In this document: positions 1 to 64,000 of the stretch, piece by piece
Layout of the letters: each line of letters begins with the position of its first letter
Numbering within the stretch: position 1 is the stretch's first letter
Origin: Naegleria gruberi
Taxonomy: Eukaryota
Direction: 5' to 3' (one strand)
DNA length: 64,000 nucleotides
NCBI GenBank assembly: GCA_000004985.1
Contig: GG738854.1
The notes under the pieces: model-generated
Databases searched by the model: none
What the model saw: only the letters and a program-made list of their open reading frames with translations
What the model was told of the DNA's origin: nothing
Translations under genes and position numbers: made by a program

Positions 1-3000
1 NNNNNNNNNNNNNNNNNNNNNNNNNNNNNNNNNNNNNNNNNNNNNNNNNNNNNNNNNNNNNNNNNNNNNNNNNNNNNNNNNNNNNNNNNNNNNNNNNNNN
101 NNNNNNNNNNNNNNNNNNNNNNNNNNNNNNNNNNNNNNNNNNNNNNNNNNNNNNNNNNNNNNNNNNNNNNNNNNNNNNNNNNNNNNNNNNNNNNNNNNNN
201 NNNNNNNNNNNNNNNNNNNNNNNNNNNNNNNNNNNNNNNNNNNNNNNNNNNNNNNNNNNNNNNNNNNNNNNNNNNNNNNNNNNNNNNNNNNNNNNNNNNN
301 NNNNNNNNNNNNNNNNNNNNNNNNNNNNNNNNNNNNNNNNNNNNNNNNNNNNNNNNNNNNNNNNNNNNNNNNNNNNNNNNNNNNNNNNNNNNNNNNNNNN
401 NNNNNNNNNNNNNNNNNNNNNNNNNNNNNNNNNNNNNNNNNNNNNNNNNNNNNNNNNNNNNNNNNNNNNNNNNNNNNNNNNNNNNNNNNNNNNNNNNNNN
501 NNNNNNNNNNNNNNNNNNNNNNNNNNNNNNNNNNNNNNNNNNNNNNNNNNNNNNNNNNNNNNNNNNNNNNNNNNNNNNNNNNNNNNNNNNNNNNNNNNNN
601 NNNNNNNNNNNNNNNNNNNNNNNNNNNNNNNNNNNNNNNNNNNNNNNNNNNNNNNNNNNNNNNNNNNNNNNNNNNNNNNNNNNNNNNNNNNNNNNNNNNN
701 NNNNNNNNNNNNNNNNNNNNNNNNNNNNNNNNNNNNNNNNNNNNNNNNNNNNNNNNNNNNNNNNNNNNNNNNNNNNNNNNNNNNNNNNNNNNNNNNNNNN
801 NNNNNNNNNNNNNNNNNNNNNNNNNNNNNNNNNNNNNNNNNNNNNNNNNNNNNNNNNNNNNNNNNNNNNNNNNNNNNNNNNNNNNNNNNNNNNNNNNNNN
901 NNNNNNNNNNNNNNNNNNNNNNNNNNNNNNNNNNNNNNNNNNNNNNNNNNNNNNNNNNNNNNNNNNNNNNNNNNNNNNNNNNNNNNNNNNNNNNNNNNNN
1001 NNNNNNNNNNNNNNNNNNNNNNNNNNNNNNNNNNNNNNNNNNNNNNNNNNNNNNNNNNNNNNNNNNNNNNNNNNNNNNNNNNNNNNNNNNNNNNNNNNNN
1101 NNNNNNNNNNNNNNNNNNNNNNNNNNNNNNNNNNNNNNNNNNNNNNNNNNNNNNNNNNNNNNNNNNNNNNNNNNNNNNNNNNNNNNNNNNNNNNNNNNNN
1201 NNNNNNNNNNNNNNNNNNNNNNNNNNNNNNNNNNNNNNNNNNNNNNNNNNNNNNNNNNNNNNNNNNNNNNNNNNNNNNNNNNNNNNNNNNNNNNNNNNNN
1301 NNNNNNNNNNNNNNNNNNNNNNNNNNNNNNNNNNNNNNNNNNNNNNNNNNNNNNNNNNNNNNNNNNNNNNNNNNNNNNNNNNNNNNNNNNNNNNNNNNNN
1401 NNNNNNNNNNNNNNNNNNNNNNNNNNNNNNNNNNNNNNNNNNNNNNNNNNNNNNNNNNNNNNNNNNNNNNNNNNNNNNNNNNNNNNNNNNNNNNNNNNNN
1501 NNNNNNNNNNNNNNNNNNNNNNNNNNNNNNNNNNNNNNNNNNNNNNNNNNNNNNNNNNNNNNNNNNNNNNNNNNNNNNNNNNNNNNNNNNNNNNNNNNNN
1601 NNNNNNNNNNNNNNNNNNNNNNNNNNNNNNNNNNNNNNNNNNNNNNNNNNNNNNNNNNNNNNNNNNNNNNNNNNNNNNNNNNNNNNNNNNNNNNNNNNNN
1701 NNNNNNNNNNNNNNNNNNNNNNNNNNNNNNNNNNNNNNNNNNNNNNNNNNNNNNNNNNNNNNNNNNNNNNNNNNNNNNNNNNNNNNNNNNNNNNNNNNNN
1801 NNNNNNNNNNNNNNNNNNNNNNNNNNNNNNNNNNNNNNNNNNNNNNNNNNNNNNNNNNNNNNNNNNNNNNNNNNNNNNNNNNNNNNNNNNNNNNNNNNNN
1901 NNNNNNNNNNNNNNNNNNNNNNNNNNNNNNNNNNNNNNNNNNNNNNNNNNNNNNNNNNNNNNNNNNNNNNNNNNNNNNNNNNNNNNNNNNNNNNNNNNNN
2001 NNNNNNNNNNNNNNNNNNNNNNNNNNNNNNNNNNNNNNNNNNNNNNNNNNNNNNNNNNNNNNNNNNNNNNNNNNNNNNNNNNNNNNNNNNNNNNNNNNNN
2101 NNNNNNNNNNNNNNNNNNNNNNNNNNNNNNNNNNNNNNNNNNNNNNNNNNNNNNNNNNNNNNNNNNNNNNNNNNNNNNNNNNNNNNNNNNNNNNNNNNNN
2201 NNNNNNNNNNNNNNNNNNNNNNNNNNNNNNNNNNNNNNNNNNNNNNNNNNNNNNNNNNNNNNNNNNNNNNNNNNNNNNNNNNNNNNNNNNNNNNNNNNNN
2301 NNNNNNNNNNNNNNNNNNNNNNNNNNNNNNNNNNNNNNNNNNNNNNNNNNNNNNNNNNNNNNNNNNNNNNNNNNNNNNNNNNNNNNNNNNNNNNNNNNNN
2401 NNNNNNNNNNNNNNNNNNNNNNNNNNNNNNNNNNNNNNNNNNNNNNNNNNNNNNNNNNNNNNNNNNNNNNNNNNNNNNNNNNNNNNNNNNNNNNNNNNNN
2501 NNNNNNNNNNNNNNNNNNNNNNNNNNNNNNNNNNNNNNNNNNNNNNNNNNNNNNNNNNNNNNNNNNNNNNNNNNNNNNNNNNNNNNNNNNNNNNNNNNNN
2601 NNNNNNNNNNNNNNNNNNNNNNNNNNNNNNNNNNNNNNNNNNNNNNNNNNNNNNNNNNNNNNNNNNNNNNNNNNNNNNNNNNNNNNNNNNNNNNNNNNNN
2701 NNNNNNNNNNNNNNNNNNNNNNNNNNNNNNNNNNNNNNNNNNNNNNNNNNNNNNNNNNNNNNNNNNNNNNNNNNNNNNNNNNNNNNNNNNNNNNNNNNNN
2801 NNNNNNNNNNNNNNNNNNNNNNNNNNNNNNNNNNNNNNNNNNNNNNNNNNNNNNNNNNNNNNNNNNNNNNNNNNNNNNNNNNNNNNNNNNNNNNNNNNNN
2901 NNNNNNNNNNNNNNNNNNNNNNNNNNNNNNNNNNNNNNNNNNNNNNNNNNNNNNNNNNNNNNNNNNNNNNNNNNNNNNNNNNNNNNNNNNNNNNNNNNNN

Positions 3001-6000
3001 NNNNNNNNNNNNNNNNNNNNNNNNNNNNNNNNNNNNNNNNNNNNNNNNNNNNNNNNNNNNNNNNNNNNNNNNNNNNNNNNNNNNNNNNNNNNNNNNNNNN
3101 NNNNNNNNNNNNNNNNNNNNNNNNNNNNNNNNNNNNNNNNNNNNNNNNNNNNNNNNNNNNNNNNNNNNNNNNNNNNNNNNNNNNNNNNNNNNNNNNNNNN
3201 NNNNNNNNNNNNNNNNNNNNNNNNNNNNNNNNNNNNNNNNNNNNNNNNNNNNNNNNNNNNNNNNNNNNNNNNNNNNNNNNNNNNNNNNNNNNNNNNNNNN
3301 NNNNNNNNNNNNNNNNNNNNNNNNNNNNNNNNNNNNNNNNNNNNNNNNNNNNNNNNNNNNNNNNNNNNNNNNNNNNNNNNNNNNNNNNNNNNNNNNNNNN
3401 NNNNNNNNNNNNNNNNNNNNNNNNNNNNNNNNNNNNNNNNNNNNNNNNNNNNNNNNNNNNNNNNNNNNNNNNNNNNNNNNNNNNNNNNNNNNNNNNNNNN
3501 NNNNNNNNNNNNNNNNNNNNNNNNNNNNNNNNNNNNNNNNNNNNNNNNNNNNNNNNNNNNNNNNNNNNNNNNNNNNNNNNNNNNNNNNNNNNNNNNNNNN
3601 NNNNNNNNNNNNNNNNNNNNNNNNNNNNNNNNNNNNNNNNNNNNNNNNNNNNNNNNNNNNNNNNNNNNNNNNNNNNNNNNNNNNNNNNNNNNNNNNNNNN
3701 NNNNNNNNNNNNNNNNNNNNNNNNNNNNNNNNNNNNNNNNNNNNNNNNNNNNNNNNNNNNNNNNNNNNNNNNNNNNNNNNNNNNNNNNNNNNNNNNNNNN
3801 NNNNNNNNNNNNNNNNNNNNNNNNNNNNNNNNNNNNNNNNNNNNNNNNNNNNNNNNNNNNNNNNNNNNNNNNNNNNNNNNNNNNNNNNNNNNNNNNNNNN
3901 NNNNNNNNNNNNNNNNNNNNNNNNNNNNNNNNNNNNNNNNNNNNNNNNNNNNNNNNNNNNNNNNNNNNNNNNNNNNNNNNNNNNNNNNNNNNNNNNNNNN
4001 NNNNNNNNNNNNNNNNNNNNNNNNNNNNNNNNNNNNNNNNNNNNNNNNNNNNNNNNNNNNNNNNNNNNNNNNNNNNNNNNNNNNNNNNNNNNNNNNNNNN
4101 NNNNNNNNNNNNNNNNNNNNNNNNNNNNNNNNNNNNNNNNNNNNNNNNNNNNNNNNNNNNNNNNNNNNNNNNNNNNNNNNNNNNNNNNNNNNNNNNNNNN
4201 NNNNNNNNNNNNNNNNNNNNNNNNNNNNNNNNNNNNNNNNNNNNNNNNNNNNNNNNNNNNNNNNNNNNNNNNNNNNNNNNNNNNNNNNNNNNNNNNNNNN
4301 NNNNNNNNNNNNNNNNNNNNNNNNNNNNNNNNNNNNNNNNNNNNNNNNNNNNNNNNNNNNNNNNNNNNNNNNNNNNNNNNNNNNNNNNNNNNNNNNNNNN
4401 NNNNNNNNNNNNNNNNNNNNNNNNNNNNNNNNNNNNNNNNNNNNNNNNNNNNNNNNNNNNNNNNNNNNNNNNNNNNNNNNNNNNNNNNNNNNNNNNNNNN
4501 NNNNNNNNNNNNNNNNNNNNNNNNNNNNNNNNNNNNNNNNNNNNNNNNNNNNNNNNNNNNNNNNNNNNNNNNNNNNNNNNNNNNNNNNNNNNNNNNNNNN
4601 NNNNNNNNNNNNNNNNNNNNNNNNNNNNNNNNNNNNNNNNNNNNNNNNNNNNNNNNNNNNNNNNNNNNNNNNNNNNNNNNNNNNNNNNNNNNNNNNNNNN
4701 NNNNNNNNNNNNNNNNNNNNNNNNNNNNNNNNNNNNNNNNNNNNNNNNNNNNNNNNNNNNNNNNNNNNNNNNNNNNNNNNNNNNNNNNNNNNNNNNNNNN
4801 NNNNNNNNNNNNNNNNNNNNNNNNNNNNNNNNNNNNNNNNNNNNNNNNNNNNNNNNNNNNNNNNNNNNNNNNNNNNNNNNNNNNNNNNNNNNNNNNNNNN
4901 NNNNNNNNNNNNNNNNNNNNNNNNNNNNNNNNNNNNNNNNNNNNNNNNNNNNNNNNNNNNNNNNNNNNNNNNNNNNNNNNNNNNNNNNNNNNNNNNNNNN
5001 NNNNNNNNNNNNNNNNNNNNNNNNNNNNNNNNNNNNNNNNNNNNNNNNNNNNNNNNNNNNNNNNNNNNNNNNNNNNNNNNNNNNNNNNNNNNNNNNNNNN
5101 NNNNNNNNNNNNNNNNNNNNNNNNNNNNNNNNNNNNNNNNNNNNNNNNNNNNNNNNNNNNNNNNNNNNNNNNNNNNNNNNNNNNNNNNNNNNNNNNNNNN
5201 NNNNNNNNNNNNNNNNNNNNNNNNNNNNNNNNNNNNNNNNNNNNNNNNNNNNNNNNNNNNNNNNNNNNNNNNNNNNNNNNNNNNNNNNNNNNNNNNNNNN
5301 NNNNNNNNNNNNNNNNNNNNNNNNNNNNNNNNNNNNNNNNNNNNNNNNNNNNNNNNNNNNNNNNNNNNNNNNNNNNNNNNNNNNNNNNNNNNNNNNNNNN
5401 NNNNNNNNNNNNNNNNNNNNNNNNNNNNNNNNNNNNNNNNNNNNNNNNNNNNNNNNNNNNNNNNNNNNNNNNNNNNNNNNNNNNNNNNNNNNNNNNNNNN
5501 NNNNNNNNNNNNNNNNNNNNNNNNNNNNNNNNNNNNNNNNNNNNNNNNNNNNNNNNNNNNNNNNNNNNNNNNNNNNNNNNNNNNNNNNNNNNNNNNNNNN
5601 NNNNNNNNNNNNNNNNNNNNNNNNNNNNNNNNNNNNNNNNNNNNNNNNNNNNNNNNNNNNNNNNNNNNNNNNNNNNNNNNNNNNNNNNNNNNNNNNNNNN
5701 NNNNNNNNNNNNNNNNNNNNNNNNNNNNNNNNNNNNNNNNNNNNNNNNNNNNNNNNNNNNNNNNNNNNNNNNNNNNNNNNNNNNNNNNNNNNNNNNNNNN
5801 NNNNNNNNNNNNNNNNNNNNNNNNNNNNNNNNNNNNNNNNNNNNNNNNNNNNNNNNNNNNNNNNNNNNNNNNNNNNNNNNNNNNNNNNNNNNNNNNNNNN
5901 NNNNNNNNNNNNNNNNNNNNNNNNNNNNNNNNNNNNNNNNNNNNNNNNNNNNNNNNNNNNNNNNNNNNNNNNNNNNNNNNNNNNNNNNNNNNNNNNNNNN

Positions 6001-9000
6001 NNNNNNNNNNNNNNNNNNNNNNNNNNNNNNNNNNNNNNNNNNNNNNNNNNNNNNNNNNNNNNNNNNNNNNNNNNNNNNNNNNNNNNNNNNNNNNNNNNNN
6101 NNNNNNNNNNNNNNNNNNNNNNNNNNNNNNNNNNNNNNNNNNNNNNNNNNNNNNNNNNNNNNNNNNNNNNNNNNNNNNNNNNNNNNNNNNNNNNNNNNNN
6201 NNNNNNNNNNNNNNNNNNNNNNNNNNNNNNNNNNNNNNNNNNNNNNNNNNNNNNNNNNNNNNNNNNNNNNNNNNNNNNNNNNNNNNNNNNNNNNNNNNNN
6301 NNNNNNNNNNNNNNNNNNNNNNNNNNNNNNNNNNNNNNNNNNNNNNNNNNNNNNNNNNNNNNNNNNNNNNNNNNNNNNNNNNNNNNNNNNNNNNNNNNNN
6401 NNNNNNNNNNNNNNNNNNNNNNNNNNNNNNNNNNNNNNNNNNNNNNNNNNNNNNNNNNNNNNNNNNNNNNNNNNNNNNNNNNNNNNNNNNNNNNNNNNNN
6501 NNNNNNNNNNNNNNNNNNNNNNNNNNNNNNNNNNNNNNNNNNNNNNNNNNNNNNNNNNNNNNNNNNNNNNNNNNNNNNNNNNNNNNNNNNNNNNNNNNNN
6601 NNNNNNNNNNNNNNNNNNNNNNNNNNNNNNNNNNNNNNNNNNNNNNNNNNNNNNNNNNNNNNNNNNNNNNNNNNNNNNNNNNNNNNNNNNNNNNNNNNNN
6701 NNNNNNNNNNNNNNNNNNNNNNNNNNNNNNNNNNNNNNNNNNNNNNNNNNNNNNNNNNNNNNNNNNNNNNNNNNNNNNNNNNNNNNNNNNNNNNNNNNNN
6801 NNNNNNNNNNNNNNNNNNNNNNNNNNNNNNNNNNNNNNNNNNNNNNNNNNNNNNNNNNNNNNNNNNNNNNNNNNNNNNNNNNNNNNNNNNNNNNNNNNNN
6901 NNNNNNNNNNNNNNNNNNNNNNNNNNNNNNNNNNNNNNNNNNNNNNNNNNNNNNNNNNNNNNNNNNNNNNNNNNNNNNNNNNNNNNNNNNNNNNNNNNNN
7001 NNNNNNNNNNNNNNNNNNNNNNNNNNNNNNNNNNNNNNNNNNNNNNNNNNNNNNNNNNNNNNNNNNNNNNNNNNNNNNNNNNNNNNNNNNNNNNNNNNNN
7101 NNNNNNNNNNNNNNNNNNNNNNNNNNNNNNNNNNNNNNNNNNNNNNNNNNNNNNNNNNNNNNNNNNNNNNNNNNNNNNNNNNNNNNNNNNNNNNNNNNNN
7201 NNNNNNNNNNNNNNNNNNNNNNNNNNNNNNNNNNNNNNNNNNNNNNNNNNNNNNNNNNNNNNNNNNNNNNNNNNNNNNNNNNNNNNNNNNNNNNNNNNNN
7301 NNNNNNNNNNNNNNNNNNNNNNNNNNNNNNNNNNNNNNNNNNNNNNNNNNNNNNNNNNNNNNNNNNNNNNNNNNNNNNNNNNNNNNNNNNNNNNNNNNNN
7401 NNNNNNNNNNNNNNNNNNNNNNNNNNNNNNNNNNNNNNNNNNNNNNNNNNNNNNNNNNNNNNNNNNNNNNNNNNNNNNNNNNNNNNNNNNNNNNNNNNNN
7501 NNNNNNNNNNNNNNNNNNNNNNNNNNNNNNNNNNNNNNNNNNNNNNNNNNNNNNNNNNNNNNNNNNNNNNNNNNNNNNNNNNNNNNNNNNNNNNNNNNNN
7601 NNNNNNNNNNNNNNNNNNNNNNNNNNNNNNNNNNNNNNNNNNNNNNNNNNNNNNNNNNNNNNNNNNNNNNNNNNNNNNNNNNNNNNNNNNNNNNNNNNNN
7701 NNNNNNNNNNNNNNNNNNNNNNNNNNNNNNNNNNNNNNNNNNNNNNNNNNNNNNNNNNNNNNNNNNNNNNNNNNNNNNNNNNNNNNNNNNNNNNNNNNNN
7801 NNNNNNNNNNNNNNNNNNNNNNNNNNNNNNNNNNNNNNNNNNNNNNNNNNNNNNNNNNNNNNNNNNNNNNNNNNNNNNNNNNNNNNNNNNNNNNNNNNNN
7901 NNNNNNNNNNNNNNNNNNNNNNNNNNNNNNNNNNNNNNNNNNNNNNNNNNNNNNNNNNNNNNNNNNNNNNNNNNNNNNNNNNNNNNNNNNNNNNNNNNNN
8001 NNNNNNNNNNNNNNNNNNNNNNNNNNNNNNNNNNNNNNNNNNNNNNNNNNNNNNNNNNNNNNNNNNNNNNNNNNNNNNNNNNNNNNNNNNNNNNNNNNNN
8101 NNNNNNNNNNNNNNNNNNNNNNNNNNNNNNNNNNNNNNNNNNNNNNNNNNNNNNNNNNNNNNNNNNNNNNNNNNNNNNNNNNNNNNNNNNNNNNNNNNNN
8201 NNNNNNNNNNNNNNNNNNNNNNNNNNNNNNNNNNNNNNNNNNNNNNNNNNNNNNNNNNNNNNNNNNNNNNNNNNNNNNNNNNNNNNNNNNNNNNNNNNNN
8301 NNNNNNNNNNNNNNNNNNNNNNNNNNNNNNNNNNNNNNNNNNNNNNNNNNNNNNNNNNNNNNNNNNNNNNNNNNNNNNNNNNNNNNNNNNNNNNNNNNNN
8401 NNNNNNNNNNNNNNNNNNNNNNNNNNNNNNNNNNNNNNNNNNNNNNNNNNNNNNNNNNNNNNNNNNNNNNNNNNNNNNNNNNNNNNNNNNNNNNNNNNNN
8501 NNNNNNNNNNNNNNNNNNNNNNNNNNNNNNNNNNNNNNNNNNNNNNNNNNNNNNNNNNNNNNNNNNNNNNNNNNNNNNNNNNNNNNNNNNNNNNNNNNNN
8601 NNNNNNNNNNNNNNNNNNNNNNNNNNNNNNNNNNNNNNNNNNNNNNNNNNNNNNNNNNNNNNNNNNNNNNNNNNNNNNNNNNNNNNNNNNNNNNNNNNNN
8701 NNNNNNNNNNNNNNNNNNNNNNNNNNNNNNNNNNNNNNNNNNNNNNNNNNNNNNNNNNNNNNNNNNNNNNNNNNNNNNNNNNNNNNNNNNNNNNNNNNNN
8801 NNNNNNNNNNNNNNNNNNNNNNNNNNNNNNNNNNNNNNNNNNNNNNNNNNNNNNNNNNNNNNNNNNNNNNNNNNNNNNNNNNNNNNNNNNNNNNNNNNNN
8901 NNNNNNNNNNNNNNNNNNNNNNNNNNNNNNNNNNNNNNNNNNNNNNNNNNNNNNNNNNNNNNNNNNNNNNNNNNNNNNNNNNNNNNNNNNNNNNNNNNNN

Positions 9001-12000
9001 NNNNNNNNNNNNNNNNNNNNNNNNNNNNNNNNNNNNNNNNNNNNNNNNNNNNNNNNNNNNNNNNNNNNNNNNNNNNNNNNNNNNNNNNNNNNNNNNNNNN
9101 NNNNNNNNNNNNNNNNNNNNNNNNNNNNNNNNNNNNNNNNNNNNNNNNNNNNNNNNNNNNNNNNNNNNNNNNNNNNNNNNNNNNNNNNNNNNNNNNNNNN
9201 NNNNNNNNNNNNNNNNNNNNNNNNNNNNNNNNNNNNNNNNNNNNNNNNNNNNNNNNNNNNNNNNNNNNNNNNNNNNNNNNNNNNNNNNNNNNNNNNNNNN
9301 NNNNNNNNNNNNNNNNNNNNNNNNNNNNNNNNNNNNNNNNNNNNNNNNNNNNNNNNNNNNNNNNNNNNNNNNNNNNNNNNNNNNNNNNNNNNNNNNNNNN
9401 NNNNNNNNNNNNNNNNNNNNNNNNNNNNNNNNNNNNNNNNNNNNNNNNNNNNNNNNNNNNNNNNNNNNNNNNNNNNNNNNNNNNNNNNNNNNNNNNNNNN
9501 NNNNNNNNNNNNNNNNNNNNNNNNNNNNNNNNNNNNNNNNNNNNNNNNNNNNNNNNNNNNNNNNNNNNNNNNNNNNNNNNNNNNNNNNNNNNNNNNNNNN
9601 NNNNNNNNNNNNNNNNNNNNNNNNNNNNNNNNNNNNNNNNNNNNNNNNNNNNNNNNNNNNNNNNNNNNNNNNNNNNNNNNNNNNNNNNNNNNNNNNNNNN
9701 NNNNNNNNNNNNNNNNNNNNNNNNNNNNNNNNNNNNNNNNNNNNNNNNNNNNNNNNNNNNNNNNNNNNNNNNNNNNNNNNNNNNNNNNNNNNNNNNNNNN
9801 NNNNNNNNNNNNNNNNNNNNNNNNNNNNNNNNNNNNNNNNNNNNNNNNNNNNNNNNNNNNNNNNNNNNNNNNNNNNNNNNNNNNNNNNNNNNNNNNNNNN
9901 NNNNNNNNNNNNNNNNNNNNNNNNNNNNNNNNNNNNNNNNNNNNNNNNNNNNNNNNNNNNNNNNNNNNNNNNNNNNNNNNNNNNNNNNNNNNNNNNNNNN
10001 NNNNNNNNNNNNNNNNNNNNNNNNNNNNNNNNNNNNNNNNNNNNNNNNNNNNNNNNNNNNNNNNNNNNNNNNNNNNNNNNNNNNNNNNNNNNNNNNNNNN
10101 NNNNNNNNNNNNNNNNNNNNNNNNNNNNNNNNNNNNNNNNNNNNNNNNNNNNNNNNNNNNNNNNNNNNNNNNNNNNNNNNNNNNNNNNNNNNNNNNNNNN
10201 NNNNNNNNNNNNNNNNNNNNNNNNNNNNNNNNNNNNNNNNNNNNNNNNNNNNNNNNNNNNNNNNNNNNNNNNNNNNNNNNNNNNNNNNNNNNNNNNNNNN
10301 NNNNNNNNNNNNNNNNNNNNNNNNNNNNNNNNNNNNNNNNNNNNNNNNNNNNNNNNNNNNNNNNNNNNNNNNNNNNNNNNNNNNNNNNNNNNNNNNNNNN
10401 NNNNNNNNNNNNNNNNNNNNNNNNNNNNNNNNNNNNNNNNNNNNNNNNNNNNNNNNNNNNNNNNNNNNNNNNNNNNNNNNNNNNNNNNNNNNNNNNNNNN
10501 NNNNNNNNNNNNNNNNNNNNNNNNNNNNNNNNNNNNNNNNNNNNNNNNNNNNNNNNNNNNNNNNNNNNNNNNNNNNNNNNNNNNNNNNNNNNNNNNNNNN
10601 NNNNNNNNNNNNNNNNNNNNNNNNNNNNNNNNNNNNNNNNNNNNNNNNNNNNNNNNNNNNNNNNNNNNNNNNNNNNNNNNNNNNNNNNNNNNNNNNNNNN
10701 NNNNNNNNNNNNNNNNNNNNNNNNNNNNNNNNNNNNNNNNNNNNNNNNNNNNNNNNNNNNNNNNNNNNNNNNNNNNNNNNNNNNNNNNNNNNNNNNNNNN
10801 NNNNNNNNNNNNNNNNNNNNNNNNNNNNNNNNNNNNNNNNNNNNNNNNNNNNNNNNNNNNNNNNNNNNNNNNNNNNNNNNNNNNNNNNNNNNNNNNNNNN
10901 NNNNNNNNNNNNNNNNNNNNNNNNNNNNNNNNNNNNNNNNNNNNNNNNNNNNNNNNNNNNNNNNNNNNNNNNNNNNNNNNNNNNNNNNNNNNNNNNNNNN
11001 NNNNNNNNNNNNNNNNNNNNNNNNNNNNNNNNNNNNNNNNNNNNNNNNNNNNNNNNNNNNNNNNNNNNNNNNNNNNNNNNNNNNNNNNNNNNNNNNNNNN
11101 NNNNNNNNNNNNNNNNNNNNNNNNNNNNNNNNNNNNNNNNNNNNNNNNNNNNNNNNNNNNNNNNNNNNNNNNNNNNNNNNNNNNNNNNNNNNNNNNNNNN
11201 NNNNNNNNNNNNNNNNNNNNNNNNNNNNNNNNNNNNNNNNNNNNNNNNNNNNNNNNNNNNNNNNNNNNNNNNNNNNNNNNNNNNNNNNNNNNNNNNNNNN
11301 NNNNNNNNNNNNNNNNNNNNNNNNNNNNNNNNNNNNNNNNNNNNNNNNNNNNNNNNNNNNNNNNNNNNNNNNNNNNNNNNNNNNNNNNNNNNNNNNNNNN
11401 NNNNNNNNNNNNNNNNNNNNNNNNNNNNNNNNNNNNNNNNNNNNNNNNNNNNNNNNNNNNNNNNNNNNNNNNNNNNNNNNNNNNNNNNNNNNNNNNNNNN
11501 NNNNNNNNNNNNNNNNNNNNNNNNNNNNNNNNNNNNNNNNNNNNNNNNNNNNNNNNNNNNNNNNNNNNNNNNNNNNNNNNNNNNNNNNNNNNNNNNNNNN
11601 NNNNNNNNNNNNNNNNNNNNNNNNNNNNNNNNNNNNNNNNNNNNNNNNNNNNNNNNNNNNNNNNNNNNNNNNNNNNNNNNNNNNNNNNNNNNNNNNNNNN
11701 NNNNNNNNNNNNNNNNNNNNNNNNNNNNNNNNNNNNNNNNNNNNNNNNNNNNNNNNNNNNNNNNNNNNNNNNNNNNNNNNNNNNNNNNNNNNNNNNNNNN
11801 NNNNNNNNNNNNNNNNNNNNNNNNNNNNNNNNNNNNNNNNNNNNNNNNNNNNNNNNNNNNNNNNNNNNNNNNNNNNNNNNNNNNNNNNNNNNNNNNNNNN
11901 NNNNNNNNNNNNNNNNNNNNNNNNNNNNNNNNNNNNNNNNNNNNNNNNNNNNNNNNNNNNNNNNNNNNNNNNNNNNNNNNNNNNNNNNNNNNNNNNNNNN

Positions 12001-15000
12001 NNNNNNNNNNNNNNNNNNNNNNNNNNNNNNNNNNNNNNNNNNNNNNNNNNNNNNNNNNNNNNNNNNNNNNNNNNNNNNNNNNNNNNNNNNNNNNNNNNNN
12101 NNNNNNNNNNNNNNNNNNNNNNNNNNNNNNNNNNNNNNNNNNNNNNNNNNNNNNNNNNNNNNNNNNNNNNNNNNNNNNNNNNNNNNNNNNNNNNNNNNNN
12201 NNNNNNNNNNNNNNNNNNNNNNNNNNNNNNNNNNNNNNNNNNNNNNNNNNNNNNNNNNNNNNNNNNNNNNNNNNNNNNNNNNNNNNNNNNNNNNNNNNNN
12301 NNNNNNNNNNNNNNNNNNNNNNNNNNNNNNNNNNNNNNNNNNNNNNNNNNNNNNNNNNNNNNNNNNNNNNNNNNNNNNNNNNNNNNNNNNNNNNNNNNNN
12401 NNNNNNNNNNNNNNNNNNNNNNNNNNNNNNNNNNNNNNNNNNNNNNNNNNNNNNNNNNNNNNNNNNNNNNNNNNNNNNNNNNNNNNNNNNNNNNNNNNNN
12501 NNNNNNNNNNNNNNNNNNNNNNNNNNNNNNNNNNNNNNNNNNNNNNNNNNNNNNNNNNNNNNNNNNNNNNNNNNNNNNNNNNNNNNNNNNNNNNNNNNNN
12601 NNNNNNNNNNNNNNNNNNNNNNNNNNNNNNNNNNNNNNNNNNNNNNNNNNNNNNNNNNNNNNNNNNNNNNNNNNNNNNNNNNNNNNNNNNNNNNNNNNNN
12701 NNNNNNNNNNNNNNNNNNNNNNNNNNNNNNNNNNNNNNNNNNNNNNNNNNNNNNNNNNNNNNNNNNNNNNNNNNNNNNNNNNNNNNNNNNNNNNNNNNNN
12801 NNNNNNNNNNNNNNNNNNNNNNNNNNNNNNNNNNNNNNNNNNNNNNNNNNNNNNNNNNNNNNNNNNNNNNNNNNNNNNNNNNNNNNNNNNNNNNNNNNNN
12901 NNNNNNNNNNNNNNNNNNNNNNNNNNNNNNNNNNNNNNNNNNNNNNNNNNNNNNNNNNNNNNNNNNNNNNNNNNNNNNNNNNNNNNNNNNNNNNNNNNNN
13001 NNNNNNNNNNNNNNNNNNNNNNNNNNNNNNNNNNNNNNNNNNNNNNNNNNNNNNNNNNNNNNNNNNNNNNNNNNNNNNNNNNNNNNNNNNNNNNNNNNNN
13101 NNNNNNNNNNNNNNNNNNNNNNNNNNNNNNNNNNNNNNNNNNNNNNNNNNNNNNNNNNNNNNNNNNNNNNNNNNNNNNNNNNNNNNNNNNNNNNNNNNNN
13201 NNNNNNNNNNNNNNNNNNNNNNNNNNNNNNNNNNNNNNNNNNNNNNNNNNNNNNNNNNNNNNNNNNNNNNNNNNNNNNNNNNNNNNNNNNNNNNNNNNNN
13301 NNNNNNNNNNNNNNNNNNNNNNNNNNNNNNNNNNNNNNNNNNNNNNNNNNNNNNNNNNNNNNNNNNNNNNNNNNNNNNNNNNNNNNNNNNNNNNNNNNNN
13401 NNNNNNNNNNNNNNNNNNNNNNNNNNNNNNNNNNNNNNNNNNNNNNNNNNNNNNNNNNNNNNNNNNNNNNNNNNNNNNNNNNNNNNNNNNNNNNNNNNNN
13501 NNNNNNNNNNNNNNNNNNNNNNNNNNNNNNNNNNNNNNNNNNNNNNNNNNNNNNNNNNNNNNNNNNNNNNNNNNNNNNNNNNNNNNNNNNNNNNNNNNNN
13601 NNNNNNNNNNNNNNNNNNNNNNNNNNNNNNNNNNNNNNNNNNNNNNNNNNNNNNNNNNNNNNNNNNNNNNNNNNNNNNNNNNNNNNNNNNNNNNNNNNNN
13701 NNNNNNNNNNNNNNNNNNNNNNNNNNNNNNNNNNNNNNNNNNNNNNNNNNNNNNNNNNNNNNNNNNNNNNNNNNNNNNNNNNNNNNNNNNNNNNNNNNNN
13801 NNNNNNNNNNNNNNNNNNNNNNNNNNNNNNNNNNNNNNNNNNNNNNNNNNNNNNNNNNNNNNNNNNNNNNNNNNNNNNNNNNNNNNNNNNNNNNNNNNNN
13901 NNNNNNNNNNNNNNNNNNNNNNNNNNNNNNNNNNNNNNNNNNNNNNNNNNNNNNNNNNNNNNNNNNNNNNNNNNNNNNNNNNNNNNNNNNNNNNNNNNNN
14001 NNNNNNNNNNNNNNNNNNNNNNNNNNNNNNNNNNNNNNNNNNNNNNNNNNNNNNNNNNNNNNNNNNNNNNNNNNNNNNNNNNNNNNNNNNNNNNNNNNNN
14101 NNNNNNNNNNNNNNNNNNNNNNNNNNNNNNNNNNNNNNNNNNNNNNNNNNNNNNNNNNNNNNNNNNNNNNNNNNNNNNNNNNNNNNNNNNNNNNNNNNNN
14201 NNNNNNNNNNNNNNNNNNNNNNNNNNNNNNNNNNNNNNNNNNNNNNNNNNNNNNNNNNNNNNNNNNNNNNNNNNNNNNNNNNNNNNNNNNNNNNNNNNNN
14301 NNNNNNNNNNNNNNNNNNNNNNNNNNNNNNNNNNNNNNNNNNNNNNNNNNNNNNNNNNNNNNNNNNNNNNNNNNNNNNNNNNNNNNNNNNNNNNNNNNNN
14401 NNNNNNNNNNNNNNNNNNNNNNNNNNNNNNNNNNNNNNNNNNNNNNNNNNNNNNNNNNNNNNNNNNNNNNNNNNNNNNNNNNNNNNNNNNNNNNNNNNNN
14501 NNNNNNNNNNNNNNNNNNNNNNNNNNNNNNNNNNNNNNNNNNNNNNNNNNNNNNNNNNNNNNNNNNNNNNNNNNNNNNNNNNNNNNNNNNNNNNNNNNNN
14601 NNNNNNNNNNNNNNNNNNNNNNNNNNNNNNNNNNNNNNNNNNNNNNNNNNNNNNNNNNNNNNNNNNNNNNNNNNNNNNNNNNNNNNNNNNNNNNNNNNNN
14701 NNNNNNNNNNNNNNNNNNNNNNNNNNNNNNNNNNNNNNNNNNNNNNNNNNNNNNNNNNNNNNNNNNNNNNNNNNNNNNNNNNNNNNNNNNNNNNNNNNNN
14801 NNNNNNNNNNNNNNNNNNNNNNNNNNNNNNNNNNNNNNNNNNNNNNNNNNNNNNNNNNNNNNNNNNNNNNNNNNNNNNNNNNNNNNNNNNNNNNNNNNNN
14901 NNNNNNNNNNNNNNNNNNNNNNNNNNNNNNNNNNNNNNNNNNNNNNNNNNNNNNNNNNNNNNNNNNNNNNNNNNNNNNNNNNNNNNNNNNNNNNNNNNNN

Positions 15001-18000
15001 NNNNNNNNNNNNNNNNNNNNNNNNNNNNNNNNNNNNNNNNNNNNNNNNNNNNNNNNNNNNNNNNNNNNNNNNNNNNNNNNNNNNNNNNNNNNNNNNNNNN
15101 NNNNNNNNNNNNNNNNNNNNNNNNNNNNNNNNNNNNNNNNNNNNNNNNNNNNNNNNNNNNNNNNNNNNNNNNNNNNNNNNNNNNNNNNNNNNNNNNNNNN
15201 NNNNNNNNNNNNNNNNNNNNNNNNNNNNNNNNNNNNNNNNNNNNNNNNNNNNNNNNNNNNNNNNNNNNNNNNNNNNNNNNNNNNNNNNNNNNNNNNNNNN
15301 NNNNNNNNNNNNNNNNNNNNNNNNNNNNNNNNNNNNNNNNNNNNNNNNNNNNNNNNNNNNNNNNNNNNNNNNNNNNNNNNNNNNNNNNNNNNNNNNNNNN
15401 NNNNNNNNNNNNNNNNNNNNNNNNNNNNNNNNNNNNNNNNNNNNNNNNNNNNNNNNNNNNNNNNNNNNNNNNNNNNNNNNNNNNNNNNNNNNNNNNNNNN
15501 NNNNNNNNNNNNNNNNNNNNNNNNNNNNNNNNNNNNNNNNNNNNNNNNNNNNNNNNNNNNNNNNNNNNNNNNNNNNNNNNNNNNNNNNNNNNNNNNNNNN
15601 NNNNNNNNNNNNNNNNNNNNNNNNNNNNNNNNNNNNNNNNNNNNNNNNNNNNNNNNNNNNNNNNNNNNNNNNNNNNNNNNNNNNNNNNNNNNNNNNNNNN
15701 NNNNNNNNNNNNNNNNNNNNNNNNNNNNNNNNNNNNNNNNNNNNNNNNNNNNNNNNNNNNNNNNNNNNNNNNNNNNNNNNNNNNNNNNNNNNNNNNNNNN
15801 NNNNNNNNNNNNNNNNNNNNNNNNNNNNNNNNNNNNNNNNNNNNNNNNNNNNNNNNNNNNNNNNNNNNNNNNNNNNNNNNNNNNNNNNNNNNNNNNNNNN
15901 NNNNNNNNNNNNNNNNNNNNNNNNNNNNNNNNNNNNNNNNNNNNNNNNNNNNNNNNNNNNNNNNNNNNNNNNNNNNNNNNNNNNNNNNNNNNNNNNNNNN
16001 NNNNNNNNNNNNNNNNNNNNNNNNNNNNNNNNNNNNNNNNNNNNNNNNNNNNNNNNNNNNNNNNNNNNNNNNNNNNNNNNNNNNNNNNNNNNNNNNNNNN
16101 NNNNNNNNNNNNNNNNNNNNNNNNNNNNNNNNNNNNNNNNNNNNNNNNNNNNNNNNNNNNNNNNNNNNNNNNNNNNNNNNNNNNNNNNNNNNNNNNNNNN
16201 NNNNNNNNNNNNNNNNNNNNNNNNNNNNNNNNNNNNNNNNNNNNNNNNNNNNNNNNNNNNNNNNNNNNNNNNNNNNNNNNNNNNNNNNNNNNNNNNNNNN
16301 NNNNNNNNNNNNNNNNNNNNNNNNNNNNNNNNNNNNNNNNNNNNNNNNNNNNNNNNNNNNNNNNNNNNNNNNNNNNNNNNNNNNNNNNNNNNNNNNNNNN
16401 NNNNNNNNNNNNNNNNNNNNNNNNNNNNNNNNNNNNNNNNNNNNNNNNNNNNNNNNNNNNNNNNNNNNNNNNNNNNNNNNNNNNNNNNNNNNNNNNNNNN
16501 NNNNNNNNNNNNNNNNNNNNNNNNNNNNNNNNNNNNNNNNNNNNNNNNNNNNNNNNNNNNNNNNNNNNNNNNNNNNNNNNNNNNNNNNNNNNNNNNNNNN
16601 NNNNNNNNNNNNNNNNNNNNNNNNNNNNNNNNNNNNNNNNNNNNNNNNNNNNNNNNNNNNNNNNNNNNNNNNNNNNNNNNNNNNNNNNNNNNNNNNNNNN
16701 NNNNNNNNNNNNNNNNNNNNNNNNNNNNNNNNNNNNNNNNNNNNNNNNNNNNNNNNNNNNNNNNNNNNNNNNNNNNNNNNNNNNNNNNNNNNNNNNNNNN
16801 NNNNNNNNNNNNNNNNNNNNNNNNNNNNNNNNNNNNNNNNNNNNNNNNNNNNNNNNNNNNNNNNNNNNNNNNNNNNNNNNNNNNNNNNNNNNNNNNNNNN
16901 NNNNNNNNNNNNNNNNNNNNNNNNNNNNNNNNNNNNNNNNNNNNNNNNNNNNNNNNNNNNNNNNNNNNNNNNNNNNNNNNNNNNNNNNNNNNNNNNNNNN
17001 NNNNNNNNNNNNNNNNNNNNNNNNNNNNNNNNNNNNNNNNNNNNNNNNNNNNNNNNNNNNNNNNNNNNNNNNNNNNNNNNNNNNNNNNNNNNNNNNNNNN
17101 NNNNNNNNNNNNNNNNNNNNNNNNNNNNNNNNNNNNNNNNNNNNNNNNNNNNNNNNNNNNNNNNNNNNNNNNNNNNNNNNNNNNNNNNNNNNNNNNNNNN
17201 NNNNNNNNNNNNNNNNNNNNNNNNNNNNNNNNNNNNNNNNNNNNNNNNNNNNNNNNNNNNNNNNNNNNNNNNNNNNNNNNNNNNNNNNNNNNNNNNNNNN
17301 NNNNNNNNNNNNNNNNNNNNNNNNNNNNNNNNNNNNNNNNNNNNNNNNNNNNNNNNNNNNNNNNNNNNNNNNNNNNNNNNNNNNNNNNNNNNNNNNNNNN
17401 NNNNNNNNNNNNNNNNNNNNNNNNNNNNNNNNNNNNNNNNNNNNNNNNNNNNNNNNNNNNNNNNNNNNNNNNNNNNNNNNNNNNNNNNNNNNNNNNNNNN
17501 NNNNNNNNNNNNNNNNNNNNNNNNNNNNNNNNNNNNNNNNNNNNNNNNNNNNNNNNNNNNNNNNNNNNNNNNNNNNNNNNNNNNNNNNNNNNNNNNNNNN
17601 NNNNNNNNNNNNNNNNNNNNNNNNNNNNNNNNNNNNNNNNNNNNNNNNNNNNNNNNNNNNNNNNNNNNNNNNNNNNNNNNNNNNNNNNNNNNNNNNNNNN
17701 NNNNNNNNNNNNNNNNNNNNNNNNNNNNNNNNNNNNNNNNNNNNNNNNNNNNNNNNNNNNNNNNNNNNNNNNNNNNNNNNNNNNNNNNNNNNNNNNNNNN
17801 NNNNNNNNNNNNNNNNNNNNNNNNNNNNNNNNNNNNNNNNNNNNNNNNNNNNNNNNNNNNNNNNNNNNNNNNNNNNNNNNNNNNNNNNNNNNNNNNNNNN
17901 NNNNNNNNNNNNNNNNNNNNNNNNNNNNNNNNNNNNNNNNNNNNNNNNNNNNNNNNNNNNNNNNNNNNNNNNNNNNNNNNNNNNNNNNNNNNNNNNNNNN

Positions 18001-21000
18001 NNNNNNNNNNNNNNNNNNNNNNNNNNNNNNNNNNNNNNNNNNNNNNNNNNNNNNNNNNNNNNNNNNNNNNNNNNNNNNNNNNNNNNNNNNNNNNNNNNNN
18101 NNNNNNNNNNNNNNNNNNNNNNNNNNNNNNNNNNNNNNNNNNNNNNNNNNNNNNNNNNNNNNNNNNNNNNNNNNNNNNNNNNNNNNNNNNNNNNNNNNNN
18201 NNNNNNNNNNNNNNNNNNNNNNNNNNNNNNNNNNNNNNNNNNNNNNNNNNNNNNNNNNNNNNNNNNNNNNNNNNNNNNNNNNNNNNNNNNNNNNNNNNNN
18301 NNNNNNNNNNNNNNNNNNNNNNNNNNNNNNNNNNNNNNNNNNNNNNNNNNNNNNNNNNNNNNNNNNNNNNNNNNNNNNNNNNNNNNNNNNNNNNNNNNNN
18401 NNNNNNNNNNNNNNNNNNNNNNNNNNNNNNNNNNNNNNNNNNNNNNNNNNNNNNNNNNNNNNNNNNNNNNNNNNNNNNNNNNNNNNNNNNNNNNNNNNNN
18501 NNNNNNNNNNNNNNNNNNNNNNNNNNNNNNNNNNNNNNNNNNNNNNNNNNNNNNNNNNNNNNNNNNNNNNNNNNNNNNNNNNNNNNNNNNNNNNNNNNNN
18601 NNNNNNNNNNNNNNNNNNNNNNNNNNNNNNNNNNNNNNNNNNNNNNNNNNNNNNNNNNNNNNNNNNNNNNNNNNNNNNNNNNNNNNNNNNNNNNNNNNNN
18701 NNNNNNNNNNNNNNNNNNNNNNNNNNNNNNNNNNNNNNNNNNNNNNNNNNNNNNNNNNNNNNNNNNNNNNNNNNNNNNNNNNNNNNNNNNNNNNNNNNNN
18801 NNNNNNNNNNNNNNNNNNNNNNNNNNNNNNNNNNNNNNNNNNNNNNNNNNNNNNNNNNNNNNNNNNNNNNNNNNNNNNNNNNNNNNNNNNNNNNNNNNNN
18901 NNNNNNNNNNNNNNNNNNNNNNNNNNNNNNNNNNNNNNNNNNNNNNNNNNNNNNNNNNNNNNNNNNNNNNNNNNNNNNNNNNNNNNNNNNNNNNNNNNNN
19001 NNNNNNNNNNNNNNNNNNNNNNNNNNNNNNNNNNNNNNNNNNNNNNNNNNNNNNNNNNNNNNNNNNNNNNNNNNNNNNNNNNNNNNNNNNNNNNNNNNNN
19101 NNNNNNNNNNNNNNNNNNNNNNNNNNNNNNNNNNNNNNNNNNNNNNNNNNNNNNNNNNNNNNNNNNNNNNNNNNNNNNNNNNNNNNNNNNNNNNNNNNNN
19201 NNNNNNNNNNNNNNNNNNNNNNNNNNNNNNNNNNNNNNNNNNNNNNNNNNNNNNNNNNNNNNNNNNNNNNNNNNNNNNNNNNNNNNNNNNNNNNNNNNNN
19301 NNNNNNNNNNNNNNNNNNNNNNNNNNNNNNNNNNNNNNNNNNNNNNNNNNNNNNNNNNNNNNNNNNNNNNNNNNNNNNNNNNNNNNNNNNNNNNNNNNNN
19401 NNNNNNNNNNNNNNNNNNNNNNNNNNNNNNNNNNNNNNNNNNNNNNNNNNNNNNNNNNNNNNNNNNNNNNNNNNNNNNNNNNNNNNNNNNNNNNNNNNNN
19501 NNNNNNNNNNNNNNNNNNNNNNNNNNNNNNNNNNNNNNNNNNNNNNNNNNNNNNNNNNNNNNNNNNNNNNNNNNNNNNNNNNNNNNNNNNNNNNNNNNNN
19601 NNNNNNNNNNNNNNNNNNNNNNNNNNNNNNNNNNNNNNNNNNNNNNNNNNNNNNNNNNNNNNNNNNNNNNNNNNNNNNNNNNNNNNNNNNNNNNNNNNNN
19701 NNNNNNNNNNNNNNNNNNNNNNNNNNNNNNNNNNNNNNNNNNNNNNNNNNNNNNNNNNNNNNNNNNNNNNNNNNNNNNNNNNNNNNNNNNNNNNNNNNNN
19801 NNNNNNNNNNNNNNNNNNNNNNNNNNNNNNNNNNNNNNNNNNNNNNNNNNNNNNNNNNNNNNNNNNNNNNNNNNNNNNNNNNNNNNNNNNNNNNNNNNNN
19901 NNNNNNNNNNNNNNNNNNNNNNNNNNNNNNNNNNNNNNNNNNNNNNNNNNNNNNNNNNNNNNNNNNNNNNNNNNNNNNNNNNNNNNNNNNNNNNNNNNNN
20001 NNNNNNNNNNNNNNNNNNNNNNNNNNNNNNNNNNNNNNNNNNNNNNNNNNNNNNNNNNNNNNNNNNNNNNNNNNNNNNNNNNNNNNNNNNNNNNNNNNNN
20101 NNNNNNNNNNNNNNNNNNNNNNNNNNNNNNNNNNNNNNNNNNNNNNNNNNNNNNNNNNNNNNNNNNNNNNNNNNNNNNNNNNNNNNNNNNNNNNNNNNNN
20201 NNNNNNNNNNNNNNNNNNNNNNNNNNNNNNNNNNNNNNNNNNNNNNNNNNNNNNNNNNNNNNNNNNNNNNNNNNNNNNNNNNNNNNNNNNNNNNNNNNNN
20301 NNNNNNNNNNNNNNNNNNNNNNNNNNNNNNNNNNNNNNNNNNNNNNNNNNNNNNNNNNNNNNNNNNNNNNNNNNNNNNNNNNNNNNNNNNNNNNNNNNNN
20401 NNNNNNNNNNNNNNNNNNNNNNNNNNNNNNNNNNNNNNNNNNNNNNNNNNNNNNNNNNNNNNNNNNNNNNNNNNNNNNNNNNNNNNNNNNNNNNNNNNNN
20501 NNNNNNNNNNNNNNNNNNNNNNNNNNNNNNNNNNNNNNNNNNNNNNNNNNNNNNNNNNNNNNNNNNNNNNNNNNNNNNNNNNNNNNNNNNNNNNNNNNNN
20601 NNNNNNNNNNNNNNNNNNNNNNNNNNNNNNNNNNNNNNNNNNNNNNNNNNNNNNNNNNNNNNNNNNNNNNNNNNNNNNNNNNNNNNNNNNNNNNNNNNNN
20701 NNNNNNNNNNNNNNNNNNNNNNNNNNNNNNNNNNNNNNNNNNNNNNNNNNNNNNNNNNNNNNNNNNNNNNNNNNNNNNNNNNNNNNNNNNNNNNNNNNNN
20801 NNNNNNNNNNNNNNNNNNNNNNNNNNNNNNNNNNNNNNNNNNNNNNNNNNNNNNNNNNNNNNNNNNNNNNNNNNNNNNNNNNNNNNNNNNNNNNNNNNNN
20901 NNNNNNNNNNNNNNNNNNNNNNNNNNNNNNNNNNNNNNNNNNNNNNNNNNNNNNNNNNNNNNNNNNNNNNNNNNNNNNNNNNNNNNNNNNNNNNNNNNNN

Positions 21001-24000
21001 NNNNNNNNNNNNNNNNNNNNNNNNNNNNNNNNNNNNNNNNNNNNNNNNNNNNNNNNNNNNNNNNNNNNNNNNNNNNNNNNNNNNNNNNNNNNNNNNNNNN
21101 NNNNNNNNNNNNNNNNNNNNNNNNNNNNNNNNNNNNNNNNNNNNNNNNNNNNNNNNNNNNNNNNNNNNNNNNNNNNNNNNNNNNNNNNNNNNNNNNNNNN
21201 NNNNNNNNNNNNNNNNNNNNNNNNNNNNNNNNNNNNNNNNNNNNNNNNNNNNNNNNNNNNNNNNNNNNNNNNNNNNNNNNNNNNNNNNNNNNNNNNNNNN
21301 NNNNNNNNNNNNNNNNNNNNNNNNNNNNNNNNNNNNNNNNNNNNNNNNNNNNNNNNNNNNNNNNNNNNNNNNNNNNNNNNNNNNNNNNNNNNNNNNNNNN
21401 NNNNNNNNNNNNNNNNNNNNNNNNNNNNNNNNNNNNNNNNNNNNNNNNNNNNNNNNNNNNNNNNNNNNNNNNNNNNNNNNNNNNNNNNNNNNNNNNNNNN
21501 NNNNNNNNNNNNNNNNNNNNNNNNNNNNNNNNNNNNNNNNNNNNNNNNNNNNNNNNNNNNNNNNNNNNNNNNNNNNNNNNNNNNNNNNNNNNNNNNNNNN
21601 NNNNNNNNNNNNNNNNNNNNNNNNNNNNNNNNNNNNNNNNNNNNNNNNNNNNNNNNNNNNNNNNNNNNNNNNNNNNNNNNNNNNNNNNNNNNNNNNNNNN
21701 NNNNNNNNNNNNNNNNNNNNNNNNNNNNNNNNNNNNNNNNNNNNNNNNNNNNNNNNNNNNNNNNNNNNNNNNNNNNNNNNNNNNNNNNNNNNNNNNNNNN
21801 NNNNNNNNNNNNNNNNNNNNNNNNNNNNNNNNNNNNNNNNNNNNNNNNNNNNNNNNNNNNNNNNNNNNNNNNNNNNNNNNNNNNNNNNNNNNNNNNNNNN
21901 NNNNNNNNNNNNNNNNNNNNNNNNNNNNNNNNNNNNNNNNNNNNNNNNNNNNNNNNNNNNNNNNNNNNNNNNNNNNNNNNNNNNNNNNNNNNNNNNNNNN
22001 NNNNNNNNNNNNNNNNNNNNNNNNNNNNNNNNNNNNNNNNNNNNNNNNNNNNNNNNNNNNNNNNNNNNNNNNNNNNNNNNNNNNNNNNNNNNNNNNNNNN
22101 NNNNNNNNNNNNNNNNNNNNNNNNNNNNNNNNNNNNNNNNNNNNNNNNNNNNNNNNNNNNNNNNNNNNNNNNNNNNNNNNNNNNNNNNNNNNNNNNNNNN
22201 NNNNNNNNNNNNNNNNNNNNNNNNNNNNNNNNNNNNNNNNNNNNNNNNNNNNNNNNNNNNNNNNNNNNNNNNNNNNNNNNNNNNNNNNNNNNNNNNNNNN
22301 NNNNNNNNNNNNNNNNNNNNNNNNNNNNNNNNNNNNNNNNNNNNNNNNNNNNNNNNNNNNNNNNNNNNNNNNNNNNNNNNNNNNNNNNNNNNNNNNNNNN
22401 NNNNNNNNNNNNNNNNNNNNNNNNNNNNNNNNNNNNNNNNNNNNNNNNNNNNNNNNNNNNNNNNNNNNNNNNNNNNNNNNNNNNNNNNNNNNNNNNNNNN
22501 NNNNNNNNNNNNNNNNNNNNNNNNNNNNNNNNNNNNNNNNNNNNNNNNNNNNNNNNNNNNNNNNNNNNNNNNNNNNNNNNNNNNNNNNNNNNNNNNNNNN
22601 NNNNNNNNNNNNNNNNNNNNNNNNNNNNNNNNNNNNNNNNNNNNNNNNNNNNNNNNNNNNNNNNNNNNNNNNNNNNNNNNNNNNNNNNNNNNNNNNNNNN
22701 NNNNNNNNNNNNNNNNNNNNNNNNNNNNNNNNNNNNNNNNNNNNNNNNNNNNNNNNNNNNNNNNNNNNNNNNNNNNNNNNNNNNNNNNNNNNNNNNNNNN
22801 NNNNNNNNNNNNNNNNNNNNNNNNNNNNNNNNNNNNNNNNNNNNNNNNNNNNNNNNNNNNNNNNNNNNNNNNNNNNNNNNNNNNNNNNNNNNNNNNNNNN
22901 NNNNNNNNNNNNNNNNNNNNNNNNNNNNNNNNNNNNNNNNNNNNNNNNNNNNNNNNNNNNNNNNNNNNNNNNNNNNNNNNNNNNNNNNNNNNNNNNNNNN
23001 NNNNNNNNNNNNNNNNNNNNNNNNNNNNNNNNNNNNNNNNNNNNNNNNNNNNNNNNNNNNNNNNNNNNNNNNNNNNNNNNNNNNNNNNNNNNNNNNNNNN
23101 NNNNNNNNNNNNNNNNNNNNNNNNNNNNNNNNNNNNNNNNNNNNNNNNNNNNNNNNNNNNNNNNNNNNNNNNNNNNNNNNNNNNNNNNNNNNNNNNNNNN
23201 NNNNNNNNNNNNNNNNNNNNNNNNNNNNNNNNNNNNNNNNNNNNNNNNNNNNNNNNNNNNNNNNNNNNNNNNNNNNNNNNNNNNNNNNNNNNNNNNNNNN
23301 NNNNNNNNNNNNNNNNNNNNNNNNNNNNNNNNNNNNNNNNNNNNNNNNNNNNNNNNNNNNNNNNNNNNNNNNNNNNNNNNNNNNNNNNNNNNNNNNNNNN
23401 NNNNNNNNNNNNNNNNNNNNNNNNNNNNNNNNNNNNNNNNNNNNNNNNNNNNNNNNNNNNNNNNNNNNNNNNNNNNNNNNNNNNNNNNNNNNNNNNNNNN
23501 NNNNNNNNNNNNNNNNNNNNNNNNNNNNNNNNNNNNNNNNNNNNNNNNNNNNNNNNNNNNNNNNNNNNNNNNNNNNNNNNNNNNNNNNNNNNNNNNNNNN
23601 NNNNNNNNNNNNNNNNNNNNNNNNNNNNNNNNNNNNNNNNNNNNNNNNNNNNNNNNNNNNNNNNNNNNNNNNNNNNNNNNNNNNNNNNNNNNNNNNNNNN
23701 NNNNNNNNNNNNNNNNNNNNNNNNNNNNNNNNNNNNNNNNNNNNNNNNNNNNNNNNNNNNNNNNNNNNNNNNNNNNNNNNNNNNNNNNNNNNNNNNNNNN
23801 NNNNNNNNNNNNNNNNNNNNNNNNNNNNNNNNNNNNNNNNNNNNNNNNNNNNNNNNNNNNNNNNNNNNNNNNNNNNNNNNNNNNNNNNNNNNNNNNNNNN
23901 NNNNNNNNNNNNNNNNNNNNNNNNNNNNNNNNNNNNNNNNNNNNNNNNNNNNNNNNNNNNNNNNNNNNNNNNNNNNNNNNNNNNNNNNNNNNNNNNNNNN

Positions 24001-27000
24001 NNNNNNNNNNNNNNNNNNNNNNNNNNNNNNNNNNNNNNNNNNNNNNNNNNNNNNNNNNNNNNNNNNNNNNNNNNNNNNNNNNNNNNNNNNNNNNNNNNNN
24101 NNNNNNNNNNNNNNNNNNNNNNNNNNNNNNNNNNNNNNNNNNNNNNNNNNNNNNNNNNNNNNNNNNNNNNNNNNNNNNNNNNNNNNNNNNNNNNNNNNNN
24201 NNNNNNNNNNNNNNNNNNNNNNNNNNNNNNNNNNNNNNNNNNNNNNNNNNNNNNNNNNNNNNNNNNNNNNNNNNNNNNNNNNNNNNNNNNNNNNNNNNNN
24301 NNNNNNNNNNNNNNNNNNNNNNNNNNNNNNNNNNNNNNNNNNNNNNNNNNNNNNNNNNNNNNNNNNNNNNNNNNNNNNNNNNNNNNNNNNNNNNNNNNNN
24401 NNNNNNNNNNNNNNNNNNNNNNNNNNNNNNNNNNNNNNNNNNNNNNNNNNNNNNNNNNNNNNNNNNNNNNNNNNNNNNNNNNNNNNNNNNNNNNNNNNNN
24501 NNNNNNNNNNNNNNNNNNNNNNNNNNNNNNNNNNNNNNNNNNNNNNNNNNNNNNNNNNNNNNNNNNNNNNNNNNNNNNNNNNNNNNNNNNNNNNNNNNNN
24601 NNNNNNNNNNNNNNNNNNNNNNNNNNNNNNNNNNNNNNNNNNNNNNNNNNNNNNNNNNNNNNNNNNNNNNNNNNNNNNNNNNNNNNNNNNNNNNNNNNNN
24701 NNNNNNNNNNNNNNNNNNNNNNNNNNNNNNNNNNNNNNNNNNNNNNNNNNNNNNNNNNNNNNNNNNNNNNNNNNNNNNNNNNNNNNNNNNNNNNNNNNNN
24801 NNNNNNNNNNNNNNNNNNNNNNNNNNNNNNNNNNNNNNNNNNNNNNNNNNNNNNNNNNNNNNNNNNNNNNNNNNNNNNNNNNNNNNNNNNNNNNNNNNNN
24901 NNNNNNNNNNNNNNNNNNNNNNNNNNNNNNNNNNNNNNNNNNNNNNNNNNNNNNNNNNNNNNNNNNNNNNNNNNNNNNNNNNNNNNNNNNNNNNNNNNNN
25001 NNNNNNNNNNNNNNNNNNNNNNNNNNNNNNNNNNNNNNNNNNNNNNNNNNNNNNNNNNNNNNNNNNNNNNNNNNNNNNNNNNNNNNNNNNNNNNNNNNNN
25101 NNNNNNNNNNNNNNNNNNNNNNNNNNNNNNNNNNNNNNNNNNNNNNNNNNNNNNNNNNNNNNNNNNNNNNNNNNNNNNNNNNNNNNNNNNNNNNNNNNNN
25201 NNNNNNNNNNNNNNNNNNNNNNNNNNNNNNNNNNNNNNNNNNNNNNNNNNNNNNNNNNNNNNNNNNNNNNNNNNNNNNNNNNNNNNNNNNNNNNNNNNNN
25301 NNNNNNNNNNNNNNNNNNNNNNNNNNNNNNNNNNNNNNNNNNNNNNNNNNNNNNNNNNNNNNNNNNNNNNNNNNNNNNNNNNNNNNNNNNNNNNNNNNNN
25401 NNNNNNNNNNNNNNNNNNNNNNNNNNNNNNNNNNNNNNNNNNNNNNNNNNNNNNNNNNNNNNNNNNNNNNNNNNNNNNNNNNNNNNNNNNNNNNNNNNNN
25501 NNNNNNNNNNNNNNNNNNNNNNNNNNNNNNNNNNNNNNNNNNNNNNNNNNNNNNNNNNNNNNNNNNNNNNNNNNNNNNNNNNNNNNNNNNNNNNNNNNNN
25601 NNNNNNNNNNNNNNNNNNNNNNNNNNNNNNNNNNNNNNNNNNNNNNNNNNNNNNNNNNNNNNNNNNNNNNNNNNNNNNNNNNNNNNNNNNNNNNNNNNNN
25701 NNNNNNNNNNNNNNNNNNNNNNNNNNNNNNNNNNNNNNNNNNNNNNNNNNNNNNNNNNNNNNNNNNNNNNNNNNNNNNNNNNNNNNNNNNNNNNNNNNNN
25801 NNNNNNNNNNNNNNNNNNNNNNNNNNNNNNNNNNNNNNNNNNNNNNNNNNNNNNNNNNNNNNNNNNNNNNNNNNNNNNNNNNNNNNNNNNNNNNNNNNNN
25901 NNNNNNNNNNNNNNNNNNNNNNNNNNNNNNNNNNNNNNNNNNNNNNNNNNNNNNNNNNNNNNNNNNNNNNNNNNNNNNNNNNNNNNNNNNNNNNNNNNNN
26001 NNNNNNNNNNNNNNNNNNNNNNNNNNNNNNNNNNNNNNNNNNNNNNNNNNNNNNNNNNNNNNNNNNNNNNNNNNNNNNNNNNNNNNNNNNNNNNNNNNNN
26101 NNNNNNNNNNNNNNNNNNNNNNNNNNNNNNNNNNNNNNNNNNNNNNNNNNNNNNNNNNNNNNNNNNNNNNNNNNNNNNNNNNNNNNNNNNNNNNNNNNNN
26201 NNNNNNNNNNNNNNNNNNNNNNNNNNNNNNNNNNNNNNNNNNNNNNNNNNNNNNNNNNNNNNNNNNNNNNNNNNNNNNNNNNNNNNNNNNNNNNNNNNNN
26301 NNNNNNNNNNNNNNNNNNNNNNNNNNNNNNNNNNNNNNNNNNNNNNNNNNNNNNNNNNNNNNNNNNNNNNNNNNNNNNNNNNNNNNNNNNNNNNNNNNNN
26401 NNNNNNNNNNNNNNNNNNNNNNNNNNNNNNNNNNNNNNNNNNNNNNNNNNNNNNNNNNNNNNNNNNNNNNNNNNNNNNNNNNNNNNNNNNNNNNNNNNNN
26501 NNNNNNNNNNNNNNNNNNNNNNNNNNNNNNNNNNNNNNNNNNNNNNNNNNNNNNNNNNNNNNNNNNNNNNNNNNNNNNNNNNNNNNNNNNNNNNNNNNNN
26601 NNNNNNNNNNNNNNNNNNNNNNNNNNNNNNNNNNNNNNNNNNNNNNNNNNNNNNNNNNNNNNNNNNNNNNNNNNNNNNNNNNNNNNNNNNNNNNNNNNNN
26701 NNNNNNNNNNNNNNNNNNNNNNNNNNNNNNNNNNNNNNNNNNNNNNNNNNNNNNNNNNNNNNNNNNNNNNNNNNNNNNNNNNNNNNNNNNNNNNNNNNNN
26801 NNNNNNNNNNNNNNNNNNNNNNNNNNNNNNNNNNNNNNNNNNNNNNNNNNNNNNNNNNNNNNNNNNNNNNNNNNNNNNNNNNNNNNNNNNNNNNNNNNNN
26901 NNNNNNNNNNNNNNNNNNNNNNNNNNNNNNNNNNNNNNNNNNNNNNNNNNNNNNNNNNNNNNNNNNNNNNNNNNNNNNNNNNNNNNNNNNNNNNNNNNNN

Positions 27001-30000
27001 NNNNNNNNNNNNNNNNNNNNNNNNNNNNNNNNNNNNNNNNNNNNNNNNNNNNNNNNNNNNNNNNNNNNNNNNNNNNNNNNNNNNNNNNNNNNNNNNNNNN
27101 NNNNNNNNNNNNNNNNNNNNNNNNNNNNNNNNNNNNNNNNNNNNNNNNNNNNNNNNNNNNNNNNNNNNNNNNNNNNNNNNNNNNNNNNNNNNNNNNNNNN
27201 NNNNNNNNNNNNNNNNNNNNNNNNNNNNNNNNNNNNNNNNNNNNNNNNNNNNNNNNNNNNNNNNNNNNNNNNNNNNNNNNNNNNNNNNNNNNNNNNNNNN
27301 NNNNNNNNNNNNNNNNNNNNNNNNNNNNNNNNNNNNNNNNNNNNNNNNNNNNNNNNNNNNNNNNNNNNNNNNNNNNNNNNNNNNNNNNNNNNNNNNNNNN
27401 NNNNNNNNNNNNNNNNNNNNNNNNNNNNNNNNNNNNNNNNNNNNNNNNNNNNNNNNNNNNNNNNNNNNNNNNNNNNNNNNNNNNNNNNNNNNNNNNNNNN
27501 NNNNNNNNNNNNNNNNNNNNNNNNNNNNNNNNNNNNNNNNNNNNNNNNNNNNNNNNNNNNNNNNNNNNNNNNNNNNNNNNNNNNNNNNNNNNNNNNNNNN
27601 NNNNNNNNNNNNNNNNNNNNNNNNNNNNNNNNNNNNNNNNNNNNNNNNNNNNNNNNNNNNNNNNNNNNNNNNNNNNNNNNNNNNNNNNNNNNNNNNNNNN
27701 NNNNNNNNNNNNNNNNNNNNNNNNNNNNNNNNNNNNNNNNNNNNNNNNNNNNNNNNNNNNNNNNNNNNNNNNNNNNNNNNNNNNNNNNNNNNNNNNNNNN
27801 NNNNNNNNNNNNNNNNNNNNNNNNNNNNNNNNNNNNNNNNNNNNNNNNNNNNNNNNNNNNNNNNNNNNNNNNNNNNNNNNNNNNNNNNNNNNNNNNNNNN
27901 NNNNNNNNNNNNNNNNNNNNNNNNNNNNNNNNNNNNNNNNNNNNNNNNNNNNNNNNNNNNNNNNNNNNNNNNNNNNNNNNNNNNNNNNNNNNNNNNNNNN
28001 NNNNNNNNNNNNNNNNNNNNNNNNNNNNNNNNNNNNNNNNNNNNNNNNNNNNNNNNNNNNNNNNNNNNNNNNNNNNNNNNNNNNNNNNNNNNNNNNNNNN
28101 NNNNNNNNNNNNNNNNNNNNNNNNNNNNNNNNNNNNNNNNNNNNNNNNNNNNNNNNNNNNNNNNNNNNNNNNNNNNNNNNNNNNNNNNNNNNNNNNNNNN
28201 NNNNNNNNNNNNNNNNNNNNNNNNNNNNNNNNNNNNNNNNNNNNNNNNNNNNNNNNNNNNNNNNNNNNNNNNNNNNNNNNNNNNNNNNNNNNNNNNNNNN
28301 NNNNNNNNNNNNNNNNNNNNNNNNNNNNNNNNNNNNNNNNNNNNNNNNNNNNNNNNNNNNNNNNNNNNNNNNNNNNNNNNNNNNNNNNNNNNNNNNNNNN
28401 NNNNNNNNNNNNNNNNNNNNNNNNNNNNNNNNNNNNNNNNNNNNNNNNNNNNNNNNNNNNNNNNNNNNNNNNNNNNNNNNNNNNNNNNNNNNNNNNNNNN
28501 NNNNNNNNNNNNNNNNNNNNNNNNNNNNNNNNNNNNNNNNNNNNNNNNNNNNNNNNNNNNNNNNNNNNNNNNNNNNNNNNNNNNNNNNNNNNNNNNNNNN
28601 NNNNNNNNNNNNNNNNNNNNNNNNNNNNNNNNNNNNNNNNNNNNNNNNNNNNNNNNNNNNNNNNNNNNNNNNNNNNNNNNNNNNNNNNNNNNNNNNNNNN
28701 NNNNNNNNNNNNNNNNNNNNNNNNNNNNNNNNNNNNNNNNNNNNNNNNNNNNNNNNNNNNNNNNNNNNNNNNNNNNNNNNNNNNNNNNNNNNNNNNNNNN
28801 NNNNNNNNNNNNNNNNNNNNNNNNNNNNNNNNNNNNNNNNNNNNNNNNNNNNNNNNNNNNNNNNNNNNNNNNNNNNNNNNNNNNNNNNNNNNNNNNNNNN
28901 NNNNNNNNNNNNNNNNNNNNNNNNNNNNNNNNNNNNNNNNNNNNNNNNNNNNNNNNNNNNNNNNNNNNNNNNNNNNNNNNNNNNNNNNNNNNNNNNNNNN
29001 NNNNNNNNNNNNNNNNNNNNNNNNNNNNNNNNNNNNNNNNNNNNNNNNNNNNNNNNNNNNNNNNNNNNNNNNNNNNNNNNNNNNNNNNNNNNNNNNNNNN
29101 NNNNNNNNNNNNNNNNNNNNNNNNNNNNNNNNNNNNNNNNNNNNNNNNNNNNNNNNNNNNNNNNNNNNNNNNNNNNNNNNNNNNNNNNNNNNNNNNNNNN
29201 NNNNNNNNNNNNNNNNNNNNNNNNNNNNNNNNNNNNNNNNNNNNNNNNNNNNNNNNNNNNNNNNNNNNNNNNNNNNNNNNNNNNNNNNNNNNNNNNNNNN
29301 NNNNNNNNNNNNNNNNNNNNNNNNNNNNNNNNNNNNNNNNNNNNNNNNNNNNNNNNNNNNNNNNNNNNNNNNNNNNNNNNNNNNNNNNNNNNNNNNNNNN
29401 NNNNNNNNNNNNNNNNNNNNNNNNNNNNNNNNNNNNNNNNNNNNNNNNNNNNNNNNNNNNNNNNNNNNNNNNNNNNNNNNNNNNNNNNNNNNNNNNNNNN
29501 NNNNNNNNNNNNNNNNNNNNNNNNNNNNNNNNNNNNNNNNNNNNNNNNNNNNNNNNNNNNNNNNNNNNNNNNNNNNNNNNNNNNNNNNNNNNNNNNNNNN
29601 NNNNNNNNNNNNNNNNNNNNNNNNNNNNNNNNNNNNNNNNNNNNNNNNNNNNNNNNNNNNNNNNNNNNNNNNNNNNNNNNNNNNNNNNNNNNNNNNNNNN
29701 NNNNNNNNNNNNNNNNNNNNNNNNNNNNNNNNNNNNNNNNNNNNNNNNNNNNNNNNNNNNNNNNNNNNNNNNNNNNNNNNNNNNNNNNNNNNNNNNNNNN
29801 NNNNNNNNNNNNNNNNNNNNNNNNNNNNNNNNNNNNNNNNNNNNNNNNNNNNNNNNNNNNNNNNNNNNNNNNNNNNNNNNNNNNNNNNNNNNNNNNNNNN
29901 NNNNNNNNNNNNNNNNNNNNNNNNNNNNNNNNNNNNNNNNNNNNNNNNNNNNNNNNNNNNNNNNNNNNNNNNNNNNNNNNNNNNNNNNNNNNNNNNNNNN

Positions 30001-33000
30001 NNNNNNNNNNNNNNNNNNNNNNNNNNNNNNNNNNNNNNNNNNNNNNNNNNNNNNNNNNNNNNNNNNNNNNNNNNNNNNNNNNNNNNNNNNNNNNNNNNNN
30101 NNNNNNNNNNNNNNNNNNNNNNNNNNNNNNNNNNNNNNNNNNNNNNNNNNNNNNNNNNNNNNNNNNNNNNNNNNNNNNNNNNNNNNNNNNNNNNNNNNNN
30201 NNNNNNNNNNNNNNNNNNNNNNNNNNNNNNNNNNNNNNNNNNNNNNNNNNNNNNNNNNNNNNNNNNNNNNNNNNNNNNNNNNNNNNNNNNNNNNNNNNNN
30301 NNNNNNNNNNNNNNNNNNNNNNNNNNNNNNNNNNNNNNNNNNNNNNNNNNNNNNNNNNNNNNNNNNNNNNNNNNNNNNNNNNNNNNNNNNNNNNNNNNNN
30401 NNNNNNNNNNNNNNNNNNNNNNNNNNNNNNNNNNNNNNNNNNNNNNNNNNNNNNNNNNNNNNNNNNNNNNNNNNNNNNNNNNNNNNNNNNNNNNNNNNNN
30501 NNNNNNNNNNNNNNNNNNNNNNNNNNNNNNNNNNNNNNNNNNNNNNNNNNNNNNNNNNNNNNNNNNNNNNNNNNNNNNNNNNNNNNNNNNNNNNNNNNNN
30601 NNNNNNNNNNNNNNNNNNNNNNNNNNNNNNNNNNNNNNNNNNNNNNNNNNNNNNNNNNNNNNNNNNNNNNNNNNNNNNNNNNNNNNNNNNNNNNNNNNNN
30701 NNNNNNNNNNNNNNNNNNNNNNNNNNNNNNNNNNNNNNNNNNNNNNNNNNNNNNNNNNNNNNNNNNNNNNNNNNNNNNNNNNNNNNNNNNNNNNNNNNNN
30801 NNNNNNNNNNNNNNNNNNNNNNNNNNNNNNNNNNNNNNNNNNNNNNNNNNNNNNNNNNNNNNNNNNNNNNNNNNNNNNNNNNNNNNNNNNNNNNNNNNNN
30901 NNNNNNNNNNNNNNNNNNNNNNNNNNNNNNNNNNNNNNNNNNNNNNNNNNNNNNNNNNNNNNNNNNNNNNNNNNNNNNNNNNNNNNNNNNNNNNNNNNNN
31001 NNNNNNNNNNNNNNNNNNNNNNNNNNNNNNNNNNNNNNNNNNNNNNNNNNNNNNNNNNNNNNNNNNNNNNNNNNNNNNNNNNNNNNNNNNNNNNNNNNNN
31101 NNNNNNNNNNNNNNNNNNNNNNNNNNNNNNNNNNNNNNNNNNNNNNNNNNNNNNNNNNNNNNNNNNNNNNNNNNNNNNNNNNNNNNNNNNNNNNNNNNNN
31201 NNNNNNNNNNNNNNNNNNNNNNNNNNNNNNNNNNNNNNNNNNNNNNNNNNNNNNNNNNNNNNNNNNNNNNNNNNNNNNNNNNNNNNNNNNNNNNNNNNNN
31301 NNNNNNNNNNNNNNNNNNNNNNNNNNNNNNNNNNNNNNNNNNNNNNNNNNNNNNNNNNNNNNNNNNNNNNNNNNNNNNNNNNNNNNNNNNNNNNNNNNNN
31401 NNNNNNNNNNNNNNNNNNNNNNNNNNNNNNNNNNNNNNNNNNNNNNNNNNNNNNNNNNNNNNNNNNNNNNNNNNNNNNNNNNNNNNNNNNNNNNNNNNNN
31501 NNNNNNNNNNNNNNNNNNNNNNNNNNNNNNNNNNNNNNNNNNNNNNNNNNNNNNNNNNNNNNNNNNNNNNNNNNNNNNNNNNNNNNNNNNNNNNNNNNNN
31601 NNNNNNNNNNNNNNNNNNNNNNNNNNNNNNNNNNNNNNNNNNNNNNNNNNNNNNNNNNNNNNNNNNNNNNNNNNNNNNNNNNNNNNNNNNNNNNNNNNNN
31701 NNNNNNNNNNNNNNNNNNNNNNNNNNNNNNNNNNNNNNNNNNNNNNNNNNNNNNNNNNNNNNNNNNNNNNNNNNNNNNNNNNNNNNNNNNNNNNNNNNNN
31801 NNNNNNNNNNNNNNNNNNNNNNNNNNNNNNNNNNNNNNNNNNNNNNNNNNNNNNNNNNNNNNNNNNNNNNNNNNNNNNNNNNNNNNNNNNNNNNNNNNNN
31901 NNNNNNNNNNNNNNNNNNNNNNNNNNNNNNNNNNNNNNNNNNNNNNNNNNNNNNNNNNNNNNNNNNNNNNNNNNNNNNNNNNNNNNNNNNNNNNNNNNNN
32001 NNNNNNNNNNNNNNNNNNNNNNNNNNNNNNNNNNNNNNNNNNNNNNNNNNNNNNNNNNNNNNNNNNNNNNNNNNNNNNNNNNNNNNNNNNNNNNNNNNNN
32101 NNNNNNNNNNNNNNNNNNNNNNNNNNNNNNNNNNNNNNNNNNNNNNNNNNNNNNNNNNNNNNNNNNNNNNNNNNNNNNNNNNNNNNNNNNNNNNNNNNNN
32201 NNNNNNNNNNNNNNNNNNNNNNNNNNNNNNNNNNNNNNNNNNNNNNNNNNNNNNNNNNNNNNNNNNNNNNNNNNNNNNNNNNNNNNNNNNNNNNNNNNNN
32301 NNNNNNNNNNNNNNNNNNNNNNNNNNNNNNNNNNNNNNNNNNNNNNNNNNNNNNNNNNNNNNNNNNNNNNNNNNNNNNNNNNNNNNNNNNNNNNNNNNNN
32401 NNNNNNNNNNNNNNNNNNNNNNNNNNNNNNNNNNNNNNNNNNNNNNNNNNNNNNNNNNNNNNNNNNNNNNNNNNNNNNNNNNNNNNNNNNNNNNNNNNNN
32501 NNNNNNNNNNNNNNNNNNNNNNNNNNNNNNNNNNNNNNNNNNNNNNNNNNNNNNNNNNNNNNNNNNNNNNNNNNNNNNNNNNNNNNNNNNNNNNNNNNNN
32601 NNNNNNNNNNNNNNNNNNNNNNNNNNNNNNNNNNNNNNNNNNNNNNNNNNNNNNNNNNNNNNNNNNNNNNNNNNNNNNNNNNNNNNNNNNNNNNNNNNNN
32701 NNNNNNNNNNNNNNNNNNNNNNNNNNNNNNNNNNNNNNNNNNNNNNNNNNNNNNNNNNNNNNNNNNNNNNNNNNNNNNNNNNNNNNNNNNNNNNNNNNNN
32801 NNNNNNNNNNNNNNNNNNNNNNNNNNNNNNNNNNNNNNNNNNNNNNNNNNNNNNNNNNNNNNNNNNNNNNNNNNNNNNNNNNNNNNNNNNNNNNNNNNNN
32901 NNNNNNNNNNNNNNNNNNNNNNNNNNNNNNNNNNNNNNNNNNNNNNNNNNNNNNNNNNNNNNNNNNNNNNNNNNNNNNNNNNNNNNNNNNNNNNNNNNNN

Positions 33001-36000
33001 NNNNNNNNNNNNNNNNNNNNNNNNNNNNNNNNNNNNNNNNNNNNNNNNNNNNNNNNNNNNNNNNNNNNNNNNNNNNNNNNNNNNNNNNNNNNNNNNNNNN
33101 NNNNNNNNNNNNNNNNNNNNNNNNNNNNNNNNNNNNNNNNNNNNNNNNNNNNNNNNNNNNNNNNNNNNNNNNNNNNNNNNNNNNNNNNNNNNNNNNNNNN
33201 NNNNNNNNNNNNNNNNNNNNNNNNNNNNNNNNNNNNNNNNNNNNNNNNNNNNNNNNNNNNNNNNNNNNNNNNNNNNNNNNNNNNNNNNNNNNNNNNNNNN
33301 NNNNNNNNNNNNNNNNNNNNNNNNNNNNNNNNNNNNNNNNNNNNNNNNNNNNNNNNNNNNNNNNNNNNNNNNNNNNNNNNNNNNNNNNNNNNNNNNNNNN
33401 NNNNNNNNNNNNNNNNNNNNNNNNNNNNNNNNNNNNNNNNNNNNNNNNNNNNNNNNNNNNNNNNNNNNNNNNNNNNNNNNNNNNNNNNNNNNNNNNNNNN
33501 NNNNNNNNNNNNNNNNNNNNNNNNNNNNNNNNNNNNNNNNNNNNNNNNNNNNNNNNNNNNNNNNNNNNNNNNNNNNNNNNNNNNNNNNNNNNNNNNNNNN
33601 NNNNNNNNNNNNNNNNNNNNNNNNNNNNNNNNNNNNNNNNNNNNNNNNNNNNNNNNNNNNNNNNNNNNNNNNNNNNNNNNNNNNNNNNNNNNNNNNNNNN
33701 NNNNNNNNNNNNNNNNNNNNNNNNNNNNNNNNNNNNNNNNNNNNNNNNNNNNNNNNNNNNNNNNNNNNNNNNNNNNNNNNNNNNNNNNNNNNNNNNNNNN
33801 NNNNNNNNNNNNNNNNNNNNNNNNNNNNNNNNNNNNNNNNNNNNNNNNNNNNNNNNNNNNNNNNNNNNNNNNNNNNNNNNNNNNNNNNNNNNNNNNNNNN
33901 NNNNNNNNNNNNNNNNNNNNNNNNNNNNNNNNNNNNNNNNNNNNNNNNNNNNNNNNNNNNNNNNNNNNNNNNNNNNNNNNNNNNNNNNNNNNNNNNNNNN
34001 NNNNNNNNNNNNNNNNNNNNNNNNNNNNNNNNNNNNNNNNNNNNNNNNNNNNNNNNNNNNNNNNNNNNNNNNNNNNNNNNNNNNNNNNNNNNNNNNNNNN
34101 NNNNNNNNNNNNNNNNNNNNNNNNNNNNNNNNNNNNNNNNNNNNNNNNNNNNNNNNNNNNNNNNNNNNNNNNNNNNNNNNNNNNNNNNNNNNNNNNNNNN
34201 NNNNNNNNNNNNNNNNNNNNNNNNNNNNNNNNNNNNNNNNNNNNNNNNNNNNNNNNNNNNNNNNNNNNNNNNNNNNNNNNNNNNNNNNNNNNNNNNNNNN
34301 NNNNNNNNNNNNNNNNNNNNNNNNNNNNNNNNNNNNNNNNNNNNNNNNNNNNNNNNNNNNNNNNNNNNNNNNNNNNNNNNNNNNNNNNNNNNNNNNNNNN
34401 NNNNNNNNNNNNNNNNNNNNNNNNNNNNNNNNNNNNNNNNNNNNNNNNNNNNNNNNNNNNNNNNNNNNNNNNNNNNNNNNNNNNNNNNNNNNNNNNNNNN
34501 NNNNNNNNNNNNNNNNNNNNNNNNNNNNNNNNNNNNNNNNNNNNNNNNNNNNNNNNNNNNNNNNNNNNNNNNNNNNNNNNNNNNNNNNNNNNNNNNNNNN
34601 NNNNNNNNNNNNNNNNNNNNNNNNNNNNNNNNNNNNNNNNNNNNNNNNNNNNNNNNNNNNNNNNNNNNNNNNNNNNNNNNNNNNNNNNNNNNNNNNNNNN
34701 NNNNNNNNNNNNNNNNNNNNNNNNNNNNNNNNNNNNNNNNNNNNNNNNNNNNNNNNNNNNNNNNNNNNNNNNNNNNNNNNNNNNNNNNNNNNNNNNNNNN
34801 NNNNNNNNNNNNNNNNNNNNNNNNNNNNNNNNNNNNNNNNNNNNNNNNNNNNNNNNNNNNNNNNNNNNNNNNNNNNNNNNNNNNNNNNNNNNNNNNNNNN
34901 NNNNNNNNNNNNNNNNNNNNNNNNNNNNNNNNNNNNNNNNNNNNNNNNNNNNNNNNNNNNNNNNNNNNNNNNNNNNNNNNNNNNNNNNNNNNNNNNNNNN
35001 NNNNNNNNNNNNNNNNNNNNNNNNNNNNNNNNNNNNNNNNNNNNNNNNNNNNNNNNNNNNNNNNNNNNNNNNNNNNNNNNNNNNNNNNNNNNNNNNNNNN
35101 NNNNNNNNNNNNNNNNNNNNNNNNNNNNNNNNNNNNNNNNNNNNNNNNNNNNNNNNNNNNNNNNNNNNNNNNNNNNNNNNNNNNNNNNNNNNNNNNNNNN
35201 NNNNNNNNNNNNNNNNNNNNNNNNNNNNNNNNNNNNNNNNNNNNNNNNNNNNNNNNNNNNNNNNNNNNNNNNNNNNNNNNNNNNNNNNNNNNNNNNNNNN
35301 NNNNNNNNNNNNNNNNNNNNNNNNNNNNNNNNNNNNNNNNNNNNNNNNNNNNNNNNNNNNNNNNNNNNNNNNNNNNNNNNNNNNNNNNNNNNNNNNNNNN
35401 NNNNNNNNNNNNNNNNNNNNNNNNNNNNNNNNNNNNNNNNNNNNNNNNNNNNNNNNNNNNNNNNNNNNNNNNNNNNNNNNNNNNNNNNNNNNNNNNNNNN
35501 NNNNNNNNNNNNNNNNNNNNNNNNNNNNNNNNNNNNNNNNNNNNNNNNNNNNNNNNNNNNNNNNNNNNNNNNNNNNNNNNNNNNNNNNNNNNNNNNNNNN
35601 NNNNNNNNNNNNNNNNNNNNNNNNNNNNNNNNNNNNNNNNNNNNNNNNNNNNNNNNNNNNNNNNNNNNNNNNNNNNNNNNNNNNNNNNNNNNNNNNNNNN
35701 NNNNNNNNNNNNNNNNNNNNNNNNNNNNNNNNNNNNNNNNNNNNNNNNNNNNNNNNNNNNNNNNNNNNNNNNNNNNNNNNNNNNNNNNNNNNNNNNNNNN
35801 NNNNNNNNNNNNNNNNNNNNNNNNNNNNNNNNNNNNNNNNNNNNNNNNNNNNNNNNNNNNNNNNNNNNNNNNNNNNNNNNNNNNNNNNNNNNNNNNNNNN
35901 NNNNNNNNNNNNNNNNNNNNNNNNNNNNNNNNNNNNNNNNNNNNNNNNNNNNNNNNNNNNNNNNNNNNNNNNNNNNNNNNNNNNNNNNNNNNNNNNNNNN

Positions 36001-39000
36001 NNNNNNNNNNNNNNNNNNNNNNNNNNNNNNNNNNNNNNNNNNNNNNNNNNNNNNNNNNNNNNNNNNNNNNNNNNNNNNNNNNNNNNNNNNNNNNNNNNNN
36101 NNNNNNNNNNNNNNNNNNNNNNNNNNNNNNNNNNNNNNNNNNNNNNNNNNNNNNNNNNNNNNNNNNNNNNNNNNNNNNNNNNNNNNNNNNNNNNNNNNNN
36201 NNNNNNNNNNNNNNNNNNNNNNNNNNNNNNNNNNNNNNNNNNNNNNNNNNNNNNNNNNNNNNNNNNNNNNNNNNNNNNNNNNNNNNNNNNNNNNNNNNNN
36301 NNNNNNNNNNNNNNNNNNNNNNNNNNNNNNNNNNNNNNNNNNNNNNNNNNNNNNNNNNNNNNNNNNNNNNNNNNNNNNNNNNNNNNNNNNNNNNNNNNNN
36401 NNNNNNNNNNNNNNNNNNNNNNNNNNNNNNNNNNNNNNNNNNNNNNNNNNNNNNNNNNNNNNNNNNNNNNNNNNNNNNNNNNNNNNNNNNNNNNNNNNNN
36501 NNNNNNNNNNNNNNNNNNNNNNNNNNNNNNNNNNNNNNNNNNNNNNNNNNNNNNNNNNNNNNNNNNNNNNNNNNNNNNNNNNNNNNNNNNNNNNNNNNNN
36601 NNNNNNNNNNNNNNNNNNNNNNNNNNNNNNNNNNNNNNNNNNNNNNNNNNNNNNNNNNNNNNNNNNNNNNNNNNNNNNNNNNNNNNNNNNNNNNNNNNNN
36701 NNNNNNNNNNNNNNNNNNNNNNNNNNNNNNNNNNNNNNNNNNNNNNNNNNNNNNNNNNNNNNNNNNNNNNNNNNNNNNNNNNNNNNNNNNNNNNNNNNNN
36801 NNNNNNNNNNNNNNNNNNNNNNNNNNNNNNNNNNNNNNNNNNNNNNNNNNNNNNNNNNNNNNNNNNNNNNNNNNNNNNNNNNNNNNNNNNNNNNNNNNNN
36901 NNNNNNNNNNNNNNNNNNNNNNNNNNNNNNNNNNNNNNNNNNNNNNNNNNNNNNNNNNNNNNNNNNNNNNNNNNNNNNNNNNNNNNNNNNNNNNNNNNNN
37001 NNNNNNNNNNNNNNNNNNNNNNNNNNNNNNNNNNNNNNNNNNNNNNNNNNNNNNNNNNNNNNNNNNNNNNNNNNNNNNNNNNNNNNNNNNNNNNNNNNNN
37101 NNNNNNNNNNNNNNNNNNNNNNNNNNNNNNNNNNNNNNNNNNNNNNNNNNNNNNNNNNNNNNNNNNNNNNNNNNNNNNNNNNNNNNNNNNNNNNNNNNNN
37201 NNNNNNNNNNNNNNNNNNNNNNNNNNNNNNNNNNNNNNNNNNNNNNNNNNNNNNNNNNNNNNNNNNNNNNNNNNNNNNNNNNNNNNNNNNNNNNNNNNNN
37301 NNNNNNNNNNNNNNNNNNNNNNNNNNNNNNNNNNNNNNNNNNNNNNNNNNNNNNNNNNNNNNNNNNNNNNNNNNNNNNNNNNNNNNNNNNNNNNNNNNNN
37401 NNNNNNNNNNNNNNNNNNNNNNNNNNNNNNNNNNNNNNNNNNNNNNNNNNNNNNNNNNNNNNNNNNNNNNNNNNNNNNNNNNNNNNNNNNNNNNNNNNNN
37501 NNNNNNNNNNNNNNNNNNNNNNNNNNNNNNNNNNNNNNNNNNNNNNNNNNNNNNNNNNNNNNNNNNNNNNNNNNNNNNNNNNNNNNNNNNNNNNNNNNNN
37601 NNNNNNNNNNNNNNNNNNNNNNNNNNNNNNNNNNNNNNNNNNNNNNNNNNNNNNNNNNNNNNNNNNNNNNNNNNNNNNNNNNNNNNNNNNNNNNNNNNNN
37701 NNNNNNNNNNNNNNNNNNNNNNNNNNNNNNNNNNNNNNNNNNNNNNNNNNNNNNNNNNNNNNNNNNNNNNNNNNNNNNNNNNNNNNNNNNNNNNNNNNNN
37801 NNNNNNNNNNNNNNNNNNNNNNNNNNNNNNNNNNNNNNNNNNNNNNNNNNNNNNNNNNNNNNNNNNNNNNNNNNNNNNNNNNNNNNNNNNNNNNNNNNNN
37901 NNNNNNNNNNNNNNNNNNNNNNNNNNNNNNNNNNNNNNNNNNNNNNNNNNNNNNNNNNNNNNNNNNNNNNNNNNNNNNNNNNNNNNNNNNNNNNNNNNNN
38001 NNNNNNNNNNNNNNNNNNNNNNNNNNNNNNNNNNNNNNNNNNNNNNNNNNNNNNNNNNNNNNNNNNNNNNNNNNNNNNNNNNNNNNNNNNNNNNNNNNNN
38101 NNNNNNNNNNNNNNNNNNNNNNNNNNNNNNNNNNNNNNNNNNNNNNNNNNNNNNNNNNNNNNNNNNNNNNNNNNNNNNNNNNNNNNNNNNNNNNNNNNNN
38201 NNNNNNNNNNNNNNNNNNNNNNNNNNNNNNNNNNNNNNNNNNNNNNNNNNNNNNNNNNNNNNNNNNNNNNNNNNNNNNNNNNNNNNNNNNNNNNNNNNNN
38301 NNNNNNNNNNNNNNNNNNNNNNNNNNNNNNNNNNNNNNNNNNNNNNNNNNNNNNNNNNNNNNNNNNNNNNNNNNNNNNNNNNNNNNNNNNNNNNNNNNNN
38401 NNNNNNNNNNNNNNNNNNNNNNNNNNNNNNNNNNNNNNNNNNNNNNNNNNNNNNNNNNNNNNNNNNNNNNNNNNNNNNNNNNNNNNNNNNNNNNNNNNNN
38501 NNNNNNNNNNNNNNNNNNNNNNNNNNNNNNNNNNNNNNNNNNNNNNNNNNNNNNNNNNNNNNNNNNNNNNNNNNNNNNNNNNNNNNNNNNNNNNNNNNNN
38601 NNNNNNNNNNNNNNNNNNNNNNNNNNNNNNNNNNNNNNNNNNNNNNNNNNNNNNNNNNNNNNNNNNNNNNNNNNNNNNNNNNNNNNNNNNNNNNNNNNNN
38701 NNNNNNNNNNNNNNNNNNNNNNNNNNNNNNNNNNNNNNNNNNNNNNNNNNNNNNNNNNNNNNNNNNNNNNNNNNNNNNNNNNNNNNNNNNNNNNNNNNNN
38801 NNNNNNNNNNNNNNNNNNNNNNNNNNNNNNNNNNNNNNNNNNNNNNNNNNNNNNNNNNNNNNNNNNNNNNNNNNNNNNNNNNNNNNNNNNNNNNNNNNNN
38901 NNNNNNNNNNNNNNNNNNNNNNNNNNNNNNNNNNNNNNNNNNNNNNNNNNNNNNNNNNNNNNNNNNNNNNNNNNNNNNNNNNNNNNNNNNNNNNNNNNNN

Positions 39001-42000
39001 NNNNNNNNNNNNNNNNNNNNNNNNNNNNNNNNNNNNNNNNNNNNNNNNNNNNNNNNNNNNNNNNNNNNNNNNNNNNNNNNNNNNNNNNNNNNNNNNNNNN
39101 NNNNNNNNNNNNNNNNNNNNNNNNNNNNNNNNNNNNNNNNNNNNNNNNNNNNNNNNNNNNNNNNNNNNNNNNNNNNNNNNNNNNNNNNNNNNNNNNNNNN
39201 NNNNNNNNNNNNNNNNNNNNNNNNNNNNNNNNNNNNNNNNNNNNNNNNNNNNNNNNNNNNNNNNNNNNNNNNNNNNNNNNNNNNNNNNNNNNNNNNNNNN
39301 NNNNNNNNNNNNNNNNNNNNNNNNNNNNNNNNNNNNNNNNNNNNNNNNNNNNNNNNNNNNNNNNNNNNNNNNNNNNNNNNNNNNNNNNNNNNNNNNNNNN
39401 NNNNNNNNNNNNNNNNNNNNNNNNNNNNNNNNNNNNNNNNNNNNNNNNNNNNNNNNNNNNNNNNNNNNNNNNNNNNNNNNNNNNNNNNNNNNNNNNNNNN
39501 NNNNNNNNNNNNNNNNNNNNNNNNNNNNNNNNNNNNNNNNNNNNNNNNNNNNNNNNNNNNNNNNNNNNNNNNNNNNNNNNNNNNNNNNNNNNNNNNNNNN
39601 NNNNNNNNNNNNNNNNNNNNNNNNNNNNNNNNNNNNNNNNNNNNNNNNNNNNNNNNNNNNNNNNNNNNNNNNNNNNNNNNNNNNNNNNNNNNNNNNNNNN
39701 NNNNNNNNNNNNNNNNNNNNNNNNNNNNNNNNNNNNNNNNNNNNNNNNNNNNNNNNNNNNNNNNNNNNNNNNNNNNNNNNNNNNNNNNNNNNNNNNNNNN
39801 NNNNNNNNNNNNNNNNNNNNNNNNNNNNNNNNNNNNNNNNNNNNNNNNNNNNNNNNNNNNNNNNNNNNNNNNNNNNNNNNNNNNNNNNNNNNNNNNNNNN
39901 NNNNNNNNNNNNNNNNNNNNNNNNNNNNNNNNNNNNNNNNNNNNNNNNNNNNNNNNNNNNNNNNNNNNNNNNNNNNNNNNNNNNNNNNNNNNNNNNNNNN
40001 NNNNNNNNNNNNNNNNNNNNNNNNNNNNNNNNNNNNNNNNNNNNNNNNNNNNNNNNNNNNNNNNNNNNNNNNNNNNNNNNNNNNNNNNNNNNNNNNNNNN
40101 NNNNNNNNNNNNNNNNNNNNNNNNNNNNNNNNNNNNNNNNNNNNNNNNNNNNNNNNNNNNNNNNNNNNNNNNNNNNNNNNNNNNNNNNNNNNNNNNNNNN
40201 NNNNNNNNNNNNNNNNNNNNNNNNNNNNNNNNNNNNNNNNNNNNNNNNNNNNNNNNNNNNNNNNNNNNNNNNNNNNNNNNNNNNNNNNNNNNNNNNNNNN
40301 NNNNNNNNNNNNNNNNNNNNNNNNNNNNNNNNNNNNNNNNNNNNNNNNNNNNNNNNNNNNNNNNNNNNNNNNNNNNNNNNNNNNNNNNNNNNNNNNNNNN
40401 NNNNNNNNNNNNNNNNNNNNNNNNNNNNNNNNNNNNNNNNNNNNNNNNNNNNNNNNNNNNNNNNNNNNNNNNNNNNNNNNNNNNNNNNNNNNNNNNNNNN
40501 NNNNNNNNNNNNNNNNNNNNNNNNNNNNNNNNNNNNNNNNNNNNNNNNNNNNNNNNNNNNNNNNNNNNNNNNNNNNNNNNNNNNNNNNNNNNNNNNNNNN
40601 NNNNNNNNNNNNNNNNNNNNNNNNNNNNNNNNNNNNNNNNNNNNNNNNNNNNNNNNNNNNNNNNNNNNNNNNNNNNNNNNNNNNNNNNNNNNNNNNNNNN
40701 NNNNNNNNNNNNNNNNNNNNNNNNNNNNNNNNNNNNNNNNNNNNNNNNNNNNNNNNNNNNNNNNNNNNNNNNNNNNNNNNNNNNNNNNNNNNNNNNNNNN
40801 NNNNNNNNNNNNNNNNNNNNNNNNNNNNNNNNNNNNNNNNNNNNNNNNNNNNNNNNNNNNNNNNNNNNNNNNNNNNNNNNNNNNNNNNNNNNNNNNNNNN
40901 NNNNNNNNNNNNNNNNNNNNNNNNNNNNNNNNNNNNNNNNNNNNNNNNNNNNNNNNNNNNNNNNNNNNNNNNNNNNNNNNNNNNNNNNNNNNNNNNNNNN
41001 NNNNNNNNNNNNNNNNNNNNNNNNNNNNNNNNNNNNNNNNNNNNNNNNNNNNNNNNNNNNNNNNNNNNNNNNNNNNNNNNNNNNNNNNNNNNNNNNNNNN
41101 NNNNNNNNNNNNNNNNNNNNNNNNNNNNNNNNNNNNNNNNNNNNNNNNNNNNNNNNNNNNNNNNNNNNNNNNNNNNNNNNNNNNNNNNNNNNNNNNNNNN
41201 NNNNNNNNNNNNNNNNNNNNNNNNNNNNNNNNNNNNNNNNNNNNNNNNNNNNNNNNNNNNNNNNNNNNNNNNNNNNNNNNNNNNNNNNNNNNNNNNNNNN
41301 NNNNNNNNNNNNNNNNNNNNNNNNNNNNNNNNNNNNNNNNNNNNNNNNNNNNNNNNNNNNNNNNNNNNNNNNNNNNNNNNNNNNNNNNNNNNNNNNNNNN
41401 NNNNNNNNNNNNNNNNNNNNNNNNNNNNNNNNNNNNNNNNNNNNNNNNNNNNNNNNNNNNNNNNNNNNNNNNNNNNNNNNNNNNNNNNNNNNNNNNNNNN
41501 NNNNNNNNNNNNNNNNNNNNNNNNNNNNNNNNNNNNNNNNNNNNNNNNNNNNNNNNNNNNNNNNNNNNNNNNNNNNNNNNNNNNNNNNNNNNNNNNNNNN
41601 NNNNNNNNNNNNNNNNNNNNNNNNNNNNNNNNNNNNNNNNNNNNNNNNNNNNNNNNNNNNNNNNNNNNNNNNNNNNNNNNNNNNNNNNNNNNNNNNNNNN
41701 NNNNNNNNNNNNNNNNNNNNNNNNNNNNNNNNNNNNNNNNNNNNNNNNNNNNNNNNNNNNNNNNNNNNNNNNNNNNNNNNNNNNNNNNNNNNNNNNNNNN
41801 NNNNNNNNNNNNNNNNNNNNNNNNNNNNNNNNNNNNNNNNNNNNNNNNNNNNNNNNNNNNNNNNNNNNNNNNNNNNNNNNNNNNNNNNNNNNNNNNNNNN
41901 NNNNNNNNNNNNNNNNNNNNNNNNNNNNNNNNNNNNNNNNNNNNNNNNNNNNNNNNNNNNNNNNNNNNNNNNNNNNNNNNNNNNNNNNNNNNNNNNNNNN

Positions 42001-44464
42001 NNNNNNNNNNNNNNNNNNNNNNNNNNNNNNNNNNNNNNNNNNNNNNNNNNNNNNNNNNNNNNNNNNNNNNNNNNNNNNNNNNNNNNNNNNNNNNNNNNNN
42101 NNNNNNNNNNNNNNNNNNNNNNNNNNNNNNNNNNNNNNNNNNNNNNNNNNNNNNNNNNNNNNNNNNNNNNNNNNNNNNNNNNNNNNNNNNNNNNNNNNNN
42201 NNNNNNNNNNNNNNNNNNNNNNNNNNNNNNNNNNNNNNNNNNNNNNNNNNNNNNNNNNNNNNNNNNNNNNNNNNNNNNNNNNNNNNNNNNNNNNNNNNNN
42301 NNNNNNNNNNNNNNNNNNNNNNNNNNNNNNNNNNNNNNNNNNNNNNNNNNNNNNNNNNNNNNNNNNNNNNNNNNNNNNNNNNNNNNNNNNNNNNNNNNNN
42401 NNNNNNNNNNNNNNNNNNNNNNNNNNNNNNNNNNNNNNNNNNNNNNNNNNNNNNNNNNNNNNNNNNNNNNNNNNNNNNNNNNNNNNNNNNNNNNNNNNNN
42501 NNNNNNNNNNNNNNNNNNNNNNNNNNNNNNNNNNNNNNNNNNNNNNNNNNNNNNNNNNNNNNNNNNNNNNNNNNNNNNNNNNNNNNNNNNNNNNNNNNNN
42601 NNNNNNNNNNNNNNNNNNNNNNNNNNNNNNNNNNNNNNNNNNNNNNNNNNNNNNNNNNNNNNNNNNNNNNNNNNNNNNNNNNNNNNNNNNNNNNNNNNNN
42701 NNNNNNNNNNNNNNNNNNNNNNNNNNNNNNNNNNNNNNNNNNNNNNNNNNNNNNNNNNNNNNNNNNNNNNNNNNNNNNNNNNNNNNNNNNNNNNNNNNNN
42801 NNNNNNNNNNNNNNNNNNNNNNNNNNNNNNNNNNNNNNNNNNNNNNNNNNNNNNNNNNNNNNNNNNNNNNNNNNNNNNNNNNNNNNNNNNNNNNNNNNNN
42901 NNNNNNNNNNNNNNNNNNNNNNNNNNNNNNNNNNNNNNNNNNNNNNNNNNNNNNNNNNNNNNNNNNNNNNNNNNNNNNNNNNNNNNNNNNNNNNNNNNNN
43001 NNNNNNNNNNNNNNNNNNNNNNNNNNNNNNNNNNNNNNNNNNNNNNNNNNNNNNNNNNNNNNNNNNNNNNNNNNNNNNNNNNNNNNNNNNNNNNNNNNNN
43101 NNNNNNNNNNNNNNNNNNNNNNNNNNNNNNNNNNNNNNNNNNNNNNNNNNNNNNNNNNNNNNNNNNNNNNNNNNNNNNNNNNNNNNNNNNNNNNNNNNNN
43201 NNNNNNNNNNNNNNNNNNNNNNNNNNNNNNNNNNNNNNNNNNNNNNNNNNNNNNNNNNNNNNNNNNNNNNNNNNNNNNNNNNNNNNNNNNNNNNNNNNNN
43301 NNNNNNNNNNNNNNNNNNNNNNNNNNNNNNNNNNNNNNNNNNNNNNNNNNNNNNNNNNNNNNNNNNNNNNNNNNNNNNNNNNNNNNNNNNNNNNNNNNNN
43401 NNNNNNNNNNNNNNNNNNNNNNNNNNNNNNNNNNNNNNNNNNNNNNNNNNNNNNNNNNNNNNNNNNNNNNNNNNNNNNNNNNNNNNNNNNNNNNNNNNNN
43501 NNNNNNNNNNNNNNNNNNNNNNNNNNNNNNNNNNNNNNNNNNNNNNNNNNNNNNNNNNNNNNNNNNNNNNNNNNNNNNNNNNNNNNNNNNNNNNNNNNNN
43601 NNNNNNNNNNNNNNNNNNNNNNNNNNNNNNNNNNNNNNNNNNNNNNNNNNNNNNNNNNNNNNNNNNNNNNNNNNNNNNNNNNNNNNNNNNNNNNNNNNNN
43701 NNNNNNNNNNNNNNNNNNNNNNNNNNNNNNNNNNNNNNNNNNNNNNNNNNNNNNNNNNNNNNNNNNNNNNNNNNNNNNNNNNNNNNNNNNNNNNNNNNNN
43801 NNNNNNNNNNNNNNNNNNNNNNNNNNNNNNNNNNNNNNNNNNNNNNNNNNNNNNNNNNNNNNNNNNNNNNNNNNNNNNNNNNNNNNNNNNNNNNNNNNNN
43901 NNNNNNNNNNNNNNNNNNNNNNNNNNNNNNNNNNNNNNNNNNNNNNNNNNNNNNNNNNNNNNNNNNNNNNNNNNNNNNNNNNNNNNNNNNNNNNNNNNNN
44001 NNNNNNNNNNNNNNNNNNNNNNNNNNNNNNNNNNNNNNNNNNNNNNNNNNNNNNNNNNNNNNNNNNNNNNNNNNNNNNNNNNNNNNNNNNNNNNNNNNNN
44101 NNNNNNNNNNNNNNNNNNNNNNNNNNNNNNNNNNNNNNNNNNNNNNNNNNNNNNNNNNNNNNNNNNNNNNNNNNNNNNNNNNNNNNNNNNNNNNNNNNNN
44201 NNNNNNNNNNNNNNNNNNNNNNNNNNNNNNNNNNNNNNNNNNNNNNNNNNNNNNNNNNNNNNNNNNNNNNNNNNNNNNNNNNNNNNNNNNNNNNNNNNNN
44301 NNNNNNNNNNNNNNNNNNNNNNNNNNNNNNNNNNNNNNNNNNNNNNNNNNNNNNNNNNNNNNNNNNNNNNNNNNNNNNNNNNNNNNNNNNNNNNNNNNNN
44401 NNNNNNNNNNNNNNNNNNNNNNNNNNNNNNNNNNNNNNNNNNNNNNNNNNNNNNNNNNNNNNNN
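1..44464. other. Run of N (assembly gap / masked); no sequence information
   Basis: Sequence is literally n from position 1 to 44464; first real base at 44465. Confidence 0.99.
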
Positions 44465-44581
44465 TCTTGATCGCAGATTGGAGAAAAATCATCTCCGATA
44501 GGAACATTGGAGATTTTATTTGTTGTCATTCATCACAATACAACATCACCAACTGTTGATCAATTTTAAAATCAAATAAAA

Positions 44582-44753
44582 ATGTCTGACTCATCAACTA
44601 GTAATGATAATAGTAATAATAATAAATTAGAAATTGAATTTAAACAAGCACAAGACTTTATTCAAAATGCACCAGCAGAAAAAGAACCATCCAATGAACA
44701 AAAATTACAATTTTATGCTTTTTATAAACAAGCAACACAAGGACAAGTTAGTG
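44582..44753 (+). CDS. Acyl-CoA-binding protein (ACBP) domain, exon 1
   Basis: ATG at 44582. Translation ...KLEIEFKQAQDFIQNAPAEKEPSNEQKLQFYAFYKQATQGQVS matches ACBP helices 1-2 including the YKQAT motif. Exon ends in phase 1 at 44753, just before GTATGT at 44754. Confidence 0.8.
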
Positions 44754-44902
44754 GTATGTTATTATTATATTGTATTCTTGTAGTATTAATATTAATAATA
44801 ATAATTAAAATTTTATTCATTGATCATGATTATCATCAACTGTCATCACACACATATTAAAATATATTATTTAAAATATATTATTAAAATGATGATAAAA
44901 AG

Positions 44903-45037
44903 GAAAGAGACCAGGTGCATTTGATATTATTAATAGAGCAAAATATGATGCTTGGAAAAAACTTGGTTCTCTAACTAAAGAACAAGCAATGAAATCATAT
45001 ATTACTACTCTTGAACAATCTTCACCTAATTGGAGAA
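44903..45037 (+). CDS. ACBP domain, exon 2 (after 149-nt AT-rich intron 44754-44902)
   Basis: Acceptor AG at 44901-44902 restores the frame. Junction codon G, then KRPGAFDIINRAKYDAWKKLGSLTKEQAMKSYITTLEQ, i.e. the ACBP KxKWDAW-type helix 3-4 region. If the gene is stand-alone, this frame runs on to a TAA at 45115-45117. I favour a donor at 45038 (see next feature). Confidence 0.65.
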
Positions 45038-45101
45038 GTTATTTTACTACAAATAATACAAATACAAATAATAACAATTCAATTACAATTAATCCCTACA
45101 G

Positions 45102-46015
45102 TGGACCGTGGTGGTAATGATAATAATAATAATTCTAATAATACAACATCAACAACAACAACAATTGGTATTATAAATAATGTAAATGATGAAATCTTTA
45201 AAAAAGATTTATTACGTGGTAAAGTAATAATTGTAACAGGAGGAGGTAGTGGTATATGTTATGGTATAACACAATATTTACAATTATATGGAGCACATAC
45301 AGCTATAATATCACGTACATTTGATAAATTAGAAAAGGCTTCAAAAGAAATTATGAAAATAGCCAATAATAATACAATATGTTTACCTGTTTCAGCTGAT
45401 GTTAGAGATTATAAAGCATTATCTAATGCATTTGATAAAGTATTGGAAAGATTTGGTAGAATTGATGTATTAATTAATGGAAGTGCTGGTAATTTTCTAT
45501 GTCCTGCTTCACATTTAACACCAGGTGGATTTAAAACTGTGATGGAAATTGATACATTTGGAACATTTAATGCCTCTAAATTAGCCTATGATAAATATAT
45601 GAAATTGAATGGTGGTGGTAATATTATAAATCTATCCATGACATTACATAATACTGCAACTATAATGCAAGTACATGCAGGATGTGCTAAATCTGCCATT
45701 GATACAATGACTAAACATTTAGCAGTTGAATGGGGATTAGATCAAGTACGTGTTAATTCAATTCAAATTGGTCCTATTGAAGGTACTGAAGGATTTTCAA
45801 GATTACTTCCACAAGATGAATTGAAAAGATATAAGGAAATGATACCACTTCAAAGATTTGGTCTACCAATTGATATTGCTAGAATGGTACTATTTTTAAT
45901 ATCAGATGCTGCCTCTTATGTTACTGGTGCTATTATACCTGTTGAAGGTGCTTCACAATTTACTACAAGTAATATTCATGGTTATCCAAATGCTTTGAAA
46001 ATGTCTAAATTGTAA
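45102..46015 (+). CDS. Short-chain dehydrogenase/reductase; peroxisomal 2,4-dienoyl-CoA reductase (DECR2)-like with C-terminal PTS1 -SKL. No ATG of its own; modelled as the 3' exon of the ACBP gene.
   Basis: TGGGSGIG-type Rossmann motif (VIIVTGGGSGICYGI). The long stretch RIDVLINGSAGNFLCPASHLTPGGFKTVMEIDTFGTFNASK...QVHAGCAKSAIDTMTKHLAVEWG...VNSIQIGPIEGTEG matches human DECR2 as I recall it. Ends ...ALKMSKL* (SKL = peroxisomal targeting signal 1). The track's start at 45011 is TTG, and no in-frame ATG precedes the domain. A strong acceptor (aatccctacag) at 45101 is in frame with a GT at 45038 in ACBP exon 2. This gives a 64-nt intron (45038-45101) and the junction codon a|tg. Confidence 0.8.
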
Positions 46016-46188
46016 ATTATTATTAAATAAATTATATAAATTATATGATTATCATTAAATATATAAATTATAATCATGATGTTTGGTAACATGAATAAAT
46101 TGAATTTTTGAAAAAAAAATAACAACACTTCATCACTACTTAAGATTTTCATCATCAAACATTTCATCAACATTATATTTCTATCGGA

Positions 46189-47078
46189 NNNNNNNNNNNN
46201 NNNNNNNNNNNNNNNNNNNNNNNNNNNNNNNNNNNNNNNNNNNNNNNNNNNNNNNNNNNNNNNNNNNNNNNNNNNNNNNNNNNNNNNNNNNNNNNNNNNN
46301 NNNNNNNNNNNNNNNNNNNNNNNNNNNNNNNNNNNNNNNNNNNNNNNNNNNNNNNNNNNNNNNNNNNNNNNNNNNNNNNNNNNNNNNNNNNNNNNNNNNN
46401 NNNNNNNNNNNNNNNNNNNNNNNNNNNNNNNNNNNNNNNNNNNNNNNNNNNNNNNNNNNNNNNNNNNNNNNNNNNNNNNNNNNNNNNNNNNNNNNNNNNN
46501 NNNNNNNNNNNNNNNNNNNNNNNNNNNNNNNNNNNNNNNNNNNNNNNNNNNNNNNNNNNNNNNNNNNNNNNNNNNNNNNNNNNNNNNNNNNNNNNNNNNN
46601 NNNNNNNNNNNNNNNNNNNNNNNNNNNNNNNNNNNNNNNNNNNNNNNNNNNNNNNNNNNNNNNNNNNNNNNNNNNNNNNNNNNNNNNNNNNNNNNNNNNN
46701 NNNNNNNNNNNNNNNNNNNNNNNNNNNNNNNNNNNNNNNNNNNNNNNNNNNNNNNNNNNNNNNNNNNNNNNNNNNNNNNNNNNNNNNNNNNNNNNNNNNN
46801 NNNNNNNNNNNNNNNNNNNNNNNNNNNNNNNNNNNNNNNNNNNNNNNNNNNNNNNNNNNNNNNNNNNNNNNNNNNNNNNNNNNNNNNNNNNNNNNNNNNN
46901 NNNNNNNNNNNNNNNNNNNNNNNNNNNNNNNNNNNNNNNNNNNNNNNNNNNNNNNNNNNNNNNNNNNNNNNNNNNNNNNNNNNNNNNNNNNNNNNNNNNN
47001 NNNNNNNNNNNNNNNNNNNNNNNNNNNNNNNNNNNNNNNNNNNNNNNNNNNNNNNNNNNNNNNNNNNNNNNNNNNNNN
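46189..47078. other. Run of N (gap)
   Basis: n from 46189 to 47078. The 370-aa all-X ORF on the - strand is an artefact of this gap. Confidence 0.99.
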
Positions 47079-47240
47079 TGGAAATATGAAACACAGAAAA
47101 AACTTGCTAAAAAACCAGCTCTTCCACTTTTATCTTATCAAACTGGAAAGAAAATTGAATGTACAAGATATGGAAATAATTCAATTTTTATTTCTTATGA
47201 AAATGAAAATTATATTGAAAAGATTGATATGAAAATTTAA
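47079..47240 (+). CDS. 3' terminal fragment of an unidentified protein-coding gene emerging from the gap
   Basis: Open frame from the gap edge: WKYETQKKLAKKPALPLLSYQTGKKIECTRYGNNSIFISYENENYIEKIDMKI*, TAA at 47238-47240. Codon usage is like neighbouring genes. It is convergent with the kinase gene 25 bp away. Confidence 0.35.
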   Translation, partial: WKYETQKKLAKKPALPLLSYQTGKKIECTRYGNNSIFISYENENYIEKIDMKI

Positions 47241-47265
47241 TACATTAATATTATTTATTATTTTT

Positions 47266-49479
47266 TTATACAATTTCATCATATTTCTTATTCATCCATG
47301 GATGTTTTAATGCTTGTCGTACATCCAATCTATCTAGAGGATCAATTTGTAAACATTGTCTTATAAAATCTACAAATTCTTCATCTTGACAATTATCTAA
47401 TTTTTCTCGAATATCTTGATTATAATCTGGTATCAATAATTCCTCATAGACATTATCATTTGGTCCAATTTGACCAACTCCTGATGGTGGAATTGTTTTA
47501 CCTGTATCTTTATCTACATATCTAAATAATACATATTCAGTTCTTCCATTAATTTTAACCTTTTTGAAAAAGTCTTTAACAAATCTTCCTCTTTGTAATT
47601 GATGTAATTTGAATGGTCCACATAAAGATAATATCTTGGCTAACATTGTCTGTATCGAATGATTGTAAAACAATACTTTGCCTGTAAACAATTCAGCTAA
47701 AATACAACCAATAGACCAAATATCAATCTTTTCATCATAATCACTTCCAATGACAACTTCAGGTGCTCTATATGTTCTTGATTGAGCATATAATGGTAAA
47801 TTATCCCATTTGAAACATGATGAACCAAAATCAATAATCTTAACTTGACATCTACTATAGGATTTGATTAATATATTTTCAGGTTTCAAATCACAATGAA
47901 TCAAATTAAGTGAATGAACAAATTGTAATGCAGTTAATACTATTTGATGATAATATCATGATTGAATTATTAGATGTTAGATGATGACCAATGAAAAACA
48001 ACTTACATTGTTGAGTAACTTTTTGAAGTCTTGGAAGATTAAAATACAATTCATCACCACTATCTCTATTGTAAACATAAAATTCATACAAGTTATCTCT
48101 TAACAATTCACAAACAATGAACAGATGTTCCTTATAATAGAAAAAGTCATGTAACTTGATAACATGGAAAGCATCTGGATCACCCATACTATTAATAAAT
48201 CTTAGTAATTTGATTTCATCTAAACTTTGATCAAAGAAATCCTTATCATTCTTAATAATCTTAATGCAAACGTTTTGATTGGTTCTTAAATCCAAACATT
48301 GAATTGCTCTGCTAAAAGTTGCACTTCCTAGATATTCAACAACTTGATATCTTTCAGCAATAATTGAATCAACTTCAATTTTGAATTCATTTGTTTCTTC
48401 GAATCCAGTTTTAAATGTTTCTCTTATAATTGGAAGATAAATAGTTTCATATTCAACTGGTGGTCTCCATTTTGTTCTTCTATCTACAACTTCTGGTGCT
48501 TCTTCTTCAATATAAGATGGAACACAATTTTGTAAAACATCTGTTTGAGAAAAATCAGTTAATCTTGAATATCCTTCATCATCACTATCACTTGCATAAT
48601 CATCATCCTTGGCATCTTTATCTGGTTTTTCCTTCTTTGTTTCTGCTGATTTTGGTTTTTCTTTAGATTCCTTAGGGTATTTATGAGCTTCAACTTGTTG
48701 TTCAAGTTCTCTCAAATCATTTTCAACATTCTTTTCAAATGTTTCATATAAATCCTCCGAAGTGAAAGGATTTGATAGTTCTACTGGTTCATCACCACTT
48801 TCATACATGTGAGCAAATTCTTGTAATTCTTTCATCAATGAGGCACTATCTGGTCTTTCATATTCATCTTCCTCAAAAGATTGTTTTGAAGTTCTAGACT
48901 GTCCTGTAAGAACTCTCTTTGCACTATTTGTTGGAGTAATTCTATGATTGTAGTGTTTTGTATCTGGTACATGATGTTGATGGTTGTAGAAATCGGAAAC
49001 TACACTTTGTACAATATCATTAACAATTTCGCATATATCATTGTATTCAGATTCAGAAACAATATTATTTACGAGGGAATATGATTTTAAAGAGTGTTGA
49101 GGAGAAGTTTGAATAACCTCTGTTGGTTCTGCTGATGTTTCCATTGTTTTAACTGTTCAATAAAATTCCGTTAATGTATTTTCAATAACTATTAGGATCA
49201 TCAACAACACTTACTACTTGATTTTAATTCTTCCATCAATTTTTCAGCTGTTTGATTTAATTTGTTCTCCCTAAGGAAGTTCAAAAAGATACCTAACATT
49301 TCTTGTTCATCATTCAACTTCTTTTCATCTAAATCATATTGTTTTAGGAATGAACTATTTGAATCTTGTGTTGTATTTAAAATATCGTCCTCTTCATAGT
49401 CTTCATATTCAGAGTCTGAATCATCTGCATTATAAGGCTCTAATTGTTGTACCTCATTAAGTGCGCTGTTGGAATACAT
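47266..49479 (-). CDS. DYRK-family-like CMGC protein kinase with acidic LisH-like N-terminal exon. Three exons: 49479-49215, 49152-48007, 47939-47266.
   Basis: Kinase motifs: VAIK-like CIKIIK, HCDLKPENILI, IIDFGSSCF, activation loop LYAQSRTYRAPEVVIG (the DYRK/HIPK Y-x-QSR-x-YRAPE pattern), C-terminal ...DFIRQCLQIDPLDRLDVRQALKHPWM. Intron 2 is 47940-48006 (67 nt), with GTAAGT on the - strand. This removes the junk tail (CKLFFIGHH...) and joins ...RLQKVTQQ to LLTALQFVHSLNLIHCDLKPEN. Intron 1 is 49153-49214 (62 nt), GTAAGT...ttattgaacag, and joins the 'separate' 92-aa ORF (49201-49479) in frame to the kinase ATG at 49144. That exon 1 carries a LisH-like motif: LGIFLNFLRENKLNQTAEKLMEEL. Confidence 0.75.
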
Positions 49480-49521
49480 TTTTTTTGATAAAATTATTTA
49501 GCAATATTTTTGTAGACTGAG

Positions 49522-49555
49522 AATGGCGCCAAATTATTTACATTGGCGCCAAAAT
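49522..49555. promoter_or_regulatory. Two palindromic E2F-type sites (TTTGGCGCCAA[A]) 45-75 bp upstream of the kinase gene's first ATG
   Basis: gaaTGGCGCCAAAtt at 49522-49535 and caTTGGCGCCAAAAtg at 49542-49555. Both contain the E2F consensus TTTSGCGC on one strand; the second is a perfect 10-bp palindrome TTGGCGCCAA. They are GC-only cores in an otherwise AT-rich spacer. Confidence 0.45.
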
Positions 49556-49867
49556 GTTATCTTTTGTTTTATAGTCTTACTCAATAAAATAAATTGGACT
49601 CTAAAAATACAAATTATGAGCTAATTGAACAAATCAGTCTTTCTTTGTTAGCCTTACTCAAACTACATATTGCCTCGACCGTAGTAATATCTCTTGGAAT
49701 TTTATAAAAAGAAACGCATACAGTTTGTCGTTGAATTGAGTAAACAACATGGCAAAAACACCAGAATTTAAAATCCTTAGAGATCTACTATTATGTCTAA
49801 TATTTAAAGATAAAGGCCTTTTGCTTGGAGCGCGTTCTAATTTTTCGTGTAACATAACAAACAACAA

Positions 49868-49938
49868 AGGGAGATAGTTCAGTGGTAGAACATGGGATTG
49901 TGGTTCCTAAGATCAGGGTTCGATTCCCTGTCTTCCTA
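49868..49938 (+). tRNA. tRNA-His (anticodon GTG), 71 nt, no intron
   Basis: Manual cloverleaf: acceptor AGGGAGA/TCTTCCT (one G-U); U8 A9; D arm GTTC-AGTGGTA-GAAC; anticodon stem TGGGA/TCCTA; loop TTGTGGT (U33, GUG at 34-36, G37); variable loop AGAT; T arm CAGGG-TTCGATT-CCCTG; discriminator A. CCA is not encoded. T5 run follows at 49943-49947. Confidence 0.85.
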
Positions 49939-49942
49939 CTCA

Positions 49943-49947
49943 TTTTT
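49943..49947 (+). terminator. RNA polymerase III terminator T-run downstream of tRNA-His
   Basis: ctcaTTTTTatttt, 5 nt after the tRNA 3' end. Confidence 0.5.
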
Positions 49948-50022
49948 ATTTTAGATTTTTCAACAATTTTATTTCAGAAATGCAACTTCAATATTTGTTG
50001 ATCTAATAATATTACAGAAAAA

Positions 50023-52106
50023 ATGTCACAACTATTAGAAAACCTCAAAGATTTATTTCCCTCCATTGACATTGAAGTAATAGAATCAGTTATTGATCAA
50101 GTTGATAATGATGAAGAGGCTGCCATTGAATTACTAGTACAAATTAATGAAGATGATGAAGATCTTGATGAAATTAACAATGTTCCGAACAATACTTTTA
50201 ATGACAAAACTAATGATGATATCAATAATGATGATGATTTATTAGAACAAGAAACTTTTGATGATCATGAATTTTCCAATCAAGTATCATCATCGTCTAC
50301 AAAAAACAAGCCTTCCTCCTCTACTACTACTACTACTTCCACTTCTAAAAGTAGTAGTAGTAAAAAATTATATCAAATACTTGATGAAGAAGGAATATTA
50401 AATGAAATTAATAATACAATGAATCAAGTTTTAAATATATTACAAATTAATAATAATAATAGTAATTTTAAATTAGAAATGATATTAAAAAACTATAAAT
50501 GGAATGTTGAAAATATTATTAGAGATTATGGTGATATTGGATTGGATGGTATTTTAAAAAAAATTGGTTTATTAAATAATTTAAATACTACTATAAATAG
50601 TAATAATAATAATAATAATAATATTACAACAACAACAATAACAACAATATGTGAATCATGTTATGAAGATAATATAGAATTAATTAAAAATATAAATTGT
50701 GAACATTCATTATGTGAATCATGTTGGAGAAATTATATAGAATCATCAATTTTACAAAATAATGGAACAAGTATTGAAAGTATTAAATGTCCATCCTATG
50801 AATGTAATTGTCTATTATTAGATGAATTTATTTTATCATTTATAACAAGTAAATATGAACATTTTCTATTAAAAAGTAAAATTAATTCATTCATGACAAA
50901 TTCACATCGAATGAAATGGTGTTCAAATAATTGTAAATTTGCAATTAAAAAGGAATGTGATGAAAATTTATATTATTGTAAATGTAAATGTGATAGAGAA
51001 TTTTGTTTTCATTGTGATCAAGATCCACATTATCCAGGTATGTTTATTTTTATTTTATTTTAATATATTTAAACTATTTAAACTATTTAAAATATTATTG
51101 TAAACTATTTAACATTACAATAACAACAATACAATAACATTACAATAACATTACAAAAATATAACAAAACATAATAATAGCAACATGTGAAATGATGAAA
51201 AGATTTATATCATTTACAAAAGAACATGAATCTAATTTAGAATATATTAAATCAACATGTCAACAATGTCCATCATGTAAAGTTTATGTTCATCGTATTA
51301 GTGGATGTGATAGTATGGTATGTGGATATTGTGGTACTAGATTTTGTTATATTTGTGGACAATCATCACATGGATATCAATCTATTTGTGTTGGACAATC
51401 TACTACTCTATTAGGAAGTAAAAAAGTTAGTGAATTTGATTTATATGTAGAAGAAGCACATGCTAGATTTAATTATAAATATAAATTATATACTAATTGG
51501 TTACAATCTCCAAATACACATTCTAATTTAATTTTTTATAATTTGGAAAATTCAGCACTTTTTGAATTTGGATATTTAAAAAATGATTTTAAAATATTTT
51601 ATTCTGCATTAAATTTAATAATTAGAACTAGAAGATTATTAAGATCATTATGTGTATTTGCATTTGTTTCATTTGGATTTGATAAATTATTAATGGAAAG
51701 TTTATTAAAAAATATTAAAAATACAAAAAAAAATAAGAAAAATAATAATACAAATATGGAACAAGATTTAACTTTATTAAAAACATTTGGATATTTATTT
51801 GATATGAATTATGAAAGATTGGAAAAATTTGTTGATCAATTACTTTCCATTTTAAGAAATTTTACACAAACACCTCAAGAAGAATTAGAAGAACAAGAAG
51901 AATTAGAAAAATTAAATTCTACTAATAATGGAAATATTAAAAATTATAGTAACATGTTTGAATTTGGAAATTCTTTATTTACACAAGAAAAACATTTAAA
52001 ATTTCATAATTTAAATTCACAAATTAAAAATCAAATGGAATTAATTGTAAAACAAACTGAAAATATTATTGATATGATTAAATCAATGGAAATGAAAACT
52101 ATTTAA
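50023..52106 (+). CDS. RBR (RING-IBR-RING) E3 ubiquitin ligase, Ariadne-like, with N-terminal CUE-like motif. Two exons: 50023-51037 and 51181-52106.
   Basis: Exon 1: N-terminal LKDLFPSIDIEVIESVIDQV...AAIELLV (CUE-like F-P / LL pattern); an Ariadne UBA-like region (ILKNYKWNVENIIRDYGD); RING1 (CESCYED...CEHSLCESCW...C); IBR (WCSNNCKFAIK...CKCKCDREFCFHCDQDPHYP). GTATGT donor at 51038 (phase 1), acceptor ...ataatag at 51180. Exon 2 follows with ATCEMMKRF... then the RING2/Rcat domain (CPSCKVYVHRISGCDSMVCGYCGTRFCYICGQ) and an Ariadne-domain-like helical C-terminus. TAA at 52104-52106. Confidence 0.85.
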
Positions 52107-52155
52107 ATAAAATTTATTTTTTATATTTAATATTTATTACCATTTTTGGAAATAT

Positions 52156-53361
52156 TTAAATATTCTTTTTATTTTCTAAAATATCATTATTAATATCAAT
52201 GGTATTATTATTATTTATATTTTGATTATTTTGATTAATATTTTGATTTGTTTGTCTAATATCATCAAAATCAAGTTTTTTAAATAATTTTCTAAAAATA
52301 ATTTTACAAATTAAATAAAACCAAAATAAATGTAAAATTAATAAAATAATTAATAAAATATTTAAAATCCAATATGGACTTATACATACTCCATTTATAC
52401 ATATACCATAATTAGATAAATCTATAAATGAATTAATATTTGAAACATTTCTAATTAAATAATATCTAGTTAAATGATCCCATCCATATTTATTAAAAAT
52501 AGATTTAAAAATTAAATATGGAAAATAAATTAATCTTTTAAATAAATAACTAATTGCAAATAAAATAAATAATAAATTTGTAATTTTTTCATTTAAATTT
52601 AATAATTTAAATACTTTTGCAGAATAAAAGAAAATATCAACTAAATCATGTAATAATAAAATTAAAGTTCCAATTCTATGATAAAATGTTAAAATACAAC
52701 CAATAATTAAAAATATTGTAACAATGTGATGAATTACAAATTGATGAAAATCTTTCATTTTCTCATCTATAAATAGTAATGTAAATAATGCTTGAATATA
52801 GAAACCACATCCTATTAATAGATATTCTCTCATATATGGATATTCAAATCCTGTATGTTCATTTGGATATCCAATATTACAATAATCAGAATTAAATAAC
52901 CATGGTGTTTCCTTTAATATTAAAATTCCAAATATAGATGATAATATATAAAAAATACAAAACCAAATATTTTCTAATATACTACTATATTTAGTACTTT
53001 TAGAATATTTTTTAATTAATTTTAAAAATATTGGTTCAATTACAAATCTTCTCATACAAAATAATAAAATTGCAATTATTAATACATTTATAGTATCTTG
53101 CATGAACCAATTATTTTTCCTATTTTCAATTGGTTCATCACTTCCAAATATCATTGGAAATAAATGTGGTGGACCCATTGTTGTTCTTGTTGAATTTGGA
53201 AATATTCTATATTGAGAATAAATATGTGTATTATTAGTACCCATTAATCCAAACCATTTATCTATAACATGATAAAATGTGTTTGAAGTAGTACATGTTG
53301 TAGTAGTTGAAGTAGTAGTAGAAATGTTATCATTGTTTTTGTTTTTTTTAAAGATGTTCAT
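52156..53361 (-). CDS. Ceramide synthase (TLC / Lag1p-longevity-assurance family), multi-pass membrane protein
   Basis: Lag1p motif with the catalytic His pair and downstream HD..D..aK: HQFVIHHIVTIFLIIGCILTFYHRIGTLILLLHDLVDIFFYSAKVF. Many hydrophobic segments. N-terminal N-x-T sequon (FPNST). Asn/Gln-rich tails. Single continuous ORF, ATG at 53359-53361. Confidence 0.85.
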   Translation of the reverse strand: MNIFKKNKNNDNISTTTSTTTTCTTSNTFYHVIDKWFGLMGTNNTHIYSQYRIFPNSTRTTMGPPHLFPMIFGSDEPIENRKNNWFMQDTINVLIIAILLFCMRRFVIEPIFLKLIKKYSKSTKYSSILENIWFCIFYILSSIFGILILKETPWLFNSDYCNIGYPNEHTGFEYPYMREYLLIGCGFYIQALFTLLFIDEKMKDFHQFVIHHIVTIFLIIGCILTFYHRIGTLILLLHDLVDIFFYSAKVFKLLNLNEKITNLLFILFAISYLFKRLIYFPYLIFKSIFNKYGWDHLTRYYLIRNVSNINSFIDLSNYGICINGVCISPYWILNILLIILLILHLFWFYLICKIIFRKLFKKLDFDDIRQTNQNINQNNQNINNNNTIDINNDILENKKNI

Positions 53362-53664
53362 TGTTGGTAGTTGAACTGTGTGCTAATGGTTGCGTGTGAA
53401 AATAATAGTGCAGCGTTGAAAAAGTTTACAATAAAATTGACCGTTGAAATTGGATTGGTGCATTGGATGTCCTGAGGACTTGAACCAAATCAACAGATTC
53501 CAAGTACTGAACATGTGTGTTTTAAATTGCAACATGCATGCAACAACATCATCCAACAACACAATCAATGTGGACCCAGTAAACAACTCCCTCTTGACAA
53601 AATGAGCGGGAACTTTTATTGTTTATTTCATGTAATATTTTAACAAACAATCAATCTTGATTTG

Positions 53665-54393
53665 TCATTGACTCATAATTGAGTCCTGTAATCCATCTAA
53701 TGTTAATTTCCATTCATTTCGTACACCTTCTGTTTCAGTGGGTCCCAACAAGTCAAGCATTGTCTGATAGCATTTGGCAAGGCAAGAGTTGTGGAAAATA
53801 CTAAGAGATTGGTCTCCACCTACTCTATATTTGGCATAGCTAAAAAGTGATATTGTAGTTTCCAAAGCTCCTTTTACCAATTCTAAATTCTTTTCGAAAG
53901 AAGACACAACAAATAGACAACATTCCACAAACTCTGACATTGGAAACTGAATTTGGGTTAGATTTGTTTCATCAAAACAAATTGTCAACTTGAAATTAGC
54001 GTTAAATTCCTTTACAAGTGTGAATGTCTTTTCAAACATATTAAATGCTTGAAACATTAGATTGTTAAAATGATCTTCGCTGCACAAGTCAGTTGGTGTT
54101 GGGTAAAGAGCATGAGTATCAGAAATTAAAGTGTAGAGAAGACATGCTGTATGAATGAGCTCTCGATAGTTGGTAGTGGTGGTTGGTGTGTTTTGTTCGA
54201 ATTGTTGTTGGAAATACAGATTGCAACGGAGTGAAGCTAAATGAAACAAGTGTATAATTTTTTCTTTGTGTTTATTCCTTTCTTGTATCAAGGACAATAC
54301 ACAATAAACATCAAGGCTTGGCGGTGAATTGGACAATAATTCTTCATCATCATCAGCTTCAAAGTAAAGCAGCTTAGTTCCATTGTGAGACAT
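53665..54393 (-). CDS. Hypothetical protein (242 aa), no family recognised
   Basis: Continuous ORF from ATG (54391-54393) with coding-like composition. N-terminal acidic stretch, Thr run. No motif I can name. Confidence 0.5.
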   Translation of the reverse strand: MSHNGTKLLYFEADDDEELLSNSPPSLDVYCVLSLIQERNKHKEKIIHLFHLASLRCNLYFQQQFEQNTPTTTTNYRELIHTACLLYTLISDTHALYPTPTDLCSEDHFNNLMFQAFNMFEKTFTLVKEFNANFKLTICFDETNLTQIQFPMSEFVECCLFVVSSFEKNLELVKGALETTISLFSYAKYRVGGDQSLSIFHNSCLAKCYQTMLDLLGPTETEGVRNEWKLTLDGLQDSIMSQ

Positions 54394-55528
54394 TTTTTTA
54401 AGAAAAGTTTTTTAACTTGCTCTAAATCGAATGGTTTGCAACCCCTTAAACTATTGAGGTTGAATTGTCCCTTATTGTTTTTTTAATAAGAAAACAATAG
54501 AGAGGAATCTGTATAATCCGAAATTGAACTATTCTCGAAAATTATCAGCAGTTGAGATTTAAAAAGCATCCATTAATCTTTCTTTTTGACATCAGATATA
54601 ATTAAACCCTTAATAGACGAACATTTCATAAAGATTAAAATCATAAAGTATATCACTCATAAATTGAAGTAAGTATTCGCTTTCTATTCCAATACTTTGA
54701 CAGTATTTCCCTCCAAATGTTGCTCATGAACACACTCAAATTTAACTGAAATTACTGAATAATTGGAAGAATCAATAAACAGTCTATATCTCTTACGTTG
54801 TTGATTCAGACCAGATAAGACGAGGATCCATTCTCAAATTAGGATGTTTATAATATTAGTTCCTTCCTTTCTTAGTGTCCAAGAACTCTATTTCAAATCA
54901 TAATGATTGAATTGGAAAAGTACTCTTTAAGAACTATCAGTTTTTAGTAGTGAACTTTTGAGTGTGATATATTTGGGCTACTGGAAAGTGATTCAACTGT
55001 GAAGTGCTTTTCAATTAATGGTATAAAAGAATGTGAAGAGTGATTTGTTACAATAAAAAGATCTTTGTAAAATAAAGAGATGATCATCAATAAAACTAGT
55101 GAGAGAACTTGAGCATTATTGACAAGGGTTGAAAGACATTCAATAAGAGCTACAGTTTACTTTAAGACTTTACTTACAAATTTAACAAATAAATAGGTTA
55201 CTATATTTGTACTTTAGGAATTCGCAATTTTCGATATCCATCTTATATACTTCCCATATTCATGTAATTTGAACTCAGGCAAGGACCCCGTATAAGAGCA
55301 CTAAATAGTATCCTTAAACGTTGAAATAATCCATCACTACTAGTCAACTTGACTTGTTTTTTAAATGCTTCGTACTTGGGCTTTTTAAAATCTCCTTAAA
55401 AAAAAGAAACAACATTTGGCTACTTACAAGCCTTTCAAAATTTCATTAGACATCAAACTACTTCTACGGAGGAGGAAAGAATTAATTGAAAATAGGATTC
55501 ATTGTAGTTTTAATTAAATTTAAATTGA

Positions 55529-56440
55529 ATGACTTTACCAAATCATCATCTTCAGCATCAGAAGGTTTATCCAATTGAAATTACAAATGAAACAACACCA
55601 TCAGCATCAGATTCTACTACTACTAGTAATGAAATATCATCAAAAGCAATTGATAAAGTCAATAGAAAGGCTTTCGTAATTGATGATTTTGATAAGAGTA
55701 TGGAATTGAAAAATGTAGATGAAAGTTTGGATGATTTTAGTTGGGTTCCAAAATCACCTTTAACCTCAAATTCTACTTATCGACCAAAATCAGCAAGGAA
55801 TAGATATGATCAGGCCTTTAGAATTGAGAATGATCTTCAAGTCTCTCCGAATAGTAATCAACAAGCCTCATACTACAAACAAGCTGCCTTCAATCATATT
55901 CTTAATAATTCAACCAATGTAAATAATAATAATGAAACAACTCAAAAGAATGATGAAAAGAGTGTTGCTAAAACTAAACCAAAATCTGCACCTCCTCATA
56001 TTAAGAGAAATACATCTGATAATAATTCTGAAAGGAAGAATCCATTTGCTATCATTAAGGGATTGTTGAATATGTGTAAAACCAAGAACCATGTCGTTGA
56101 ACATGATGAAACAAAAGAAAATATCAAACCATCATCAGCTAAAAGTAAACATTCAGAAACATGTCAGAATATTACAATTGAAAAAACTCAAGTGGTTGTC
56201 TTTGATAATAGAGCAAATAGAGAAGAACTTCCACCATCACCTCAAATGAATAGAAGAGCTAAATGTGGAGGATATGGAGATGATGATTCAAATAGAGATC
56301 AACCAATTATTGTTCCTCTATATTATCATGTAATGAATGCAGGTAATAATCCTCAAAGTAGTGAAGCTCCTAAATCCAATAATCCAAACACTAATGTTCT
56401 TGACTTGTCTGATTCTGTTTCAGATATTCAAGAATTTTAA
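55529..56440 (+). CDS. Hypothetical low-complexity, probably disordered Ser/Thr/Asn/Lys-rich protein (303 aa)
   Basis: ATG at 55529, TAA at 56438-56440. Composition is typical of dictyostelid low-complexity proteins. No recognisable domain. Confidence 0.5.
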   Translation: MTLPNHHLQHQKVYPIEITNETTPSASDSTTTSNEISSKAIDKVNRKAFVIDDFDKSMELKNVDESLDDFSWVPKSPLTSNSTYRPKSARNRYDQAFRIENDLQVSPNSNQQASYYKQAAFNHILNNSTNVNNNNETTQKNDEKSVAKTKPKSAPPHIKRNTSDNNSERKNPFAIIKGLLNMCKTKNHVVEHDETKENIKPSSAKSKHSETCQNITIEKTQVVVFDNRANREELPPSPQMNRRAKCGGYGDDDSNRDQPIIVPLYYHVMNAGNNPQSSEAPKSNNPNTNVLDLSDSVSDIQEF

Positions 56441-56518
56441 ATTGTAAAAACTCTAAGAAATAATTATCAAATATAATGTCCATATTAAATGTATGGTCAA
56501 TAAACCTAGGCATCCTTT

Positions 56519-57442
56519 TTATTGAGTATTAGAATCAGTTGGGATTGTTGCCTTTAAAATTCCACAATCAATCATTAATTTTATCAATTGAGTTGTATAA
56601 TGTGATAATGTATAAGTATTATGTGGAAGTGAATAATCAGCATAATCAATAGAAATATTATATAGATCACTAATTTTAATTTTAGCTGTATTTTGTTGAT
56701 AGGCAGATGATGGTGTTGGTGTATTTGAATCAAAATCCACAAATAAAGTCATAAAATCCTTCATTAACTCTTCAAATAAATAACAATAAGAACAAGGTGA
56801 ATATTCAACATCAATTAAAATTCCTCTCTTTTTAGTTCCATATGAATAAATTCCAACTCTAACAGTAAAATCTCCAAATTTTAAAATTTCACCTTCAATA
56901 GTTACTTTAACAAATTCTGTATAACGTTTTAACTTTTCACAAATCATATCTTTAAAATTTGTACTTGTCACTAATATTTGTTTATCCAATAAAAAGAAAA
57001 TCTTATCAATAGATTTAAGTTCTAATGAAGGAGGAACAAGATTAAAAACTTCTTTTGGTTGATTAAAATCAAAAGATTCTTGTAGTAAAGCTCCTCTAAA
57101 TTTTAAAGTATTCCAAGTTTGATTTAAATTTTGAATATGTTCCTTCTCCACTTCATCTTGTGTATATTGTACACTATGTAATTTTGTATGAGAAGTAAAA
57201 ATTGGAGGTTCTTGTGAATCTGCAGGTGCTGTATTATTAGGATTATATTCTTTAATTTCTATATAAAATTTAGGAGCATTAGGATCTAAAGTTGTTTGTG
57301 ATATTGTTGATAGTGAAGAAATTTTCTCAGCATTATAAAGCCTAATAAGAGAAAGTACTATTTTTCGGTATTCGTTCTGTACTAACTTTTCATCATTGCT
57401 ATATTCTTTAAGTTCCTTGATAAATAATTTATGATAACCCAT
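56519..57442 (-). CDS. med20: Mediator complex subunit 20 (MED20/TRFP)-like
   Basis: C-terminal block ILKFGDFTVRVGIYSYGTKKRGILIDVEYSPCSY closely parallels human MED20 [34 protein letters not shown], as I recall it. It is longer than the human protein because of Asn/Thr-rich insertions. ATG at 57440-57442. Confidence 0.6.
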   Translation of the reverse strand: MGYHKLFIKELKEYSNDEKLVQNEYRKIVLSLIRLYNAEKISSLSTISQTTLDPNAPKFYIEIKEYNPNNTAPADSQEPPIFTSHTKLHSVQYTQDEVEKEHIQNLNQTWNTLKFRGALLQESFDFNQPKEVFNLVPPSLELKSIDKIFFLLDKQILVTSTNFKDMICEKLKRYTEFVKVTIEGEILKFGDFTVRVGIYSYGTKKRGILIDVEYSPCSYCYLFEELMKDFMTLFVDFDSNTPTPSSAYQQNTAKIKISDLYNISIDYADYSLPHNTYTLSHYTTQLIKLMIDCGILKATIPTDSNTQ

Positions 57443-57608
57443 TTATATTGTTTTTGATGATGATCGTTCTATTATGTACAAAAATTAATGTATGATGAAT
57501 ACGAAGGCTTTTTGATGATGACTTTGTGAAGCCTTGTTTGATACAAAGACGTGTATTCAAATTTTTTAAAAATAAATTAAATTGCATTGGAATTTTCACC
57601 AACAAAAA

Positions 57609-57867
57609 ATGTCTGCAACAACAACAAAGAATAATAATACCTACAAATGCCAATCGATGGATGAATTTATATCTAAAACCGAAGCACTTTTTAATCAATT
57701 TCCAAATGATACACGATATGTTATGAAATTTAGTAATAAGAAAGGAAAAATGAGCTTAAAAACCACTAATGACACCTATGTTGTAAAATATTGTACAGAT
57801 CAAGCTTCCGATTTGCAACATCTTGAGAAATTAAACAATTTTGTAATGACAGTGACGACATCAAAGA
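57609..57867 (+). CDS. srp9: Signal recognition particle 9 kDa subunit (SRP9). A short 3' micro-exon (57926-57951) is possible.
   Basis: MSATTTKNNNTYKCQSMDEFISKTEALFNQFPNDTRYVMKFSNKKGKMSLKTTNDTYVVKYCTDQASDLQHLEKLNNFVM matches SRP9 (human ...WEEFSRAAEKLY..DP.K.R.V.KY....G.L..KVTDD..CL.YKTDQAQDVKKIEKF...LM). The real ATG is at 57609; the track start at 57582 is TTG. GTAAGT at 57868. Either read-through to TAA 57888-57890 (...SKLLENY*), or a 58-nt intron to acceptor AG 57925 gives ...TTSK-N-EELKAKK*. Confidence 0.75.
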
Positions 57868-58175
57868 GTAAGTTATTGGAAAATTATTGATGGATTATTA
57901 ATATGAATTTTATTCTCATCATCAGACGAGGAATTAAAAGCAAAGAAATAAATAAATTTACTAATTTAATCAGCATGAATAACACAACATCTATGCATAT
58001 TACAACAATAACATCATCAATAATATGAGTAAAGAAATGAATTTCATCATCACACAATTTTGTCTAGATAAGAAAAAGGCTTGATTTGGTGAAAAAAGGC
58101 TTTAAAAAAATTATCATCATTTAACAAGAGAATTTTCTTCATCATCAACAACAACATTATACTATTATTGATAAT

Positions 58176-59534
58176 ATGAATCGATTATTCTCTGGAGGAG
58201 GAAGACATTTTTCTCGTGCTGTTATTTACAGTGCAACATTATCATTTGTTGGAATTAACTTTTTCACCTTTTCTCATTATATTAAACATTCCTATTGGGA
58301 TAATTTACATACTTCTCCTGCACCATCAAGTGGACAATATATGCAACCACCTGAAGAAATTACAAATTCAAGCAAGGAAGAAAAATTATTCTATACATTA
58401 AAATCTAATCAATCATCATCATCTAATGGAACGAAAAAATTAATCATCTTCCTTCCTGATATTGTTGAAACAAGAGAAGTTTTCCAAGATTTGGAATATC
58501 AAATGTTACATAATCCACAAGTTAACGATCAACAAATTTATTCATTAAGATATGATAGATTTGGATATGGATATAGTAATGTTGTAAAAGGACCAAGACA
58601 TTTACATAATATGAGTATTGAATTACATACACTTATTGAACATGTTTTAAAGAATAATATTGAATTGAATGAAAATGAAAAACTTGAAATTTCACTTGTA
58701 GGTCATGGATTTGGAGCAATGTTAGCAAGAATGTATTTGTATAAATTTTCAAATACTTTTGAAAGTGAATTTAAAAATGTCAAAATTGCAAAGAATATAT
58801 TAATTTCACCACTTCATGAAAGATTTATTCAATTTTCACCATTCTATGTGGATTATCTTGTTGACTGGAAATCAAGAGGTTTTATTAATAGACTTTTATC
58901 ATTCCACGGTTTTATGGAATGGTTATTTAAATTTAATCCAAGATTTTCTTTAAAGGATGAAGTTATTTATCCATTTATGGAAACTATTGCAGATGATGTA
59001 CCAACAACAACTTGGAATGTTAAATATAATGGAACTGAAGGATCAACAGATTATGATGATGATCATTTAATTTCTAAAGATGAAGCTAAGAAGAGATTGG
59101 AATTTCATATGAGAAATGATAATTTATGGAAAACTGTTAGAAATGAAACAAATTTATTCAAGAGATCATGTGTACAATTGAATGATTGTCGTAAGAGTGC
59201 AGAGCCACACTATAAACAACAAGAACAATCAGCATCAGCAGCAACAGAACAACAACAACCAGAAGAAGCTAACACTACACAACCAATTAATACTTCCAAT
59301 ATTGATGTTCTAGTTGTTGATGTCGATCATTCAAGAGATGACGAACTTGGCAGAAAGGGAGTTAAAGTTTTCTTTGATAAGAATAGTGAATTTTCACAAG
59401 TTGATTATCTCAACGATCTTGTTGAAGGATATTCTAATAAGAGTAAGGTTATTTCACTCAATAATTATAATCACTACTCTGTATTGAATACACCTGCTCT
59501 TGCACAAACTGTAATTAACTTCCTCAAACAATAA
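58176..59534 (+). CDS. Alpha/beta-hydrolase-fold protein with N-terminal hydrophobic anchor. The nucleophile-elbow Ser is replaced by Gly (GHGFG); likely a pseudo-hydrolase.
   Basis: Typical a/b-hydrolase order: LIIFLPD..., RYDRFGYGYS (D.RG.G.S-like), then elbow LVGHGFGAMLA at 58695-58727 where GHSxG is expected. N-terminal AVIYSATLSFVGINFFTF hydrophobic segment. ATG at 58176, TAA at 59535-59537. Confidence 0.75.
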   Translation: MNRLFSGGGRHFSRAVIYSATLSFVGINFFTFSHYIKHSYWDNLHTSPAPSSGQYMQPPEEITNSSKEEKLFYTLKSNQSSSSNGTKKLIIFLPDIVETREVFQDLEYQMLHNPQVNDQQIYSLRYDRFGYGYSNVVKGPRHLHNMSIELHTLIEHVLKNNIELNENEKLEISLVGHGFGAMLARMYLYKFSNTFESEFKNVKIAKNILISPLHERFIQFSPFYVDYLVDWKSRGFINRLLSFHGFMEWLFKFNPRFSLKDEVIYPFMETIADDVPTTTWNVKYNGTEGSTDYDDDHLISKDEAKKRLEFHMRNDNLWKTVRNETNLFKRSCVQLNDCRKSAEPHYKQQEQSASAATEQQQPEEANTTQPINTSNIDVLVVDVDHSRDDELGRKGVKVFFDKNSEFSQVDYLNDLVEGYSNKSKVISLNNYNHYSVLNTPALAQTVINFLKQ

Positions 59535-60060
59535 ATAATGGAATATTTTACAACAGTACAAAGTATTCATTGTACCTTCATCTTCACTTATTCAGATCCT
59601 ATAGTGAGATGGTGGATATCAAAGTATCTGTTTTCCCAGAATAATAATGTTAAGGATGATAATTTATCTATATTTATTATCCTTTCAATAAGTCAAAAAG
59701 TACAATTCCGTAAATCTTTGCATTGTCTTTTGTTAAACCTTAATGTTTTTTGGAAAAATGCAACTACTATGAAAGATATGAAATATTACTTCAAATCCAC
59801 AGATAATGGATGGATCTTGTGTAACCTACCAATCACAAGCCTGTCTCCCAAAAAAATTATCAATGAGTTGGGCCAATTAGACAATTAGCATAATAGCTCT
59901 TTCTTCTTCTGAACTCTCTTGTCTTATTATCAGTGAAACTCTAAAGGCAACTCTAATTTTCTATAGAAAAATAGTTTAAAAAAATGGATCCACATGGCTC
60001 TTTTGTTTCATCCGAAACTTCCTTAACATCCTTCATCATCACCATTTAAAGATAAATGGT

Positions 60061-60261
60061 TCATTTGTTAAGATTTATATTACTCAATTTGTTTGTAATA
60101 TGTTGTAAAACATAACTGTCATCCTTTTCAAGACGTTTCACACTTGTCTTCTTTCTTGTTTTGTGTTGCTTGTCAATTCCATTCTTTTTTCTCTCCTCCT
60201 TTTCTCTTTCCATCTTTGCCATTAATTCCCTATATGCTGGACAAGTATCATAATACTCCAT
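60061..60261 (-). CDS. Small basic K/R/E-rich hypothetical protein (about 66 aa from the ATG)
   Basis: MEYYDTCPAYRELMAKMEREKEERKKNGIDKQHKTRKKTSVKRLEKDD... The track start at 60273 is TTG; the first ATG is at 60259-60261. No family recognised. The local sequence is less AT-rich than neighbouring genes. Confidence 0.35.
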   Translation of the reverse strand: MEYYDTCPAYRELMAKMEREKEERKKNGIDKQHKTRKKTSVKRLEKDDSYVLQHITNKLSNINLNK

Positions 60262-61715
60262 TTTCCTGCTCAATCATAGTGGGCAATATTACTTAGTAAG
60301 CATTCAAAAATTTTGGAATGTCAAAGAGAGGTGAGAGGTTTAATTTTCAAACTCCTTCCAGAGGAACCAATTTTTCCTAACAAGTTAATTGTTGTGATTT
60401 GTAATGAGCTTGTTTATCATTTTCATATTGAAGTCAGTTTTAAAAGAGATGTTATTGTAAGAGTTTATAATGTACTCAATATCCATAACGTGACGGACTT
60501 ACAACGAATTATATCTAATTTTTACTTGGTTTCAAAACCATTCTGCCAAGATTTTGAAACATATATTGATGATTGTTTTTTCAAATTTCGGAACCATCTC
60601 AGAGAGTGTTTCACCATTATTCAAGTTGATTAGTTAGCTTCCTATTATTAAGATAAATATTGAATTTTATAGATTATTCATAATAGAAATATTGAAGTAA
60701 TTGTCAAGTTCTATGAAATTACAGATTCGAATACACAATACATTTTAAAATCTCATTCTTTCCCACAACAATTGAATATCATATTTGTTGTATCAAAATA
60801 AATATTACCCACTTACCTACTCAACTACAGTTCACTACAACTATTTCTAATGAGGACACAGATCCGCAGTAAGCGCACTGTCACAACAATCATCGCCACA
60901 TGAAATTTCCTTTTGTTGCTTCTTTAAATTACAATGCAATACAAAAGAAACTTCATACAATGTATTCGAAACAATGTCTAGACAAGCTTTTTTTTACTCT
61001 GTTTCAGTTTTTAATTAATTAAATAGTCAATTCCTAAATGTGTTCACAAAAGCTAAACTTGTCGAAACAGTGCCGGTGAATTTCGCTAACGTGCATGACA
61101 AGTAACACATTCAGACAATTTAATGAAGTTGTTTCATTTTGTGATTTAATCCAATTGATTAAAGCTTGCAGTTTAATATGAACCATCCACAGACCAAAAA
61201 ACCGTATTACTGCCAATACGTCAAATTTCAAATGGTCTCTTCATTTGAAAATACTTAAAAGTAATGTTGCCGTGATATGAAATCTTGTTATGGCTTATTT
61301 TGCTTTCGTACAGCCAGGACTTTAAGGGAAGTTAAGAATACTAGTGATATGCAATTAAAAGCTGTTGGTCGGTTGTTGCTGTTGGAGCCTTGACACATTT
61401 CGCACCGGTTTCAAGTTGGTATTGATTCGTATAAAAAAAACTATTCGAAACAGTTCTGCACCGAATCACTCTCTCGGTAGAAACACTCAGTCACCACGTT
61501 GAAAAAGCGAAATCTTTGGTAACATTATTGTTCATCATTGAAATGCCAACTACATGTCCTTATCATTATCTTACTCATCTAAAAGTTTGTAATCTTTACT
61601 GTTTTTATTAAATAATTAACAATCAATTACACAAATACCAACTATCCATTCTCAAAAATAGTGCAATCAAGATGTTTGTGTTATTCGAAAGGCTTACCCA
61701 AATGACTCTGAAATT

Positions 61716-62875
61716 ATGGAACAACAATACTTTTTTCTCTTGAAAGAAATATATGAGAGAAATATTCCACAACGATCCCAAATGAATTCCATTCTGAGAG
61801 ATAAATTCCTTCAACATGCTCCAAATTCAATGTTGGCACTCGTTGAATCAGTGAAGGAAATGAATGAATGTGGTATTAATGTTAAAGATGTTCCAAAGAG
61901 ATCTGTATTGGCTTGTGAAATATTAGATATTACCAATGTTAATACCCTCATTTCTAATACCAAAGAAGTGGCTTCAAATCTTCATCATGTAATAACAATA
62001 CCAACAACAAATACAAATTGTTGTTGTAGTAATAGTGCAGATGAGAAATGTGCATGTAATGGTCATCATACAACAACAACAATATCAAATATGCCCAATA
62101 ATCATTGCACATCATCTAACTATCAAAATGGTAGTTGTAATCTATCGTCGCCTACTTCTCCTTTTGGAGCATGTTTTACATCAAAGTTTACTTTACAAAA
62201 GAAGAGAATTCCAAAAAGATCATCACCTCCAACCATACAATCCTCATCAACTGCTACATGTTCCTCAACTAACATGCCATTCACAAGCTACTATAACAGT
62301 GGGGCTGTGTATTTTGATCAACCAACAACTCAAATTTCAGAACAAAATCTGAAGAGAAAGCATTCGAATGTGAATGTCATGCAACATGAAACTTTGATTC
62401 CAAGAACATGCAAAGTAAGAACATTGAATCAACCAACACAACAAGTATCACCACCTCCACCTCCACAACCACAACAATATATATGTATCAGTTTCATGCA
62501 ATTGGTTCACCTCAATCACCTTCAACATGTTCCTCTTCTAATACTAACAACACATTTGAATATAATAATCAGCAGCAGCAACAACAGCACGATTCAAAGA
62601 AGAGAAAGATTGTTGATACATCATTCCACCTCTCCACCCAATATTCCACAACTGCACACAGTTCTTCCTATGTTTTAGTACCAAATTCGTCACCTCCTCC
62701 ACCTGTATATTATCCTTCTCCTCCAAATACTCCTAATACTCCACCTCCTCCTCCTACCAACTCATTCTCATCATTCAACACTTGTTTATCATTACCCTCA
62801 CCAACTCTATCACCATGTAAATTACCTCCAATAAGAGATTTACTCAACTCTCTGCAGTATCCTTCCTCAATATAA
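61716..62875 (+). CDS. Ser/Thr/Pro/Gln-rich low-complexity protein with a KKRK basic cluster (possible NLS). The reading frame changes around 62410-62575 (intron or frameshift).
   Basis: ATG at 61716. The frame-0 ORF runs to 62678. A frame-2 ORF (62408-62875) overlaps it, carries QQQQQQHDSKKRKIVD and a PPPP-rich tail, and ends in TAA. A GTAAGA donor at 62415 and acceptor ...tataataatcag at 62572 (158 nt) would join the two frames exactly: ...IPRTCK|QQQQQHDSKKRK.... Confidence 0.45.
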
Positions 62876-63016
62876 AGTCCCTCAAAATTTCTTTTTAAAA
62901 TAAATTTTAATTCTTCTTCTTATTAAATCGGAGTAATTTCCTATTAGGAATGAATGTTGTGATGATATTAGCAAAGGTCAAAACAAGGCTTTGAAATTTT
63001 AATTTTTATAAAAAAA

Positions 63017-64000
63017 ATGGGACAATCACAAGGTTCCCTCCCACCAGAGTTTGAACAATCACTCGGAAGAGTGTTACATTTTGATGATCAATTGTTGATG
63101 GAAACATGTCCTAATGTTGAACAACAATTTGATATTTTACATGATATTGTACTCTCGTTATATGATCATTCGCAATTTAAACATTTTATACAAACACGAA
63201 TAGATGCTCTAGTATTAAAACATTTAGGAAGAATTTTGTGTTTTCTTGTTAATATTCACAAAGAATTAATGGAACAAGAACAACAAATTTTATACAAGAA
63301 ACAAACAAGTTTAACTTTAGAAATTGAAAAAGTTATTATATGTATATATGAAATGGCAGTACATTTTCTATCAAATCCATTCTTGTATCAATCATTAGCA
63401 CTTAATTTATTACAAGGAGAAAAGAATTCTCAAGAAAAGGAACAAGTGTATAGTTATTATATCGATCCTGGATTTTATTTCCTTTCTAAAGCAAATATTA
63501 TAGAACAAGTTTTAAGATTTTTGAAGGAATTAACAATTGGAGGACCAAGTAGACACTTGTTTTTAGAACCACAAACACCAACAACTGATGTAAATGGACA
63601 ACAAGATCAAAAAATTACAGAACAACGAAAACAAGATTTTATTGGATCTATTATGGAAATTCAACAACAATTTGCTTTAAAATCTAGAGGGTGAGTATTT
63701 TACAATGTAATTGAATTCTCATCAAATATAGATTTGAATTAATGTACACAATTTTGGAATTTTATGTTCATGATAAGGCAAAGAAGCAAAAGAAACACAT
63801 AACAAAACAAGTACTTGCTAAAATTATATTAACTGTCTTGGATATTTCTAAAAATATACTTGATAATGAAAATTCTACTGTTGCAAAAGCCTTTATTTCT
63901 ATTTTTGGACTTGATGCGGATAGGGACATTGCTATACGGAAGAGATTTTGTCATAATTTATTATTCTTATGTCAAATTACCCAACCAAATATTCAAATAC
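63017..64000 (+). CDS. Hypothetical protein with N-terminal MGxxxS myristoylation-type motif; at least 2 exons, continues beyond window end
   Basis: ATG at 63017, MGQSQGSLPPEF.... Exon 1 ends in phase 2 at 63690 before GTGAGT. The only frame-compatible acceptor is ...tcatcaaatatag at 63731, giving a 41-nt intron. Exon 2 is open from 63732 to the window end (…FELMYTILEFYVHDKAKKQKKHITKQVLAKIILTVLD...). Confidence 0.55.

Follow-up and report, generated by a model that had tools for sequence, protein, structure and literature searches.

In metazoans, ECI2 (ACBD2/PECI) has an acyl-CoA-binding (ACB) domain at its N terminus and, towards its C terminus, an auxiliary enzyme for the beta-oxidation of unsaturated fatty acids, followed by a type 1 peroxisomal targeting signal (PTS1); the predicted fusion protein of Naegleria gruberi described here is laid out in the same way. 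The ACB-bearing form of ECI2 has been reported in metazoans only, and ECI2 from which the ACB domain has been removed is active, though less so (PMC7057175). The catalytic partners differ, as ECI2 carries a crotonase-fold delta3,delta2-enoyl-CoA isomerase whereas the N. gruberi protein carries a predicted SDR-fold NADPH reductase of the DECR2 family; no crotonase family is among the four Pfam families matched at E ≤ 0.01, and the protein is thus not an ECI2-type member. Unlike ECI2, it is also predicted to have an additional helix and a long, disordered, N/T-rich linker after the ACB domain.

The SDR half resembles human DECR2 (PDB 4FC6/4FC7) over the whole domain, in the cofactor and active-site segments and in the C-terminal peroxisomal tripeptide. 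DECR2 and almost all of its homologues are, however, stand-alone proteins of ~260-300 aa, while the Naegleria protein has ~150 extra N-terminal residues consisting of the acyl-CoA-binding protein (ACBP) domain and the linker. The PTS1-bearing ACBPs of kinetoplastids are presumably small single-domain proteins with no reductase domain. A supplementary table of PMC9512073 includes such kinetoplastid ACBPs ending in -SKL, targeted to the peroxisome or glycosome in another lineage of Discoba, and among its last columns is one with an -SKM entry for 'acyl-CoA binding protein'; we take this to be a Naegleria column, and the entry is probably the Naegleria lovaniensis fusion, which ends in -SKM. Database entries from N. 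lovaniensis and Willaertia magna comprise both ACBP and SDR, whereas N. gruberi is represented by a partial SDR model only.

An ACBP domain lies directly upstream of a DECR2-type reductase

The window, by which we mean the whole 64,000-nt stretch analysed, was read at positions 44465-46188 and 47079-64000, the remainder being masked. The following features were assigned.

44582-44753, + strand: exon 1, with ATG at 44582; encodes helices 1-2 of the ACBP domain, its N-terminal half, including the YAFYKQAT motif, and ends in phase 1
44754-44902, + strand: intron 1, 149 nt, GTATGT...AAG; its removal restores the conserved G-KRPGAFD
44903-45036, + strand: first part of exon 2, as far as SSPNWR; the ACBP domain is completed here by its C-terminal half, which contains RAKYDAWKKLG and AMKSYI and was aligned with homologues
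45037-45105, + strand: exon 2 continued, still in the ACBP frame; encodes SYF, which belongs to a predicted fifth helix, then an N/T-rich linker and NPYSG; spans the putative intron
45038-45101, + strand: putative 64-nt intron (GTTATT...CCCTACAG), in-phase GT...AG; judged probably not an intron
45103-45117, + strand: frame-break zone (GGACCGTGGTGGTAA), where reading passes from the ACBP frame, closed by TAA 45115-45117, to the SDR frame; one base in excess of a continuous ORF
45104-45187, + strand: remaining linker sequence, of low complexity and now read in the SDR frame (DRGGNDNNNNSNNTTSTTTTIGIINNVN); the W. magna counterpart is predicted to be disordered (pLDDT <50)
45188-46012, + strand: SDR domain (DEIFKKDLL...MSKL), which includes the Rossmann motif TGGGSGIC at 45236-45259 and matches XP_002680228.1 at 100% identity
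46004-46015, + strand: PTS1 S-K-L (46004-46012) and stop codon TAA (46013-46015), read from the sequence (...MSKL-TAA)

The locus at 44582-46015 on the + strand thus has the arrangement given in the preliminary description, with a two-exon ACBP domain directly 5' of a DECR2-type SDR that ends in SKL. The phase-1 intron before KRPG occupies an identical position in N. lovaniensis and in one further Naegleria (L006/L007), and an intron is likewise present in this region in W. magna. The Pfam scan of the 406-aa spliced product that had been proposed as a check placed an ACBP match (PF00887) at residues 19-93, covering profile positions 3-75 of 76 and scoring 95.5 bits (cut-off 28.3; E=2.2e-27), and matched the SDR half to adh_short_C2 (4.4e-43) and adh_short (2.8e-34), all of them far above chance level. 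The residues that contact the ligand in bovine ACBP, which we take to be Y28, Y31, K32, K54 and Y73, are all five kept in the aligned segments FYAFYKQAT, RAKYDAW and AMKSYI, as they are in the fused homologues.

In GenBank the ACBP half is unannotated, and the SDR half stands alone as the 5'-partial model XP_002680228.1. An exact look-up of the 128-aa ACBP product in the protein collection found no entry, and a search that used the N-terminal 196 aa gave five matches, none of which is an ACBP model or transcript product from N. gruberi; this search was bound by word-index limits, and the known fusions are likewise absent from its five matches. It also gave P0121, through which the L006/L007 loci came to light.

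The SDR frame is open from ~44993, and its listed 'start' at 45011 is a TTG, as had been noted. No in-frame ATG precedes the Rossmann motif from which a stand-alone SDR could start, the first one coming after it. The best solved structure is human DECR2 (4FC6; E=4.5e-72, residues 19-274 of 277), to which the N. gruberi SDR is ~50% identical, followed by the short-chain dehydrogenase 3IMF (2.9e-46), with weaker matches to PECR (about 1e-40 to 1e-41) and mitochondrial DECR1 (about 1e-38 to 1e-40). Segment-level alignment revealed that TGGGSGI (NADPH Rossmann), AGNFLCPA and QVHAGxAKxAxD are identical or near-identical to those of human DECR2, and those database neighbours that have a name are called 'peroxisomal 2,4-dienoyl-CoA reductase'. 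The orthologues end in -SKL, -SKM or -SRL; according to a passage in PMC7549135 that cites Opperdoes et al. 2011, the predicted peroxisomal enzymes of N. gruberi mostly end in -SKL, -NKL or -SKM. By sequence, the SDR half is a predicted 2,4-dienoyl-CoA reductase of the peroxisomal type, belonging to the DECR2 family.

Fused orthologues are present in relatives of N. gruberi

That the ACBP domain and the DECR2-like SDR with its PTS1 form a single gene, as first proposed, is strongly supported at the sequence level, because W. magna, two further Naegleria and several other eukaryotes encode ACBP and DECR2 in one unbroken frame. In W. magna (ABK040_001804; P0003), the second ACBP exon and the SDR lie within one exon. 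The frame is continuous over the junction in a metagenomic Naegleria-like contig (L003) and in L006/L007, which are two independent and identical assemblies, while P0005, P0007 and P0044 are single uninterrupted ACBP+SDR ORFs on genomic contigs and P0006 is a fused ORF whose contig resembles an mRNA, with AATAAA and an A-tail. SDR-only models also exist for Acrasis and as ANDGO_05380, and these may be truncated. The N. lovaniensis protein (C9374_002044; P0002) and that of W. magna are 74% and 65% identical, respectively, to the continuous N. gruberi model, share its ACBP+SDR Pfam architecture and end in -SKM and -SKL. Nothing in the protein collection, JGI gene calls included, is nearer to N. 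gruberi than P0004 (71%). A comparison with dictyostelid proteomes had been suggested at the outset; the fused orthologues do exist, but the host lineage is Heterolobosea, not Dictyostelia, a dictyostelid origin being rejected by the 100% match of the SDR part to XP_002680228.1 of N. gruberi.

Long proteins recovered by the profile search (P0124-P0128, P0173 and others) were considered as additional fusions; the ten that were scanned against Pfam, a set without P0127 and P0128, are multi-ACBP repeats or double SDRs and do not combine ACBP with SDR.

In the relatives, the uninterrupted ORFs show that the two domains form a single polypeptide; in N. gruberi, the frame break of the reference calls for an intron, the correction of an error or a frameshift.

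The ACBP-SDR junction is probably a continuous exon with a frame error

We consider it likely, with a probability of roughly 0.7, that the locus is the N. gruberi orthologue of a rare ACBP-DECR2 fusion in which 44903-46015 is one exon with one extra base and no 64-nt intron. The sole real intron would then be 44754-44902, and 44903-46015 would be, or until very recently have been, a single exon in which an extra base at about 45103-45114 (GGACCGTGGTGG) puts the TAA into the ACBP frame. One candidate position is C45107, the deletion of which yields ...NPYSGRGGNDNNNN.... The extra base, which we infer since the protein collection holds no further sequence at least 90% identical to the N. gruberi protein, would most simply be an assembly error, or else an indel specific to the strain or allele. 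The N. gruberi reference is a Sanger assembly, in which indel errors are uncommon, and this counts against the extra-base reading. There is nonetheless a precedent for a frame error in this linker, as the N. lovaniensis assembly is one base short there relative to two other Naegleria, a defect hidden in its GenBank model by a 56-nt false intron that omits ~19 linker residues.

The preliminary description joined the two frames by splicing from GT 45038 to AG 45100-45101. This is the sole GT...AG pair available, and its excision does join the frames exactly, giving a 406-aa fusion (...SSPNWR-M-DRGGND...); the 64-nt intron itself is probably wrong, because the excised segment translates into conserved linker motifs, a continuous model outscores the spliced one, at 135.7 against 120.4 bits, and the GTTATT donor is weak. 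In the ACBP frame the 64 nt read SYFTTNNTNTNNNNSITINPYS. All eight heterolobosean-type fused homologues that were aligned share W-R-x-[YFW]-[FMIA], 'NP(T/Y)SG' and, by prediction, a fifth helix, and the corresponding WR-SYF and NPYSG of N. gruberi fall inside the putative intron. On a homologue profile built without N. gruberi, the ACBP frame fits positions 2-67, up to 'INPY', and the SDR frame fits positions 65-109, resuming at the next positions with no gap; the gain of ~15 bits for the continuous model over the spliced one was measured on this profile, and its score was matched by 7 of 1000 amino-acid shuffles and 1 of 1000 nucleotide shuffles. In W. magna, the orthologue as modelled by AlphaFold has WRDYMNKKQG in a helix at residues 90-99 (block pLDDT 86 for 81-90 and 73 for 91-100), and a splice after WR would cut the predicted helix. 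The linker is of low complexity, and the conservation argument leans on few informative positions.

The donor points the same way. Each of the three N. gruberi introns that were verified begins with a donor carrying both +3A and +5G (GTATGT, GTATGT and GTAAGT), and GTTATT has neither. The 'strong polypyrimidine' acceptor that had been put forward is not distinctive, since the verified N. gruberi acceptors within the window have no such tract. Nor is an in-phase GT...AG beyond chance: one donor and one acceptor fall in the correct phase in one case of three, and when the 186-nt region was shuffled with its composition kept, 94% of the shuffles had one or more in-phase pairs spanning 40-200 nt. 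None of the fused relatives for which genomic DNA was examined (W. magna, L006/L007 and L003) has an intron here. Introns that would mend the frame from the other GTs, at 45101, 45108, 45111 and 45114, were discarded, as there is no AG before ~45206 and that AG yields TGA.

A correct-phase GT...AG does exist, and an intron of 67 nt has been verified in the window. With an SDR ORF that is intact over ~300 codons and must somehow be translated, these observations keep a correct reference with a spliced 45038-45101 as the foremost alternative, albeit an unlikely one. The excised segment is still coding-like, and on this account it would therefore be a recently 'intronised' piece of exon.

We regard as doubtful a real break from which two products are made, with a free 128-aa ACBP ending at TAA 45115 and a peroxisomal fusion arising by the 64-nt splicing or by a +1 shift. 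If true, the gene would act as a switch, supplying either a cytosolic acyl-CoA carrier or a tethered enzyme of the peroxisome, and in the case of splicing it would show the birth of an intron from coding sequence caught in progress.

Slightly less probable still is a frameshift of the NEG-M strain that is real and unrescued, leaving only the 128-aa ACBP (...NPYSGPWW) and making the DECR2 half a very young pseudogene or, in a polyploid genome, one dead allele. In the assembled sequence the ACBP frame does meet the TAA at 45115, the SDR lacks a start codon and its GenBank model is merely partial. The SDR frame is, however, free of stops or other defects over 300 codons, retains -SKL and is still ~50% identical to human DECR2, with an identity of 65-74% to its fused relatives; in a genome of 28% GC an untranslated frame soon gains stops, so that the event would at best be very recent or allelic.

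Programmed +1 ribosomal frameshifting at TGG-TAA-T (45112-45118), by which one mRNA would yield free ACBP and the fusion, is very improbable: skipping T45115 gives ...GPWW-NDNNNN..., exactly in the SDR frame, and the case is formally similar to the +1 shifts at stop codons of antizyme, prfB and Euplotes, but such sites are very rare, the ORFs of W. magna and L006/L007 are continuous with no break at this place, and the N. lovaniensis break lies elsewhere and is of opposite sign.

Under the favoured reading of a continuous exon with a frame error, the protein of ~427 aa would consist of an ACBP domain with a short extra helix, a disordered N/T-rich linker of ~45 residues, the DECR2-type SDR and -SKL, and a tryptic peptide SYFTTNNTNTNNNNSITINPYSG... 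would be expected. The -SKL would direct import into peroxisomes through Pex5, where the SDR domain would use NADPH to reduce the 2,4-dienoyl-CoA intermediates of unsaturated fatty acids, and the tethered ACBP may bind long-chain acyl-CoA, raising its local concentration or passing it to or from the reductase.

Significance of the ACBP-DECR2 fusion

The ACBP-DECR2 architecture is rare but present in databases. The preliminary description had no knowledge of such a protein, and as far as the literature searched is concerned this holds, in that no paper joins Naegleria with dienoyl-CoA reductase or describes an ACBP-DECR fusion; the sequence databases do contain it. The present analysis repairs the broken N. 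gruberi gene model, of which XP_002680228.1 is the 5'-partial remnant and the ACBP half was missing, and flags the false intron in that of N. lovaniensis. N. gruberi uses lipids as its preferred fuel, via peroxisomes and mitochondria (PMC6205838), and inhibitors of fatty-acid oxidation are under exploration against Naegleria fowleri (PMC7526813); a fused enzyme with no human equivalent would be of modest interest in the latter context.

As the fusion occurs in a Discoba lineage and with an SDR partner, while ECI2 bears its ACB domain in metazoans only and with a crotonase partner, the two are independent fusions. At least twice, then, an ACB domain has become tethered to an enzyme that assists in oxidising unsaturated fatty acids, to an isomerase in animals and to a reductase in Discoba protists. 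By analogy with what has been suggested for metazoan ECI2, we propose that the ACB domain of the N. gruberi protein captures acyl-CoA and hands it on; an independent second case favours a role of the ACB domain in substrate capture or hand-off in the peroxisomal matrix, and provides a second system in which to test it.

One gene probably encodes the ACBP and reductase domains

Only 44465-46188 and 47079-64000 are unmasked in the window (GC 28%), N runs making up 45,354 of its 64,000 bases (1-44464 and 46189-47078). As everything 5' of 44465 is N, an additional upstream exon of the fusion gene, or its promoter, would be hidden.

Layout of the fusion gene at 44582-46015
44582-44753, + strand: exon 1, opening with the ATG at 44582
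44754-44902, + strand: intron 1, 149 nt, GTATGT...AAG
44903, + strand: start of exon 2
45038-45101, + strand: 64-nt GT...AG candidate intron of the preliminary description
45115-45117, + strand: TAA stop of the ACBP frame
~44993 to the TAA at 46013-46015, + strand: open SDR frame, shifted +1 relative to the ACBP frame, product ending ...MSKL

Splicing exon 1 to exon 2 gave a product starting with a complete ACBP domain, and excision of 45038-45101 fused both frames into a 406-aa protein, in which the Pfam scan proposed beforehand returned significant matches to ACBP (2.2e-27), adh_short_C2 (4.4e-43) and adh_short (2.8e-34). Every coordinate of the two-exon ACBP domain and SKL-terminated SDR in the preliminary description was thus correct, as was its observation that the SDR lacks an in-frame ATG start: 45011, the listed start, is TTG, and the first ATG in that frame falls 3' of the Rossmann motif. 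Over its SDR part the gene matches, at 100% identity, N. gruberi XP_002680228.1/EFC47484.1, a 275-aa "predicted protein, partial" whose first residues are DEIFKKDLL, which identifies the source as a heterolobosean amoeboflagellate and not the dictyostelid previously suggested. No model of the ACBP half was present in the protein collection searched, and the public annotation of this gene is a headless reductase.

The top full-length matches were fused proteins carrying both Pfam domains.

Fused ACBP-SDR homologues
P0002: N. lovaniensis C9374_002044, 372 aa, C-terminus -SKM
P0003: Willaertia magna ABK040_001804, 407 aa, C-terminus -SKL
P0004-P0008, P0010, P0044: further fused proteins

DNA of the fused homologues was inspected. 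In W. magna (locus L002, 3201-4280), ACBP exon 2 through the stop codon is a single exon, and one short intron is found in the region where N. gruberi has intron 1. The metagenomic, Naegleria-like contig L003, syntenic with N. lovaniensis via a downstream pseudouridine synthase, has a single ORF running from KRPGAFD deep into the SDR domain, far beyond the junction, its final residues diverging short of the expected C-terminus. In a further Naegleria, a very near relative of N. lovaniensis, a single frame reads GYIANLEKSSPKWKEFFANKSSTVEASPTSGTSNPFGNEVFRPDLLRGKVAVVTGGGSGICK; it is represented by two assemblies that are independent and identical (L006, Logan SRR29240419; L007, ENA ERZ2098899). 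Compact genomic contigs encode P0005, P0007 and P0044 as complete ORFs with no interruption, and P0006 occupies a 1423-nt contig ending AATAAA...AAAAAAAA that, from its sequence, looks like a polyadenylated mRNA. Orthologues are therefore not always separate genes, and these fused relatives, together with the lack of an ATG for a separate reductase, strongly support, for this lineage, the earlier proposal of a single ACBP-DECR2 gene.

The Naegleria represented by L006 (3655-5144) and L007 (4001-5490), possibly N. fowleri, shares with N. lovaniensis the gene order SNAPC3, tubulin, ACBP-DECR2, pseudouridine synthase; prokaryote-style gene calling broke its fused gene into three ORFs.

The proposed 64-nt intron is probably artefactual

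The GT at 45038 and AG at 45101 form the only GT...AG pair available to join the frames, and do so exactly, as proposed, but linker motifs, profile scores and the donor indicate that a one-base frame problem probably underlies this apparent intron. Relatives have coding sequence at this position, and the candidate intron translated in the ACBP frame reads SYFTTNNTNTNNNNSITINPYS. The motif W-(R/K/L)-(D/Q/E/S)-(Y/F/W)-(F/M/I/A) follows the ACBP domain in 8/8 heterolobosean-type fused homologues aligned (WRDYM, WRDFF, WKEFF, WRDWI, WRQWI, WRQWM and WLDWA; WRSYF in N. gruberi), and a second linker element, (V/I)-x-x-x-P-(T/Y/...), is common to fused homologues (VEANPTSG, VEAFPTSG, VTTNPTS; ITINPYSG in N. 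gruberi). A junction profile of seven homologues, with N. gruberi left out, matched the ACBP frame over positions 2-67, reaching INPY at ~45099, and the SDR frame over positions 65-109, so that no gap separates the two frames. With a single base deleted (C45107 was chosen), the continuous model scored 135.7 bits versus 120.4 for the spliced model; the higher score was attained by 7/1000 shuffles of the 22 residues and 1/1000 shuffles of the 66 nt. In the AlphaFold model of the W. magna orthologue, the four ACBP helices are succeeded by a predicted fifth, WRDYMNKKQG (residues 90-99; block pLDDT 86 over 81-90 and 73 over 91-100), then by a disordered linker (residues 100-133, pLDDT <50) and a confident SDR fold; the proposed splice would sever this predicted helix after WR.

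Splice signals give no support to the 64-nt intron. In the window, the donors of three N. gruberi introns that are verified, namely intron 1, a 142-nt intron and a 67-nt intron, the latter two backed by domain continuity, are GTATGT, GTATGT and GTAAGT, whereas the candidate donor GTTATT lacks +3A and +5G. The acceptor, previously described as a strong polypyrimidine signal, is neither better nor worse than the verified ones, which have no such tracts. Chance readily yields a GT...AG pair in phase: any one pair has a probability of one in three, and 94% of region shuffles include such a pair.

A precedent exists in N. lovaniensis, whose assembly (L001, PYSW02000014.1, ~3480-3545) has one base fewer than two other Naegleria, reading TCTCC-AAATGG versus TCTCCTAAATGG in its sister and TCTCCAAAATGG in L003. 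This loss causes a frameshift that GenBank model C9374_002044 masks with a 56-nt "intron", dropping ~19 conserved linker residues; by sequence comparison, that intron is false. Given this precedent, the conserved coding reading of the candidate intron and its weak donor, we infer that the N. gruberi reference carries one surplus base somewhere in GGACCGTGGTGG (45103-45114), and the true product would be ~427 aa, reading ...SSPNWRSYFTTNNTNTNNNNSITINPYSG-(R)GGNDNNNNSNN... Alternatively, the frame break may be a real, recent indel; splicing at the 45038/45101 pair or a +1 shift at TGG-TAA-T may then restore the frame, or it may stay broken.

Other genes in the window
47266-49144, - strand: protein kinase; 67-nt intron, GTAAGT...AAATAG with a CTAAC branch-like motif; removal of the intron restores ...QQLLTALQFVHSLNLIHCDLKPEN
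50023-52106, + strand: CUE-domain and IBR gene (RBR-type E3 ligase-like); 142-nt intron 51038-51179, GTATGT...TAG
52156-53361, - strand: TLC/Lag1-type membrane protein, ceramide-synthase-like (3e-43)
56519-57442, - strand: Mediator Med20 homologue (4e-13)
61716-62875, + strand: low-complexity S/T/P/Q-rich gene; long ORFs 61716-62678 and 62408-62875 overlap in different frames, reflecting either another intron or a frame break like that of the fusion gene

The fusion is rare and occurs in at least two groups

Among 1.84 billion cluster representatives, a profile built from eight fused proteins found ACBP+SDR matches only in P0006, P0008 and P0004, and the architecture is rare; other top matches were stand-alone reductases or, where Pfam-checked, unrelated multi-ACBP or double-SDR proteins. 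In a neighbour-joining tree of the SDR domain, Naegleria grouped with Willaertia (support 40/40), these with P0005-P0007 (26/40), and that fused group with SDR-only Acrasis and P0009 (37/40). P0010 and P0044 make up another fused group, which joined an SDR-only model from the jakobid Andalucia godoyi (40/40); this model and P0010 share 69% identity. At least two Discoba-like groups thus carry the fusion, and proteins annotated as SDR-only fall among their members, perhaps through model truncation or through secondary loss of the domain; the deep branches of the tree are compatible with one fusion origin or two.

The A. godoyi protein (P0271, ANDGO_05380), placed between P0010 and P0044, shares with both an unusual -SYL ending, a non-canonical PTS1; either an upstream ACBP exon is absent from its model or the domain was lost. 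P0285 (EukProt tig00000498_g1645.t1, 345 aa), possibly from Cyanophora given its identifier style, is a DECR2-type protein ending -ARL with an N-terminus, GLTKEQAAHAYADLVAKIHP, similar to the final ACBP helix, the Pfam ACBP match not being significant; it could be a further fusion, outside Discoba, whose model is truncated.

No paper describing an ACBP-DECR2 fusion was found in the literature searched. A review of ACB-domain proteins gives ECI2 as the enzymatic fusion, in metazoans only, and the word "reductase" is absent from it (PMC7057175). In a glycosome-evolution table, one of the last columns has an entry "acyl-CoA binding protein", PTS1 -SKM (PMC9512073 supplement); we take that column to be a Naegleria one, and the entry is probably the N. 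lovaniensis fusion, unrecognised as such. The architecture, unfamiliar in the preliminary description, is hence undescribed in that literature but visible in sequence databases, a variant of the ACB-domain plus auxiliary-enzyme theme convergent with ECI2.

Predicted function

The best solved-structure match of the SDR was human peroxisomal 2,4-dienoyl-CoA reductase (4FC6, E=4.5e-72, whole domain), followed by the unnamed short-chain dehydrogenase 3IMF (2.9e-46) and by PECR and mitochondrial DECR1 (1e-38 to 1e-41). The TGGGSGI, AGNFLCPA and QVHAGxAKxAxD segments are kept relative to human DECR2, and on sequence grounds the SDR is a DECR2-type reductase. Read against the homologue alignment, the ACBP domain retains all five acyl-CoA contact residues of bovine ACBP. 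DECR2 is tetrameric, and a fusion assembled likewise would carry four acyl-CoA-binding modules per enzyme, each kept beside the active sites by a flexible tether. The SDR domain would catalyse NADPH-dependent 2,4-dienoyl-CoA reduction, and the -SKL protein would be imported by a Pex5-dependent route; according to PMC7549135, citing Opperdoes et al. 2011, -SKL prevails among the PTS1 signals predicted for peroxisomal enzymes of N. gruberi. ECI2 is the closest functional model, and its activity is lowered, not abolished, when the ACB domain is removed (PMC7057175). The value of the ACBP-DECR2 fusion lies mainly in annotation repair and in providing a second natural experiment on the role of a tethered ACB domain.

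Follow-up and report, generated by a model that had tools for sequence, protein, structure and literature searches.

A gene on the minus strand of a 64,000-nucleotide stretch of Naegleria gruberi DNA from contig GG738854.1 (the window) is, with a probability that we put at about 85%, an ordinary three-exon orthologue of the DYRKP kinases, a eukaryote-old CMGC subfamily in which the LisH-type motif and the glycine loop are both inherited. The original prediction had instead described a DYRK-like kinase that gained a LisH-like N-terminal exon. The locus is not the new domain combination first suspected. Two minor novelties remain: the reading of the DYRKP N-terminal motif as a LisH, and the gene itself, which the N. 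gruberi protein set appears to lack.

Gene model and its conservation in Naegleria relatives

On the minus strand, 56 nt separate an open reading frame (ORF) of 92 amino acids (49201-49479) from the kinase ATG at 49144. The small ORF had been proposed to be exon 1 of the kinase gene, with the gap forming part of a 62-nt GTAAGT intron that keeps the frame. Both proposals hold. The intron is present, canonical, and in phase, its removal joins exon 1 to exon 2 in frame (...KSS-I-KT-M...), and the final four residues of the 92-aa ORF (SKCC*) are read-through into intron 1. Translation of the predicted splice gave a CDS of 2085 nt encoding 694 amino acids and a stop codon, with no internal stops (Table 1), and the corrected gene model unites the 92-aa, 412-aa, and 212-aa ORFs in one gene. 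The peptides quoted in the original prediction (LGIFLNFLRENKLNQTAEKLMEEL, LGSATFSRA, DFGSS, and YAQSRTYRAPE) were all located in the spliced protein. The ATG at 49479 is preceded, at a distance of 18 nt, by an in-frame TAA (49500-49498), and use of an alternative in-frame donor, GTAGTA at 49217, would result in one Ser fewer. The start at ATG 49479 and the splice sites, including the choice between the donors at 49214 and 49217, are predicted from the sequence and its conservation, from which we infer splicing in vivo.

Table 1. Features of the DYRKP-type kinase gene in the window
Feature	Position	Strand	Description
Whole coding region	47266..49479	(-)	DYRKP-type kinase; 3 exons, 2 introns, 694 aa; stop codon 47266-47268
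Exon 1	49215..49479	(-)	265 nt, phase 1 end; aa 1-88 plus one base
Acidic Asp/Glu/Tyr-rich leader (aa 1-57)	49309..49479	(-)	Naegleria-clade specific; other DYRKPs begin directly with the LisH-like motif
Conserved LNTTQD within the leader	49363-49380	(-)	
LisH-like helix-turn-helix motif QEMLGIFLNFLRENKLNQTAEKLMEELKSS (aa 59-88)	49216..49305	(-)	Pfam matches in register below cut-off; family profile; AF2
Intron 1	49153..49214	(-)	62 nt, GTAAGT...TTATTGAACAG (AACAG end), phase 1
Exon 2	48007..49152	(-)	1146 nt; mostly low-confidence linker, DH box, kinase N-lobe
DYRK-homology (DH) box DDDYASDSDDEGYSR (aa 271-285)	48563..48607	(-)	Family consensus DEWxDDDDxGYxR; D272 and G282 nearly invariant
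Protein kinase domain (aa 357-686, split by intron 2)	47293..48349	(-)	Pfam Pkinase E 2.3e-51, 175 bits
Glycine loop LGSATFSRA (aa 363-371)	48305..48331	(-)	G364, A366, F368, S369, and A371 invariant in 40 family members
Intron 2	47940..48006	(-)	67 nt, GTAAGT...AAATAG, phase 1
Exon 3	47266..47939	(-)	674 nt including stop; catalytic loop, activation segment, C-lobe
Activation segment DFGSSCFKWDNLPLYAQSRTYRAPE (aa 507-531)	47758..47832	(-)	Putative DYRK autophosphorylation tyrosine Y521; D507, G509, Y521, and QSR.YRAPE residues in invariant columns

The spliced protein shares 74% identity with the annotated N. fowleri protein FDP41_007097 (700 aa) over 99% of its length; this protein and its annotated counterpart in N. 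lovaniensis (702 aa) cover 98-99% of the spliced product. The protein part encoded by exon 1 is conserved in three relatives, namely N. fowleri, N. lovaniensis, and one metagenomic relative. For exon 1 overall, pN is 0.29 and pS is saturated; in the LisH segment, which is 84% identical in amino acids to that of N. fowleri, pN is 0.10 with saturated synonymous sites, pointing to purifying selection on this segment. Intron 1 has counterparts in N. fowleri (63 nt) and at the related locus L003 (42 nt), both starting with a phase-1 GTAAGT at most two codons from the site. The exon-1 observation is thus more than chance, because the protein is conserved, pN of the LisH segment is low where pS is saturated, and the position of the phase-1 donor is kept. 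Intron 2 has an N. fowleri counterpart at the identical codon and phase, and it is the only intron truly missing from L003. The single 697-aa ORF of L003 (P0003) had raised the idea of an intronless relative. We rejected it, since the odd peptide KYNSCILVGRYCS in this ORF comes from reading through an in-frame GTAAGT...CAG intron of 42 nt at the intron 1 site.

Kinase domain, family placement, and glycine loop

The kinase domain was confirmed by the Pfam profile search (Table 1), and its assignment to the DYRK family also stood up. Among solved structures, a 380-residue query scored highest against DYRK2/3 (212-214 bits), followed by PRP4 (182), DYRK1A/B (175), HIPK2 (160), and CLK1 (154). The same query produced 116 non-Naegleria protein matches at 399-489 bits, including the Marchantia kinase MpDYRKP (P0081; 408 bits, 51% identity in the kinase domain). 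All sequences found by the protein search were of the DYRKP type, the high-scoring ones coming from plants, ciliates, dinoflagellates, and euglenids; there was no DYRKP structure among the best 60 PDB sequence matches listed. We assign the kinase, on score gaps and signature residues rather than on a tree, to the DYRKP ("plant-type") subgroup of the DYRK family (CMGC). Members of this subgroup are MpDYRKP/Mp3g19940, AtDYRKP-1/2A/2B/3, Chlamydomonas DYRKP/STD1, the plant-like TgDYRK1 of Toxoplasma, and ciliate "DyrkP".

The Naegleria protein has in common with other DYRKPs the N-terminal LisH-like motif, the DH box, the G-S-A-A/T-F-S glycine loop, the KDFFDQSLDEIKLL and HCDLKPENILIKSYSRC signatures, an activation loop with one Tyr instead of YxY, and a C-terminal tail that is very short. 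[quoted passage not shown] Likewise, the Pkinase match ends at residue 686 of 694, leaving a very short extension. In the activation loop (P-L-Y), the first Tyr of YxY is replaced by Pro and Y521 of PLYAQSR occupies an invariant column. The Pro two residues before the activation Tyr differs from the Cys of plant and the Ser of Chlamydomonas DYRKPs (PMC8514375, PMC4782384). In addition, the linker is much shorter than in land-plant DYRKPs (a protein of 694 aa vs ~1000-1190 aa). Human DYRK2 and DYRK3 (e.g. 3k2l and 5y86) resemble the protein in the CMGC/DYRK fold, the DH box ahead of the domain, and the activation-loop tyrosine; however, they reach only half the score of the DYRKPs, their glycine loop is the canonical GxGxFG, their activation loop has YxY, and they lack a LisH.

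The glycine loop had been called degenerate. It does depart from GxGxFG, but this is no peculiarity of the Naegleria protein, as the loop is invariant across the DYRKP family. Being invariant in 40 family members, it reads as a signature of the subfamily, and G-S-A-(A/T)-F-S is an inherited subfamily trait, not an innovation of this gene. The catalytic residues K386, H485-C-D487, N492, D507-F-G, and the APE motif are present and invariant in the family alignment. Judged by these residues, the kinase domain is complete and would be catalytically active.

The N-terminal motif

The first exon was proposed to encode a LisH-like motif, and several lines of evidence favor this likeness. Pfam searches with the single sequence matched LisH at 12.6-17.8 bits (cut-off 21.6) and LisH_TPL at 17.7-22.1 bits (cut-off 30.7). 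Both matches are in register, though below the gathering threshold. By contrast, family consensus sequences scored 27.6 and 25.6 bits against LisH and 29.4 and 28.9 bits against LisH_PAC1 (cut-off 27). The original prediction had held that the lack of a LisH match above threshold would refute the motif; this describes the single sequence correctly but fails at the family level, where the consensus exceeds the cut-off. When 40 family members were scanned with Pfam, the recurrent families all belonged to the LisH clan (LisH_PAC1 in 9, LisH in 8, and LisH_TPL in 5). The family profile matched 13 PDB entries, 12 of which are LisH-motif proteins (TAF5, SMU1, WDR47, and SPAG16, the last of which we take to be such a protein), each match being marginal (E 0.007-0.13); in the three alignments inspected, the match falls on the N-terminal LisH of TAF5, SMU1, and WDR47.

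The predicted structures are consistent with this assignment. The AF2 model of residues 46-88 consists of a helix (3-26), a turn, and a second helix (30-42), with a mean pLDDT of 84.6 and values of 89-96 across the helix-turn-helix, and the model of the N. fowleri orthologue has helices at 70-96 and 100-120 with pLDDT of 83-94. Fold-library searches with the 43-residue model were non-specific. The motif shares with LIS1/PAC1, TAF5, SMU1, WDR47, and TOPLESS an N-terminal helix-turn-helix of ~30 residues and the pattern hydrophobic-x-x-(Y/F/W)-L ... (T/S)-A-x-x-L-x-x-E, in addition to the in-register LisH, LisH_PAC1, LisH_TPL, and PDB LisH matches. Unlike in these proteins, where the LisH usually precedes a CTLH, a coiled coil, or WD40, it stands here before a disordered linker and a kinase, and individual DYRKPs stay below threshold.

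The motif was not gained by this kinase. Scanning 90 full-length relatives with an HMM of the motif gave matches in 75, nearly always within the first 33 residues; MpDYRKP and the protein from the window are among the 75. The carriers include land plants (with the published MpDYRKP, P0081), green algae, ciliates, dinoflagellates, and euglenids, so that the pairing of a DYRK-type kinase with a LisH, earlier thought unfamiliar, is standard across the DYRKP subgroup from plants to euglenids. This distribution indicates that the motif is ancestral to the subfamily and was inherited by the Naegleria gene rather than newly acquired. In other DYRKPs the motif lies within roughly the first 30 residues, whereas Naegleria species have an acidic leader of ~57-85 residues before it. 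The leader, 38% identical in amino acids to that of N. fowleri and with pLDDT below 50 in the corresponding part of the N. fowleri model, is the sole Naegleria-specific part (~57 aa) of the protein, with nothing else gained here.

Conserved N-terminal MEME motifs have been described among DYRKPs (PMC8514375). Our literature search on a LisH inside DYRKP, which also covered ppk5, DYRK kinomes, and the Arabidopsis loci, found no paper calling the N-terminal motif a LisH, and the best-ranked papers on DYRK and LisH concerned LisH partners such as RanBPM and DCAF1, with no LisH inside a DYRK.

Alternative readings, mechanism, and significance

A different gene model, in which the 92-aa ORF lies outside the kinase mRNA, being a small gene of its own, a uORF, or non-coding, and the kinase is translated from ATG 49144, has some observations in its favor. 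This ATG is only 8 nt after the acceptor, and exactly the resulting protein of 414 aa (P0004) was called by a prokaryote-style gene caller on a metagenome contig that is nearly identical. Moreover, five MpDYRKP splice variants all differ N-terminally (PMC8514375), and an isoform without the LisH is conceivable. We nevertheless regard this model as very improbable: the introns are canonical, keep the phase, and have conserved positions, purifying selection apparently acts on the LisH segment, the exon is part of the models annotated in N. fowleri and N. lovaniensis, the motif is at the protein start in most of the DYRKP family, and the 92-aa ORF by itself would finish with four intron-encoded residues. 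We give equally little credence to a pseudokinase or scaffold arising from the altered glycine loop (G-S-A-T-F-S), in which GxGxxG retains only the first of its three glycines. We rejected this reading because all other catalytic residues are intact and the same loop is invariant throughout a strongly constrained family. It is also at odds with the reported detection of phospho-tyrosine peptides of the AtDYRKP3 and CrDYRKP activation loops (PMC4782384) and with the published loss-of-function phenotypes of DYRKP-type kinases in Marchantia, Chlamydomonas, and Toxoplasma.

More weight, albeit still as an unlikely explanation, goes to the view that the N-terminal motif is a generic amphipathic helical hairpin instead of a LisH dimeriser, serving conserved partner binding, for example in the plant ANGUSTIFOLIA/SOSEKI network, or regulation of the kinase in cis. 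The individual sequences, including that from the window, do not reach the curated LisH cut-offs, AN and SOK co-purify with plant DYRKPs, and the Marchantia study reported no Pfam domain in the DYRKP N-terminus (PMC8514375). However, every recurrent Pfam match belongs to the LisH clan, the family consensus exceeds two curated LisH cut-offs, and all but one of the 13 PDB profile matches are LisH-motif proteins. Partner binding is also compatible with a LisH, since LisH motifs can both bind partners and dimerise (PMC12648486).

For the DYRKP orthologue that we favor, the order of the protein would be a disordered acidic leader (residues 1-57), a LisH-type helix-turn-helix (residues ~59-88), a long and mostly disordered linker, the DH box (residues 271-285), and a complete kinase domain (residues 357-686) with almost no C-terminal tail. 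As in other DYRKs, Y521 would be autophosphorylated once and intramolecularly, after which the enzyme would act as a Ser/Thr kinase. LisH is known as a module for dimerisation, stability, and localisation (PMC12648486). The motif may form a four-helix-bundle homodimer, as in LIS1, SMU1, DCAF1, and FOP, giving a dimeric enzyme, or may dock onto another LisH-bearing partner; it possibly affects stability and localisation as well. Such dimerisation is what the families involved would lead one to expect, and we infer a biological role for the kinase in Naegleria.

It is possible, if somewhat doubtful, that the N-terminal motif of the whole DYRKP subfamily, in plants, Chlamydomonas STD1, and the ciliate expansions, is an unrecognised bona fide LisH dimerisation module. 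If so, it would have been overlooked because single sequences score just below the Pfam threshold. The DYRKPs would then be the one DYRK lineage with a built-in LisH, acting as obligate dimers or docking onto LisH/CTLH-type partners, and the combination of kinase and LisH would date to early eukaryotes.

The plant literature labels the DYRKP subgroup as "plant-specific" (PMC8514375). A heterolobosean DYRKP contradicts this label and agrees with the kinome classification (PMC3218828), which lists DYRKP as a basal eukaryotic subfamily that animals, fungi, and Dictyostelium have lost. The presence of the full architecture in Naegleria supports DYRKP as an old eukaryotic lineage, and one seemingly missing DYRKP kinase is added to the N. 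gruberi protein set. The LisH reading of the DYRKP N-terminus offers a testable hypothesis of dimerisation or of docking onto LisH partners for the Arabidopsis, Marchantia, and Chlamydomonas kinases, and plausibly for Toxoplasma DYRK1.

Exon structure and genomic setting of the kinase gene

The kinase gene was read from the window sequence as three exons. The spliced coding sequence of 2085 nt translates without internal stops into 694 residues and a stop codon, and the reading frame is closed by a TAA 18 nt before the ATG at 49479 on the minus strand. The listed ORF of 92 aa (49201-49479) consists of exon 1 plus four residues encoded by the intron. Coordinates, phase and the stop-free spliced sequence thus agree with the original prediction that this ORF is exon 1 of the kinase gene, joined by a 62-nt intron. 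Two candidate donors for intron 1 overlap (A/GTAGTAAGT), namely GTAGTA at 49217 and GTAAGT at 49214, both in phase 1, and their products differ by one serine, which is lost with 49217. We prefer 49214 because GTAAGT is the donor of all three further introns that were inspected in the window and in N. fowleri.

Features of the kinase gene and its neighbours in the window
Feature	Position	Strand	Description
Exon 1	ATG at 49479	-	265 nt; read from window sequence
Intron 1	49214-49153	-	62 nt, GTAAGT...TTATTGAACAG, phase 1; read from window sequence
Exon 2		-	1146 nt; between intron 1 and intron 2
Intron 2	48006-47940	-	67 nt, GTAAGT...AAATAG, phase 1; read from window sequence
Exon 3	up to TAA at 47266-47268	-	674 nt; read from window sequence
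tRNA-His (GTG)	49868-49939	+	within the 543 nt that separate the kinase gene from its divergent neighbour (start 50023)
Divergent neighbour	50023-52103	+	N-terminal CUE domain and IBR domains over two consecutive ORFs, 50023-51060 and 51192-52103
Acyl-CoA-binding protein (ACBP) ORF	44582-44857	+	partial match; probably intron next
Short-chain dehydrogenase/reductase ORF	45011-46012	+	

The case for exons 1-3 as one gene rests on comparison with relatives. In a protein search, the annotated proteins of N. fowleri (700 aa) and N. lovaniensis (702 aa) were 73-74% identical over 98-99% of the spliced product, exon 1 included. The N. fowleri orthologue, examined at its genomic locus, also carries two introns: intron 2 interrupts the identical codon in the same phase as in the window, and intron 1, in phase 1, is located two codons off the window site within a variable stretch. 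In L003, the locus of a metagenomic relative that lacks intron 2, an in-frame, stop-free 42-nt GTAAGT...CAG segment (700-741, inside the gene at 383-2476) occupies the site of window intron 1. A prokaryotic gene caller therefore read through it, giving the odd 14-residue peptide KYNSCILVGRYCS in the L003 protein P0003 (697 aa, JGI metagenome 3300002220). Intron 1 is also present in a metagenome contig (ENA ERZ929261, PRJEB11402, contig k127_115833) with 99.0% DNA identity to window positions ~47305-49374 over 2076 nt, indicating that the sample contains an N. gruberi-like strain; there, prokaryote-style gene calling broke the gene into three ORFs. Compared with N. fowleri, the window gene has saturated synonymous sites, and the non-synonymous difference is 0.10 for the LisH segment (aa 59-88), 0.40 for the acidic leader (aa 1-57) and 0.066 for the kinase.

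Runs of N (1-44464 and 46189-47078) make up 71% of the window, leaving ~18.6 kb of real sequence in 64 kb (44465-46188 and 47079-64000; GC 28%). The assembly gap of 890 nt that begins 188 nt past the stop codon of the kinase gene probably hides most of a convergent WD40 gene, which adjoins the orthologues in N. fowleri and L003. The two ORFs of the divergent neighbour probably belong to a single RING-between-RING type E3 ligase gene, with an intron between them. Three other window ORFs match the N. gruberi proteins NAEGRDRAFT_64534, 64535 and 64536 exactly, which identifies the DNA as that of N. gruberi NEG-M. A homology search of the protein collection returned no N. gruberi protein for 47266-49479, and neither the 694-aa nor the 603-aa product nor the products of single exons had an exact match in the same collection; therefore, the kinase gene seems to be missing from, and unannotated in, that N. 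gruberi protein set.

Assignment to the DYRKP subgroup

A Pfam scan located the protein kinase domain at aa 357-686 (E 2.3e-51). Among solved structures, DYRK2/DYRK3 ranked first in a PDB sequence search (212-214 bits), followed by PRP4 (182), DYRK1A/B (175), HIPK2 (160) and CLK1 (154), as expected from the predicted membership of the DYRK family. With one 380-aa query and one scoring scheme for both searches, the 116 top-ranked non-Naegleria proteins of the protein search all scored 399-489 bits. These proteins come from land plants, green algae, ciliates, dinoflagellates, euglenids and Acrasis, another heterolobosean, and include Marchantia Mp3g19940, the published MpDYRKP. The window protein also carries the DYRK-homology (DH) box DDDYASDSDDEGYSR, a lone tyrosine in the activation loop (Y521) and a C-terminal tail of 8 residues after the kinase domain. 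Based on the scores together with these traits, the window kinase is a member of the DYRKP subgroup. Pro takes the place of the first Tyr of YxY, where plants are reported to have Cys and Chlamydomonas Ser. DYRKP has been termed plant-specific in plant papers (PMC8514375); in the kinome classification by Manning and colleagues it is a basal subfamily of eukaryotes that animals, fungi and Dictyostelium have lost (PMC3218828). Stentor has eight DYRKP members, and Toxoplasma DYRK1 groups with the plant proteins.

The glycine loop, previously regarded as degenerate, is no oddity of the window gene: G364, A366, F368, S369 and A371 of LGSATFSRA are invariant in a 40-sequence family alignment. The same alignment, with the same loop, keeps Lys386, His485, Asp487, Asn492, Asp507, Gly509 and the QSR.YRAPE segment invariant, and it is therefore unlikely that the window protein is a pseudokinase. 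Activation-loop phospho-tyrosine, on record for AtDYRKP3 and CrDYRKP (PMC4782384), also speaks against a pseudokinase. Judged by its sequence, the window kinase belongs to a known subfamily and is typical of it.

The N-terminal LisH-type motif

The window motif alone matched Pfam LisH (12.6-17.8 bits) and LisH_TPL (17.7-22.1 bits) in register, below the curated cut-offs of 21.6 and 30.7, respectively; taken alone, this would refute a LisH by the standard set with the original prediction. The predicted LisH motif thus falls short of Pfam thresholds in the single sequence but exceeds them in the family consensus: consensus sequences from family profiles scored 27.6 and 25.6 bits for LisH, above the curated cut-off, and 29.4 and 28.9 bits for LisH_PAC1 (cut-off 27). 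When 40 members were scanned one by one, only LisH-group Pfam families recurred (LisH_PAC1 in 9, LisH in 8 and LisH_TPL in 5). When a profile built from the 40 segments was run against the full set of PDB sequences, it gave 13 matches, individually marginal (E 0.007-0.13), of which 12 were to the LisH-motif proteins TAF5, SMU1, WDR47 and SPAG16; the three displayed alignments sit on the N-terminal LisH. AlphaFold2 predicted helices at 70-96 and 100-120 in the N. fowleri orthologue (pLDDT 83-94; acidic leader <50) and a confident helix-turn-helix in the window fragment aa 46-88 (H3-26 and H30-42, mean pLDDT 84.6). Fold-library searches with this small model were uninformative.

Of 90 relatives that appear to be full-length, 75 contain the motif according to a motif HMM, nearly always starting within the first 33 residues (plants, MADSVDVVLEFLRKNQFTKAEAALLGEL; MpDYRKP, MADSVNAILEYLRKHNFSEAENALRSEL; Blepharisma, MEIFDAISNYLETKGLHRSAYLLRQ). 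From the profiles and structural models we conclude that the N-terminal motif of the window protein is of LisH type and, from its distribution among sequences, that it is ancestral to the DYRKP subgroup. The suggestion that a DYRK had gained a LisH exon is not supported, the motif being a family trait. The Marchantia paper describes N-terminal MEME motifs for plant DYRKPs and reports no Pfam domain in the DYRKP N-terminus (PMC8514375), and our literature search found no paper naming the motif a LisH; domain databases with more permissive LisH models may already annotate it in DYRKPs.

Only the acidic leader, which precedes the motif, is Naegleria-specific. Within this otherwise poorly conserved leader, LNTTQD (49363-49380, aa 34-39) is kept in all four Naegleria-type sequences and may be a short linear motif. 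In the linker (aa 115-230, about 48790-49137), the stretches VNDIVQSVVSDFYN, DTKHYNHRITPTNSAKRV, RPDSASLMKELQEFAHMY and EDLYETFEK show strong conservation across Naegleria species, and the N. fowleri model predicts helices for them at low to moderate confidence.

Possible function in the light of relatives

The Marchantia relative has a role in cell morphology (PMC8514375). The Chlamydomonas relative acts in reserve accumulation and cell-wall hatching, the Arabidopsis relatives in nuclear positioning with ANGUSTIFOLIA and the SOSEKI network, and the Toxoplasma relative in daughter-cell formation. The window protein is ordered as a disordered acidic leader, the LisH hairpin, a mostly disordered linker, the DH box and a complete kinase domain. 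By analogy with the DYRK family, Y521 would be autophosphorylated once, intramolecularly, followed by Ser/Thr kinase activity. As in other LisH proteins, the LisH motif would mediate homodimerization via a four-helix bundle, and it might also influence how stable the protein is, where it localises or whether it docks onto other proteins with a LisH (PMC12648486).

What the first reader, a model, noticed from the sequence alone, without database searches (positions are those of the whole stretch)
49522..49555. Tandem palindromic E2F-type elements in the kinase promoter
Two copies of TTTGGCGCCAA-type sequence lie 20 bp apart, 45-75 bp upstream of the kinase gene's first ATG. The second is a perfect 10-bp palindrome. 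They are isolated GC-only islands in AT-rich DNA. TTTSGCGC is the conserved E2F/DP site, and the E2F-Rb pathway with this motif is present in Dictyostelium. The sites suggest cell-cycle (G1/S) control of the LisH-DYRK-like kinase, or of the adjacent tRNA-flanked region.
Basis: partly seen in the sequence, partly recalled or inferred. Interest (0 to 1): 0.5.

Follow-up and report, generated by a model that had tools for sequence, protein, structure and literature searches.

The report
Conserved E2F sites before Naegleria kinase

Summary
TGGCGCCAAA occurs at 49524-49533 and 49544-49553, 20 bp apart. On the minus strand both copies read TTTGGCGC. They lie 45-74 bp upstream of the ATG (49479, minus strand) of a three-exon LisH/DYRK-like kinase gene. 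They are the only GGCGCC sites in the 18.6 kb of real sequence; the rest of the window is N.

The organism is Naegleria gruberi, not Dictyostelium.

The E2F reading still holds up:
- The orthologous promoters of N. fowleri, N. lovaniensis and a metagenomic Naegleria all carry 2-3 E2F-like boxes within about 70 bp of the ATG. TTGGCGCCA is the only invariant block in DNA that otherwise does not align.
- In about 135 kb and 62 gene starts from five heterolobosean genomes, the motif is otherwise almost confined to the RB gene promoter. In Willaertia that promoter has the same tandem layout (ATTGGCGCC-N5-TTTTGGCGCCAAA).
- N. gruberi encodes E2F, DP, DEL and RB, and the E2F recognition helix is identical to human E2F4.

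G1/S timing, factor binding and the transcription start site remain untested. An Acrasis relative of the kinase lacks the sites.

Verdict: a real, conserved cis-element and a new member of a known kind. Interest is modest.

The parts
49544..49553 (-). Distal E2F-type box. It reads TTTGGCGCCA on the gene (minus) strand, within TTTTGGCGCCAAT. It contains the perfect 10-bp palindrome TTGGCGCCAA (49543-49552). It lies 65-74 bp upstream of the kinase ATG.
   Evidence: It aligns with the invariant TTGGCGCCA block of the four orthologous promoters.
49524..49533 (-). Proximal E2F-type box. It reads TTTGGCGCCA on the gene strand, within AATTTGGCGCCATT. It contains the 8-bp palindrome TGGCGCCA. It lies 45-54 bp upstream of the kinase ATG.
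   Evidence: Orthologues carry a second, more degenerate box at the equivalent proximal position: Nf TTTGGGCGGGAAAA and Nl TTTGGCGGTAAAA.
49538..49542 (-). TGTAA pentamer (gene strand) in the spacer between the two boxes. It is present between the boxes in all four orthologous promoters. Its status is uncertain.
   Evidence: A 5-mer shared by all spacers arose in 0.16% of spacer shuffles, or 2.4% when N. fowleri and N. lovaniensis are counted as one lineage.
49215..49479 (-). Exon 1 of the LisH/DYRK-like kinase gene, the presumed target of the boxes. It holds the ATG at 49479 and encodes the conserved LisH-like segment QEMLGIFLNFLRENKLNQTAEKLMEEL.
   Evidence: Splice model. Full-length alignment to the N. 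fowleri and N. lovaniensis proteins. Weak LisH_TPL hit, E = 0.003, below the Pfam cut-off.
48007..49152 (-). Exon 2 of the kinase gene: the N-terminal region and the first half of the kinase domain.
47266..47939 (-). Exon 3 of the kinase gene: the rest of the kinase domain (HCDLKPEN, LYAQSRTYRAPE) and the stop codon.
   Evidence: (Pkinase E = 2e-51).

Best explanation
The two boxes are binding sites for the Naegleria gruberi E2F family: the E2F-DP heterodimer, possibly competing with the atypical DEL/E2F7-8-like protein. They sit in the core-proximal promoter of a LisH/DYRK-type kinase gene.

Inferred mechanism: each GGCGCC core, with its T-run on one side and A-run on the other, is read by the RRXYD recognition helices of two winged-helix domains. 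When the pocket protein RB is bound to E2F, the gene is repressed. When RB is released in proliferating or G1/S cells, E2F-DP activates the gene. Two sites about two helical turns apart near the transcription start would give cooperative or redundant occupancy.

Shown here: the sequence match, conservation at the orthologous position in four Naegleria lineages, rarity elsewhere, the same tandem architecture at the RB gene promoter, and the presence of the cognate factors.

Inferred only: actual binding, the sign of regulation, and cell-cycle timing.
For: 1. Consensus match. Both boxes read TTTGGCGC / GCGCCAAA. This fits TTTSSCGC and the E2F-family consensus GCGSSAAA quoted in PMC4862756.

2. 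Phylogenetic footprint.
- N. fowleri has TTTGGCGCC plus TTTGGGCGGGAAAA.
- N. lovaniensis has ATTGGCGCCAAAA plus TTTGGCGGTAAAA.
- A metagenomic Naegleria (72% protein identity) has GTGGCGGGAAG, ACCCGCCAATT and CTTGGCGCCAAAT.
- All lie within about 70 bp of the ATG.
- In the MAFFT alignment of the four promoters, the only invariant block apart from the ATG and the A-run just before it is TTGGCGCCA.

3. Specificity. In 134,901 bp from five heterolobosean genomes there are 11 strand-hits of TTTSSCGC:
- 6 in the kinase promoters.
- 2 forming one palindromic site in the Willaertia RB promoter.
- 1 upstream of an MGMT-like repair gene.
- 1 at the 5' end of the Willaertia E2F gene.
- 1 inside a kinesin coding sequence.
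Of 62 gene starts surveyed, the strict motif within 200 bp upstream occurs only at the kinase (4 of 4 Naegleria), the Willaertia RB gene, the MGMT-like gene, and their divergent neighbours.

4. Positive control. RB is a classical E2F target in animals and plants. The Willaertia RB promoter reads ATTGGCGCCttttaTTTTGGCGCCAAA, 20-46 bp before the ATG. The Naegleria-sp. RB promoter has TTCCCGCC plus CCCGCCAAAAAA, 12-42 bp before the ATG.

5. Trans factors.
- N. gruberi E2F is P0121, with E2F_TDP and CC-MB domains.
- DP and DEL sequences come from the supplement of PMC4862756, with Pfam confirmation here.
- RB is P0247, with RB_A and RB_B domains.
- The E2F DNA-binding domain aligns to human E2F4 of the DNA complex 1CF7 at E = 7e-25, with [24 protein letters not shown] identical.
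- PMC4862756 states that the RRXYD motif contacts the GCGC core.

6. The boxes follow the kinase gene, not its neighbours. The upstream neighbour is tRNA-His plus a CUE-RBR gene in N. gruberi, but an LRR gene in N. fowleri and N. lovaniensis, and those loci have no tRNA.
Against: - No binding, expression or transcription-start data exist for this gene. It appears to be unannotated in N. gruberi.
- The spacing between boxes is not conserved: 20 bp here, about 25-29 bp in N. fowleri and N. lovaniensis, and 17-18 bp in L003.
- The Acrasis kona relative of the kinase has no E2F-like box in 420 bp upstream of its LisH exon.
- The N. lovaniensis E2F gene has none in 400 bp upstream.
- Canonical S-phase genes (MCM, PCNA, RNR) could not be fetched, so genome-wide enrichment is untested.
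- The background sample is only about 135 kb.
- N. fowleri and N. lovaniensis are close relatives, so there are about three independent lineages, not four.
Confidence: 0.7

Rival explanations
1. The boxes are bound mainly by the atypical, DP-independent E2F (NgruDEL, E2F7/8-like). This protein has two DNA-binding domains and acts as a repressor, so the kinase is shut off in S/G2 or during differentiation rather than induced at G1/S.
For: - N. gruberi encodes a DEL protein with two E2F_TDP stretches.
- The boxes have T/A-run flanks on both sides (TTTTGGCGCCAAT). From general knowledge, this resembles the TTCCCGCCAAAA-type sites used with E2F8; the E2F8 structure 4YO2 appeared as a hit.
- The variants in the orthologues (TTTGGGCGGGAAAA, CCCGCCAATT) are of the CCCGCC type.
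Against: Sequence alone cannot separate E2F-DP sites from DEL sites; in animals and plants both classes bind the same elements. Nothing here favours DEL over E2F-DP.
Confidence: 0.15
2. The boxes are a conserved GC-rich palindrome recognised by an unrelated Naegleria transcription factor. They may also act as a kinase-specific composite element together with the TGTAA spacer motif. The resemblance to E2F sites is coincidental.
For: - Naegleria promoters are essentially uncharacterised. Literature searches found no described cis-elements.
- A TGTAA pentamer lies between the boxes in all four kinase promoters but not in the RB promoters.
- The E2F gene's own promoter in N. lovaniensis lacks the motif.
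Against: - The conserved core plus flanks fits the E2F consensus at 8-9 positions in every lineage.
- Degenerate versions vary exactly as E2F sites do (GGCGCC, GGCGGG, CCCGCC with T- or A-runs).
- The same tandem motif marks the RB promoter, a hallmark E2F target.
- The E2F recognition helix is unchanged from human.
Confidence: 0.1
3. The boxes belong to the other side of the intergenic region. They would be an upstream element of the tRNA-His gene (49868-49939) or of the divergent CUE-RBR ubiquitin-ligase gene (ATG 50023).
For: The 388-bp interval between the kinase ATG and the tRNA gene is shared by these units. In N. lovaniensis and L003 the intergenic region is short enough for the boxes to lie within 200 bp of the divergent neighbour as well.
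Against: - The boxes are 315 bp from the tRNA and 470 bp from the RBR ATG, but 45-74 bp from the kinase ATG.
- Orthologous loci have no tRNA and different upstream neighbours (an LRR gene), yet keep the boxes next to the kinase.
Confidence: 0.03
4. The boxes are a chance occurrence or a neutral local duplication with no function.
For: Short motifs do recur by chance, and the window offers only 18.6 kb for statistics.
Against: - Shuffles give P = 0.007 to below 0.001.
- Only the 10-mer is repeated; the flanks differ.
- The block is invariant at the orthologous position in lineages whose intergenic DNA is otherwise unalignable.
- My rough estimate: about 5 strand-hits per 135 kb outside the kinase promoters gives about 0.3% chance per 75-bp promoter, or roughly 1e-8 for three independent lineages.
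Confidence: 0.02

Closest known systems
Tandem or palindromic E2F sites of animal G1/S promoters (for example the overlapping inverted TTTCGCGCCAAA of DHFR, and the paired sites of the E2F1 and p107/RBL1 promoters). This comparison rests on general knowledge.
   Same: - Same consensus (TTTSSCGC / GCGSSAAA).
- Palindromic core with a T-run on one side and an A-run on the other.
- Two sites close together, within about 100 bp of the gene start.
- The cognate factor carries an identical RRIYD recognition helix.
   Different: - The organism is a heterolobosean amoeba.
- The target is a LisH/DYRK-type kinase, not a replication gene.
- Binding, RB dependence and the transcription start site are unknown here.
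Plant E2F cis-elements (TTTCCCGC / TTTGGCGG types in PCNA, RNR, MCM and RBR1 promoters). This comparison rests on general knowledge.
   Same: - Same motif variants as in the Naegleria orthologues (GGCGGG, CCCGCC, GGCGCC).
- RB/RBR itself is a target, as the Willaertia and Naegleria-sp. RB promoters suggest.
- The kinase's best non-heterolobosean matches include many plant DYRK-family proteins.
   Different: I know of no evidence that plant DYRK-type kinases are E2F targets. The lineage here is unrelated to plants.
   Same: - A protist with E2F, DP and an Rb orthologue repressing S-phase, mitotic (including kinesin) and repair genes.
- The off-target motif hits seen here, next to a kinesin and an MGMT-like repair gene, fall in those same gene classes.
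   Different: The window is not from Dictyostelium. Amoebozoa and Heterolobosea are very distant groups.
Atypical E2F7/E2F8/DEL binding sites (E2F8 structure 4YO2).
   Same: GC core with flanking T/A runs recognised by two winged-helix domains. N. gruberi has a DEL homologue.
   Different: DEL proteins are repressors and act without DP. The sequence cannot tell which family member occupies the boxes.
Fungal SCB/MCB elements bound by SBF/MBF.
   Same: These are the functionally analogous G1/S cis-elements. Their sequence partly overlaps E2F sites: CGCGAA versus GCGSSAAA (PMC4862756).
   Different: SBF/MBF are fungus-specific KilA-N-type factors. E2F prefers G at the position before the CG, as here (GGCGCC). 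This is not the system in Naegleria.

Membership tests
E2F/DP-family binding site (cis-element class) | Sequence matches the E2F consensus TTTSSCGC / GCGSSAAA | tested here: met
   Both boxes read TTTGGCGC on the gene strand and GCGCCAAA on the + strand. The consensus is quoted in PMC4862756.
E2F/DP-family binding site (cis-element class) | Located in the proximal promoter of a protein-coding gene, close to the transcription start | tested here: inconclusive
   The boxes are 45-74 bp upstream of the first ATG, and no in-frame upstream ATG is available. The transcription start itself is unknown because no transcript data are available.
E2F/DP-family binding site (cis-element class) | Cognate factors (E2F, DP, pocket protein) are encoded by the same genome, with the RRXYD recognition helix intact | tested here: met
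   - N. gruberi E2F is P0121.
- DP and DEL come from the supplement of PMC4862756.
- RB is P0247.
- Pfam domains are confirmed.
- The DNA-binding domain aligns to E2F4 in 1CF7 with an identical RRIYD helix.
E2F/DP-family binding site (cis-element class) | Conserved at the orthologous position in related species beyond neutral expectation | tested here: met
   N. fowleri, N. lovaniensis and a metagenomic Naegleria all keep the boxes. TTGGCGCCA is the only invariant promoter block. The boxes are not found in the Acrasis kona relative.
E2F/DP-family binding site (cis-element class) | Rare in background sequence and over-represented at cell-cycle genes of the same lineage | tested here: inconclusive
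   - The motif is rare in about 135 kb and 62 gene starts.
- It is present in tandem at RB promoters.
- It is absent from the N. lovaniensis E2F promoter.
- Replication genes and whole genomes could not be scanned with these tools.
E2F/DP-family binding site (cis-element class) | Physical occupancy by E2F/DP (EMSA, ChIP, DAP-seq) | not testable with these tools
   This needs an experiment.
E2F/DP-family binding site (cis-element class) | Target gene shows RB/E2F-dependent or cell-cycle-periodic expression | not testable with these tools
   I found no Naegleria cell-cycle transcriptome. The gene appears to be unannotated in N. gruberi.
DYRK-family protein kinase (the target gene) | Protein kinase catalytic domain with closest relatives in the DYRK family | tested here: met
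   - Pkinase E = 2e-51.
- Named hits include 'dual specificity tyrosine-phosphorylation-regulated kinase' of Acrasis, 'DYRK-family kinase pom1' and 'ppk5-like'.
- The activation segment reads LYAQSRTYRAPE.
   The LisH_TPL hit has E = 0.003 and 17.7 bits, below the 30.7-bit cut-off. However, the segment QEMLGxFLNFLRxNxLxxTAxKLxEEL is conserved in all four orthologues, and a similar segment is encoded upstream in Acrasis.

The most novel reading that the evidence does not exclude
The E2F/RB module of Naegleria directly controls a DYRK-family kinase through the same tandem-box promoter architecture that it uses on the RB gene itself. In animals, DYRK1A drives assembly of the RB-family/E2F DREAM repressor for quiescence (general knowledge). 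A conserved link from E2F to a DYRK kinase in a heterolobosean could therefore point to an ancient feedback loop between DYRK kinases and the RB-E2F switch. Such a loop might govern the choice between growth and differentiation or encystment. The boxes would also be the first defined cis-regulatory element in Heterolobosea, including the pathogen N. fowleri.
Probability: 0.12. Interest if true: 0.55.

Novelty: new member of a known kind. Interest (0 to 1): 0.3.

Why it matters
E2F sites are textbook elements, so the kind is not new. Three things make this instance useful.

First, almost nothing is known about promoter elements in Naegleria, and I found no paper describing E2F sites there. A short box that is phylogenetically footprinted upstream of the same gene in N. 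gruberi, N. lovaniensis and the pathogen N. fowleri gives a concrete handle for testing whether RB-E2F control of proliferation, inferred for the last eukaryotic common ancestor, really operates in Heterolobosea.

Second, it nominates a DYRK-type kinase, alongside RB itself, as a conserved member of that regulon.

Third, the kinase gene appears to be missing from the N. gruberi annotation.

Tried and rejected
- Dictyostelium origin: rejected. Six window ORFs were looked up by exact sequence; five are exact N. gruberi proteins (NAEGRDRAFT_64533-64538) and one is not in the collection. The kinase's best hits are Naegleria.
- The tool's own shuffles include the 45 kb of N, so I redid them on real bases only.
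- Fetching the N. gruberi E2F and RB loci failed; they are not on record.
- A chimeric RB+DEL+cyclin A query, meant to retrieve several control genes in one search, returned only RB homologues.
- The E2F gene's own promoter as a positive control: no site in N. lovaniensis. In Willaertia the only nearby hit lies 45 bp inside the annotated coding sequence and is uninterpretable.
- The third RB contig (L011) has only 41 bp of upstream sequence and is uninformative.
- Two metagenome scans for more kinase orthologues gave nothing usable: none, then one 26%-identity relative.
- The Acrasis kona relative has no E2F-like box. Its annotated start is also truncated, with the LisH exon lying upstream.
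- Rfam found only the tRNA in the real sequence, so there is no evidence that the intergenic region hides an RNA gene.
- Literature searches for Naegleria E2F sites or promoter motifs found no prior description.
- I considered and rejected three other identities from general knowledge. An NFI site needs a 5-bp spacer and NFI is metazoan-specific. An Sp1 GC box uses a metazoan factor and would fit only the N. fowleri variant. A CHR/CDE element is excluded because there is no TTTGAA nearby.

Full report
**What is in the sequence.** Only 44465-46188 and 47079-64000 of the window are real bases; the rest is N. At 49520-49556 the + strand reads agaATGGCGCCAAATtatttacaTTGGCGCCAAAAtg. The 10-mer TGGCGCCAAA occurs twice, at 49524-49533 and 49544-49553, 20 bp apart. 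On the minus strand both copies read TTTGGCGC. TTGGCGCCAA (49543-49552) is a perfect 10-bp palindrome, and the other copy contains the 8-bp palindrome TGGCGCCA. These are the only GGCGCC and the only TTTSSCGC sites in the window. Dinucleotide-preserving shuffles of the real bases alone give:
- TTTSSCGC: 0.12 expected against 2 observed (P = 0.007).
- GGCGCC: 0.08 strand-hits expected against 4 observed (0 of 1000 shuffles).
- Within the 388-bp intergenic region alone: P = 0.0002.

**Gene context and organism.** The gene to the left is on the minus strand. I built a three-exon model (49479-49215, 49152-48007, 47939-47266; GT-AG introns) that encodes 694 aa. The protein has a kinase domain (Pkinase E = 2e-51). 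It also has a weak LisH-like hit, which is below the Pfam threshold but conserved among orthologues. The named relatives are DYRK-family kinases. The best hits are:
- Naegleria fowleri, 74% identity.
- N. lovaniensis, 73%.
- A metagenomic Naegleria, 72%.

Five of the six other window ORFs that I looked up are exact matches to N. gruberi proteins NAEGRDRAFT_64533-64538 on a 665-kb scaffold. The window is therefore Naegleria gruberi, not Dictyostelium. The kinase itself has no N. gruberi entry among the hits, although N. gruberi proteins are in the database. It is probably unannotated, and it abuts the assembly gap at 46189-47078.

To the right lie tRNA-His (49868-49939, +) and a CUE + RING-IBR ubiquitin-ligase gene starting at 50023.

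**Conservation.** I fetched the orthologous loci and read their promoters:
- N. fowleri: aaaaTTTGGCGCCatcaaattgtaagtgTTTGGGCGGGAAAAc, ending 32 bp before the ATG.
- N. lovaniensis: gaATTGGCGCCAAAAgaagaacttgtaagtgTTTGGCGGTAAAAt, at the same position.
- The metagenomic species: GTGGCGGGAAG, ACCCGCCAATT and CTTGGCGCCAAAT, within 52 bp of the called ATG.

In a MAFFT alignment of about 160 bp upstream from the four species, mean column identity is 50%. The only invariant block, apart from the ATG and the A-run just before it, is TTGGCGCCA.

The upstream neighbours differ: an LRR gene in N. fowleri and N. lovaniensis, and tRNA-His plus the RBR gene here. The other loci contain no tRNA. The boxes therefore travel with the kinase gene.

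The footprint has a limit. The Acrasis kona relative has a LisH exon lying upstream of its annotated start, and no E2F-like box in the 420 bp upstream of that exon.

**Specificity.** Across 134,901 bp from N. gruberi, N. fowleri, N. lovaniensis, the metagenomic Naegleria, Willaertia magna and Acrasis there are 11 strand-hits of TTTSSCGC:
- Six in the four kinase promoters.
- Two forming one palindromic site in the Willaertia RB promoter.
- One 46 bp upstream of an MGMT-like repair gene.
- One 45 bp inside the annotated Willaertia E2F coding sequence.
- One inside a kinesin coding sequence.

Of 62 gene starts surveyed, the strict motif within 200 bp upstream is found only at the kinase (4 of 4 Naegleria), the Willaertia RB gene, the MGMT-like gene, and the genes that share those short divergent intergenic regions. 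It is not a generic Naegleria promoter element.

**The factors exist.** The supplement of Medina et al. 2016 (PMC4862756) contains N. gruberi E2F, DP, DEL and RB sequences.
- The E2F sequence is 100% identical to an NCBI N. gruberi protein. It has orthologues in N. lovaniensis, N. fowleri, Willaertia and Acrasis.
- RB is annotated in N. gruberi and present in N. fowleri and Willaertia.
- Pfam confirms E2F_TDP + CC-MB, E2F_TDP + DP, two E2F_TDP stretches (DEL), and RB_A + RB_B.
- The N. gruberi E2F DNA-binding domain aligns to human E2F4 from the E2F4-DP2-DNA crystal 1CF7 (E = 7e-25). The segment [24 protein letters not shown] is identical.
- PMC4862756 states that the invariant RRXYD motif contacts the GCGC core and gives GCGSSAAA as the family consensus. 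That consensus matches GCGCCAAA in both boxes.

**Positive control.** RB-family genes are classical E2F targets in animals and plants (general knowledge). In Willaertia the RB promoter reads ggATTGGCGCCttttaTTTTGGCGCCAAAtactcaattaaattaaaaaaATG. That is two GGCGCC boxes 15 bp apart, 24-44 bp before the ATG, almost a copy of the architecture in the finding. In the metagenomic Naegleria the RB promoter has TTCCCGCC and CCCGCCAAAAAA about 20 bp apart, 12-42 bp before the ATG of the first exon. The other stray hits lie next to a kinesin and an MGMT-like repair gene. These fall into gene classes reported as Rb/E2F targets in Dictyostelium and elsewhere (PMC3386910). The E2F gene's own promoter in N. 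lovaniensis lacks the motif.

**Most likely mechanism.** The boxes are E2F-family sites in the core-proximal promoter of the LisH/DYRK-type kinase. E2F-DP, and possibly DEL, binds each palindromic core through the RRXYD helices. RB bound to E2F represses the gene, and release of RB in proliferating cells allows activation.
- Shown: motif match, conservation, rarity, shared architecture with RB promoters, and presence and conservation of the factors.
- Inferred: occupancy, the sign of regulation, and G1/S timing.

I put about 0.9 on 'functional conserved cis-element', about 0.7 on 'E2F-family site working as described', and about 0.5 on G1/S periodicity specifically.

**Rivals.**
- DEL-dominated repression cannot be separated from E2F-DP binding by sequence.
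- An unrelated factor recognising a GC palindrome is disfavoured by the pattern of variants and by the RB control. It is not excluded, and the TGTAA pentamer between the boxes in all four kinase promoters hints at a composite element.
- An element serving the tRNA or the RBR gene is disfavoured by distance and by loss of synteny.
- Chance is excluded by the conservation.

**Comparison and novelty.** The boxes resemble the paired or palindromic E2F sites of animal G1/S promoters and the E2F boxes of plant promoters. They meet every membership criterion that sequence analysis can test. Binding and expression criteria are untestable here, and genome-wide enrichment remains open. I found no publication describing E2F sites or any promoter motif in Naegleria. 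This is a new member of a known kind: sound, conserved, modestly interesting, and mainly useful as an entry point to RB-E2F control in Heterolobosea and as a pointer to an unannotated kinase gene.

Noticed in passing
window 1-44464 and 46189-47078: 71% of the window is N: a 44.5-kb run and an 890-bp gap. Only 18,646 bases are real sequence. The tools' built-in shuffle expectations for the whole window are therefore diluted.
   Followed up: yes
window 47266-49479 (-): The LisH/DYRK-like kinase gene has no N. gruberi protein among its homologues, although five of the six neighbouring ORFs looked up match NAEGRDRAFT_64533-64538 exactly. It is probably unannotated in the reference, perhaps because it abuts the 890-bp assembly gap. 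An ENA metagenome contig (L004) encodes a 99% identical fragment.
   Followed up: partly
window 49538-49542 (TTACA on +, TGTAA on the gene strand); L001 about 5950, L002 about 5953, L003 about 359: A TGTAA pentamer lies between the E2F-like boxes in all four orthologous kinase promoters, but not in the RB promoters. A shared 5-mer arose in 0.16% of spacer shuffles, or 2.4% when N. fowleri and N. lovaniensis are counted as one lineage. It may be a second half of a composite element, or chance.
   Followed up: partly
L009 9955-9980 (Willaertia magna) and L007 652-683 (metagenomic Naegleria): The RB gene promoter carries tandem E2F-type boxes (ATTGGCGCC-N5-TTTTGGCGCCAAA, and TTCCCGCC...CCCGCCAAAAAA). 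In both species it shares a short divergent intergenic region with a kinesin gene, so this looks like a conserved RB-kinesin bidirectional pair.
   Followed up: partly
L006 15210-15217 (Willaertia magna): TTTGCCGC lies 46 bp upstream of an MGMT-like (PF01035) DNA-repair gene, in a 110-bp divergent intergenic region. It is the only other promoter hit of the strict motif in the sample.
   Followed up: no
L010 5087 versus the annotated start 6001 (Acrasis kona): The annotated Acrasis 'DYRK' protein (519 aa) seems truncated. An ORF about 900 bp upstream encodes a LisH-like segment (ILPAIIQFLRENNLYKTELALLEEL) homologous to the Naegleria N-terminus. There is no E2F-like box in the 420 bp upstream of it.
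   Followed up: partly
window 49868-49939 (+): A tRNA-His(GTG) gene sits alone between the divergent kinase and CUE-RBR genes. No tRNA is present at the orthologous loci of N. fowleri, N. lovaniensis or the metagenomic Naegleria, so local synteny upstream of the kinase is not conserved.
   Followed up: yes
window 50023-52106 (+): The right-hand neighbour is a CUE-domain + RING/IBR (RBR-type) E3 ubiquitin-ligase gene, split into at least two ORFs (50023-51063 and 51192-52106) by an apparent intron.
   Followed up: no
window 56519-57442 (-) and L001/L002 1-343: Med20 (NAEGRDRAFT_64535) lies about 7 kb from the kinase in N. gruberi. Med20 also lies about 6 kb upstream of the kinase in N. fowleri and N. 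lovaniensis, but with different genes in between. The region shows partial synteny with local rearrangement.
   Followed up: no
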